Program-made: the position numbers and the translations under genes
Assembly: GCF_902713615.1 (NCBI RefSeq)
Contig: NC_052157.1
Span: forward strand, 79,549,411 to 79,613,410
DNA length: 64,000 bases
Reading direction: 5' to 3'
DNA from: Scyliorhinus canicula
Lineage: Eukaryota
Shown: one piece after another, positions 1 to 64,000 of the stretch
How positions within the stretch are numbered: the stretch's first letter is position 1
How the letters are laid out: each line of letters begins with the position of its first letter
Notes under the pieces: generated by a model
What the model saw: only the letters and a program-made list of their open reading frames with translations
Database searches by the model: none
What the model was told of the DNA's origin: nothing

Positions 1-286
1 TTAACATAAGAACGTTAGAACTAGGAGCAGGAGTAGGCAATCTGGCCCCTCGACCCTGCTCCACCATTCAATGAGATCATGGCTGATCTTTTGTGGACTC
101 AGCTCCACTTTCCGGCCCGAACACCATAACCCTTAATCCCTTTATTCTTTAAAAAACTATCTACCTTTACCTTAAAAACATGTAATGAGGGAGCCTCAAC
201 TGCTTCACTGGGCAAGGAATTCCATAGATTCACAACCCTTTGGGTGAAGAAGTTCCTTCTAAACTCAGTCCTAAATCAACTTCCCC

Positions 287-1729
287 TTATTTTGAGGCTA
301 TGTCCCCTAGTTCTGCTTTCACCCGCCAGTGGAACAACCTGCCCGCATCTATCCTATCTATTCCCTTCATAATTTTAAATGTTTCTATAAGATCCCCCCT
401 CATCCTTCTAAATTCCAACGAGTACAGTCCCAGTCTACTCAACCTCTCCTCATAATACAACTCCTTCAGCTCTGGGATTAACCTAGTGAATCTCCTCTGC
501 ACACCCTCCAGTGCCAGTATGTCCTTTCTCAAGTAAGGAGACCAAAACTGAACACAATACTCCAGGTGTGGCCTCACTAACACCTTATACAATTGCCAAA
601 TAACCTCCCTAGTCTTAAACTCCATCCCTCTTGCAATGAAGGACAACATTCCATTTGCCTTCTTAATCACCTGTTGCACCTGTAAACCAACTTTCTGTGG
701 CTCATGCACTAGCACACCCAGGTCTCTCTGCACAGCGGCATGCTTTAATATTTTATCGTTTAAATAATAATCCCGTTTGCTGTTATTCCTACCAAAATGG
801 ATAACCACACATTTGTCAACATTGTATTCCATCTGCCAGACCCTAGCCCATTCACTTAACCTATCCAAATCCCTCTGCAGACTTCCAGTATCCTCTGCAC
901 TTTTCGCTTTACCAATCATCTTAGTGCCATCCGCAAACTTGGACACATTGCCCTTGGTCCCCAGCTCCAAATCATCTATGTAAATTGTGAACAATTGTGG
1001 GCCCAACACGGATCCCTGAGGGACACCACTAGCTACTGATTGCCAACCAGAGAAACACCCATTTATCCCAACTCTTTGATTTCTATTAATTAACCAATCC
1101 TCTATGCATGCTACTACTTTACCCTTAATGCCATGCATCTTTACCTTATGCAGCAACCTTTTGTGTGGCACGTTGTCAAAGGCTTTCTGGAAATCCAGAT
1201 ATACCACGTACATCGGCTCCCCGTTATCTACTGCACTGGTAATGTCCTCAAATAATTCCACTAAATTAGTTAGGCATGACCTGCCCTTTACGAACCCATG
1301 CTGCGTCTGCCCAATGGGACAATTTCTATCCAGATGCCTCGCAATTTCTTCCTTGATGATAGATTCCAGCATCTTCCATTCTACCGAAGTTAAGCTCACT
1401 GGCCTATAATGTCCTGCTTTCTGACTACCTCCTTTTTTAAACAGTCGCGTCAAGTTTGCTAATTTCCAATCCATCGGGACCACACCAGAGTCTAGTGAAT
1501 TTCGGTAAATTATCACTAGTGCATCTGCAATTTCCTTAGCCATCTCTTTTAGCACTCTGGGATGCATTCCATCAGGGCCAGGAGACTTGTCTACCTTTAG
1601 CACCATTAGCTTGTCCATCACTCCCTCCTTAGTGATAACAATCCTCTCAAGGTCCTCACCTGTCATAGCCTCATTTCTATCAGTCGCTGGCATGTTATTT
1701 TTTGTCTTCCACTGTGAAGACCGACCCAA
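287..1729 (-). pseudogene. CR1 ORF2 reverse transcriptase domain
   Basis: [61 protein letters not shown]; the catalytic FADD is mutated to FADG; frameshifted relative to the endonuclease. Confidence 0.95.
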
Positions 1730-2136
1730 AAAACCTGTTCAGTTCCTCAGCCATTTCCTCATTTCCCATTATTAAAACTCCCTTCTCATCCTCTAATGGA
1801 CCAATATTTACCTTAGCCACTCTTTTTTGTCTTATATATTTGTAAAAACTTTTACTGTCTGTTTTTATATTCTGAGCAAGTTTACTCTCATACTCTATCT
1901 TACTCTTCTTTATGGCTTTTTAAGTATCTTTCTGTTGCCCCCTAAAGATTTACCAGTCCTCTAATCTCCCAGCAATCTTTGCCGCTTTATATGCTTTTTC
2001 CTTCAATTTGATACTCTCCCTTTTTTCCTTAGATATCCACGGTCGATTTTCCCTCTTTCTTCCGTCCTTCCTTTTTGTTGGTATAAACCTTTCCTGAGCA
2101 CTGTGAAAAATCGCTTGGAAGGTTCTCCACTGTTCC

Positions 2137-2949
2137 TCAACTGTTCCACCATAAAGTCTTTGCTCCCAGTCTAGCTAGAGAAGCTAGTTCTTCTCTCATC
2201 CCCTTGTAATCTCCTTTGTTTAAACACAAAACACTAGTATTTGATTTTACTTTCTCACCCTCCATCTGTATTTTAAATTCCACCATATTGTGATCGCTCC
2301 TTCCGAGAGGATCCCTAACTATGAGATCATGAATCAATCCTGTCTCATTACACAGGACACGATCTAGGACCGCGTGTTCCCTCGTAGGTTCCATTACATA
2401 CTGTTCTAGGAAACTATCGCGGATACATTCTATAAACTCCTCCTCAAAGTTGCCTTGACCGACCTGGTTAAACCAATCGACATGTAGATTAAAATCCCCC
2501 ATGATAACTGCTGTACCATTTCTACATGCATCAGTTATTTCTTTGTTTATTGCCTGCCCCACCATAACGTTACTATTTGGTGGCCGATAGACTACTCCTA
2601 TCAATGACTTTTTCGCCTTACTATTCCTGATTTCCACCCAGATGGATTCAACCTTATCCTCCAGAGCACCGATGTCATCCCTTACTATTACCCGGATGTC
2701 ATCCTTAAATAACAGAGCAACACCACCTCCCTTACCATCCACTCTGTCCTTCCGAATAGTTTGATAACCTCGGATATTTAACTCCCAGTCGTGACCATCC
2801 TTTAACCGTGTTTCAGTAATGGTCACTAAATCATAGTCATTTACGATGATTTGTGCCATCAACTCATTTACTTTATTCCGAATACTACGAGCATTCAGGT
2901 TAAGTACACTTACTTTGGTTTTTTTTACCTTTGTTTTGAATCTTAACAT
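2137..2949 (-). pseudogene. CR1 ORF2 APE-type endonuclease domain
   Basis: NARSIRNK, ITET, GGGVALL, GVVYRPP, MGDFN, SDHNMV motifs. Confidence 0.95.
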
Positions 2950-3169
2950 CTCCAGTTTTATTCCTTTTGTTATTACTGTGCCTATTCACTGAGCTCCCCT
3001 CAGTCACTGTACCTTGTACTGTCTCCCTTTTAGATTTTTGACTATGTCTTCTATGCCTTGCACATTTCCCCTTACTTCCTTTTGCTTCTGTCCCTGTTTT
3101 ACTACCTTCCAACTTCCTGCATCGGTTGCCATACCCCTTCCACATTAGTTTAAACCCTCCCCAACAGCT

Positions 3170-4103
3170 CTAGAAAACACATCGGTTTTCTAGGACATCG
3201 GTTCCAGTCCTGCCCAGGTGCAGACCGTCCGGTTTGTACTGGTCCCACCTCCCCCAGAACCGTTCACAATGCCCCAGGAATTTGAATCCCTCCCTCTTGC
3301 ACCATCTCTCGAGCCACGCATTCATCCTATCTATCCTGACATTCCTACTCTGACTGGCTCGTGGCACTGGTAGCAATCCTGATATTACTACCTTTGAGGT
3401 CCTATTTTTTAGTTTAACTCCTGACTCCCTGAATTCCGCTTGTAGGACCTCATCCCGTTTTTTACCTATATCGTTGGTGCCTATGTGCACCACGACAGCT
3501 GGCTGTTCACCCTCCCCCCCCCCCCCCCAGAATGTCCTGCAGCCGCTCCGAGACATCCTTGACCCTTGCACCCGGGAGGCAACATACCATCCTGGAGTCT
3601 CGATTGCGCCCACAGAACCGCCTGTCTATTCCCCTTACGATCGAGTCCCCTGTCACTATAGCCCTGCCAGTTTTCTTCCTGCCCTGCTGTGCAGCAGAGC
3701 CAGCCACGGTGCCATGAACCTGGCTGCTGCTGCCTTCCCCTGGTGAGCCATCTCCCTCAACATTATCCAAAGCGGTATATCTGTTTTGCTGGGAGATGAC
3801 CGCGGGGGACACCTGCACTGCCTTCCTACTCTTGCTCTTTCTTTTGGTCACCCATTTTCTACCTCCCTCAGTAACTTTCACCTGCGGTTTTACCAACTCG
3901 CTAAACGTGCTATCCACGACCCCCTCAGCATCGCGGATGCTCCAAAGTGAGTCCATCCGCAGATCCAGAGCCGTCAAGCGGTCTAACAAGAGCTGCAACT
4001 GAACACACTTCTTGCACGTGAAGGAGCCAGGGACAGTGGACGTGTCCCTGAGCTTCCACATCGCACACGAGGAGCATGACACTGGTCTGGGATATCCTAC
4101 CAT
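3170..4103 (-). pseudogene. CR1 ORF1 (N-terminal Cys zinc finger/leucine zipper plus SGNH esterase), frameshift in poly-C at ~3515-3528
   Basis: CSSC..CKKC then LQLLLDRLTAL; GDSIVRG, CLPGARV, VVHIGTND, DGLHL split over two ORFs. Confidence 0.9.
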
Positions 4104-4241
4104 GTCTTAAACCCTTGGTAAACTGAAACAACTAGAATTTCAATATAAAAATAAATAAATTAGACAATGAAAAGAAAAAGAGAGACTACTTACCAGTCAC
4201 TTACCAAGGTTAAAAAGCACCTCCTCACACTCTGCACCGAA

Positions 4242-4981
4242 TTACCTCACTGCACCAAATTACCAAGTTTCAATCCCCCACTCTGGATGACACTCACTCC
4301 GGATGAGTCTCCTGGAAAAGTGCTCGCTTACTGTGTGCGCTGTCTGTCGTCTTTTATACAGACCTCAGCTAACCGATAACTCAAAAAAAATACCTTAACT
4401 TCAAAGAGAAGAATACAATGTACCCCTAAACAGGCCTCAGGTGATTGACAGATAACTGCCTCTCAGCAATTAGGGTGGGGGCAGCTTCAAACAATCAGAC
4501 ACTAAGCTCCACACTGCACTTTTAACTGAAAAACAGCAGAATTAGATTTTCCACTTACCTTTGCTGATTTACCTCACTGCACCAAATTACCAAGTTTGAA
4601 TCCCCCACGCTGGATGAGTCTCACTCCGGATGAGTCTCCTGGAAAAGTGCTCGCTTACTGTGTGCGCTGTCTGTCTGTCTTTTATACAGACCTCAGCTAA
4701 CCGATGACTCAAAAAATACCTTAACTTCAAAGAGAAGAATACAATGTGCCCCTAAACAGGCCTCAGGTGATTGACAGATAACTGCCTCTCAGCAATTAGG
4801 GTGGGGGCAGCTTCAACCAATCAGACACTAAGCTCCACACTGCACTTTTAACTGAAAAACAGCAGAATTAGATTTTCCACTTACCTTTGCTGATTTACCT
4901 CACTGCACCAAATTACCAAGTTTGAATCCCCCACGCTGGATGAGTCTCACTCCGGATGAGTCTCCTGGAAAAGTGCTCGCT
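4242..4981. repeat. ~327-bp tandem repeat (two full units plus a partial unit) in the CR1 5'UTR
   Basis: TTACCTCACTGCACCAAATTACCAAGTTT recurs at 4242, 4569 and 4895. Confidence 0.92.
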
Positions 4982-5670
4982 GAGCACTGTGAAAAATCGC
5001 TTGGAAGGTTCTCCACTGTTCCTCAACTGTTCCACCATAAAGTCTTTGCTCCCAGTCTACCTTAGCTAGTTCTTCTCGCATCCCATTGTAATCTCCTTTG
5101 TTTAAACACAAAAAAACGAGTATTTGATTTTACTTTCTCACCCTCCATCTGTATTATAAATTCCACCATATTATGATCGCTCATACCGAGAGAATCCCTA
5201 ACTATGAGATCATGAATCAATCCTGTCTCATTACACAGGACAAGATCTAGGACCGCTTGTTCCCTCGTAGGTTCCATTACATACTGTTCTCGGAAGCTAT
5301 CGCGGATACATTCTACTAACTCCTCCTCAAGGTTGCCTTGACCGACCTGGTTAAACCAATCGACATGTAAATTAAAATCCCCCATGATAACTGCTGTACC
5401 ATTTCTACATGCATCAGTTATTTCTTTGTTTATTGCCTGCCCCACCATAACGTTACTATTTGGTGGCCGATAGACTACTCCTATCAGTGACTTTTTCGCC
5501 TTACTACTCCTGATTTCCACCCAAATGGATTCAACCTTATCCTCCAAAGCACCAATGTCAGTCCTCACTATTGCCCGGATGTCATCCTTAAATAAAAGAG
5601 CAACACCACCTCCCTTACCATCCACTCTGTCCTTCCGATTAGTTTGATACCCTCGGATATTTAACTCCCA
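4981..5670 (-). mobile_element. Second CR1 endonuclease fragment of the same family, abutting the 5' end of the first element
   Basis: Near-identical to 2096-2788 but with scattered substitutions; ORF 5062-5676 has the same EN motifs. Confidence 0.93.
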
Positions 5671-6240
5671 GGGCACTGCAGTTCGACAGGGGGATTAGCA
5701 ATGGTGGCCGAATGATAGTGGAGGAACGGCCACATTATTCCAAGTCAGAATGCATAGTACATAGAAAAGGGATATGTAGGTTATGGTATGTCTCCGCAAC
5801 TGCTGCCCTTGGCCAGCTGGATGGTTCACATTCTCAGTGGGCAATGGACAGTGAATAACAAGTGGCTACTTTCAGCAGCGCAGCTTGTAGTGTGTCCACT
5901 GCTTTCACTGTCGTTGATGGAAGCATTGCATCTGTCCTGTGATGGGTATAATTCCAATCAAGTGGAATACCTTCCCATCAATAATGTCGCGACATTTTTG
6001 AGTGTGGTTGTAGCTGCAGTCCGCAAGGGAGGAAGAGATATTGAACGACAGGCCTGACTTGAGTCTTTTACCTGGTGGTGAGGCTTCGGGAAACATGAAT
6101 GTGAGACCATCTCCTTAGAATTTGCTAGCATACTTTTGTAACGATAGAATTAATATGGCATTTCCAATAAAGTGTTTTCTTAATAGAAACACCAGCGAGC
6201 CTCATAGCCGTGGACTCTTCAGTTTTAATGTAATTGGATG
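5671..6240 (-). mobile_element. Old L2/CR1-group LINE RT C-terminal relic
   Basis: Minus-strand translation IKTEESTAMRLAGVSIKKTLYWKCHINSIVTK resembles the LGV.ID..L.W..HI thumb motif; the downstream DNA resembles a common shark LINE 3' region (recalled, not searched). Confidence 0.55.
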
Positions 6241-6399
6241 TCAGGGTGTTTGTAAGAGTAGTTGGGGAAGGTACAAACTAATATGGCTGGGGGTGGGAAA
6301 TTATGCCAGTAAATCAGACGAGGAGGAAATTAGGTCAAATAACAATAGAAAGAAAGGAGCCGAAGAAAAGCGGTTGGTAGATAAGATAAGTGCCAAACT

Positions 6400-9300
6400 C
6401 AAACAGGGCTACAGTGATCATTATTGGGAGTGGGAGTAATGTTAAAAAGACAATCTTAATGACTTTGTGCCTTGATGCGTGGAACATTCGCAACAATGTG
6501 GGTGAACTAATCACACAACTGGACGTGAACAGCTATGATATAGTCGAGATTAAGGAGACATGGCTGCAAGTGGACCAGGGATGGGAAATGAATATCCAGG
6601 GATAGTCAGTATTCTGGGAAAACAGGCAAAAAAGGACAAGATGAGCGGTTGCGTTGCCGGTCGAGGAGTAAATTAACACAATAGTGAGTGAGCATATCAG
6701 CTCTGAGAATGCGGAATTGTATTGCATAGAATTGCATTGTTTGAGCAGAGAAGCAGCATGGGGCAAACATATTACTGGGTGCCATATATAGCCATCTCCC
6801 AAAATAAAATAAAGTAGTGATATTGTTGGGAAGTGATATTGAACTGGAAATTAGAAATATACGTGATAACGGAACAACTGTAATTTTGGGTGGTTTTAAT
6901 CGGCATATACATCGAATAAATCAAATTAGCTACAACACCGTCGAGGAGCAATTCATGGAGCATGTGCGCCATGATTTCCTGATTAAATATTTTGAGCAGC
7001 CATTGAGAGCACAGGACATCCGATATTGGGTCCTGTGTAATAACAACGGAATAATTGGCAATCTAGTTATGCGAGACCCCTTGGGGAAGATCGATCACAA
7101 TATGCTTGGATATTTTCAACAAGATTCAGAGCAAAGCAGTTTATTCTGAGGCTAAATTCCTAAATAATAAGATAGAAATCTGCGATGCCATGAGACGTGA
7201 GTTGGTAATGATCGATTGGCGAATGCTATCTGAAAGGATTACAGAGGTAGGCAATGGCACTCCTTCAAACAGCGCATGGGGAAACTGCATCCATTGTTAT
7301 TCTTATCTGACACAAAGGTAAATTGAAAAACAAGCCAAATTCATAGCTTGCTGGAGAAATAGGGATCTTATTCGATCCAAGGAATCAGCATACAAATTGG
7401 CAAAGAAAAATAACAGGTCTGATGATCGGGAGTTATTTAGTATTCAGAAAAGAAGGACCAACGGATTGATTAAGAAGGGGAAATTAGAGTACAAACATAA
7501 GCTTGCAGGGAACATAAAAACTGACAGTAAACGCTTCTGTATGTACCTGAAGAGAAAATTATTGATTAAGACAAATGTAGGTTCCTCCCAGCGAACACCA
7601 AGAGAATGTATTTCAGTGGACAATGAAACCGCTGAGGAACTAAATATAAACGTTGATTCTGACTTCACAAATTACGATACAAATTAGATACACGAAGTAT
7701 TGGAGAATGCAGAGATAATGGAAAAGAAAGAACTGAATGTGGTCAATTTCATTAGTGATAGGCTTTTCGGGAAATTGATGTGATTGAAAGCTGATACATT
7801 CCGATGACCTGATTATCTACACCATTGATACTGAACGAACTATCTCGAGGATAGTGTGTGCATTGATGGTCAGCTTCCAGGATGCTATAGCTTGTTACAC
7901 AGTTCCTGCAGATTGGAATGTGGCTAATGGATAACACTATTTAAAATGGGATATCGAGGGAAGCACGAAATTAAAGACCAGTGAGACGCTAGTCGTGTGG
8001 AATATTATAGAATTCATCAACAAAGGTTTTATAGGAGAGCACTTCGATAACAGTGGCAGGATCGGACAGAATCAGCATGGACACATGATGGGAATATCAT
8101 GCATGACAAATCTACTGTACTTCTTCGAGGATGTAACTCGTAGAATTGATGAGGGAGAGGTAGTGGGCGTGGAGTATTTGGACTTTCATCAGGTTTCTAA
8201 TAAATTCTCGCATAAAAGTTTCGCGAGTAATATTACAGCACATGGGATCATAGAATTTCCAGTGAAGAATGAAATTATTCGGCCCATCGCGTCTGCACCG
8301 GCCCTTGGGTATAGCACTGTACCTAAGAACAGACTTCCACCCGATCCTCGTAACCAAGTTATCCCAACCAACCTATTTGCACACTCAGAAAATGTAGCAT
8401 GATCAAACGAACTAACATGCACGCCTTGGGCTGTGGGAGGAAACCGGAGCACGCGGAGGAAAACCACGCAGACACGGGAGAACGTTGAGACTCCGCACAG
8501 ACAGATATGCCAGCCGGGAATCGCACCTGGTATCATGGAGCTATGAAGCAACTGTGCGAACAACCGTACTACCGTGCTGATCATAATTGGGGGTAGTGTA
8601 TTCAGATGGATGGAGAACTGGTTGGCAGATATAAACAAAGGGTACGAATGAACGTGTCTTCTCCAAATTGACAGGCGCTAACTCGTGTGCCACCGTGGAG
8701 ATCAGTGCTGGGGCCCCATCTATCACAACTTATATTAACGAATTGGATGAGGGAACAAAATGTAATATCTCCAACCTTTCAGATGACACCAAGTTTGGTG
8801 GGAGGGTCAGGTATGAGGAGTATGCGGATACCTTTCAGTGTTATTGGGACAAGTTGAGTGAATAGGGAATTTAATGGCAGATGTAGTTTAATTTTGGTAT
8901 TTGCGAGGTTATTCACTTTGGTAGCATAAACAAGAAGACAGTATGTTATCTGATTAGGAGAGGGAAATGTCCAACGAGATTCGAGTGTCCTCGTGCACCA
9001 TTCACTGTAGGTAAGCTTGCAGGTGTAGCAAGCGGTAAGTAAGGCAAATGGCAAATTCGCCTTTATTGCGAGAGGATTCGACCGAGGAGCAGGAAAGATT
9101 TGTTGCAATTGTATAGGGCCTTGGTAAAGCCACACCTGGAATACTGTGTACAGGTTTGGTCTCCATAACTGAGGAGGATGTTAGAGCTATAGAAGATGTG
9201 CAACGAAAGTTTAACAAACCGATGCCTGGAATGCCAGTACTGACATACGAGGAGAAATTAAATTGTTTGGGGTTTTCTCACTGGAGTTTGAAGAATGTTG

Positions 9301-9663
9301 AGAAATCTCGTCGAAGCCTACACGATTCTTACAGGACCATAGATGTTTGATGGAGGTAGGACCATGGTGTGTCCTGTCCTGAGGATTCAATGGAAAAAAT
9401 TAAGGACCGAGATGAGACGACATGTCTTCACAATGAGTGTTGAACCTGTGGAATTAGTTACCAGAGGAAGTAGTTGAGTCCAAAATATTGTATGGTTTCA
9501 TGAGCATCTGGATATTGCATTTAGTACGAAAGGGATCATAGGATCTGGGGAAAAGTAGGATTAGGATATGGACTAGGATTATCAACCATGATCGGACTGA
9601 ATGGAGGAGCACACTTGAAGTGCGGAATGACCTCATCCTTTACCTATTTTTCTATGTTTCTAT
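6400..9663 (+). mobile_element. Old, heavily decayed CR1 ORF2 (EN+RT) with 3' tail
   Basis: CLDAWNIRN, ETWLQ, ILGGFN, DPLGKIDHNM, QHGHMMGISCMTNL, EYLDF, SDDTKFGG; ends in TTCTATGTTTCTAT. Confidence 0.88.
8248..8580 (-). mobile_element. tRNA-derived SINE (HE1/V-SINE-like) nested in the old CR1
   Basis: Minus strand CAGCACGGTAG...GGTGCGATTCCCGGC (A/B boxes), central GTGCTCCGGTTTCCTCCCACAG, CR1-like tail; interrupts the RT between HG and GGSVF. Confidence 0.85.
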
Positions 9664-10715
9664 CAGGTGCTCTCCGGTTCGAGTTGGACATTGTAATTCA
9701 GGTACAAATGGCATGAATATTAACTGCCACATAGCGTGCTAAGTGGAAATATGGTTCTGATCTTGCTGCAAATGCTGTTCAATTGTATAAATACACTTGT
9801 TGTCGTAAAGTGGGCGGAAGATTGTGCAATACACATTATTTTCTTTTTACGATTGAAGGAAAATTATTGAGGACACAGTTGTATTTATTTGGACCCAGGG
9901 CAGTAATCAGCGGTTTTCAGACCAGCACCGTTTTGCCATTCTGAGATTGACTACCAGCATTTGCAGGCATCTTAACTATTTTTATTTATGGGATACATTA
10001 GTCCACGTACTGCAGAGTTGCCACGTAGAAAAGGCTGACTTCCGTTTTACTACTGCTTCTCGATTTCTCACTCATTCGCAAGCTGGGTTGGGCTTCAGTT
10101 TTGTCGCTGTCACCACGCCACTTGCCTTCGCCTGTTCCCTCCAAGTTTTTGCCGAGGCTCAAATGAGATCAGGAACAGATTCGTCCGAGGAAACCCCAAA
10201 GTGCACATTAATCGTTATTGTTGAGCTGAATGGTGTTTGATGGCACCGTTAATTAAACTTTCTATCAAGTCGGTGACCACCGATAATGGAATAATTAGGC
10301 CGTAAATGCCACTGCCGGAATTGTTTACATAGCGTCAGGACAAACATTGGCAATTTCAACACTTGCCCATGACATTCTTGGAAGAGTACGGCTTGGCTGC
10401 TCGTGCGGCGAGTCCTAGTGCAACAGGCGTCAATACCATTGCCTGCATATTGTCATCAGCTGCAGCCTTTATAAGGTGCAGTACCAGCAGGTTTTTACTA
10501 ATATTAACTATTGGATAATAACTCACACGAAAAAAAAGTCCAATTATCACTCCAATTCAGACCAGATTTGGACATTAGCGCAATTTCACAACTGTGGTCA
10601 AACATTATCCTCCTTTCATCGGTAGTTTCAAACTACAGGTCATAACTTTAAAGTATATTTCTACTTCGGCTACATGCGCAAGATTAATTCAGTTTCCGTG
10701 AATTACTGTGCGTTG

Positions 10716-10753
10716 TTAAGCTTGCAGATGATCTAACTGTCCGACAAAAACAT
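10716..10753 (-). CDS. Terminal coding exon of a putative coiled-coil micro-exon gene: (D)VFVGQLDHLQA-stop
   Basis: Acceptor ttttctcccttaatcag|ATGTT, phase 1, TAA at 10716-10718; begins ATGTT like the 36-nt exon at 15690; minus-strand AATAAA at 9981-9986 and 9884-9889. Confidence 0.68.
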
Positions 10754-11136
10754 CTGATTAAGGGAGAAAATTCGTCTTGCTTTACTCATCTTCTGCTAGC
10801 GCCTAGAATAAGCTAAATTCAATGTAATGGATGTGCTGCGATCAACACCGAATTTCAAGCAAATCTGTACAATATCTGGAAATGATCCGTTCCAATAACA
10901 GTTCAAAAATCAAAATGAAAAAAGAAGAATATAGTGTATTTAATAAATAGCTATCGAGGTATTCCAAACCACTGCAGCAAATACAAATTTTTACAACAAA
11001 CACTGGATGTTCTCATTTTACTTATTCAAGAGAAAATTTCACAATTAATTGTGTAACAATAAGACATACGAAATGATGCATATAATTGCTGCAGTAGTTA
11101 ACTTGAAAAGGAAAATGATTCAAAAAGCAGAGTTAC

Positions 11137-11163
11137 CTAATTGACATTTAACCAACGTATTTT
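11137..11163 (-). CDS. 27-nt micro-exon (E)NTLVKCQL
   Basis: tttatcttttccag|AAAATACGTTGGTTAAATGTCAATTAG|gtaact; phase 1-1; paralogous to the 16164 exon (LxxCQ). Confidence 0.8.
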   Translation of the reverse strand, partial: KIRWLNVN

Positions 11164-11689
11164 CTGGAAAAGATAAATGAAACGAAGCGCAAGTGATACT
11201 TTAAAGTGAGCAAGAATACTATTAACTTGAATTATCCTACGTAATCTGGTGCAGATGAAAACAAAGTGAATTGTCTCTTTGCATTTGAAATTCGCATTTT
11301 CTATACTTTAATGTTGTCAATAATTAGATAAATTTGCTTTGCATAGAATGACATTTGTTATGGGGAATCTGCAGACAAATGCCGAACAATTTTTGCAGTG
11401 AGTGTCTGGTGCAATTTCACCTTTTAATCGGAAAAGCATTGGTGACGAAATATGATATAGAATCTTCACATTTGTGATTGCGAATGGTTCAATTCCAATA
11501 TAATTAGCATGCGAAGTGGAAGGCACATGAAAACAAAATATCAACTATGTGTGTTGAAATGTTCATTGCATTTCTATGCAATTGAGCCAATCCAAGTCAG
11601 TTTTGTATATATCGCAATGAAATCACAAAATCACAAAGTCACTCTATTGTCAAAATATTGTCGCATTTCAAAAATCATGTCGATTTAAA

Positions 11690-12110
11690 TTTATTGTTCC
11701 ATTACACCGAGGTACAATGAAAACAATTGCACTGTTATCGATCCAGGCAGGTTGTTTCAGACATGAAAAACACAGGGCATACGAGAAATACACAAGGCCG
11801 CAGAGATCGGGTGAATCTTCCGGACTATAATACGACAACAGTACAAAAGATACGGAGAGGGATCTGTTCAATCGATAAGACGGTCACTCAGGAGTCGAGT
11901 AACACCGGCCCGAAGCTCTTTATGAATCTGTTTGAGCATGTTTTAATAATTCTGTATCTTCTGACCCATGGAAGAGATGGAAGATGTGATCGCGTGGGTG
12001 GGAGGGATTTTTGATTATGTTGCCCGCATTTCCAATGCAGCAGGGATGTCAATGGATGGACGGTTCTCGTGAAGGTCGGACTGCGTTCAGGACTCTCTGT
12101 TGCTTGCAAA
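11690..12110 (-). mobile_element. Decayed Rex1/Babar-like LINE 3' fragment
   Basis: TGTATCTTCTGACCCATGGAAGAGATGGAAG...TTGATTATGTTG resembles the antisense 3' end of this LINE group (recalled, not searched). Confidence 0.5.
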
Positions 12111-14864
12111 ATCTAATAAACATACAAATGGTTCCACATTAGCAATGTCGTGACAACAATGCCAACGTTTTCCTTATTTTTCTTGGTTAATTGTTGTGCC
12201 TGACTAGGCGAAATTGCAAAAGATTAACTCACGATTGCCGTTACTGAAAAAGGCGGGTATCTATCGATGTAATTATTCTTTTGCGAAATAAACAGAATCA
12301 CACATTGGCAGTGAGGAAACACATTAGGTTTTGTTAACCCCTGATTTCCGCATCTTTCATTCACTCATTTCATGCTTGAATACAAATTGTCCCTGTTAGT
12401 CTTTGAATCACAGCCAGAATTGTTACAAACGCAGCCGATGTTTATACTCGATGCGAAAATTAGGAGACCCTGCTCCATCGCTCCTGCTGTCGTTCTTTGT
12501 GACTGACAGTCTATTTACTACTAATCGCACCCTAGAAAATTGGTGTCATTCCTGCAACGTATTGCAACAAACAACCGTGGCACATGGAGACACAGGCCAA
12601 TTTTAATCGCAGTTGAAAGGATTCTACAGCGTATAATATACGTTTGGAAGGTGGAAATGCATTTCATCCATTGCAGAGGATATCAGAAGATGCAGACAAG
12701 TCAACCTACGTTGATAATATCCTGCAAGGATGTCAATATAACATTGACCAAAAGGCGAGGTTCCTCCGTTCCTTTTCCCACAGAACGTTAATTGTTGGGG
12801 AGCTGCTTTCTCGCCTTTCCTCTCGGAATCGGATGTCTATGTGCCCACACCGAACTAGACAGCTTTGATGCAATAAACTTGCTGAGGTGCCTCGAGTAAT
12901 GAAGAAACAGAGTTGTAATCATTGCAGCATCGTTCCACAGCTCACTCAGACTTGCAATTTCTTGCGGACTGTCGCTCTCGACAGAATTTACAACGTTAGC
13001 ATTTAAAACTCCCTTCCTGGTGTGAACTTCCTCACGCAGGCTGGGTGAGACTGGAGCCCTGAAGCGAGCACCTGGCTCAATCGCCGTTGAGGAACTGCGG
13101 CGGAGAGAGCAAAGGCACAGCCCCTTTCAATAGAATTTTCTTCTGTCAGGAAGACGTAAAACAGGAAAATTGTCGGCAGCAGGTCCGTTTTGAGGACAGT
13201 AGCTCAGAGCGAAGAAAGAGAGAAAACCAACCGGGAAACCAGAAAGGAAGGAAACCACAAGACAGCGACGTGGAGGGGCAAGGATCAGTCAGGTCAATTT
13301 CAAGGATTGTTGGACAAATTGTGGGTGCAGGGTATAGTCAAACGAAGGAGGCGTTTTTCAACGAATGGATCGAGGCGCACTGCAGCTCGAACTGAATGGG
13401 ATGGAGTGCCCCATGGAAGGAGAAGTGGAAGTGAATTTGGTCAGGAATGGTGTTGTGTCAGTTCGCATCGTGAGACAGCGTCACAGCAGGCCAGAGGATG
13501 ACCTTGAAGTTACTCAGTTATACCTACGGCGAATTCAGACCGGATGAGCGCAGCGTACCGCCAGTTGAGGACATCAGTCCGGAAGCAAGTGAATCATTCC
13601 GCTCGTGGGCGTCTGACATAGAGTGGAACTGTGACGCGTCGCATCGAGAGAAGGTTATCAGACCTGTCAGTGAGGTCAAGCTCAAAAATAGTTGTCTGAA
13701 CAGGTTATAACGGCCGGGACGAGGTCTTGTATATTTGGTGTGTGATCCTCTTAAGCATGCTGTGTATGATATTTTCAGTGTGACGCTGGCTCCGATTGTT
13801 TCAATTCTTGCTCCGCTGTTAGAGCTAATTGTATTTTCTTCGCCCAAATTCCCTCAGTGCAATTAGTAAAACAAAACAGGCAAGATCTTGTCAAGTTAGC
13901 GATTTAAAACGGTTATGATGGATGTGTCCTTTTCCTGAACAATCGACAAGAAGAAGATAGCAGTTTTGGGCCATTGATGGGTAAGCAGTTGAATGGAAAT
14001 TTCCTTGAGTGATTCCCCAGCTCATCATTTGGTTCAACAGGATGATTGGTCCATTGTCTTAACGATAGGATTTGTGCATATCTCAGGTGATTACCATCAG
14101 AAACCAAAAAAAGTCATAACTTTGCGGAGAATCTCGGAAGTTTTCTCTGGTTTGCATGAATATTTAGGTCTCAACCGACAACACAGGAACAATAACAATT
14201 TTCAAGATCACTATCATTAATGCCGAATGCTTCTTTCATAGTGATGTATGGAATATTGCTTCGCCCATTCAATGATCAAAAATGGGAACTCTCTCCATCT
14301 TTTTGTTTTCAACTTAATGTGCTCATTTGGCGCACAACTGCGACTTATGTCACAATTACGACCCATTTCCGAGTAAAGGTGATGTTTATCGTATAACGAC
14401 TTGACTGCAAACTCAATTTCAAATACATTTTGGATTTTTAGAAGTATCCTGATGATCAGTTACGCCCATTCCAGAGTTTCATCAAATATCCAAATCACCT
14501 TTACAAGACTGGCGTATGCCATATAATTTCAAAATCAATCGACAGAATGTGAACCATTATTAGTGATGTAATTTAGGACAGCTGGCAAGGACATTATACA
14601 CAGCAGCGTCCGACAATCAAAAATGCTTAACGGTCAGTACCTGATCGCTTTCAGTCTTATTGCTTGCAGGTTGCACATTGTTCAGGTCAAAGTGTAGAAC
14701 CAATATCCCCTTGTTAAAAAGAGTTTATAGTGCTGTTCTGCAACCATTTAGCAAAGCAGAACAATCCAAAACTGTTGTACCATTTCAGGAACATGGTGAA
14801 GGAGAGTGTTTCCCTTCTTCAGTACTGCGATTTCGGACAGAAACGATTATGTGCATTGATCCAT

Positions 14865-15095
14865 TTTTTTTCCAGCTAAATTTGAAGTAACCAATTCTCT
14901 TTTTCCAGTGAAGTGTTGATTTAGTGTGACCAATCCATCCACCCTGTAGATATTTTGGTTGTGAGTATGAAACCCACGCAGAAATGTGGGGAATATGCCA
15001 TCTGCACACGTGCAGTGACCGGGAAGGGCAGTGATCGATCCCGGGTCCAGAGCGCCGTGAGGTAGCAGTGCTAACCATGGTGCCAGCGTGCCGCG
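14865..15095 (-). mobile_element. tRNA-derived SINE, decayed
   Basis: Minus strand GCGGCACGCTGGCACCATGGTTAGCACTGCTACCTCACGGCGC...GGATCGATC. Confidence 0.8.
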
Positions 15096-15689
15096 TCAGC
15101 TGCGTTTCTTACTGAAGTGCAACTTGCACTTAATTAAATCTGATTCCAACTGATGGGAACTGATAGTCAGCACAAACCTCCATCTGTAGTTAATTCGTAT
15201 TCATTCAAACTAATCCGTCATGAGACTGAAGGGTTCTAAGTCTTCTCTGGTGTTTTCAGAATTCTCCAACATTTGTGATGCTAACTTTAGTTATAATTGA
15301 TGCCTGCATATTGTTACTCGTGCAGGTAAAATTTTAGTAATTATAGTATCTCTATTGCAATTTAACACCATTTAAAAAGTATTCGACCTGAAGTAGCATA
15401 AATTTAGAACAGTTCAAGAACCGCAATTTTTGCTCATGCCGATTTACTTTTTGACATCCGCCTTCTGATGTTTACGAAGTAACTTTCTTTTGATGTCAAA
15501 TTAAACTCTGCATAATTACTGAATTGTATTTGTGTTGTTTTCCTGAGGAAGAAAAGGACCCTTAATGCTAAAGTTTCGGCATTTCCATGGCTTCGAGACT
15601 GACAGATTGACATTCAGTGACTTTAAACATAATTTGCACGTCTTAATTAATCGCGAGTTCGATGTTTAGGAGGCAATATTATTCCTTAC

Positions 15690-15725
15690 CTGTATCACTC
15701 AGAAGTTTCTTCAGAATGAGAACAT
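15690..15725 (-). CDS. 36-nt micro-exon (D)VLILKKLLSDT
   Basis: cccttcgcttttccag|ATGTTCTCATTCTGAAGAAACTTCTGAGTGATACAG|gtaagg; phase 1-1; open frame. Confidence 0.82.
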
Positions 15726-16040
15726 CTGGAAAAGCGAAGGGATAATTTCTATTTTGGCGTATTTTATTAAGGCGCAGTGGCAGGGTATAAGACAATGGCA
15801 CGTCAAAGAGGATGAACTGTGTTGTGACTTACGAATGAGCGTTGAGTTAATTAGAAATAACTATTTTTCTGTAGATTTACATTTTCAACTTCCCAATTAA
15901 TCTCGCACATTCTTATTCGTGTTTTATCGGGTATTTTGACAGTATTAGTAAGTGTGTGGGATTTTGACAGAAAATTATCATTATCGGCAAAACGGCTTTA
16001 TTTCACAATAATCACCCGTAACCTATATTCAGATACTCAC

Positions 16041-16067
16041 GGTAGTTGGTTTTGCAGTTTTTCAACT
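16041..16067 (-). CDS. Possible additional or alternative 27-nt micro-exon (E)LKNCKTNY
   Basis: tgtcctgatctcag|AGTTGAAAAACTGCAAAACCAACTACC|gtgagt; phase 1-1; LxxC motif; but inclusion shifts the heptad register. Confidence 0.35.
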
Positions 16068-16163
16068 CTGAGATCAGGACAACACATTTGTCACTTGAAA
16101 CTTGTCACACCAATAACAACAGTTTTTGAAAAGATTAATCTTTCGGACGGACACCGGGCTTAC

Positions 16164-16190
16164 CTGCCTGACAGACGTTCAACTCATCTT
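16164..16190 (-). CDS. 27-nt micro-exon (E)DELNVCQA
   Basis: tttctttttcttgacaattatag|AAGATGAGTTGAACGTCTGTCAGGCAG|gtaagc; phase 1-1. Confidence 0.82.
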
Positions 16191-16648
16191 CTATAATTGT
16201 CAAGAAAAAGAAACATGACAGCTTTAACAGATTGGTATGAAATAAACAATTATCCACAATTCTTGTAATTTATTCGTACTGAAATCAATTGGAAAGAGAA
16301 GAAATATATCAAATGGAACTTATGTCTATATATTTTGTAAAATACATCGGAGGTTGCTTGATGGCTTGACATCACAAGTTCAACAATAATTGACTGGCAG
16401 AGGTTTCCAGGTGTCAAGATTTCAAAGGCAGTTTATTTTACTTATGAAAAGTCATTATATTGAATACACCGCGTCTCGTTTCTTGAAACGTCAAGTTGGG
16501 ACCTTCAACAGAGAATGCGTTGCACTTCTGTGTAATTTCTTCGGCAAAAGCAAGATCTTTCTCTGTGGATATCTCGCTCAATGATATAATCGAAGAGTTT
16601 CTTGCATTATGTGAAACACTAAATTTATAACGGCATCCCATTCACAGT

Positions 16649-17233
16649 ACAAAGAACAAAGAGAATTACAGCACAGGAACAAGCCCTTCGGCCCTCCCAG
16701 CCTTCGCCGATCCAGATCCTTTATCTCAACCTGTCTCCAATTTTCCAAGGTCTACTTCTCTCTGTTCCCGCCAGCTCATATACCTGTCTAGATGCCTCTT
16801 AAATGATGCTATCGTGCCCGCCTCCACCACCTCCGCTAGTAAAGCGTTCCAGGCACCCACCACCCTCTGCGTAAAAGACTTTCCACGCACATCTCCCTTA
16901 AACTTTCCTCCTCTCGCCTTGAAATCGTGACCCCTTGTAACTGACACCCCCACTCTTGGGAAAAACTTGTTGCTATCCACCCTGTCCATACCTCTCGTAA
17001 TATTGTAGACCTCAATCAGGTCCACCCTCAACCTCCGTCTTTCCAACGAAAACAATTATAAACTACTCAACCTTTCTTCATAGCTAGCACCCTCCATACC
17101 AGGCAAAATCTTGGTGATCCTCCTCTGCCCCCCTCCAAAGCATCCACATCCTTCTGGTAAAGTGGCGACCAGAACTGCACGCAGTATTCCAAATGTGGCC
17201 GAACCAAAGTCCTATACAACTGTAACATGACCT
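16649..17233 (-). mobile_element. 5'-truncated CR1 3' fragment
   Basis: [41 protein letters not shown]; TTCTTTGT-type tail. Confidence 0.92.
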
Positions 17234-17639
17234 GAAGTGTGAGCGTTATAGTAATTATATTAAAAATATGTGTACCAAATAAAATACATTTTAGTGGATC
17301 ATAGCAAAGCTTCGGTTAATTTAACAAGTACAACTGTTGACGGTTAATCCAGAACGTTTTCAACCATTTAGCTAAAATGCTGTCCTCATAATTAATTGAT
17401 AACTTCGGATGAAAAAGTGCGTAATTTATTATTGTTGTTATATTGCCCGGCATTTGAGTCTTGGCATCTGCCTGATGCAGCTGATATCAAATGAATCTAC
17501 CACATGCTGAGCAAAAACGAAGAGCTTCCAGTTCATATAATTGGAGAGGGAAACTTCTTTTCAGCACAATGGCTACTGCATTGCATATGTCCGCACTTTC
17601 AAATATATTTGAGAGTTAACCACGAGTTCATTATCTCAC

Positions 17640-17675
17640 CTGCATGTGTGAGATCTTTAAAAATTTTGCTCCGTT
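17640..17675 (-). CDS. 36-nt micro-exon (x)RSKIFKDLTHA
   Basis: gcattggatttgcag|AACGGAGCAAAATTTTTAAAGATCTCACACATGCAG|gtgaga; phase 1-1; continues the heptad register. Confidence 0.72.
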
Positions 17676-17879
17676 CTGCAAATCCAATGCATTGTTTTTA
17701 GATGTTTATTCAGCGCGGCAGAACTTGCAAGACATTTTCCTCCACGCTTGTCTCCCATAATAAGCAACATATTCAATGTGATGTGATTTTCTGATGTGAC
17801 ACTCGTATGCCAGACAAGATCATATCAAACGACAAAGTTGATAATAACATCAATCATATTTTGATGTTTCAAAGCCAGT

Positions 17880-18103
17880 TTCCCCACCCAATCTGTTTGG
17901 ACACTAAGGGCAACTTAGTATGACCAATCCATCTAACCTGCGCATCTTCTTACTGTGGGAGGAAGCCAGAGCATCCGGAGGAAAACCACGCAGGCACAGG
18001 TGAACGTGCAGACTTCGCACAGGCAGTGACCCAAACCGCGAGTCGTGCCTGGGACCCTGGAACTTGAAGCAACTGTGCTAAGAAACATGCTTCCATACTG
18101 CCC
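17880..18103 (-). mobile_element. tRNA-derived SINE, decayed
   Basis: Minus strand GGGCAGTATGGAAGCATG...CCTCCGGATGCTCTGGCTTCCTCCCACAG. Confidence 0.8.
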
Positions 18104-18559
18104 TTTGTTTCCCCAGAAAAGTATAATTCACTGCGTGATTACTTGAAGCAATCCAGGTCAGCAAAGCAAAACCAAATAAGGAAGCAGCCAATTTAAAGTT
18201 CAGAGCACTTGAAGTTGAACACCATTCATTAAAGGGCTAAGCTTGGCGTTATTGGTTTAATCATGAAAAAACTGCGAAAACGCGTCACCATACTCCACTC
18301 ACCGACAAGTGGACAATTGCTTCCCGACTTTTTAATTTGAAATTTGAACATCGATTTGGTACTTGGTGTCGTGTTTAATAATTTAGTAAACCGTTATGGT
18401 AGCGAATACGCTGTCTCATTCTTTAACTCCAAGCATCCGGTTGAAATTGGTTTCTTTTGAAAAGTCAATATGTTGGGAGTGTGGAAAGGTCCTAGGAAGG
18501 ACAGTCATCCTGGGTAGCAAGTTTGGCACCTCCCACAGGGTAAGGTTTTAATCAACTGG

Positions 18560-19130
18560 GAACTTCTGGTTATAATGTTCATACAGACAAGACTCACAAA
18601 TTGGAGTCAGAGCATATCATTGTTGTTTTGAATCTGCAAAAAGGTTTTCCTGAATCTGTACTACTGAAATGCAAACATGTCCACTTTTGATATGTCAGCA
18701 TTTTTGGGAGATCGGATGGAGTTACACATGGGGACTTATAATCATATCGTTCGAAGAGATAGAAGAGCTATCAATGCACACGAGAGGAAAGATCCTCTCG
18801 AATGTAGAATGTATCCCATTGCAATTCGTCGCCGAATACCGGCATTGCAAACATAACTCGAATCTACGAACATATCTAATTTTTGTGAGCACACAGCAAG
18901 AGCAGAGAGGAGAGATGTAGAACCCAGATATTTAGAACTAAAGAAAGCTAAGCAAATAGAGCTAAACATCAAAGAGAGGACTAGACAAGATGCGTAAGTG
19001 CAAGGAAATCAATGGTTACGTGGAAAGAGCTGGAAAGATGATCTAATGATTATAGGGTGAGCCTTGGTCCGATTGAAAGGCGAGGCAGGCTAAGGCCCCG
19101 AAGGGCCTTCACCTATTCGTTTTCTTGTGT
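18560..19130 (+). mobile_element. Highly decayed CR1 3' fragment
   Basis: Ends in AGGCTAAGGCCCCGAAGGGCCTTCACCTATTCGTTTTCTTGTGTT, similar to the CR1 3' stem-loop and tail. Confidence 0.55.
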
Positions 19131-19239
19131 TGTCATAATTCGTGAATTGGAGGACGACGTTTTCCGAGAAATAAAGCATGACGTTTGAAGATGGTTATGG
19201 GCATGGAAGGTATCCACTCAATTCATGCTCCTGACACGT

Positions 19240-20620
19240 CATGTAAGTTATTGCTGCCTAGTGGGTCAAAATGGAGCAGAGTTTGTGTTGGGGCTCGGGG
19301 CTGAAAGCACTAGCAACAGCGCCTCTCCAGATAGCTCCGGGGAAATACTCAGGGAGTCCTGCATTAATAGCTTCATTGAAAATCTGGAGGCAGTTTCGCC
19401 AACACTTCTGGTTCGGAACAGGGTCAAGGGAAATGCCGATTTTGGGGAACCACAGATTTGAGCCAGGGGGTGGGATGGAAGTTTTCGGAAATGGGAAGAA
19501 AAGGGCATTAAGACGCGCTAAACGATTTGGTTCTTTGGGGTCGGTTTTCAGGATAGAGGGAGCTCGAAGCGACGTATGGGTGGAGCAGGGAGAAGTGTTT
19601 AGATACATGCAGGTTTGGGATTTTGCCAGGAAGGAGATACAGAGGTTCCCGGAGTAACCAGCCTCCACATTGCTGGAGGAGGTGCTGACGACAAGGTGAA
19701 TGGAGAACGAAGCAGTGTGAGTGGTGTACGGAGCTATTTTGGAAAGGTTAAGGCACCACTGGAAGAGATCAAAGCAAAGTGGGAGAATGAGCTGGAAGAA
19801 GATATAGAGAAGGGGGTCTGGTCTGAGGTGCTCCGGAAAGTGAATGCCTCGACCTCATGTGCGAGATTGTGGCTGATACAGCTGAAGGTGATATGGAGAG
19901 CACACCTCACGAGGGAAGGATGCCCCGATGTTTTGAAGGAGTAGACGATGTGTGTGAGCGTTGCGGGGAGGGGGGTGGGGAGGTAATCACGTTCCTATGT
20001 TTTGGTCCTGTCAAAAGCTAAGGGAGTACTGGAAGGAGGATTTTAGGGTAATGTCCAAGGTGTTGCGCGTGAAACTGGACCCGGGTCCCCGGGAGCCCAT
20101 ATTCGGGGTGTCGGACCAGTCAGGGTTGGAAACGGATACGGAGCCAGATGTCGTAGCGTTCGACTCGTTGATCGCCCGAAGGCGTATCCTGCTGGGATGG
20201 AGAGCAGCCTCTCCATCGTGTGCCCTGGTGTGGCGGGGGACATGTTGGAATATTTAACACTTAAGAACGTTACGTTCGAACTGAGGGGAAGCTCGGATGG
20301 GGTTCTACAAGTCATGGGCAATATTTATTATGCACAATCAAGAACTGAGTAACATCGAACATTAGTTGAGGGGGATGGGTGGGAGGGTTGGGGGTGGGGG
20401 GGGGGCTGTGTATATTGAGGATGACTATGGGTAATCCCTGAATCCGTTTTGTCATTTGTTTATGTAAACATGAGTGCTGATGTTTGGGGGTTTGGTGGGA
20501 AGATGGGATCGTTGTTATTGGTATGGGGTTTGACATATTTATTGATGATTATGGTTTGTTGTTTGTGGTTGTAAATTCGGGAGAAAATGTGAAAAAGGAG
20601 GAGAAATGTTTTTAGAAATG
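19240..20620 (+). mobile_element. Older L1 ORF2 C-terminus and 3'UTR, related to the young L1 at 28-35 kb
   Basis: LKALATA, WSEVLRKVNASTSCARL..QLKV..RAHLT, HVPMFWSC, SLIARRRILLGW match the ORF at 33074-34666. Confidence 0.88.
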
Positions 20621-23600
20621 AAAGTTATTCGATGGATTGGTCTAAGAAAGGTCTGGAACAATCCTCCCCCGACTTGTAGCAACACAAGTAATACGGAATA
20701 TTCCAGAGACAATAAAGGAATTGATGGAACCGGTGAGAGATCTGTGTGCAGCAATGAGGGAAGGAGCATTCAAAGAAAGCGTACGGGATGCCATGGAGCT
20801 TGTGCGTGTTCAGTAGCCAAGGAAAGTGAATATAACATGTGTAGTTCGTGGATAAGAAACTTACCCTTGAGTTTATAACGGCCTACATTAGTTTTGCGAA
20901 GTCATCGTTCCTCTAACCGAGACCAGAAGAATATTCACCAGGTAAAAGAAGATAAACTGGACGATGATTTAATGGATATATTTGTTGTTGCAAATTTGTA
21001 CAGGGAACTGGGTAGTTTTGAGACTATGAGCAGATAGTCTGATAAGTACTGCGCCCAGCTGCAGTGCTTCAGGGAGTAGACAAGTGGCACAGAATGACTG
21101 TAGTGTTGTGAACAAGCAAGGTAAACCTTCAGAATGATAAAAAGGCAAACGGAAGGCCAGCTATATTGGTTCCGAATGAGGGTCGAAGTACGCCAATGGT
21201 CTATTTAACAAAGAATTTAAAGACAGGTTTAAATAGTGACGAGTGCGATATCCAAGTCGAGAAGCAGTGCGCGAGGGAGAAAACTCACGAGGTTTAAGAG
21301 AGTCTTGGGAATAAGGAAATGGACGGACATCCGCTTGCGGATGGCTATTTTCCAGGATCCGTGGAACAGATTGGAGGAATGAAATTGTCCAAGAACATAT
21401 TTGCTGCTAATGGTCCAGTACACTGGTCTATGAATGGAATAATTACGACTTCAAAAGGGAACAACAAAAATGCTACACAGACCAGGTAAAACTGCGTGTT
21501 ACTTACTCTAAGCTTCACTAGGCACGTAGCCTAAACTAATCAAATCCCTGTGATTCAAGCTAGCATGAATATTTCCCACAAAACTGGAACATAGGATTCT
21601 ACACATCGGAAAGAACATTTTAACTTGCAAGAACATCGGACCTGTCCTGGGTGAGCAGGAGATCTGTCTGTCTGAAAGCTTCTTTCCTCAGTCCTCCAAT
21701 TCCAGAACTATCAGAAATTTCCAGAACAAATATATTATTGGTGTCACAATTACCTAAACGATTTAAAAATAAACCCAGCAGTGTTGATGGCTTGATAACA
21801 GCTATTCCTACCTAAACCACGTTTCGTAATTTAGCGATTGTTGGAAGGGATACTAATGTATAAAGAGCCGAAGAGGAAAATAACACGCCAGTTTTGCAAA
21901 CCTACAGGGAGCGGACCTCTTGGTTCATATCTACTTGAGTGCATGATAGTTGAGAGGACAAGAAACACGTTTGGAATGTCAAAGGAAAATCCAAATACGC
22001 CGTAATTAAATGTGGACCTGAAATATTCCAAATAGGCTGTGAAGGAGGATGGGAGATGTCCCTGCCCGTCGGCAAGCTATCTGGAGTACAAGCATCGTAA
22101 ATGCACCTCCGCAATGTAAGGAAGAAGAAATTAAGACTACCACAAAGAAGGCAGAATGTGCAGAAATCATTGGGAGAATAGCCACATGCTTAAGCCGCAG
22201 TTACCCTGCCGATACCGATGGAAATAGTCACGCTTTAATGCACAATCAATTCCGTGGTGTTGAAATACTCATTGAAAGAGAGGTGATGGATTCCGAATTC
22301 AGAGATTGGGTGGAAATCAGAGCACAATCCGTTGACTGCCTAGCAATTAGGTCTAACATTTATCAATGCTGAGCAGTCCAGCACAGTTTCACAACCAAAC
22401 TAATTTGCATACTAACTGTCTGAAAAAGAAACCGACCATGGAGGAAGCAGACAAGTAAAACAGGCAAACTAATTTGATACTAGTTCGACCACGGAAAGCT
22501 TCTGGGGCTGGCTGGCGCCCCGACCGAAGGTGATTCTAGGAGCAATAACTTTGAGACCAGGATACAAAAATGATTTTGAAATGGTAAATGAATGTAACCA
22601 ATCGCTTAAAAACAGAACCGAACGAACACTTGAACTATGTGTCCAGGGCCTTATGAAAAATGGGCAAAAATGTGCGACTTGTCCTCGACAAGGGTTCCCC
22701 AATTGTTAGGGGCCACTGTACACCAAATGGCTTCCCAATGTCTTTCAGGCACCTCAAGCATCTTCATATTGTCGACGCCCAATTCACCTTCTGAGAAATA
22801 GTGCGAACAGATCACTCAAATGTAAACAAATTATTTTATAGACGTATGTATGCATATGTTAATATTTTGGAACCGTCACATGCTCTCTTCAATAGAGCAT
22901 CAACAGCACAGACACCGTTCTATGGCATACACACTCTCCATCCTCTCCCACTCTCACACACCGTCACACAAATGCTTACCACTTCTATCACGAATACTTA
23001 TTCCTTCGCTTGGAGACAGTTGTAGCTCTCGCTCACGTTCCCAGTCCTGCTCTGGGTAGCCGCCTATGAGCTCACTTTGTGTCCACACATTCCATACTCG
23101 TAGGGATCGCTTTGCTACCGCAGCCGCACGCTGACCAGTATTATCTCGTTCCGGAGGATATTAGTTCACCTGTACACAAGGCCCGCTTTGCTGACCACGG
23201 GCCATACCTGCCCCCTCCAAAGCACACTCTACAAACCCTCGTCTCCCAGGCGTATCTCCACCCCAGATGACCTGCTGTAACCCTCCACCAAGATTCAGAC
23301 TGGCTTGCCTCACCCCTGCACGGTGCCCAAGGTGATCAGTTCTGCTCCTCCTATGTTCAAGTATCCGTGCTGCGAGTTTCATTCCGAAGCACACTGACCG
23401 AGAACTCTGCTGTTACGCTCGTTGAATAAAAAGCTGTCTCGTTAAATGTCGTCCTCTGACTTCAGGAACAGTTCTGCAGCATGGATACTCCCTGGATTCC
23501 ACAGAGCACATTTGCGTAACTTTGATGCAGGCTAACTGCATTTGTGTTGTTTCAATAGTTATTATTTCTAATGAAAGCAGAATACATCTGGTTTTATTTC

Positions 23601-24139
23601 TGTTAAGATGAGAAATTTCACGATGATGGATCAAACGGCTAAACAACGTACAGACGTTTTGCGCTTGAAAACAGATTTGTTTCATGCAACAAGAAGCAAA
23701 AATGGGTTCTTGTACGAAATCATGTGAACGTATTTTCAGTCATTGCGAAATTGTTGTGTGGATCACTTAAATTGATAGAATGCTGAAATGTCGCATTCCT
23801 TTCCGTTCAAGGATAGGTCAAAATCGGTGGATTTTGTCATGACTCTCCTGCAGCCACAACACAAGTTGTCTCTCAACTCATGCGTGATCGGAGCACCCCA
23901 CCATTTATGTTACGACACGAGCTGCGCTTCCTCACTTTCCAGTGATTCGCAGGAGATGGTGACAAGATGACACCTGCAAATGTGGTCAGTGTGGACGATT
24001 GCTTAGTGTGAGACACAATAAGTTGGGTCTGCAGCAGAGTCATCTGCACGGCCGAGCAACTCCCGACCAACCGCACACCACCTCCACCTCCCAAAACCGA
24101 CATCCACCGAACGTACGCAGATGCACACGCACAAACGAA

Positions 24140-24360
24140 GCGGCATGGTTGTGCAATGTTTAGCATTGCTGCCTCGCAGCGCCGAGGACCCAGGTTCGAC
24201 ACGGCCACGGTGTAACTGTCCTTGTTGAGTTTTCACAATTTCCCAGTGTTTGCAGCGGTCTCGCCCCACGACTCCAAAATATGCACCGTTGGTGAATTGG
24301 CCACGCTAATTTGGACCCTAATTTTAAAAAAGAATTGGGTACTCTAAGTTTGTTTTTTAA
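24140..24360 (+). mobile_element. tRNA-derived SINE
   Basis: GCGGCATGGTTGTGCAATGTTTAGCATTGCTGCCTCGCAGCGCCGAGGACCCAGGTTCGAC (A/B boxes). Confidence 0.82.
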
Positions 24361-25527
24361 AAGGAAATACGCGCGTCCACACACATTAAATTAGCAGAAA
24401 CATGCTCCACTCTGTCATGCACTAATGTACGTCTCGCTATCTTTGATTGATGGAAGCAAGTTACGTCCGAAGGACCGCATCTCAGAACAAAGCGTGTACA
24501 ATTTATCTCAGGTGCCGGTTCAGCAACAAATACATGTTTTGACTCCATTCCAATTTCTAAACTTTATGAAAATATTATAGGTTGCATTATACTTTTTTGT
24601 GCCGTATTAACTCACACTGACACGTTCACTCCAGAAAACCTGGATAAATCAGTTACACTTAAATCACAAATATACTTGGCCTGAGGAAAATATTTTGCAA
24701 GAGGAAGGCACCATTTTTATTTGATACCGTTAAGCCCAAATGCGAGGCCTGAATAAGAATGTGGGTGCGGATGAATGGGGAGTTCATTCCTTCTCAACAG
24801 GAGGTAGAACAAATTTTGTATCACAGTATTTGGAGTGTAGGAATTTTGGAGTCCTACCGATAATATACTCAGTCAAGGGACGGATGGTAACCAGTTAGGA
24901 TATTACGTTCAGGGTGAAACCTTTGGACCTCTCTTGGACACCAAACATAACACCCTGTATCGGTGGGATCATGCAAGACATGGACTGCAACAGTTCAGGA
25001 ACATAACCCACAGCTATCCACTCAAACACGATCATTTTTATAAAACAAATTCTGACATAGAAAGCAACCCCACCTAATTTCAACACTTGATGCATGAAAC
25101 TGCAATAATGCATCAGCTCCATTTCCCCCCACACCGCCCGTCATATCTGGGGAGACTCTAAAACATGTAATCGATTTTCCACATTTTGCAAAAGAGTGGA
25201 AATATTTGAGGTTAAAAGTATTAGAGTTAAATCCTTGACGTTTCAATTTAATCGAATGCATTTTTACAGATCTATTTCGATTCACCTACATCCTCTGGCA
25301 GATCCCTTCTACTGAATATAAATAATTGAATGGGCCGTCTAAATAGATTCCGGTGCAGCCGCCATTTTTTGTTTCTGCACATCTATTTGTTTGACTTGCA
25401 TTTCTTGATACGTCGTCATGTATTTTTGAACGATATTATCATTGTTTGTTTTTTAATTGAATCAATGCTTGTCTTTGTCTTCTGCTCTGAAATCTATACA
25501 TGCTACTTAAATCTATGATAGCCTTCG

Positions 25528-26800
25528 TTATACCAGACGCCCATCCACCCTCTCCCTCTCGCTTTTATACACTGGGGAACCTTCGGAGCCTGTTTCTAAA
25601 TTTGCAGTGCGATCCTGTGTGGTGCACGCCTGCGCATTACATTCGTTGACGTCGCCTACCCCTCGTTCTGTGAGCCGAAGCGCGGAAGTCGCCAAAAAGC
25701 ACGTAAAATGGCTGACCTCTTCCATGCTGAAGCCCTGGAGTGGTTTGATAACTTGGAACTGTTCTGCCTCGTGGGGAGCTTGACGCGCCGTTTCAGCCGC
25801 TTGGATGTGGGAATACCGACTCGTGACGTGTTCATGGAGCAAGCAGGTCTCGATGGCAATCGGGAGGATGAGCTGCTTGACATTAAGGAGCTGCTGGTGA
25901 AGGGGGTCCGACTGAACACGGAAAACGATCTGGTCGCGTATCATGGAGTCGGAGATGGACCTGTAGTTACAGGATTGCGCAAGGATTCGGAGGTAGGTGA
26001 GAAAGGACTGGAAATATTCATCCTTACCCTTCAAACACTACTGGAAGACATAGCGCACGAAACTTTCATTCACCTCGACGTTGAAGTGGCTGACAAACTT
26101 GAGCAGGACCATCTTGAATTTCGATTTATCTTCGCCATCGGCGAAGGTGTGAACATTGAAGATGTGGATGGCATGGTCCCCGGCTGTGGAAAGGAAGAGA
26201 GCAATCTTCCTGGCGTCTGAAGCAGCTTCCAGGACTGTGGGTTCAAGGGAGAGATTGAAGCATTGATTGAAGATCTTCCAGTTGGACCCCAGGTCGCCTG
26301 TGATGCGGAACGGCGACGGCGGGTGGACACTGCCCATGTTGCAGGATGGCTGTATACTTGTGGAAGGCAGATCACTTGCAGGTAGATCTAAGAAGCTCTC
26401 ACATCCTTCAACTATTGGTACCATTATGTGTTGGTTGCTCTGGATCCGTGGAACACATAGAGGCGACCAACACTTAAAATAGTACAACACTATTTTATTA
26501 CACTATAAACTATTGACCATGCTCTTACTGTGGGTTAACACGATGTAAGATTAACTGAAGACCTGTGCCTATCCTAACCAGTCTAATCAGTCAGCACATG
26601 GTGAGAATCTGTGCTGTAAACTGTAAGGATTGTTCTTCTGAAGGCTGCATCCCGAATGTGCACGAAAACGGATGCCCTCTGTATTTCATGAGAGTGTGCT
26701 CTAACTGGTGATTGGCTGCGGTGTTATGCATGTTGATTGGTCCTACTGTATGTCCATCAGTGTGTGTCAGCACCATGATGTACTGGTGCATATTATGACA
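25528..26800 (-). mobile_element. Gypsy/Ty3 LTR retrotransposon 5' part: LTR (26424-26800), PBS (26411-26423) and decayed gag
   Basis: LTR begins TGTCATAA and contains AATAAA; TGGTACC follows directly; gag motifs NWKIF, RKIALFLSTAG, LAQSCNY..DSMIRDQIV. Confidence 0.85.
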
Positions 26801-27111
26801 GTTACATCCAACGTTACGAATTTGCAAATGTTCTCTGCATGTCACGCTGAATCTCTACCAATCACATTAATTCTGCAAATTCGGAGAAATAAATATGTTT
26901 GCATCTGCCCTTCTATATTTCCTTTGCCTTCCAATACTTCAACGTCCAGCGCCTCTCCTCGAGTGTGCATTGACAATTTAATATTTTCTCATCGCCAGCA
27001 AATTGGAAAGTTGTCAACAACCAACCGTTTCGAATCAAGCAAATATGTTCCCCCTGATCACTCTATTTTGCTGTAGGACAAGAAACCACCTCTCAGAAGA
27101 TACGAATGCAT

Positions 27112-27320
27112 GGGCAGCAGGGAGGCGCAGTGATTATCACGGCGCCCAGGTGCCAGGTTCCATGCCGGCTCCAGATCACTGTCCATGTGTAGCACGGACA
27201 TTCTCCCTATGATTTCGTTGGTTTCGCATCCACAATCCTAAGATGTGCATTGGAGGTGGATTAGACACGCTAAAGTGCCGCTTAATTGGTAAAAATGAAT
27301 TGGTACTGTAACTCTTTAAA
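27112..27320 (+). mobile_element. tRNA-derived SINE, decayed
   Basis: GGGCAGCAGGGAGGCGCAGTG...CCAGGTTCCATGCCGGC, AGGTGGATTAGACACGCTAAA. Confidence 0.7.
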
Positions 27321-28185
27321 AACTAAGTGGATGTCAATCGGACAACAAGACATGAAAGGGCGGTGGGAATTTTAGGCTGTTTCTCAATGGCTGTTTGTTC
27401 TTCCCAGGTTTAGTAATCAACGAATTAGCTTTCCACATTCTTTCTAAATTGTTCCTTATATTCTTCATGTCGTTCATTCTCCACCATGGAGAATCGGTCC
27501 TGACGCCTAAATGGCGCAGTCGCTAATTCGACGCCAAGTCGCAATTAGACGTCACTTCGACACTGGTGTCAATGGGTTCCGGAACGCACCTATCGGTATT
27601 CCCTAGAGCCTTCCTAATTCTCACCCATCGATAAATGGAAGGCTCGATTCTCCGTTTCAGTGGTTAAGTTCTGGCTAAAATGGAAAAATGCCGGGCATTT
27701 TACGACATATAAATTGGCGCTGAAGCCTCACCGCTTATTGGAGATATGAGGGGCCTGCAGCAGCGCCGGGCGAAGTCCCGCATCTTGCACCAAAAACGGT
27801 CGGAGAATGGCAGAATCTGTGGCAACGAACACGCGTGGCGACGACATGCAGTGGTTGCGTCGGAATCATAGCGTCGGCTGTGCGTGGAACCGAGCCGACA
27901 AATGCGTCCCCACAGGCCAAACCATGGTCTGCCCTCGCAGAACAATCCCCCTCCCCCGGTCAGCGGCACGGATTGTGGCCGAGGGTAGTGGTGCTGCACG
28001 CAGTCGACAGCTGACATGCCGCGCTGCAACTACTCAGACAACACATCAACCGTGCGTTTGGGAACATGGCCCAACGGGGAAGGAAAGTCCAGGCCAAAAC
28101 TTCCGATAGCGGGCGGCGAGCGAGGAGGTCGCAGGGAGAGGGGCTCCCGCAAGCGCCAGGAAGGAACCCCCCCGACAGGCCGGAC

Positions 28186-28745
28186 GGCGGAGGAGGAGCG
28201 GGCGGCAACGGCGGAGGAGGAGCGGGCGGCAACGGCGGAGGAGCGGGCGACAACGGAGGAGCGGCGGGCGGCAGCGGCGGGCGGCGGGCGGCAGCGGCGG
28301 GCGGCAGCGGAGGAGAAGCGGAGGAGGAGCGGGCGGCAGCTGAGGAGGAGCGGGCGGCGGCGGAAGGCGGAGGCGAGGAGCGACGGCGACAGGGAGGCCC
28401 AGCAGCGGCAGGTCCAACCCCTCTCTCCCCCCCCCCCCCCCCCCCGACGCGGGCCGGGAACGGTGCGGTAGCGGCGGGCCCTCTTCCCCCCCCAAACCAG
28501 CAGCGGGACACCACCTTCCCCCCCCCAATCAGCAGCGGGGACACCAACTCCCCCCCCCCAACCAGCAGCGAGGACACCAACCCCCCCCCCCCCCCCCCCA
28601 ACCAGCAGCGAGGACACCAACCCCCCCCCCCCCCCCAACCAGCAGCGAGGACACCAACCCCCCCCCCCCCCCCCAACCAGCAGCGGGGACACAAACCCCA
28701 ACCCCCCAACCAGCAGCCCCACTCGCCCCTCCCCCCCCCCCCAAC
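28186..28745. repeat. GC-rich tandem repeats in the L1 5'UTR
   Basis: GGCGGAGGAGGAGCGGGCGGCAAC-like units x3; AACCAGCAGCG(A/G)GGACACCAA-poly(C) units, about 6 copies. Confidence 0.9.
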
Positions 28746-29231
28746 TGCAGTGACCACCACGTGGCAAGGACAAAGGGGGACTCTCTCTCTCTCTCTCCTG
28801 GGCGAGTGGAGAGAGAAAACAAAAGAAAAAAGAGACTTATATTTCTGTTCTTTTTTTTTAAAATAAAAACCCAAAAGAAACTGGTAAAGAGAAAAGGGGT
28901 GAAATAAAGGGGTAAAGGAAAGAAGGGGGGAAATAAATTTTTCATTTAAAAAAAAATATATACATATATTTTTATATATATATAAATAAAAGTAAAATAG
29001 GGTGCGGAAAAGGGGGAAAAGAAGAACAAGGAGAGAAGAAACGATGAAGGGGAAGGGGGAGAAAAAAATGCCAGAAGGGACCCAAGAGAAAGGGGGCACC
29101 GGAGGTGGACGGGGCAAAGGGCAAACCAGCTTGGGCGAACGAGTCAACACGCGAAGCAGCGGGAAGAATGTATCGCCGCATCCAAAGGGCTGGACGGGCG
29201 GGCAACCTCTCCCCTGGGGTTAGAGGGGGGC

Positions 29232-30068
29232 GTGAATTGGAAGGAAGCCATTGCAGAGGTGGTGAGGGAGCAGCTGCAGGCAATCAAGGCAGAGTTAAAA
29301 GCAGACACAGAGGCCGCAGCACAGGCAGCAATGACCAGGGCCATGTCAGGGGTGCAGCAGGCTCTGACCAGAATAGAGGAGAAAGTGGATGCCCAAGGGA
29401 AGATACTGGAAGCCCAAGGGAAGATACTGGAAGCCCACGGGGCAACCATTAAAGAGCTGGAGAAGGCAGCGACTGACGTGAGCGACCGGGTCATGTCCCT
29501 GGAGAGGGAAATGGCGAAACTGAGTGCAACACAGGGGAGCCTGAAGGGCAGGGTAGACGACCAGGAGATCAACTCGAGAAGGCAAAACATTAAGATAGTG
29601 GGCCTGCCAGAGGGGATAGAGGGTAGAAATCCCACAACATTCGTGGCTGCGATGCTGGGCTCCTTAGTGGGGCGGGAAACTTTTCCCACCCCACCGGAAA
29701 TGGACAGAGCTCATCGGTCACTGCGCCCGAAGCCCAAGGAAGGGGAAAAACCGAGAGCAGTTATAGCCAGACTGCACCGGTACCGGGATAGGGAGACAAT
29801 CCTGCGCTGGGCCAAGGAGAATAGAGCCTGCAATTGGGACGGGCACGCCATCAGAATCTACGAGGATTTTGGAGCGGACATAGCTAAGAGACGGGCGGAG
29901 TTCAACAGAGCGAAAGCAGCTCTCTATAAGAACAAAGTACGTTTTGGTATGCTGTACCCAGCAAAACTCTGGGTCACATACCAACACAAGGAATATTTCT
30001 TTACAGCCCCTGCCGAGGCGAATAGATTCGTTGAGGAGCACGGGCTGGAAAAACGCCATGGGAAGTAG
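29232..30068 (+). CDS. L1 ORF1p (coiled coil + RRM + CTD); the true start may be ATG 29068 with a frameshift near 29170
   Basis: RRQNIKIVGLPEG, DRAHR, PRAVIARL, IRIYED, LYPAKL. Confidence 0.92.
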   Translation: MNWKEAIAEVVREQLQAIKAELKADTEAAAQAAMTRAMSGVQQALTRIEEKVDAQGKILEAQGKILEAHGATIKELEKAATDVSDRVMSLEREMAKLSATQGSLKGRVDDQEINSRRQNIKIVGLPEGIEGRNPTTFVAAMLGSLVGRETFPTPPEMDRAHRSLRPKPKEGEKPRAVIARLHRYRDRETILRWAKENRACNWDGHAIRIYEDFGADIAKRRAEFNRAKAALYKNKVRFGMLYPAKLWVTYQHKEYFFTAPAEANRFVEEHGLEKRHGK

Positions 30069-30837
30069 GGACGAGGGGCCCATGGCAAGGAGATACGTCA
30101 TGCCGACGGGGGGGTGGGGAGGGGCGAGGCAAAGCCAGCCCCCTCCCCCCTGGCAGGAGCACCCAGGAAAAACAACCCAATGCCCAAGGGCCCGCTCCAG
30201 GTGGGAGGCCAGGCCCCGGCACGAGGGAACGGGAGTACTGGAGAGGGGAGAGGGGAAGGGGGACAGCAACCTCCGAGCGGGGAGCCACCGTGCTAGCAGG
30301 AAAGCTAGCGAAGGGGGCGCGCAACAGAGCAGGGCCGCAGCGCACCCCCAACAGGGGGGAAGGCGCCAGGCAGGGGAGGGGGGGGATCACCCATCAAAGG
30401 TGGGAGAGCAAATGGGGACAGGAATGGGGGAGAGAGGGGCAATGGAGGGGTACACAGGGGTATCCCCGAAAGGGATAGAGCGGGGGGGGGGGGCACTCGG
30501 GGGCGAGAGACCAGGGAGGGGAAATGCAGGGACGAAGGGACAAAAGAGGCCAGAAAGGGAATAGGGCCACAAAGTGCCACAGACAAGGGCTCGAAACAGG
30601 GAACTGCTGCAAACACCCACCCAGTACGGTCTGTGGGTGAAGGGGCCCCCCGGAGTGCAGGGGGCTACCCGCGTGGCGGACACACAGTGGACGGCCATGG
30701 CGGGTGTCCCCGGGACAAGGGGGAACCCCGGAGCGCAGGGACCCGACCGCATGGGGAGAGCAGTGATAGTGGACATCCTGGACGGCCCCCTAACAAAGGG
30801 AAACCCCAGAGGGCAGGGGCGCGTCCACCGGACAAAT

Positions 30838-33800
30838 ATGGTTAACCCCACAGGAGCAAGGGGGCAGAAGCCCCCCACCAGAATAGTCACCTGGAACGTA
30901 AGGGGACTTAATGGCCCAGTGAAGAGATCTAGAGTCCTCACCCACCTTAGAAACATGAGGGCCGACATAGTCTTCCTCCAAGAGACGCACTTGAGGGAGC
31001 AGGACCAACTGCGGGTAAGAAAGGGCTGGGTGGGACAAACCTATCATTCCTGTTATGGGGCAAGGGCCAGGGGGGTGGCGATCCTGATTGGCAAGAGGAC
31101 AATGTTTAGGGCGACAAAGACGGTTACGGACCCAGGGGGACGGTATGTCATGGTCAGCGGGGCCCTGGATGGGGCGCCGGTAGTCCTAGTTAACGTGTAT
31201 GCGCCCAACTGGGACGACACGAGCTTCATCCAAAAGACCATGGCAGAAATCCCGGACATAGCGACGCACCGACTAATCATGGGGGGGGACTTCAACTGTG
31301 TACAGGACCCAACGACGGACAGATCAAACCCCAGAACGGGGAAAACCTCAAACATGGCAAGGGAACTCAGTCACTATATGGAGCAGATGGGAGCAGTAGA
31401 CCCCTGGAGATTCGCCCACCCGGGGGAGAAAGAATTCTCTTTCTTCTCCCCAGTACACAACGTGTACACCAGAATTGACTTCTTTGTGGTGGGGAAAACG
31501 GTGCTTCCAGAGATAGACAAGGTGGAATACTCCGCAATTGTGATATCAGACCACGCCCCACACTACATGGATGTGCGGCTAGAGACGGGAAGGGCCCAGC
31601 GCCCCAAATGGAGGTTGGACGGTGCCTTACTAGCTGACAAGGCCTTCAGCGAAAGGATAGCGCGGGCCATAGCGGAGTACACTGAGATCAACCAAAACGG
31701 GGAGGTCTCACCCTCCACGTTCTGGGAAGCGCTTAAGGCCGTACTAAGAGGGGAAATCATAGCCTACAAAGCGCAAAGAGATAGGGAGGAAAGGGTGGCT
31801 AGGCAGAAGCTGGTCGACTCCATACTGGAGGTAGACCATAAATACTCCGAGGCCCCGACCGTAGAACTCCTGGCGGAGAGGAAAGAATTACAAAGGAACT
31901 TTGACCTGCTCTCCACCAGGAAAGCAGTACACCAACTCCGCCAGGCACGCGGGGCCCTATACGAACACGGAGACAAAGCCAGCCGCCTGTTGGCCCACCA
32001 GCTGAGAAAGCAGGCAGCCAGCAGAGAAATTGCGCAAATCAGAGATACCAGAGGCACGTTGGAAACAGAACCAGAGAGGATTAACAAAACCTTCAAGGCC
32101 TTCTACCAAGAGCTGTACACCTCAGAGCCCCCAACGGGGAAGGCTGGGATGAACCGGTTTCTTGACGGACTGGACATACCAGTTGTGGGAGAGGGCAGAA
32201 AACGGGATCTGGAAGCACCACTAGCACTGGGAGAGATCATGGACAGCATTAGCTCCATGCAGGCGGGGAAGGCGCCGGGACCGGACGGATTCCCGGCGGA
32301 CTTCTACAAAAAATTTGCGACAGCGCTGGCCCCGCACCTGCGGGAGATGTTCACAGACTCGCTAGCTAGGGGCACATTGCCACCCACGTTAGCACAGGCC
32401 TCAATCTCGCTGATACCTAAGAAAGACAAAGACCCAACGGAATGTGGGTCATACAGACCCATATCTCTGCTGAATGCAGACGCCAAAATACTGGCCAAAA
32501 TCCTAGCCAAGAGGCTAGAAGACTGTGTACCTGAGGTGGTCACAGAGGACCAGACGGGCTTTGTCAAAGGTAGACAGCTTACCGCGAACATCAGGCGCCT
32601 GCTGAACGTGATAATGACCCCCTCCGGGGAGAGAACACAAGAGGTGATCGTCTCCCTGGACGCAGAAAAGGCCTTCGACAGAGTCGAGTGGGAATACCTC
32701 ATAGAGGTACTGGAGCGGTTCGGGCTTGGAACAGGGTTCACCGCTTGGGTAAAGCTCCTGTACAACGCACCCATGGCGAGTGTACAGACCAACAATACCA
32801 ACTCCCAATACTTCCAGCTGCACAGGGGCACCAGACAAGGATGCCCACTGTCCCCGCTGCTGTTCGCACTAGCAATTGAACCGCTAGCAATCGCGCTCAG
32901 GGCAGCAAAAAATTGGAGGGGGATCCGAAGGGGAGGTAGAGAGCACAGAGTCTCACTCTATGCGGATGATCTGCTCCTCTATATCTCGGACCCACAAAGC
33001 AGCATGGACGGAATCATCGCGCTCCTGAAAGAGTTTGGAGCCTTCTCGGGCTACAAACTCAACATGAGCAAAAGTGAGATCTTCCCAGTACACCCGCAAG
33101 GGGGGGGGGGGGGCAGCACTAAAGGGGCTGCCGTTCAATCAAGCCCGACATAAATTCCGCTACCTGGGGATCCAAATAGCCCATGACTGGAAAGGGATCC
33201 ACAAATGGAACCTCACCAGCCTGACGGAGGAAGTTAAAAAGGACCTGCAAAGATGGAACACACTCCCGCTCTCCCTCGCGGGGAGAGTTCAGACGATCAA
33301 AATGAACGTACTGCCCAGGTTCCTCTTCCTGTTTAGATCCATTCCGATCTACATCCCCAAGGCCTTTTTCAAAGCGCTGGACAAACTCATCATGGCGTTC
33401 GTATGGGGGGGTAAAAATGCTAGGATCCCAAAGAAGGTCTTACAAAAAACAAAAACCAGGGGAGGGCTAGCCCTCCCGAATCTACAATTCTACCACTGGG
33501 CAGCAACAGCCGAGCGAGTAAGGGGATGGATCCAGGAGCCAGAGGCTGAGTGGGTGCGTGCGGAGGAGGCCTCCTGCATGGGAACCTCCCTCCGGGCCCT
33601 CGCCACGGCAGCACTCCCATCCCCACCCAAAAAACACTCCAGCAGCCCAGTGGTGACAGCCACCCTCCAATCCTGGAACCAACTGCGGCAGCAACTTGGC
33701 CTGACCAAAATGTCGAACAGGGCTCCCATCTGCAACAACCATAGGTTCACACCAGCACTGACTGACGCCACCTTCAAAAGGTGGAGGCAGGACGGGGGGA

Positions 33801-34666
33801 CACTGACAGTCAGGGACCTATACACGGACGACAGGATCGCAACACTGGACGAACTGACAGAGAAGTTTCAGCTAGCTGGGGGGAACGAGCTACGGTACCT
33901 GCAGCTCAAAAACTTCCTACGAAAGGAGACAAGGACGTACCCACAACCGCCACGACAGACACTACTGGAAGACCTACTGGACGCAAGTATCCTAGAGAAA
34001 GGGAACTGTAGTGACATGTATGACCGACTGGTAGATAGGGACGACACCGTACTGGACGCAACAAGAAGGAAATGGGAGGACGACCTGGGGATGGAGATAG
34101 GGTGGGGACTCTGGAGCGAAGCACTGCATAGGGTCAACTCCACCTCCACGTGCGCAAGGCTCAGCCTGACGCAACTAAAAGTGGTACATAGAGCCCACTT
34201 AACAAGAACCCGTATGAGTAGGTTCTTCCCGGAGGTGGAAGACAGATGTGAACGGTGCCAAAGAGGCCCGGCCAACCACGCCCACATGTTCTGGTCTTGC
34301 CCCAGACTCGTGGAGTACTGGACAGCCTTCTTCGAGGTTATGTCCAAAGTGGTGGGAGTGAGGGTGGAGCCATGCCCGATAGTGGCGGTCTTCGGGGTTT
34401 CAGAACAGCCAGATCTATTCCTGGGGAGGAGGGCGGACGCCCTTGCCTTTGCCTCCCTGATCGCCCGCCGTAGAATCCTGTTTGGCTGGCGGTCAGCAGC
34501 ACCGCCCAGAGCTGCGGATTGGCTGTCCGACCTCTCGGAATCTCTCCAAATGGAGAAAATCAAATTTGCCATCCGAGGGTCGGACGACGGCTTCCACAGA
34601 ACGTGGGAGCCATTCATGCAACTGTTCCGGGACCTATTTGTGGCCAATGTACAAGAGGAAGAATAG
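30838..34666 (+). CDS. L1 ORF2p (APE endonuclease, RT, CCHC); one frameshift in the G-run at ~33100-33113
   Basis: TWNVRGL, FLQETH, GGDFN, SDHAP, KAPGPDG, YRPISLLN, LDAEKAFD, GTRQGCPLSP, intact YADD, CERC..HMFWSC. Confidence 0.95.
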
Positions 34667-34842
34667 TCGGGGGAAGGTAGCGGGAGGGGCTACAGGTTCG
34701 GTACGGGGGTTCGATGGCTAGCTAAGGCCCAAAACCAAACTAAATAAACATGTTGGGGGGGGGGGGGGGGGGGGGGCGCAGTTACTACTACGAAGATGCT
34801 TACCTGTAAATATGTATGTTAATTTTTGCGTGTTTGTTTGTT

Positions 34843-34886
<44 letters not shown>

Positions 34887-37800
34887 TTCTTTTTCTCTCC
34901 TAACAATTTGTAATTTGTTCAATATAAAATATGAAAACTGAATAAAAACATTTATAAAAAAAAAAAAACTTCCGATAATGCGCCAATGCCAGTTCAACTG
35001 CGTGTGCGGCAGAATGCGATTACGCATTTGAGAGGGGCAGGGACTCGAAAACAATCATCAAACTGGCTTCGCCCCAGATTTGGACGTCGGTATGGGATCT
35101 CTCAATGGGGAATCCCGACCAGTGTTCCCTGCACCAGGGTACACTTGTGCATTTACATATCGTGAACCAGGCGTTGTGGCTGCCGAGGGAGACACAGAGA
35201 GAGATAGAATAGTAGGGAACTGAGAACAGCGACAAGGGGATGCTGGGCTGGCCACTGGCCAGGCTGCCTGGGGTGGCGGGTGACTGGCAAGTGGTCGATT
35301 GGCTGTGGTGAAACAACACACATATTGGGGTGGTCCACAACCGTTGCCAGGCATTACAGCAACCACCTTGCTGCATACAAATCCAACTTAGCCACTGTCC
35401 TGCATCGTGAGACCAGCTATATGGTTCTCGCACCCCTTCATGCACGCACCCAACCTTCCTCCACACCCTTCTCCACCCATCCAGCCGCCACCCAGTAGTG
35501 GCCGAAGCTGTGGAAAACACTAATTAGCCCCTTAAATGGCTGTGTTGCATATATTTGGAGGGTGCAATGGCAGCAACAGCTACTAGTAGCATCAGAGCCG
35601 GGCGCCAGGGCCAGAGGCCCCCTCGAAGAAAGCGCCCAACATGGTCAGGGCTGTGGGGATGGGGTCTGATAGAAATGCGGGTGCAGACTCGGGGGGCGAA
35701 CATGATTTGGATATCATGTGGCCAATTTCACCTTGTTGGGAACTGTGGTGGGCACCATGCTAACAGAACATGCTAACCTTGCAGACAACGGTTATTAGAA
35801 TTCAACCAGCAAAGTTGGCTTTCCTGTTGGTTGCTGCAGCCCTGGGGCATGCACTGTGGCAGAACGAGGTGGTGGTGCTCGAAGGTTAAGGACAATGATT
35901 CAACAACGGCGTGATCAGCATTTTAGCGTACAACAGAGAGACAGGTGCAGCCGCCCAGGGTTGGGAGCAGGGCGCCCAACAAGCGGAGGAGGAGGTCTAC
36001 CTGTATACTAGCACCACCAGGCATTCGACAGCTGACTGGACCGGCAATGCTGTTTAATACTCTGGCTAAGTAGAGACGTTGTATGAAAAATCGCTCTAAT
36101 CATGACACACCTGGCACTTTGGGGAATCGGAAGGTACAGTAACTTCTGGTACGTGTCATGGTGATGTTCGCCCTGAACTTCCGTGCAATGGGGTACATCG
36201 AGGAGCCAGGTGGCGACCTGTCCGAGGTATCTCAGTCCGTGGTGCACAGGTGCATGCGGGCCGTCATGGGGGCCCTGTATTCCCAGCATGCTGAATACAT
36301 CCATTTCAATGTGAACCGAAACACAAGGTTTACAGGGCGGCAGACTTCCCCGCCATTGCCAGGGTGCAATTACTATTGTCAGGCTGTTATCAACGTGATT
36401 CATGTCCCACTGCGAGGCTCAGCCGATGACATGCTCCTCTACACAAACCAAAAGGGATTCCACTCGATGAACCTGCAGGTGATATATGACCAGCAGCTGC
36501 ACATCATTCATCTCGACACCTGATACATTATTCCTTTACGGAGGCGACAGATTGATGACGAGATCCGCTACAGCAACACACATGCAGCGACGAGGTTCGC
36601 GATCGAATGTTGTTTCGATCTCTTGAACATACGGTTCTCTTGCCATGAGCGCTCTAGACGGACCCTCCTGCATGATGCTGAGATTCTGAGAGGGCCGTCT
36701 GCACAGTGGGTTCATCCTCCACAACATTGCGCAACAGAGGACTGACATGTTGAAGGAGGATGAGGAAACCCAGGCCTCATCCAAAGACGATGATGGAGAG
36801 GAGTGCGAGGATGGGCAGCACATTCGAGTCCAGGCAGGCAGGGGAGGCCGCACGACGTGTACGCGAGGCTCAACTCCCAAGGAACGTTCGACTCGCCTCC
36901 AGGTCCAGCAACTAGAGGAATTTGCTGGGTGGGAAATGGCCAGGGACAAGGAGACCGCATCCATCACACACCGAACCACTGACTGACCGAACCCCAACGC
37001 TAAACCTCCCGCCCCATCCAACACGGACCCCTCCACTCGCCTGCAACCTTCTCCCCTGATACATTCCTGCTGCATTAATGGATGGCTGCCCTGGGTTCGT
37101 AGTTACAGCAGGTCTGGTCCTTCGAATGGTGGATGATACCAATGCGATGACTTCTGCCCACGATAGCACATTACAGCGACCACCTGGTGACCACCGGGTT
37201 TCCGCGGCACAGGCCCCAACATCTTGCCCTCCATGAACAGCGCGATGGCCTCTGGGCAACTTCATAGAACGTGAGTGAGAGTAGAGCTATCCCCTGAGGC
37301 TCCCCGCTACCTGGTTGTGCGTCCATCACAGGATGCCATTGCATTTCTGTGGTGATGGAGGTGGGGACGATCGGGCGGCTGCTGTATGCAGCACAGGCCA
37401 CCCAGTGTCCACATATTCTTCCTCACCCGACATCGGTCCCTTCCCGCAGAACCAGTCCAAACATGTCCACCACTCACGCCGTTCTGAGAGAGCACCGAGA
37501 AAGGTTGTAACCGTGGCAAGAGGTGTTTAATGTGAACAAATATGTACAGATTTGTACCGTATCCCCTATAAGCAAAATGTGCCCTGCACTCTTGCCAAGT
37601 AAACTGGGGTATAACTTCCTTACCTAATGGAACCTAATGCTACTGCGAGGTGTTTGTCCAGATGGTACAGCGGGAATGATGGCGATCGGCTGTAATTCCA
37701 GCCTTTTAATCTGGGTCCCCGTTGATGCACATCTTTTGAAGCCACCGGGTCTGGATTGGCCCGGATGCTACTAGGTTGTTCTGCGTCGCGTGGTGCCGCT

Positions 37801-38684
37801 ACGTTCTACACCCTGCAGTCCAGTTGCATCAGGGTACGTCCAAAGTGTTGCGGTTTTCCAGCAATCCACTGTGGGGGAGCCACCGGCACGTTGCCCAACA
37901 CCTCCACCTCCCTCTAGGTGTCCGATGACTTTTAGGGCTACCTCATGGGATGGAGACAGGGAGCATCTACCTGAGGCTCCACCGCCAAGTCATACTGCCA
38001 GTCCTGCATTCTGATTAGCAGTCGAACAGGGTTCGAACGCGAATGGCCATGGAACACAGTGAGTGGACTGTCTCCACCTGGCATTATGTCAGATCACTCA
38101 TTGACTGTACCACCTGCTTCTGGGTAAATGTCACATCAGTTAGTTACTGCGCCTCTTGGACTGGCACAGCTACCGCTGTGCCTGCGCCACGTCGGCAAAA
38201 CCTGGACAATGAAGCCGCCTTTCCCAGCCATGGCCTGCTGTGACTGAAACTTGCTGAGGGGTGCCGCTGTTATGTCCAGTTTGCTCTGGCACATAGTAGC
38301 CTGTGACGGCTGCCCTGTCAAGGGCTTCGGTCAGCGCCTGCACATAATTGCACAGTATTGGACATGCTGATCCATAGCGATTACCGCCGCTCCCAGTTCC
38401 GACACAGTGGATAAATCACGTGCGTTGTTTACCCTCGGTGCACAATTTTTCGAAGCGTCCTCCTTTTCCTGCGCGTGGTTGCTCTCCTACAACTGTACAT
38501 GCAGGTGCTGGATGTTAGTCCCAATGCCCATGTGGACGGCAGCTAGTTCCTGGGGGCGGCCCGGCCTCCGGTCATCTTCGTGTTGGATATTCCAACCTCC
38601 ACCTGCTGTACAGGAGCAGTTAAGTGGTACTCATCAGCTAATGTCTCAGGAATCACGTTAAGGCAACCCAACTGAGATAAGAGT

Positions 38685-39038
38685 GGGCAGCAGGGTAGCA
38701 TGGTGGTTAGCATAAATGCTTCACAGCTCCAGGGTCCCAGGTTCGATTCCCGGCTGGGTCACTGTCTGTGTGGAGTCTGCACATCCTCCCCCTGTGTGCG
38801 TGGGTTTCCTCCGGGTGCTCCGGTTTCCTCCCACAGTCCAAAGATGTGCGGGTTAGGTGGATTGGCCATGCTAAATTGCCCGTAGTGTCCTAATAAAAAA
38901 GTAAGGTTAAGGGGGGGGGTTGTTGGGTTACGGGTATAGGGTGGATAGTTTGAGTAGGGTGATCATGGCTCGGCACAACATTGAGGGCCGAAGGGCCTAT
39001 TCTGTGCTGTACTGTTCTATGTTCTATGTTCTATGTTC
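38685..39038 (+). mobile_element. Young full-length tRNA-derived SINE (HE1/V-SINE-like) with TSD
   Basis: A box TAGCATGGTGG, B box GGTTCGATTCC, (GTTCTAT)n tail, TSD TAAGAGT at 38678-38684 and 39039-39045. Confidence 0.95.
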
Positions 39039-40162
39039 TAAGAGTCTCTGGGTTGGTGGAGATGTTGGCCATAGTTGTGATGAGCTCCGCGTCTCCTGAT
39101 TCCCGGGCAGATGGCAGGTATTCAGGCTGATATTCCCGTCCCTCCTTGAATCAATGGGGGTGAAGGGTTCAGGCTGTGGCACCTGCAGAGTTGGCGGTCA
39201 TTGGATGGAAACGGCCCATCCACAGCAGTTTTTTGCAAGACACAGGTACACATGCATGATTAGACAGCTTTCCGGGGGATGAAGGAGAGATTTGCGTGCG
39301 CGTGGTGGTGGTCGGTGATTGGAGTGGTTCCGGTGTGGTTCTGAGGATGGTGTGCGGGTAAGGGTGGTGTTGGGGTTGGCGTGGCGCTGACGCTGGTGTC
39401 TGGGGTTGTGGGGTGTGGGTGCTCTGCCGTTCGTGTGGGGTGCGGGTGGTGTGGGGGTCAGGGTAGTGTCGGTGGTTGTATGGTTTGTGGAGGGGTCGAA
39501 ACACGTGACATGGGGAACTGCCACTCAGTGCGATCTGACTTTCTCACCTCCGGCCAAACTACACCTCAGTGACCTTCCGTTCCTCTGAGGTGCTGACGAC
39601 ATCCAGGGTCTTCAGCTCTGCGTGTTGAGGGGCCTCAGATCTGAATGTCACTCGCCTCTCCTCTCCGACTCCCAGCGGTTATGTGCAGCCGTCTGCTGAG
39701 AAGCCGGCGGAAACAGAAGACGACAGTTTTAGACATGTCGTGACAAGCAGCCAGAGAGTGGGTAGCTGGTGGCTATCATGGCCAGGGTTTCCGACTATGG
39801 TGGTAGTTCTGGTACTGGCATGTGAGGCAGGCTGGACTTTTGTCCACCCAGCGGGTTTGGCGGAGGTGGGGGGATGGAATATGACGTGGGTTGGTGCCAA
39901 GGGGTACAGAGCTGTCTACATATCATGGACACCCTGAGGGGGTCATGCGAATTTAATTATGCACTGTAGTCTAGTACTGACTACGTTGTTGCCCACGGCG
40001 CCGTCTGCCTCCACAACGTGCGAGAAATAGCGAAGGCTGGCAGCCTTCTTCACGGGCTGTATTGCAGGCTCACCCTCCTCTCGTCCACGACGTCCAGGCA
40101 GGTCGACAGCTAGGCGTCTGCGAAACATGGGGCCGCGTGTCTTGCTGCCATATTCTTGGTTG

Positions 40163-40376
40163 CCATGATGTGGAGATGCCGGCGTTGGACTGGGGTGAGC
40201 ACAGTAAGAAGTCTTACAACACCAGGTTAAAGTCCAACAGGTTTGTTTCAAACACGAGCTTTCGGAGCACGGCTCCTTCTTCTGTCTCCTTCTCCTGAAG
40301 AAGGAGCCGTGCTCCGAAAGCTCGTGTTTGAAACAAACCTGTTGGACTTTAACCTGGTGTTGTAAGACTTCTTACT
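40163..40376. mobile_element. Penelope-like pLTR remnant forming an 80-bp perfect inverted repeat
   Basis: Arms 40203-40282 and 40297-40376; flanking direct repeat ATATTCTTGGTTG at 40150-40162 and 40377-40389. Confidence 0.85.
40295..40324 (+). ncRNA. Minimal hammerhead ribozyme core (Penelope type)
   Basis: CTGAAGA-a-GGAGC-cgt-GCTCC-GAAA-GCTC: CUGANGA core, stem II, GAAA and palindromic AGCU stem III. Confidence 0.6.
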
Positions 40377-41299
40377 ATATTCTTGGTTGGCATGTGTGTG
40401 GGACGTGAAGTGTGATTATGCATATGCAGCTTTTCAGCACCTCCTGTTTGTGAGTCATCAAGCCGGCGAATCCAGCATCATTTCTCACTGGAATAAATGT
40501 GTTCCACGTAGCCCTGGTGTTTGAACCTTACCAGTAGCAAAATCGGTCCAGATGTGGTGCAGGTTTTGCCTTCGTAAGTATCCACATAGTGTGCATTGGC
40601 ATCAACACTTTGGGCTGAATTGTCAAATTATTGATGCCAAAATCGCATTCAGCGATAGGTCAGAGAATCCGTTTTGACGCCAAAATAGACTGTGGCACCT
40701 GGTTTCAGATGCTGCATCCCCTCCAAAACGGCGTGGGACGGAGTTATTTGATGAGGTGGTCTGCTAGACAATTATACTTCCTTAAATGTTCATCTTGTCC
40801 CCTTTTTTCATTGATCTAGAGCTTGTCAATCAATTACTTAAATATCCGATGTCTGTCACTCATTGGAACAGTCAAGGATTAAAGGTCTTGTGAAAAACGT
40901 GAATTCTTGGTTTAGTTACATATGTTGGGGCTCTGGTCTTATGGTCTCAAGAAAACTAACGTACTATTTTCAGTATAGCCGAAATTTGCAGATCAATCTA
41001 AACCTGCCACTTGCCCTGTTAAATTGCTGAGACTGTTCCACCGCATTGAACCTGGTGCGTTATTTTGAATTGTACCTATTGCATTTTTTACCTCACGGCG
41101 CGATATGCTGTCCGTTTTCGAGATGAAAATGGAGTAATCAAATGTACCATTTAGCGAGGATCTTCTGTTCATACAATCAGTAATCTGTCTGCATATTTAC
41201 TGTTCTAACTTATTCTCGATATTTGGATTTCATTATACATAACCAGAGTTATGCAGTTTATTCGGTTTTACAACCTTCGAAAATTCCACAGAATTTGGT

Positions 41300-42440
41300 G
41301 CACTGACACGAGATTTGAAGCGACAATATCTGTTACATTATCTTAACAGATTGTGGGCGTAGAAGCTATTTGATTGCAAACCAGATAGAGTGATGTCATT
41401 CGCCTAAATATTTAGAATAATTTAATAGCAAAGAAATGGTAACAGGCCAGTTCCAGACTGAGAGTATATGCCCAAAGTCAGAGGTGCCTGTGAACTTGCC
41501 TGCATGTAGGTTGATTCTTCAATGGTTATCGCAGGTACGACCCAGCATCGTAAACAAAGGATAAATTGGTCATAGTATTATTAATGAAATAATTTTCAAA
41601 ACATTTCCATAACAATGCGCCGTCAGGTTGCAGAACACAGTAGTGGCTCACGATTCCACTGCATTATAAATGCATAGATGCATGGTTTAATTCATGGATT
41701 GTGAAACGACTTTGTAGCGACCATCACCGAGAATGATGTGATTCAAAGAACCACTGATGGGGCTTCTGAAATGTACAATATTTTGCAAAATTCAGGTTAA
41801 GATACCCAATGATAGCCAATGAAATTTTGCTGAATGTGCTGAGTTCCGATGAGTTAACGACGATATAAAGCTCAAAAACGTATTCGTACACGGTAGTACT
41901 GTTTAGATGAGCCAGAACAGACTTCCTGAATTGATATTTCGAAATTAAGAGTTTTACATGTTTTGAGGATAGATGGAGAATTGGATTTGTTTTAATGTTA
42001 AGAAGATATTTGTGCTGAGAAATGTTTGACATTTTCAGACAAGGAACATAGGATTCCTGTACCCAGTTGCACCAAACAATTGGGAAGCCAAATATGTCGT
42101 TCTTCGTAATATCAGGGAGTGGAGGACAGTAAGGCGGGATTGCGAAATTCTTAAATTACCTCGCCGATAGCAGACATGGCCAGTGTTGATTTTTAACTCT
42201 CACTCAAAGCATACATAGACAGGAACGTAAGTAACTAATAGCCTCATAAAAGGTGAATTAAACATTGACTAGTTGATTCCTGAGATGAGAGGTTTATTTT
42301 ATGAAAATCGTTAAAAAAGCGTTTCCACTGATCTAAAACAAAAAGATCAGATTGAAACATTTCAGATTCTAAGACAGCTCGATATACAAACCATTATAAG
42401 AATTATTTGTTCCTTGTTTTAAAGTTTCGAACAAGGGCGA
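41300..42440 (+). mobile_element. Very old CR1 RT relic
   Basis: Residual similarity such as GTAAACAAAGGATAAATTGGTC and TTGACTAGTTGATTCCTGAGATGAGAGGTTTATTTTATGAA (TRLIP..GL.YE). Confidence 0.5.
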
Positions 42441-45239
42441 GTGGGATGAAGAGTCTCTCACATGATGACGGTTTACGCACCTTAACTTTACTATTTGGAG
42501 AATACTAGCACTGAAAGTAATAATCAGATTGTGTGATCACGAAGGGACAGATCTTTTCCATGCATTCGATGTCCGAAAAGGTGGGGCAATGGATTTCTTG
42601 AAATCGTGTGGTTTTCTGGGGAGACACGATACCGAGTAGAGCTTCACAATCATTTGTGATTTTGTGGAAGTCGTCGGAAGATTCAGCATTTTACCACTTA
42701 TGTCTTTGTAATATGTGTGCCCTTGTGTTCGGCATGTACCACACATTGTCAGTCTGATACGTTCCCTCTTTTCCTATGTGTGCCGAGCTATATACTTTAT
42801 ATTCACATGTGATGCGTTTTAAGATTCCCTTCAATATAATTTCAGTTGGTTAATTGAAGTTAACCTTCATAGGGAATTCAAACCGTCCCTGTGTGGAAAC
42901 ATTAGGCGACTTGAAATGCTGTATACTGATGCACAAATATATAAATTGTGTTTGAAGTTATGAATAATTTGAAAGAAATACATAGAAAAGTAGAGTCAAA
43001 CCTTGTTATTCGCGAGAAATAAAGATTTCATGCAAATGAAACGGCTTCCCAGTGACGTAACCGAAAGCAATCATGACTTCGAAACGCGCATTGACTCGAT
43101 AGATTGAAATTACATCAATGAAAGTTCTTTATGCAAAAGCCTGCAGATGGGAACATTTCTGTCGTTGATTAAACGTGTTGGCAGAAGGACCATGGAACTT
43201 ACTGTTTCCTTCTACTTCGATAAATCTATGATTGTATGATTTGATATGCATTCACGTGCTATATTTTACATTGCATGTGGCATTGATACATGTGACATCA
43301 TTTGCAGCTAACATCGGCATGGGCTTTTACGAAAATGAAATTCGATATATCAAGGCTCAAAGTAATGAAAAACAACAGTGATAATTAAATACTGCCTCAC
43401 CTGGGCGGACCGGGGTTGCGATGGAGGGGGTTTCGCTCCAATATATTGCTTTAGAAGCCAATCAAAAGCCGTTACTCACCACTGAAAACTGACAATTTTG
43501 GAATATCTTTTAACACTGATTGAACGGGATGATTATGCAAAAAAGTGCCTGAACCCCCATGGCAGTATCCATACAAAATCGCGTCAATTGCCAGAGATTT
43601 CGAATCCGTAGATGGCTTGTACAAGGTCACGTTCCAGTTTTACCGATGGTCCACATTTCTGACCCGTAGCCATCAACTGGACTGATTAGCATTTACGCAG
43701 AAAACCATGGTCACGTCCAGTAGAGATTTGGATACGATTTCAGTTGATTGGCATTTATCCTGTAGCTGCATGGGTTTTATATTTCAATCAATAATAACGA
43801 ACGGCCATTTTACCAATTGTATCCGAAAGCTGCATTTGAATTGCCCGAATCTGTTAGCATCGCACTGTACATTTAATGAAGTCGGATCTAGTCAATTTCA
43901 GCAAAGTTGAAGACAAATTTAAAGATCATAGTTTTGTGCTGCGTTGTTCGAGGTCTTGGGTCAGACTATGTGTTGCGAAGTATAAATCTCACCAAAAAAA
44001 CAGGACGATTGAACACGTTGAAATGCCACATAAACTAACTTTGCTGCTACGACAGTGAAGAGATTTTGTGAACCTTTCTTGACACTTTTGAAGTACTATC
44101 GTTTTCTGTCGCGCTAACTGACGCTCAAGACGATATGAACGTAATAATTTGACAACATGGGGCCAATGTCAGAGCTGTGCCTAACTGAGGCATATGCTTT
44201 TCCCAATCGGCTTGAAATTCTATTTTTTTTAGAAGTTGGAGAACATCATGGCTGTTCACCTTCCGATCAATCATATTTGCATGTAAGATTCGATGGCTAT
44301 TTGAGGATATCATTTTGTTCGTTAGTTAGTTTTTAATAAATCAAGGTGCATTTTGACGCATGTTCATCACCTATGGTTTTATTATTAAGGCCGTCGGAAC
44401 GTAGGCCGCTGCGGAGGCGGGTCAGCACACAAAGGTTTTGACCACAGATCGGACATAATTCCACTAAGTACTGAGTTTTTCTCTAGTTTCCACAGCCTCA
44501 AGAATTTATTTACTTGCATTTTTTCTCTCCCTCTCAGATACACCGTTATGCACCTTTATTCTTTTTTATGTGCGTGGAGCATCTATCCTGCACGTGCTTC
44601 GCACAACTTTTCAAATCGAAAGAGGAATTAATATTCGTCGCTCTCAAATAATATATTTGGTCTCCAAATGCGTCATCCCAGGAGCGATTCCTGCACACCT
44701 AGTTATCAATTGACAATGATGTAGACCGTGCCCATGCGAGAGCGACCGTATCCATTATTGCATATTGTCTGTCAATTTTCGGAAAATTAAACATTGCAAG
44801 AGATGAGTCCTGATGCCTAATCGTTATCGTACTTCGGTGTTCTCCGTGCTGATCATAAAAAAATAGGTTGCCACCCGAATTCAAGAGTAATTAGCAAACA
44901 TTTGGATTCCATTTCCATGAACAACAACTGGGGCACAGTGATTCGAAATAGGAAATTGTGAAGTGCATTGTAATGTGGGATGCAATTATGGAATTCAGAT
45001 TGCTATATCAGTGGTGTGCGTGGCCCAGCTGGCAAGATTCCTAGATTCTAGATTTTTTTTCATTAAAAAAAATCTGCATCAGCACATTTCCACTGCAGCG
45101 CTTGAGAAGACCACGTTCGAGTTATTCCTGAAACAGAGGTGGATCTTGCGATGAGGCTTAAAAACTTAAAATTTTGTCGGCACTGGTCGTTGTTTTCTCA
45201 GGTGCATCTAGCCACGGAAATAACTAAGAAATAACTAAG

Positions 45240-45795
45240 AATATAGCTGTAATAGTCGAAATAGTCTGGCATTTTTATTGAATCTCTCCAAAAACTTCAA
45301 CGGATTATGGTCAGTTTTTGTAATTGTTTCAGTCGAATTACTGGAAACATGAATGTTAAACTGTTGCAAAGCCAACACGAACCCCAAACGCTCCCTTTTA
45401 ATTGTCGAATACTTCCTCTGGTGAATTTTAAATTTTTAAAAATAGCAAATTGGCCGCTCAATTCCGTCATCATCTTCTTCAAAGAGCATGGCACCTAGGC
45501 CCACATCTTTTGCATCGATAGGCACCTTGAATTGTTTTGTGTAATTTGTCCTGACCAGAACAGGGGCAGTGGTTTACACAGCCTTCAGGCCGTCACCTGC
45601 TTTCCTATAGTCTACACAGAATTGTTTAGGAACCATCACTATAGATGAGTTCATCTCACTGCAGCCCAATTCAATTATATTATTTTCAAACATTCTTTCA
45701 ATTGCTTTTTGGAACTGTGCCAATTTTAGAGGGGTAAGTCGATATGTCTGTTGTTTAATTGGAATAGCACCTTCATCATGTATAACCGTTTCATA
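45240..45795 (-). mobile_element. Gypsy pol (RT/RNase H) relic
   Basis: PIKQQTYRL, ENNIIE, SSIVMVPK, FCVDYRK; TAPVL...IDAKDVGLGAML. Confidence 0.8.
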
Positions 45796-48700
45796 TGCTG
45801 CAGCAGGAGAACAAGATGCAGAGGAGCAGGTGGCGGCGGCACAGGCTTGAGGGCCGGCCGCCCAACACGTTGAGGAGGATGAAGTGCCAAGGAGGCAGTC
45901 GATGAGGCCCTGCGTGAACCGTAACTGTATGTCGTTTGAGGACCTGCCTGACCGGGCACGCAGATGGAGAATGCGGATGAGCAGGGAACTGTCAGACATA
46001 TCTGCCAGATTATGTCACACCTGACACCAAGGGGTATGGGGGAGGACACCCATTCCCGGTGACTTTGAACGTAACGGTCGCCACCAACTTTCATGCCACG
46101 GGGTACTTCCAGTCGCCGAGTGCGGACTTTTCTGGCATTACACAGACATCAGCACACTAGTGCAAACGTGGCACCACGTACGAACTGTATGCCCAGGTGG
46201 AGCGGTACATATTGTACCATGTGAACCGCGCCCCGCAGTATGCCCGGGCAGCTGGGTCCGATGCTGTCGCCATGATGTCCCGGGCCAAAGGCTGATCGAT
46301 GGCATGAATATCGCCCTACGAACACCGGCAGATAACAGACCACTGTACATGAACAGAAAGTGCAAATACGCGATGAACATGCAGCTGGTGTGCATTCTGA
46401 ATGCCTGCGCCTAATACCCCGGGAGCGTGTACGATGCATTCATACTAGGACAATCGGTGATTCCCGACATGTTTGAGTCCCCCCCCCCACCCCACCCTCT
46501 TCCCTGCAGCGGGGCTGATTGCTGGGCGACAGGTGTTACCCATTGCGGAAATGGCTGATGAACTTATGTGGAGGACACAGTCCGTCGCGGAGACCCGCTA
46601 CAGTCATGCCCACACAGCAACCAGCGGTGTTGTCGATCGGTGCATCGGAGTCCTGAAAATCTGCTTCAGGTCGCTGGCCCGCTGTAGGGGGGTACATTCA
46701 GTACTAGAATAGGAGGGTCGGCCGCATCGTGGTGGCCTTCTGCACCCTCCACAGCATCGTGCAGCAGAGGGCCAATATGCTGGAGGAGGATGTGGAGGAA
46801 GGGGAGGCCTCGTCAGACCTGCAGGATCAGGCGGAGGGAGACACTGGGCGGGACATGGAGTTTGACCAGGAACGGAAGGCCGCACAACGCCATCTCCAGG
46901 GCCAGCGCGCAGTGGAAGCTCTCGTTGTCTCATGCCTTACCAACATGGCGAGAGGGGGATTCCTGGCGAGGCGCACGGTCACCACCTTCCGAAACCCACA
47001 CCCCTTTCACCTCTCACACTAACAAAATTCCTGAACTCCCACAGCGACAAACCACTTCATGCATGCACTCTCTGTTGCACATACCTGTGGCGCAATGAAC
47101 TTGGGGCACTGGGCTTGCAGTAACAAGGGATCTGGTCCATGGGATGGTGCATTAGGATAACGCGTGTTCCACATCGTATGACAACGTCTGGCTCATGATT
47201 ATTGTCGTACCTTCCACCTGTGTGAAACGTGGATGCGAGCTGATCAGTCCATCACACGGTCCGCTCGAGTCCCTGGTATGGGGGTGCTTGGGACGGGTGA
47301 GGTCGGGCAGGAGGTAGGGGTTGGGGGAGTGGGGAGCACGGTCCAGCAACGCGGCCTTCACTCGAACGGCACACCAACACGCACACGCCAGCACTGACCG
47401 CTCCACCCCCACACAAATCGGAAAGAGTACCGAAGCTCGTCTGAACGTTGTTAAAAGGTGGTTATTGTGAACACATATATACAGTCCCTGCCCTAGCCCC
47501 TATATCTGAACAGGGCCCTGCACACATGCCAAGATAACTGGTGTATAACATTCTGCCCTTACGGAACGTAGCACTACGCCTAGCTGGTTCCTGAGACGGG
47601 GCTGAAGGAATGGAGGCGGCCTTCTGTAACTCCTGACCTGCGACAAGGCGCACGTCTTCTGGAGCGTCATGGGAGGCGGGGTGCTACCCTGCACTGCCTG
47701 ATTTCCATCAGATGCCCGATGCCCAGAAGGGCCAGGAGGGGTGGGGGAGTCCGAGATGATCCGCTCTTCTGTACCCTCCCATTCGGGTGTCACTGGCACA
47801 GATTGCAGCAAACCCTCCACCCTCCGGGTGCCCGATGTAAACCGGAATACTCAATCGGAAGGGGGTGTGATCGGCGCCACTCACTGAGGCTCCCCGTCAC
47901 CTCGCCCATCTCCGTCCGGAACTGTCCCACCAGACTGTGAGTCACTGCCACATCAGCCAGTGACTGGGCCGTGTTCCTTTGGATTTGGGCCACATCAGTG
48001 TCATGGCCACGTCCGGCTGGTTGTGGGCCACGTCCCTCTACGTGTAGGCCACCTGATTCCAAGCCTGTGCCACGCCGGCCACCACCTGAGAATAACCGCC
48101 GACGCTGTCAGCCATGGCCTGCTGTGACTTGGCCATGCTGAGGTGCAGCGCTGTGCTGTCCAGTGCTGCCTGTGAGATGGCTGCCCTCTCCTGGTACTCA
48201 GCCCCCACCTGCACAGCATGCTACAGGTCTTGCACACGCTGACCCATGTCCGTCAGCCTTGCTCCCATTACCTCCACCATGGACACCACTCGTGCATTCT
48301 CGGCCTGGTCGGCACACATAACCGGCCCCACCCTCTGCTTCTGCACGTGGATTGACTATTCCACCTGCCCCTTTTGTTGTGGGAATCCCGCCGCAATCTC
48401 CTCCTGTCGTCCCAGGTTCTCAATCCTGCATCTCCACTGTTAGTGGGACTGGATGTCCCAGGTGTCCGGGACCCGCCTGTGTAGCAGTTGATTCCTGGGG
48501 CTGACCTGCCCGCAGACAATCCAGCCCTTCGCCTGTTCCTATCTCCATATGCTGCACGGGAAGGAATGTGTTGTGCGCATCAGATACTGTCCCAGGAACC
48601 TCCTCACTCAAGTGCGCAACCAAGGTGATTGTCTCTGAGATGATGGAGAGTGTTGGAGACAGCTGTGACAGCAGGTCCGTGTCCTCCTTCGACTCGAACT

Positions 48701-49550
48701 CCGGAGACTCCTGCGTCTCTGGCAGAGTTCAGGTTCTCGTGCTATTATCCCCGTCAATTATCGGCCGCCTCGGGTGCAGCGGGTCTGGCACTGGAATGGG
48801 ACGGGGTCCCCGGATGGACCGGGAGCATCTCTGGCAGGTCCTGTGAGACGTGAGTTGATATGTATATATACATAGACAGTCCGGTTCATGCAGCCCAGGG
48901 TTGGACTCAGTGGCAAGAGCACCCGGCCATTCGCTGGCATGGATGCTGGCATATGGGGCATGGTGCGGATTAAGCTGTCCGCCGGGGAGTGGGGGTGTCC
49001 GCGCGACATGTATGTGTTGGTGTGGGGAGGGGGGTGTTTGGTGTCAGGGGCACAATACTTTCCACTCATCCCGTAGTCCCTGAGGCTGCAGTTTCAACCT
49101 GCACTAAAAACCAGTCCAGAAGACGTTTCCCACGGCGCAGACCACGCCTACCACCCGCACCCGTACATGGCGAATGGCGGTGCCTCGTGGCGTTCCATAC
49201 GGGTCGGGGTAAACAGTCCCACGCCTTTATTCTACGGCGTCCAGGAGGGTATCCACTTCAGCATCCCTGAACCATGGGCCTGCTCTCCTCCAGCTATCTT
49301 GTTGGACGGTCTGTGTATGGCGATTGATCTTTTAAGGACTGCTGCGTCGCATGAGCCTCCTGGTCGACAATCAAGGACCCGACGAATTTGGCACCGTTTT
49401 GCTTGGAAGCGGTTGTGTTCCACGGGCGTGGTGCCAGTCCATTTATAGTTGCTGAATCAGTGCGCCTGTGGCGCCGTTTTAGGTGCCGTAAAACACCAAT
49501 GTTTTCACGCCTTCGTCAGCACTTTGTCTCAAAATCGATGAATCCTGTCT
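45796..49550 (+). mobile_element. Second decayed Harbinger transposon (5'-truncated)
   Basis: LIDGMNIALRTP..YMNRKCKYAMNMQLVC, HTATSGVVDRCIGVLKICFRSL, CTLHSI; same architecture as the first copy. Confidence 0.85.
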
Positions 49551-49675
49551 CCAGAATCCTGGTCAGCTCCTCATATGACAAGATTTTAATTCTCAGGTAC
49601 GTCTCAAAATCGAGGAATCCAGTCTCCAGAATCTTGATCAGCTCCTCATATGACAATATTTTAATTCTCAAGTAC
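49526..49675. repeat. 75-bp tandem duplication at the Harbinger right end
   Basis: GTCTCAAAATCGA..AATCC.GTCTCCAGAATC..TCAGCTCCTCATATGACAA..TTTTAATTCTCA.GTAC occurs twice (49526, 49601). Confidence 0.9.
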
Positions 49676-51339
49676 GCTCTTGTCAACATGTTATGGAAGC
49701 CCCTCAAATGGGTTAAACTGTGACCTTGGTAAGTTTAAATAAGGAGCCATGGTTTGCACTATATCTGGCTTCGGTGCACCTTTGTGGTAGTGCTAACTGT
49801 ATTTACACTGCAAAAGTCAAAAGCTATGCTTTCATTCCCTTTGTTAATCCTGAGTAATAAACTCCACCGCGAGCCAACTGCAAGGGCCATTTCCAGTCTG
49901 TTCAACAGTTCAGACTCGGTTAGCACGCAAGCGACACATATACTCGCCTTGTATTACAGTTCTATATACCCACACCAAACAATAAATTATGAATTCCAGT
50001 CACCAGTAACAATTTGTTGTGGACGTTTGGTCAATTCATAACAGTGCATAAGTGACAGCACCAGATGCTCTAACTTTTTTAAACTTTTAATGTGGTGTGA
50101 AAAATATAGCTTCATTTAAGAAGTGATAATCTACAATATAGGTCTTGGATATTTTTAAAAGAAACGTTGTTAAAACAAAAGAAACTAAAACGATATTTAA
50201 ATCTTAACTGCAACTCGAACGAGAACAGTTGAATGCAATTTCATAACCTTAACACGGTGTTTCTCATTACTAATCACTTAATAAACACATGTCGCTCGTG
50301 CCGCTTACACAGACAAGCCGAGGCAATAATTGCGTTTTTGAGGCGTTATATTCTTCCATTGGAGACATTTTTTCAGAAGACTTTTCCGAAAACTGTATCG
50401 TTGGAAACTTTCATGATCGCTCTGATCGATTTCCACAGACCTATTTTCTACTCTCTCTCGCCCTCCCTCTCTCTCATTCAATTACTCACTCACTCAGCCT
50501 CTCTCACTCTTACTCACTCTCTTTCACTCACTCATTCACTCACCGTCAGTCGCTCTGTCACATTTACTCATTTTCATTCTCACTCACTAACTCGATTGCA
50601 CCCAGTCTCTCTCTCAGTCAGTCACTCTCAGTCACTCTACCTCACTCAGTAACTCTCGTTGTGTTTCACTCACTGAGTCCCACTCACTCTGTGTCACTCG
50701 CTCACTCTGTCTCAGCCACTCTCTCACTCACTCCTACTCACACTCACTCACACTCAAATTCACTCTCACTCAATCAATCATACTCATTCGCTGTCACTCT
50801 CTCACTCTTACTCACCCTCACTCACTCACTCTCAGTGCTTCTCACTCAGTCACGCTCACTCACTCTCACTCACTAAAACTCAATCGTTCTCACTCACTTT
50901 CACAAACTGTCACTCATTCTTACACACTCCGTTCAATCGCGTTTATTCACTCTCTCACTCAGTCAATCTCACTTACTCTATCTCACTCAGTGACTCTCAC
51001 TGTTTTTTAATCACTTATTGTCACTCTCTATTACACAGGTTTACTCATTGTCACTCACTCTTACTCAGTCTCTCTTACTAACTCACTCTCACACACTCAA
51101 TTCCACACTGTCACTCACTCACTTTATCTCGCTCACTTACTCTCACTGTCTTTCACACATTCTATCCGTCACTCACTCTCATTCACTGTCTTTCGCTCAC
51201 TCACTCTCTCTGACGTACTAACGCTCGAATTATCACTCACTCACTATCGTTCACGCTTGTTCACTGACTCTCACAAACTCCCACACACTGTCACTACCTT
51301 GACGGCACTTTGTAAACTCACTCTCAAAAACTGTCACAC

Positions 51340-52650
51340 ACTGCTATCCTCCGACCGCACTATGGAAAATCAGACCATGAGACGGTGATTAATCCCGTGG
51401 CATATAAACAGTATCTTAATCGGCAGATACCGGCTAAAAGGTCGTGCTGTGCTTTTCCGTGAACATTTGCGATCTCCGACATGACTACTTGGAGACACTG
51501 AACTGGTCCGTATTTAATAACTCAGTCACCAACCTAAAAGCATATGCCATCACCGTCAAAGACTTCATCACCAAATGTGAGGACGACTGCACGTCAAAAA
51601 AGCGATACGTACATTCCCAAAATAGAAGCCATGGTTTAATCGGGAGATTGACAACCGACGGAAGAACACGTCTGAGGTGTTCGTGACAGGTGACCCTGAC
51701 CTACGGAAAATATCCAAAGACGAACTCCGCAAAGTCATCTGGGATGCCAAGAGAGAATACGAAATAAAAATCGCTTATTATCACAAGTAGGCTTCAAATG
51801 ACGTTACTGTAAAAAACCTCTAGTCTGCCATTACAGACTCTTGTCGGTTGTGGCAAGGCCGAAACAATATAACGGGCTACAATGCGAAGCCGAGCAGTTT
51901 CTCCAGGAGCAGCGCACCCCTCCACAATCAATTGAATTAACTATATAATCGCTTCGAGTATGAACTATTGATCCGCTGTGGAGTGCCCCAGCAGGCCAAA
52001 ATAAATCCACACCCACACACCTTCACAGCTTCCGAAGTAAGAACGGATTAATTGGAAGTGAACCCTCGGAGGCCATGTGTCCTGATGGGATCCCTGGTCA
52101 TGCACTCAGAGATGCGTGGACTGTGTTTAGCGACATATTTAAGCTGTTCCAAGTCCGCTTCGAGTTCCCCACCTGTTTCAACAAGATCACAATCATGCCT
52201 GTCCCAAAGAAGAACCAGGCAACCTTCATTAATGGGAACCATCCGCTGGCTCTCACATAAATCGTTAGTAAGTATTTCTAGAGATTGGTGATGGAGCGCA
52301 ACAGCTTCCTACTCTCGAATGCGCAGATCGGCTGCAATTCCCAAACTGCCACAACCGGTGCACAACAGGTGCCCTCACCCTGGCCCTACACTCATCCCTC
52401 GAACATCTCGACAACAAAGACTCCAATGTGAGACTCCTATTTATTGACTACAACTCCGCCTTCAATAGCATAATCCCAGGCAAACTCAAATCAAAACGCT
52501 AAATCCTAGGACTTGGCTCCTGTGCAATTGAATCATCGACTTTCTGACGCACAGAACACAATAAGTAAGAATAAACACCAACACCTCCACAAGATAGTCC
52601 CCAATACCGGAGCACCGCAACGCAGCGCAATTAGCCCACTACTACACTCG
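51340..52650 (+). mobile_element. Rex1/Babar-like LINE RT relic inside the satellite
   Basis: [56 protein letters not shown]. Confidence 0.8.
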
Positions 52651-55600
52651 GTCAGTCTCACCTTCAGCCACTCCCTATTACTCAGACTCTGTCCTTAACC
52701 CTCTCAATCATTCTCACTCACTCGTTCTTACTCACTCAGTTTCTCACTCACTCACGCACTTTCACCTACGGGCAATCATGCACTCTCACACTCGGACACT
52801 CTATCACTCACTTATTCTCATGAACATGCTCGCATTCACTCTCTTTCTCATGCACTCTCACTCACTCACTCTCAGTCACTCACTCTCACTCACTCTCTCT
52901 CGCACGCACTCACTCCCCCTTACTCTTACTCACTAATACTCACTCACTCTCGTTTATCCACTATCACTTATTGACTCTCACTCTCTTTCGTTCGCTAATT
53001 CTAACACACTCTCTCTCAATCTCTCACTACCAAACATATCTCTCACTCAGTCTCACTAATTCTTACTTTAACTCTGTCACTCCCTCTCACTCATTCAGTC
53101 TCCCTTACTCGCTCACTCTCACTCATTCACTGACTCACATGCTCACTCACATTCAATCACTTTCTATCTCTCACTCACTCTCTGACACTCACTCTCACTC
53201 ATTCACTTTCAATACTTTCTGTCACTCATTCTCTCACTAACTTACACTCACTCACTCTCTCTCACTTACACACTCTCTCTCACTATCTCCCACATACTCT
53301 CACTCACACTCAATCTCACTCTGTCTCACTCTCTCTCACTCACATTCTCGTACTCCGTCCCTGTGTCTCACTCAGTCTGACTCGCTCACCCTCAGCCTCT
53401 CACACTCATCCTCACTGACTCACTCTCACTCACAAAATATCAACGACAATCTCTCAATCACTCTCACTCACACTCACCCGCACTCTCTGAGTCACCCTCA
53501 CTCACTCTAACTCCCCCTCACTCTCACGCCTCAATCACTCTCTCCCTCTCACTCACTCCCTCTCTCTCACTCGCTCATTCTCATTCAACAACTCACTTTC
53601 TCTCTCACAATCAATTTCTTTCTATTTCTCACTCGCTCTCACGCACTCATTTACTCACATACATTCACTCTCAAAACTCTCTCACGCATTATCACTCACT
53701 CACTCTTTCACTCTCATTCACACATCTTTCTCACTCAGAAACTCCCTATTTCACTGACTCACTCTCACTCAGTCCTTCTTACTCACACTCAGTCACTCAC
53801 GAACTCTTACTCAGGCTCACCTAGTCACAGACACTCACTCTCACTCACTAACCCACGCAGTCACTTTCACTAGCTCACTCACTCACTCACAACTCCACTC
53901 ACTCTCACTCTCTCTAACCTTCTGTCACTTACTATTTCTAACTCACTCGTACTCACACTCACTCACTGTCATTCTCTCTCACTCACATTCTCACACTCAG
54001 TTACAGTATCTCACTCATTCTCACCCATTCACTCTCAACCTCTCACACAATCACTCTCACTCACTGTCTCTCAGTTTACCTTTCTCCCTCTCTCACTCAA
54101 TCACAATATCTCATACTCACCAACTCACCGACATTATCTCTCTCACTCACTTTCACTTCCTTTCACTCATTTTCACTGCGCCTTATTCGCTCTCATTCCC
54201 TGTCAGCCATTCATTCTCACTTACTCTCTCGTATTGACTCACCCTCTCACACATTCCCTCTCACTCTCTCTCTCACTCACGCATTCTCCGTGTCCCTAAT
54301 TCACTTATTCTTAATCAGTCACTCACTATCGTATTCAATCATCCTCGCTGACTCACTCACAGTCACTCTCTCTCACTCACACTCATTCACTCACTCACTC
54401 TCAGTCTCTCTCACATTACCACACTCAGTCAGTGTGACTCACTCACTCACTATCAACCACAACCTCTCACTCATTCTCACCCACTCTCTCTCAATCGCTC
54501 TCACTCACTTTAACTCACTGTCACTCTCTCTCACGCACATTCTCGCACTCAATCACTGTGCCTTACTCACTCTCACTCTCTTGCCCTCACCCTCTCACAC
54601 ACTCACTCTCACTCACCCACTCTCACACAATCACAATCTCTGACACACTCTCACTCATTCACTCTCACCCACACTCACTCAGGAACTCTCACTCTCTCTA
54701 ACACCCTTTCACTCTCACTCCTTCACTCACTCTCTCCTACTCAATCACTGTCTCTCACTCGCTCACTCTCACTGTATCACTCACGTTCTCTCTCACATTC
54801 AATTTCTTTCTATTTCTCACTCGCTCTCCCTCTCACTCACTCATCATTAGCCACAATATCCAACTCACTCTCACTGACTCTTACTCACATACGCTCTCCG
54901 ATACGAACTCAGTCATTCTCACTCAATTCTACTCACTCTCACTCTGTATCATTCACATTCTCGCACTCAGTCACTGTGTCTCACTCACTCTCACTCACCC
55001 ACCCTCAAAACTCTTTCTCACCTACTCTCTTACTCACTCTCTCTCTCGCATGCACTCTCACTCACACATTCGCAGTCACTCTCACTCACTCACTCTCACT
55101 AATTACTCACTCTCAGTCACGCACTCCCCGTGCCTCTAACTCACTTACTGTCAATCACTCACTCTCACTCTCTTCCTCATTCCATCTCGCTCACTCTCTC
55201 ATACTCACTATCTCTCAATTACTCTCACTCACACTCACTCACTCTCACTCACTTTCTCGCACTCAGTCACAGTGTCTCACTCACCCTCACTCGCGGTCAC
55301 GCTCTCACAGACGCACTTTCACTCACTCATTCTCACTCACTCACTGTCAACCACAATCTCTCACTCACTCTCAACGACATGATCGGAGCCACTCTCACTC
55401 GCTCCACCTCACTGGCACTCACTCACTCACTCTCTCCCTATCACTCAGTCATTCCCTTACTCCCTCTCTCATTCATTCTCATTCATTCCCTCAGTCACTC
55501 ACTCCCACTCATTCTCAGTAACCGACTCTCACACACTATCTCTCAATCACTCACTCTCACTCAGTCACGCTCACCCTCGCTCACACACGTCACTCAATCA

Positions 55601-58600
55601 CTCACTTAATATCAACATCAATCTCTCACTCGCTCTCACTCAGGTACCCGCACCCACTCTCTTACAGCCACTCTCACTCACATTCTCGCACTCAGTAACT
55701 GTGCCTCACTCACACTCACTCACTCACCCTCAACCTCTCACACACTCACTTTCACTCACTCCCTCTCACTCACAATCAAGCACGATCACTCACACATTTG
55801 CACTCACTCACTCTCAACCACACTCCATCAGTCACTCTCACTCACTCTCACTCTCTCTCACTCACATTCTCGCACGAAGTCACTACCTCAGTCACACTCA
55901 CTCACGCTCACCATCTCACAATGACACTGTCACTCACTCACTCTCACTAACTCACTATCATCCACAATCTCTCATAGACTCTAACTCACTGCCTCTCAAC
56001 CACACTCCCTCAGTCACTCTCACTGACTCTAACTCACACTCTCACGCACTTGCGTGCACTCAGTCACTCTGTCCCACTCACACTCACCCTCACCCTCTCA
56101 CACACTCACTCTCACTCGATCACTTAACTCACATACTGTCAGGCACTCTCAGTTACTCTAACTGCCTCTCACTCATTCACTATCAAGCACAATCTCTCGA
56201 ACACTCTTACTCACATTCACGTACTCACTTTCACTCTCATTCACATCCTCGCACTCAGCCACTGCTTCTCACACTCTCTACTCACTCACGCTCACCTTCT
56301 CACACTCTCACTGTCACTCACTCACATTCCCTCACTCACTATCAACCACCACATCTCACTCACTTTCACTCACTCTCACCCATTCCTACTAACTCTCACT
56401 CACTCTCAACTACATTCTCTCAGTCACGCTCGCTCTCTCTAACTCACACTGTCTCCCTCACTCCCTCTCTCCCTCTCAATCACTCATGCAATCTCTCTCT
56501 CTCACTCACTTTCACTCATACCCTCTCAGTCACTCACTCTCACTGATTCTCACTGACTGACATTCACATACTCACACTCTCTCCCACAAACTCTCCCTTA
56601 CTCACGCTCACCCTCTCACACACTCTGTCACTCATTCCCTCTCACTCACTCGTCATCCGTCACAGTATCCAACTCAATCTCACTCACTCTTACTCAATTA
56701 CGCTCACCCACACGCTCTCAGTTATTCTCACTCAATCGTACTCACTCTCACTCTGTATCATTCACATTCTCGCACTCAGTCACCGTGTCTCTCTTACTCT
56801 CACTCATTCACCCTCACATTCTCTCACACTCACTTTCACTCACTCTCACTCACTCAGTATCAATCGCTATCTCTCTCACACTCTCACTCACTCACTCACT
56901 CACATACACTCACTCATTCTCACTCTCCCGCACCATTCTCGAACACTGTCACTGTGTCTCAATCACTCTTACTCACGCTCACCTTCTCACATTCTCACTG
57001 TCAGTCAGTCACTCTCACTCACTATCAACCACAGTCTCACACACTGACACTCACTCTCACTTACTCGTTCTCACCCACAATCTTTCAGGCACTCTCGCAC
57101 ACACTAACGCCCTGTCACATACTCGCACTCAGTCACTGTGGCTCACCCACACTCACTCACTCTCTCCCTCTCACACACTAACTCTCACTCACTCGCTCAC
57201 TCTCACTCACTCGCATTCTCTCTCGCATTCAATCTCTTTCTCTTTCTCACTCGCTTTCTCGCACTAACTCACACACGCTCATTCACTCACAAAACAGTCT
57301 CTCACCTAGTCTCTTACTCTCTCTTTCTGTCACACACTTTCTCACTCACCCTCCCTCACTCACACATTCTCACTCACTCACTTACTCAAGGACTCTCACT
57401 ATGTCTCACTCACTCGCAGACACTCACTCACACGCACTCTCTGATTCACTCACCTCTCCAATCTCTCTCACTCTCTCTAACTATCTGTCACTTACAATCC
57501 CTCAATCACTCTCACGATCTCACTCTCACTCACATTCACGCACTCAGTTATTCAGTCTCGCTCACTCTCTCCCGCTCACTCTCAATCGCTGACACACTCA
57601 TTCTGATTCACTCACAATCACTCATTCTCTCTCTCTCCGTCACTCATTCGCTCTCACTCATACAAACCCTCTCACTCTCCCTCACACACATTCTCGCCCT
57701 CAGTCACACTGTCTCACCAATTCTCAGAAATCGCTCTCACTCTCTCACGCACTCACTCTCACGCACTCACTTTCACTCATTTTCTCTCTTTCGGCATCTC
57801 TCACTTAATCTCACTTTCTTTCAGTCAATCTATTTTAGTCACCCATGCTCCCGCTCACTCACTTTCACTTTCCCTCGCTTATTCTGACTGCGTTTTACTC
57901 ACTCTCAATCTCTCGAAGCCACTCATTCACACGCACTCTCTCTCACTGACTCACTCTCTCTCACTCACTCTCACTCTCCCTCACTCACGCAATCTCCGTG
58001 CATCTAACTTACTTACTGTCAATCACTAACTCTCATCTATTACTCCCCCCACTCTCGTTCACACTATCATACTCACTATCTCTCACTATCTCTCACTATA
58101 TCTCACTCACTAGCTCATGCTCACTCGCACTCACATCCTAGCACTCAATCACTGCGTCTCAGTCACTCACACTCAGTCTCACCCACACTCTCTCAGTGAC
58201 TCACAATCGCTCTAACTCACTGTCACTCCTTCAGACACTCTTTGCTTCTCACTCACTCATGCACTCACTCTCTCTTTCACTCACTCTCACTCTTTCCCTC
58301 TCACTCACTCACTCTCACTCATTCTCATTAACTGACTCTCTCACACGCTCTCTTTCTCACTCTCTCTCACTTACACTGATCCAAAATCTCTCAGTCTATC
58401 TCACTCACTCCAACTCACTCTCACCCTCTCTCGCATTCATTCTCGTACTCAGTCACTGTGTCTCACTCACACTCAATCACTCATCCACTATCAATCACAA
58501 TCTCTCACGCACTCTAACGCACTGTCACTCACTCACACCCACATTCTGGCAGGCACTCTTACTCTTTCTAACTCCCTCTCACTGTCAATCCCTCACTCAC

Positions 58601-61600
58601 TCTCACCCTTTCACTCACTCACTCTCACTCATGTACACTCATTAACTCTCACCCCCACTCTCTCATTCACTCCCACTCGCTGTAACTCATTCTCACTCTC
58701 ACTCCCTTACTCTCACTCACTATCAAGCACAATCTCTCACAGACTCTCACTCACATTCACTCACGCACTCTCACGCTCACTCACATTCTCGCACTCAGTT
58801 ACTGTTTCTCACACTCTCACGCACTTACGCGCACACTCTCACATCCTCACTATCGTTCACTCACTTTCCCTCACTCACTATCAACCACATCTCACTCACT
58901 CTCAGTCACTCTCAGTCACTCTCACGCACACTCTCTCAGTCACTCTCACTCACTCCAACTCACTGACACTCCCTCACGCACACTGTCCCTCTCACTCACT
59001 CATGCACTTACTCTCTCTTTCACTCAATATCACTCATTCCCTCTCATCACTAACTCTCACTCATTCTCATTAACTCATTCTCACACACGCTCTCTTTCTC
59101 ACTCTCTCTCACTCACTCTCATCCAAAATCCCTCAGTCTATCTCAATCACTCAACTCACTCTCACTCTCTCACACTCATTCTCGCACTCAGTCACTGTGT
59201 CTCACTCACACTCAATCACTCACTCACTATCAACCACACTTTCTCACGCACTGTGACTCACTCACCCACATTCTCGCAGTGAGTGTATACGACTAAGTGA
59301 GAGTCATGTGAGTTAGCGTTAGTAAGTTAGTGAGAGTGAGTGAGTTAGAATGAATAAGAATGAGCGAGTGAGAGAGTGTATGTGTGTTAGAGCGAGATGG
59401 TTTTGAGAGTGAATGACTGAGAGGTGAGTGCAAGAGAGCGAGTGTGAAATAGAAAGAGATTGAATGTGAGAGAGTAAGTGAGTGAATGAGTGAGAGTGAG
59501 AGAGAGTTAGTGAACGAGTGAGAGGGAGATAGTGAGTAAGGCAGTGAGAGTGAGAGTCAGGTAGAGTGAGTGAGAGTGCCTGAGAGAGTGGTGGAAGGAG
59601 TGAGTAAGAGTTAGTGAGAGTGTGTTAGAGATTGTGGCTGATAGTGATTGAGTGATAGTGTGTGAGTGAGAGTGGGCGTGTGAGAGTGTGAGGGTGAGCG
59701 AGTGCGATAGAGTGAGAGTGAGTTAAAGTGACGGAGAGAGGCTGAGAAATTGTGGGTGAGAGTAAATGAGAGTGAGTGAGTGGCAGTGAGTATTTCAGAG
59801 GGTGATCGTGTGAGTAAGTGAGTGAGATTGTGAGAGACTGAGTGAGAGATTGCGTTTGATGTTGAGTGAGAGAGAATGAGTGTGTGTGAGGGTCAGCGTG
59901 ATGAGTGAGAGTGAGTGAGAGAGAGTGATAGTTAGTTAGTGAGAGTGAGTGACTGCGAGGGAACAAGTGCGAGTAATTGAGAGAGTGAGTGAGAGTGAGT
60001 GAGAGAGACTGAGAGAGTATGGATGAGACAACGGAAGAGAGAGTGAATGAGAGATTGCGGTTGGTAGTGAGTGAGAGAGAGTGAGTGACAGTGATGTTGT
60101 GAGAGAGTGAGCGTGAGTGAGGGTGTGTGAGAGAGAGAGAGAGTGTGCGAGAGTGAGTTAGTGGGAATGAGTGAGAGTGAGTGATTGAGAGGGTATGCGT
60201 GAGTGAGTGAGAGAGTGCATGAGTGAGTGAGGGCGTGAATAAGTGAGAGTGAGTTACAGCAAGTGAGAGTGACTGAGAGAGTGTGGGTGGGAGGAGTGTG
60301 AGTGAGTGAGACACGCTGACTGAGTGAGAGAGTACGAGTGAGAGAGATTGACGGTGAGTTAGATTAAGTGGAAGTGACTGAGAGCGCGTGGATGAGGGAA
60401 AGTGAGTGAGATTGAGAGAGAGTGAGGAGAGATTGTGGTTGATAGTGAGTGAGAGTGAGTGTGTGTAAGGGTGACCGTGGTGAGTGAGAGAGAGAGAGAG
60501 TGTGTGGTAGTTCGTTAGTGAGAATGAGTGAGAGTGAGTGACTGCGAGGGAACGTTAGTGAGGGTGAGTGTGTGTGAGGGTGAGCGTGGTGAGTGACAGT
60601 GAGTGAGAGATAGATGTGAAATTGTTAGTTAGTGAGAATGAGTGAGAGTGAGTGACTGCGAGAGAACGAGTGAGAGTAAGTGAGAGAATGAGTGAGAGTG
60701 AGTGAGAGAACTGAGTTAGTGTGTGTGAGAGAACGTAATTGTGCGTAAGAGATTTGGTTGATCGTGAGTGAGTGAGAGTGAGTGACAGAGAGTGTGTGAG
60801 AGGGTGAGGGTAGGTGAGGGTGAGTGAGAGAGAGAGTGGGCGAGAGTGAGTTAGTGAGAATGAGTGAGAGTGAGTGAGTGAGAGGGAATGAGTGAGAGTG
60901 CGTGAGAGAGAGTGACAGCATGAGTGAGAGGAAGAGAGGGCGTGAGGGAGTGAGAGAGAGAGAGTGACTGAGAGAGTGTGGGTGAGAGTGAGTGTGAGTG
61001 AGTGAGACACAATGACCCAGTGCGAGAATGTGAGTGAGAGTGAGTGAGTGCGTGTGAGAGTGAGAGACAGTGAGTATGAGAGAGTGAGCGACAGTGAATG
61101 AGTAAAAGATTGAGAATCAGTGATTGACAGTAAGTGAGTTTGATGCACGGAGATTGCGTTGGTGAGAGAGAAAGCGCGAGTAAGTGAGTGAGAGAGAGTG
61201 AGTCAGTATGAGCGAGTACGTGAGAATGAGTGCAATCTCCCAGTCACTCTCTCTTACATTCTATCATCCACACTCTTTCTTTCGCACACTCTCATTCATT
61301 CCCTCTAACTCACTCTCACTCATTTTCATTAACTCACCCTCACACAGGCTCTCTCTCTCACTCTCTCTCACTCACTTACTCTCATCCAAAATCTCTCAGT
61401 CTATCTCACTCACTCGAGCTCACTTTCACTGTCTCTCACAATCATTCTCGCACTCAGTCTCTGTGCCTCACTCACACTCAATCACTCACTCACTATCAAC
61501 CACAATAACTAACGCACTCTAACGCACTATCACTCACTCACCCACATTCTCGCAGGCACTTTCACTCACTCTAACTCCCTCTCAGTCTCAATCCCACACT

Positions 61601-62091
61601 CACTTTCTCCCTTTCACTCACTCACTCACTCACTCGTTCACTCTTACTCACACTCACTAATTCTCACCCACACTCTCTCAGTCACTCCCACTGGCTGTAA
61701 ATCAGTCTCACTCTCACACCCTTACTCTCACTCACTATCGAGCACAATCTCTCACACACTCTCACTCTCATTCACTCACGCATTCTCACTCGCATTCTCA
61801 TACTCAGTTAGTCTTTTCTCACACTCTCACACACTCACCCTCTCACACCCTCACTATCGCTCACTCACTTTCCCTCATTCACTATCAACCACAGCATCTA
61901 ACTCACTCTCAGTCACTCGCAGTCACTCTCATCCGTTCTCACGCACACTCTCAGTCACGCTCACTCGCCCTAACGCACTCTCACTCTCACTGCCTCAATC
62001 ACTCTCTTCCTCTGACTCACTAATGCACTCTCTCTCTCTCTCTCAGTTACTCACACTCACTCATTCCCCCTCAGTCATTCACTCTCACGCA

Positions 62092-62325
62092 NNNNNNNNN
62101 NNNNNNNNNNNNNNNNNNNNNNNNNNNNNNNNNNNNNNNNNNNNNNNNNNNNNNNNNNNNNNNNNNNNNNNNNNNNNNNNNNNNNNNNNNNNNNNNNNNN
62201 NNNNNNNNNNNNNNNNNNNNNNNNNNNNNNNNNNNNNNNNNNNNNNNNNNNNNNNNNNNNNNNNNNNNNNNNNNNNNNNNNNNNNNNNNNNNNNNNNNNN
62301 NNNNNNNNNNNNNNNNNNNNNNNNN
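62092..62325. other. Assembly gap (234 N)
   Basis: Run of N. Confidence 1.
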
Positions 62326-62946
62326 GGCGCTCACCCTTTCACACACTCTCTCAATCTCACTCACTCACTGCCAGCAACAATTTCTAATTAACTGTCACTC
62401 ACTGTCACTCACTCGCTCTCACTCACACTCTGTCAGGCACTCTCACACTAACTCCCTCTCACTCCGTAACTCACTCTTACCCTCTCACTCACTCACTCTC
62501 TCTCACTCGCTCACTCTCACTCAATCACTCACATTCTCTCTCACATTCAATCTCTTTCTATTTCACACTCCCTCTCTCGCACTCACTCACATACGCTCAT
62601 TCACGCTCACACATTCTCTCACCGAGTCTCTTACTCACTCTCTCTCTGTCACACATTTTTCACTCACACTCCCAGACTAACCAATTCTCACTCACTCTCA
62701 CTCACTTAGTGACTCTCACTCAGTCTCAATCACTCGCAGACACTCACTTACACACACTCAGTCACTCACTCTCACTCGGTCTCACTCACATTCTCGCATT
62801 AAGTCACACTCTCACTCACTCTCACCCACTCACTGTGTTCTGGAAAATACAGAATGTGTCATTTGAAACATAGAACTCTGCCAATATCTGGTCTGGGAGA
62901 GTGCAGGGAAAGATCCCACAAGAGGTTGGTGGCAGCTGAAAAGAGC

Positions 62947-63032
62947 AGAAACTGTGGCCAGCTCTTCTGTCAAAAATGCAGTCAATTTCAGTCTGTCAGA
63001 ATTGTTATTACAACCTGCAGCAGGAGAAAGGG
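62947..63032 (+). pseudogene. WDFY3: Fragment of the WDFY3/ALFY C-terminal FYVE domain with an internal frameshifting deletion
   Basis: RNCGQLFCQKCSQFQS in one frame and VCQNCYYNLQQEKG in another; recalled WDFY3 end RNCGQLFCQKCSRFQSEIKRLKISSPVRVCQNCYYNLQHERG. Confidence 0.8.
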
Positions 63033-63081
63033 AAAAAGAAAAAACAGAGTTTGCATACATTTCTTTGTGTTGTTGAAATAT

Positions 63082-63631
63082 TGTAATGGACTGCCCCTTT
63101 AAGCCCCGTAGTCCGTTCCCTATCGGAGGTCCCGATCTCCCGCCAAAAAAGCTAAGCGCGGGCTTCCCTCGCTCCTCCCCCCACGTGCGAGGCAGCAGGC
63201 ATCGGGAAATAAGCAGAACGCGAGGGAGCAGCAACTGGAGAGGTCAGAACGGAGCTCAGAGGAAGGAGGACAGAAAACAGAGAACCAGCATCAGGAGAGA
63301 AGAGGAGGAGAGAGAGAGAGAGAGAGAGATAACTCGGTTATGGGAAAGGCAAAGCAAACAGCTGATTGTAAACGGGAATAGATTTAAAGAAGGCTAGGAT
63401 TTAAAGGTAAAATGTTAAGTTTGGGTCTGAAGGTCCCCAACCAACCAGACAACATCCAAAATCACTAATCTGTTTTCCTTTCTGTAGAGAAAGTGTTTAC
63501 AACTTATAAAAAAAAAGTATGTTAATAATAAAATAATTTAACCTGAAAAAGTGGTTATTAGCTTACTTCACTTCCTTAATAACGCAGGACCCAGGACATC
63601 AATGCTATTAAGGGGTAAGTAGGTAAAATTC
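63082..63631 (+). mobile_element. Possible LTR 5' portion, truncated by CR1
   Basis: Begins TGTAATGGACTGCCCCTTTAAG; GC-rich then AT-rich layout; no partner LTR seen. Confidence 0.3.
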
Positions 63632-64000
63632 TTCGGCCGCATTTGGAGTATTGCGTACAGTTCTGGTCGCCTCATTATAGGAAGGACGTGGAAGCTTTGG
63701 AACGGGTGCAGAGGAGATTTACCAGGATGTTGCCTGGTATGGAGGGAAAATCTTATGAGGAAAGGCTGATGGACTTGAGGTTGTTTTCGTTAGAGAGAAG
63801 GTTAAGAGGTGACTTAATAGAGGCATACAAAATGATCAGAGGGTTAGATAGGGTGGACAGCGAGAGCCTTCTCCCGCGGATGGAGGTGGCTAGCACGAGG
63901 GGACATAGCCTTAAATTGAGGGGTAATAGATATAGGACAGAGGTCAGAGGTGGGTTTTTTACGCAAAGAGTGGTGAGGCCGTGGAATGCCCTACCTGCAA
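63632..64000 (+). mobile_element. 5'-truncated young CR1 RT C-terminus running off the window
   Basis: [42 protein letters not shown]. Confidence 0.93.

Follow-up and report, generated by a model that had tools for sequence, protein, structure and literature searches.

Five segments on the minus strand of a 64-kb window of the Scyliorhinus canicula genome (the whole stretch of DNA that was analysed) are exon-like beyond chance and represent either the tail end of a shark gene missing from the annotation or the dead remnant of such a gene. The array is best read as the coiled-coil tail or stalk of a putative lineage-specific gene family, which may still be alive or may have died recently. Tentatively, and with a confidence that stops a little short of an even balance, we favour the view that the segments are exons maintained by selection and make up the 3' portion of an as yet unannotated shark gene. 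This portion would encode a coiled-coil tail or stalk and be assembled from a duplicated 27+36-nt module that encodes 21 residues, i.e. three heptads.

A sequence-only reading of this DNA had proposed segments with the sizes 36/27/36/27/terminal, separated by phase-1 introns and with G/GT donors on four of them. All five were found on the minus strand, coordinates and junctions matching the proposal, and every junction splits a codon 1+2, which corresponds to phase 1 (a slash marks the splice site):

Micro-exon 1, 17640 to 17675, minus strand: 36 nt, phase 1-1, reads (x)RSKIFKDLTHA; ttgcag/..CAG/gtgaga
LINE 3' tail, 16605 to 17408, minus strand: inserted in the intron between micro-exons 1 and 2, outside the coding array
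Micro-exon 2, 16164 to 16190, minus strand: 27 nt, phase 1-1, reads EDELNVCQA; ttatag/..CAG/gtaagc
Micro-exon 3, 15690 to 15725, minus strand: 36 nt, phase 1-1, reads DVLILKKLLSDT; ttccag/..CAG/gtaagg
Micro-exon 4, 11137 to 11163, minus strand: 27 nt, phase 1-1, reads ENTLVKCQL; ttccag/..TAG/gtaact
Last segment, 10716 to 10753, minus strand: 36-nt-type unit reading DVFVGQLDHLQA and then TAA; aatcag/.., without a donor

Joined together, the five segments have one open frame only, and it yields exactly the peptide derived previously: 53 residues with a single Gly and no Met. Since no in-frame Met precedes micro-exon 1, it requires a preceding exon whose last base is G, A or C. The stop codon of the last segment (10716-10718) is in frame with the spliced array and falls exactly at the former exon end of the 36-nt-type unit; the first AATAAA past it is found ~725 nt downstream, near 9990. 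Introns of the array are 0.4-4.5 kb long, and an ORF scan would indeed overlook all of it, as had been supposed for ORF-based annotation. Exon lengths of 9n nt could suggest a collagen; this reading was rejected, as Gly-X-Y was absent from every open frame and there is 1 Gly per 53 residues.

Splice sites were scored with an approximate PWM of general splice-site preferences and ranked against all GT or all AG. On this approximate scale the best splice pair in the window belongs to micro-exon 3 (acceptor in the top 0.17%, donor in the top 0.07%), micro-exon 4 combines an acceptor from the top 0.06% with the donor TAG/gtaact from the top 4.3%, and the acceptor of the last segment falls into the top 1.5%. 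By the same approximate PWM, the donors of micro-exons 1 and 2 belong to the top 0.2% and 0.18% of GT, respectively, and their acceptors to the top 7% and 11% of AG, that of micro-exon 1 having a weak pyrimidine tract. The term pyrimidine-tract acceptors, applied to the array by the sequence-only reading, is thus generous for micro-exons 1 and 2.

A heptad pattern extends over micro-exons 1-4 of the peptide. Occupancy of positions a and d was 83% in micro-exons 1-4 versus 28% elsewhere (shuffle P ~0.008), and by the a/d test the native exon order was joint first among 24 permutations; the hydrophobic moment at period 3.5 was not significant alone (P 0.10). The last segment breaks the heptad pattern with Gly at d and His at a, so that the a/d stripe described earlier persists across micro-exons 1-4 and loses its register in the terminal unit. 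As the sequence-only reading had noted, a pair of exons (27+36 = 63 nt = 21 residues) amounts to three heptads, and each pair keeps the heptad phase. Its placing of Cys at d is also correct, for two Cys only (micro-exons 2 and 4). The product would be a parallel alpha-helical coiled coil of ~40 residues, in which the two d-position Cys could cross-link the chains if this segment is extracellular; a disulfide- or metal-stabilised oligomer is possibly formed, a guess made purely from these two Cys.

Growth of the array by duplication of a two-exon module, also suggested before, fits the data obtained. The two 27-nt exons are homologous (15/27 nt), with Glu, Leu, Cys and Gln at matching places and with TTG and TGTCA at equal offsets in micro-exons 2 and 4, and judged by these matches micro-exon 4 is to be regarded as a paralogue of micro-exon 2. 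Each 27-nt exon is followed, after 383-438 nt, by a 36-nt-type segment with 'AT GTT' (Asp-Val). Comparison of introns between the three modules revealed no significant homology; a 13-nt 'ACATTGAAT' match suggested by the MAFFT alignment, with E 3.9, was discarded as not significant. Introns have diverged, yet four strong donors, the acceptors and the open frame persist, as expected under purifying selection on old duplicates. Symmetric phase-1 micro-exons would allow the rod to lengthen or shorten by whole modules with frame and heptad phase intact, as in chicken BG tails. It is shown, then, that the exons have one phase and one frame, that their splice sites exceed chance by far, that the modules are homologous and that the a/d stripe passes across the joints. 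Counting against live exons are the lack of RNA support, of Met and of a neighbouring domain exon, together with the mediocre acceptors of micro-exons 1 and 2. To the same side belong the last unit with its broken heptad and missing donor, the moment test with P 0.10 and a splice cut-off that was chosen post hoc.

The sequence-only reading took the array for a gene whose exons should be joined by spliced reads. Eight RNA runs from seven studies gave zero depth on the exons and no joints at any junction of the kind that would mark an expressed protein-coding gene (one run, searched as raw reads, placed nothing and hence provided no test), and over micro-exons 1-4 there was no read signal, spliced or unspliced, in the RNA data examined. 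An RNA index search with the whole locus and then with the last segment and its 3' flank found no exon coverage. The 3' region was absent from 20-odd indexed RNA runs of the species, save one low-depth unspliced contig; this sole RNA-library contig at the last segment (10623-10798, depth 2.5) passes unspliced through the acceptor. RNA contig coverage of the LINE tail was massive and multi-copy, with 95-99% likeness, and the ORF at 16729-17055 resembles a LINE C-terminus. Since micro-exons are hard to align, their absence from contigs says little, and expression of the putative gene may be rare or confined to unsampled tissues.

Exons for other domains were sought on both sides of the array. 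An IgV motif scan combined with scans for donor-anchored open frames, signal-peptide-like first exons and TM segments disclosed, over the 46 kb upstream, no IgV-like frame, no signal exon and no TM exon flanked by splice sites; a hydrophobic stretch at 18934-19002, considered as a TM exon, was rejected for having no splice sites. Downstream, the 10.7 kb of minus strand up to the window end contained no B30.2-like motif, no long open frame and no WIGL, WxD..C or CTLD-start motif. Altogether, neither a start codon nor an upstream exon could be recognised within the 64-kb window, nor could Ig, TM, lectin or B30.2 exons; ten open frames from the introns and their vicinity had no matches in Pfam. 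The surroundings consist of LINE, SINE and simple repeats, and the downstream 10.7 kb on the minus strand is mostly LINE. If the gene is alive, its 5' exons may lie beyond the 46 kb upstream, or inside them in unrecognised form.

It is quite conceivable, if not our first choice, that the array is a functionless relic from a micro-exon coiled-coil family, either an incomplete gene copy or a 3' gene end in decay, stranded in transposon-rich DNA without 5' exons and untranscribed. Total absence of transcript signal over the exons, 46 kb of upstream DNA that yielded no coding exon and the repeat-filled neighbourhood are all consistent with such a fate, and so are the weak acceptors of micro-exons 1 and 2 and the last unit, which has no donor, a broken heptad and a stop exactly at the former exon end. 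For this last segment, taken separately, decay of a copy and a natural end of the protein are equally good explanations. A long-dead array, however, should have lost what is still in place here: four donors and three acceptors remain among the window's best, and micro-exons 1-4 are free of stops and frameshifts, though the introns have lost all similarity. Against recent death the argument from conserved sites is weaker, because substitution rates in sharks are slow.

The same terminal unit, with neither a donor nor a nearby poly(A) signal, may be viewed as a dead and skipped module, in which case micro-exon 4 would splice to exons past the window start (e.g. those of a C-type lectin or other globular domain), and the array would be the neck of a type II or collectin-like receptor. 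The repeat length of 21 residues, equal to that of the CD23 neck, and the absence of the 3' region from RNA runs, as expected for intronic DNA, agree with this arrangement. We consider it improbable, since neither a CTLD motif nor another open domain exon was seen in the mostly LINE-derived 10.7 kb downstream on the minus strand and micro-exons 1-4 were likewise devoid of RNA coverage.

The probability that such segments assemble by chance was estimated for 27/36-nt phase-1 open candidates with a combined splice score >=14.4, a cut-off set after seeing the data. At this post hoc cut-off the candidates in 64 kb are exactly micro-exons 1-4, on the minus strand, in the order 36/27/36/27 and within 7 kb; the plus strand of the 64-kb window has none. 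Among 400 simulated strands, with 0.70 candidates on average, four within 7 kb occurred in 0/400 and three in 2/400. Scanning both strands for phase-1 AG..GT segments, under strict and under relaxed criteria, and for position matches detected no further exons of this kind. Relaxed scans do yield ~260 phase-1 AG..GT open segments per strand and micro-exon 1 is little similar in sequence to the remaining 36-nt units, but against the outcome of the simulations, the empty plus strand, the motifs shared at fixed offsets by the two 27-nt exons and a heptad stripe running on across exon joints, it is highly implausible that unrelated AG..GT pairs were merely strung together by the reader.

The favoured reading, a selected 3' coiled-coil part of an unannotated gene, can be compared with several known systems; literature on 27/36-bp coiled-coil exons, shark butyrophilin heptads and elasmobranch micro-exon coiled coils gave nothing relevant. 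In CD23 (FCER2) and in the stalks of type II C-type lectins a 21-residue repeat varies in copy number between species, and in CD23 each repeat is encoded by one 63-nt exon. Tetherin (BST2) has an ectodomain built as a parallel coiled coil with inter-chain disulfides formed by core Cys; it offers a model for what the d-position Cys could do here, but it does not originate from repeated micro-exons, its Cys are not periodic, and no TM or GPI signal was seen at our locus. The neck of CD23 is a heptad coiled coil (PMC6791321). Its 21-residue heptad unit is shared by the shark array, where the a/d stripe is held across micro-exons 1-4; the repeat here, however, is split 27+36, and an in-frame stop closes the array, whereas in CD23 lectin-domain exons come after the neck, and none of these were found here.

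There is also a likeness to the cytoplasmic tails of chicken BG proteins, where a helical heptad rod is encoded by a series of tiny exons, each sharing its first and last codon with a neighbour, and exon number varies with the frame kept (PMC4046983). Tiny same-phase exons with codons split at both ends and a predicted heptad rod as their product unite the array with BG and butyrophilin tails; the BG tail, too, ends soon after the last heptad exon, and we count as a further likeness that BG genes form a multi-copy family. Chicken exons, however, are 21 (sometimes 24) nt long and encode one heptad each (PMC4046983), whereas those of the shark measure 36, 27, 36, 27 and 36+stop nt and only the 27+36 pair makes whole heptads. 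Differences from BG and butyrophilin genes also include introns of 0.4-4.5 kb, the lack of transcript evidence and no B30.2 exon in the 10.7 kb downstream; signal, IgV and TM exons, which were not found in the 46 kb upstream, may lie beyond the window. In butyrophilin proper a B30.2 (PRY-SPRY) exon comes after the heptad exons; here an in-frame stop ends the array instead.

Going further, one may suppose, as a doubtful but not unreasonable extension, that Scyliorhinus canicula has an undescribed multigene family of rods made of phase-1 micro-exons, in which a 27+36-nt pair equals three heptads and a core Cys recurs every 21 residues. Such a family would parallel the chicken BG tails independently and with a different tuning, its rod length changeable by whole modules, and our locus would be a short member of it or the C-terminal end of one. 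A dead array would be just an ordinary gene relic, valuable only as a marker of family turnover. If the array is expressed, annotation of shark genomes misses a protein class invisible to ORF and homology tracks, and the array would become the second, independent case, after avian BG genes, of rod length evolving by gain and loss of micro-exons, with the exon arithmetic (27+36 = three heptads) itself guarding the register of the helix.

Five minus-strand segments make up the array, numbered here in the order of transcription:

17640-17675, minus strand: exon 1, 36 nt, acceptor ttgcag, donor CAG/gtgaga
16164-16190, minus strand: exon 2, 27 nt, acceptor ttatag, donor CAG/gtaagc
15690-15725, minus strand: exon 3, 36 nt, acceptor ttccag, donor CAG/gtaagg
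11137-11163, minus strand: exon 4, 27 nt, acceptor ttccag, donor TAG/gtaact
10716-10753, minus strand: last segment, 36-nt type plus stop, acceptor aatcag, in-frame TAA, no donor

When these segments were read and joined by script, phase 1 (codon split 1+2) was found at every junction and the peptide (x)RSKIFKDLTHA-EDELNVCQA-DVLILKKLLSDT-ENTLVKCQL-DVFVGQLDHLQA-stop was obtained, exactly as had been proposed in the sequence-only reading. The remaining two frames are closed in each exon of the array.

The 27-nt exons 2 and 4 are identical at 15 of 27 bases and carry TTG (Leu) and TGTCA (Cys-Gln) at equal offsets; each leads, across 438 or 383 nt of intron, to a unit beginning AT GTT (Asp-Val). 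This pair, seen twice, fits a duplicated two-exon module and supports the earlier proposal that the array has grown in such steps. The likeness of exon 1 to the other 36-nt units is weak. Since no significant similarity among the array introns was registered (blastn with word 7, repeat search, MAFFT), the duplication is old. The introns have diverged beyond recognition, yet the frame is unbroken and the acceptors and four strong donors persist; this survival, the chief internal argument, suggests that selection has acted on the exons through most of their history. The acceptor of exon 2 (16164-16190) and the first 9 nt of that 27-nt exon recur as ag/AAGATGAGT at 10784-10792 (minus strand; blastn E ~0.5), 31 nt 5' of the last segment, and lead on into a TAA; a lost 27-nt exon may have left this trace, or it may be chance.

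Taken in its best register, the heptad pattern of exons 1-4 has I, L, A, L, C, V, L, L, T, L and C at a and d, together with one Arg at the N-terminal edge, so that 10 of 12 a/d residues (83%) are hydrophobic or small versus 28% at other positions (shuffle P ~0.008). Native exon order was joint first among 24 permutations in respect of this stripe, and the 12+9-residue arithmetic thus holds it in phase. Both Cys residues are at d, 21 residues apart, as stated in the sequence-only reading (n=2). On so short a peptide the hydrophobic-moment test at period 3.5 did not reach significance (P 0.10). The stripe stops before the last segment, because Gly is at d and His at a there. A coiled coil of ~40 residues is plausible, not proven, and its stabilisation by disulfide or metal is an idea based on two residues.

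An upstream exon is required, because the spliced peptide has no Met and the frame 5' of exon 1 closes at 7 codons upstream without ATG. The open-frame scan of the window gave no credible donor-anchored upstream exon, and no signal-like first exon, IgV-like frame, TM exon or, on either strand, further unit of the 27/36-nt family was found in it. The hydrophobic stretch 18934-19002, considered as a TM exon, was rejected, being without splice sites. Downstream of the array no lectin or B30.2 motif is present within the window, and the nearest AATAAA lies ~725 nt beyond the stop; most of this DNA is occupied by the second LINE type listed below. No other host gene was seen in the window, which is transposon-rich overall:

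287-4103 and 5062-5676, minus strand: second LINE type, RT (RVT_1 2e-31) and endonuclease (Exo_endo_phos 1e-12) frames, second endonuclease fragment
16605-17408, minus strand: LINE 3' tail in the intron between exons 1 and 2, with RNA-contig coverage
17811-18212: SINE-like piece immediately 5' of exon 1, with RNA-contig coverage
25531-26502 and 45577-46014, minus strand: open frames resembling retroelement gag and RT fragments, no Pfam match at E 0.01
29232-34666, plus strand, with 27960-29150: L1-type element, frame break near 33.1 kb
29232-30068, plus strand: its ORF1-like frame, no Pfam match
30574-33153, plus strand: its endonuclease and RT ORF
33074-34666, plus strand: its zf-RVT frame
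50200-62400, both strands: degenerate CTCAC-type simple repeat, ~12 kb

Before the L1-type element, a G/C-rich low-complexity stretch can be read as long poly-Gly/Pro frames on either strand. In the CTCAC-type repeat, long 'SLTHS' frames are likewise open on the two strands, and the repeat includes an assembly gap (62092-62325).

In an index of about two dozen public RNA runs of Scyliorhinus canicula, the best word share for the whole locus was 0.06 (run X1), the remainder giving 0.00-0.02; for the last segment with 850 nt of presumed 3' UTR it was 0.08 in X1 only and 0.00 in all others. On 10300-16300 X1 gave three contigs of depth 2.5-3.7 (10623-10798, 11422-11596 and 14436-14627), all colinear with the genome. 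The first passes unspliced straight over the acceptor of the last segment and is background DNA or unspliced RNA, no spliced message. X1 differs from the window at 10721 (C>T, which on the minus strand would make the array's last codon Thr instead of Ala) and at 11463 (T>C), probably by ordinary polymorphism between individuals. In the same interval runs X9 and X13 touched short repeats and nothing else; for X3 nothing mapped at all, which is no test of expression. Coverage by runs X6, X10, X16 and X19 on 15600-21600 was confined to transposon pieces (16605-17408, 17811-18212 and 19218-20624), with zero depth on exons 1-3 and no relevant joint in their contigs. Near the array the first two pieces alone were covered, and their summed depth of up to 34,000 at 95-99% likeness indicates very abundant multi-copy elements. 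Mapping across the array junctions thus gave no support for expression, to be read with the limits that contigs can show presence, not absence, and that reads from 27-36-nt pieces are hard to place.

The exon array claimed earlier is confirmed and real at the DNA level; its interpretation as a hidden gene is supported in part, neither spliced transcripts nor an upstream exon having been found in the runs and the window. We tentatively favour the reading of the array as part of an unannotated gene, its coiled-coil tail or stalk, with a duplicated 63-nt two-exon module and rare or tissue-restricted expression. Its main rival, a substantial possibility which we nevertheless doubt, is the same array already dead, a stranded 3' fragment with a decayed last module; the silence of the RNA runs speaks for it, the survival of splice sites and frame against it. 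That the last unit is a dead, skipped module, the gene running on beyond the window and the array being a neck rather than a tail, appears unlikely; the missing donor of this unit is in its favour, the mostly LINE DNA downstream, with no lectin or B30.2 motif in the window, against it.

The chance stringing of unrelated AG..GT pairs is very improbable. Every AG and GT of the strand was scored with approximate vertebrate matrices drawn up from general knowledge of splice sites. Three donors rank within the top 0.07-0.2% of GT dinucleotides and the fourth within the top 4.3%; three acceptors rank within the top 0.06-1.5% of AG dinucleotides, those of exon 1 (top 7%) and exon 2 (top 11%) being weaker. 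A combined score >=14.4 was reached in the whole window by exactly four 27- or 36-nt AG..GT segments open in phase 1 on the minus strand, exons 1-4, which lie inside 7 kb in the order 36/27/36/27, and by none on the plus strand. First-order Markov simulation of a 64-kb strand, repeated 400 times, gave 0.70 candidates on average, with clusters of three found twice and of four never; the threshold was chosen after the data were seen and the odds are therefore rough, but chance is no serious explanation of the four-exon cluster.

The closest working likeness would be the cytoplasmic tails of chicken BG, where heptads are spelled by consecutive exons of 21 or 24 nt whose end codons are split (PMC4046983). 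Exon sizes in the array differ, however, and no IgV or TM exon accompanies it in the window; the array may resemble the BG family in layout without belonging to it. With the heptad neck of CD23 (PMC6791321) it shares the 21-residue unit, but splits it over two exons and has no lectin exons in the window. A collagen-like array was rejected despite 9n exon lengths. Heptad rods made of micro-exons are a known general kind, of which the array is an undescribed variant. In the favoured reading of a coiled-coil tail or stalk, parallel helices would be zipped along the a/d stripe, Cys at d could cross-link the chains if the segment is extracellular, and, because all exons are symmetric phase 1 and an exon pair equals three heptads, rod length could be adjusted by whole modules.
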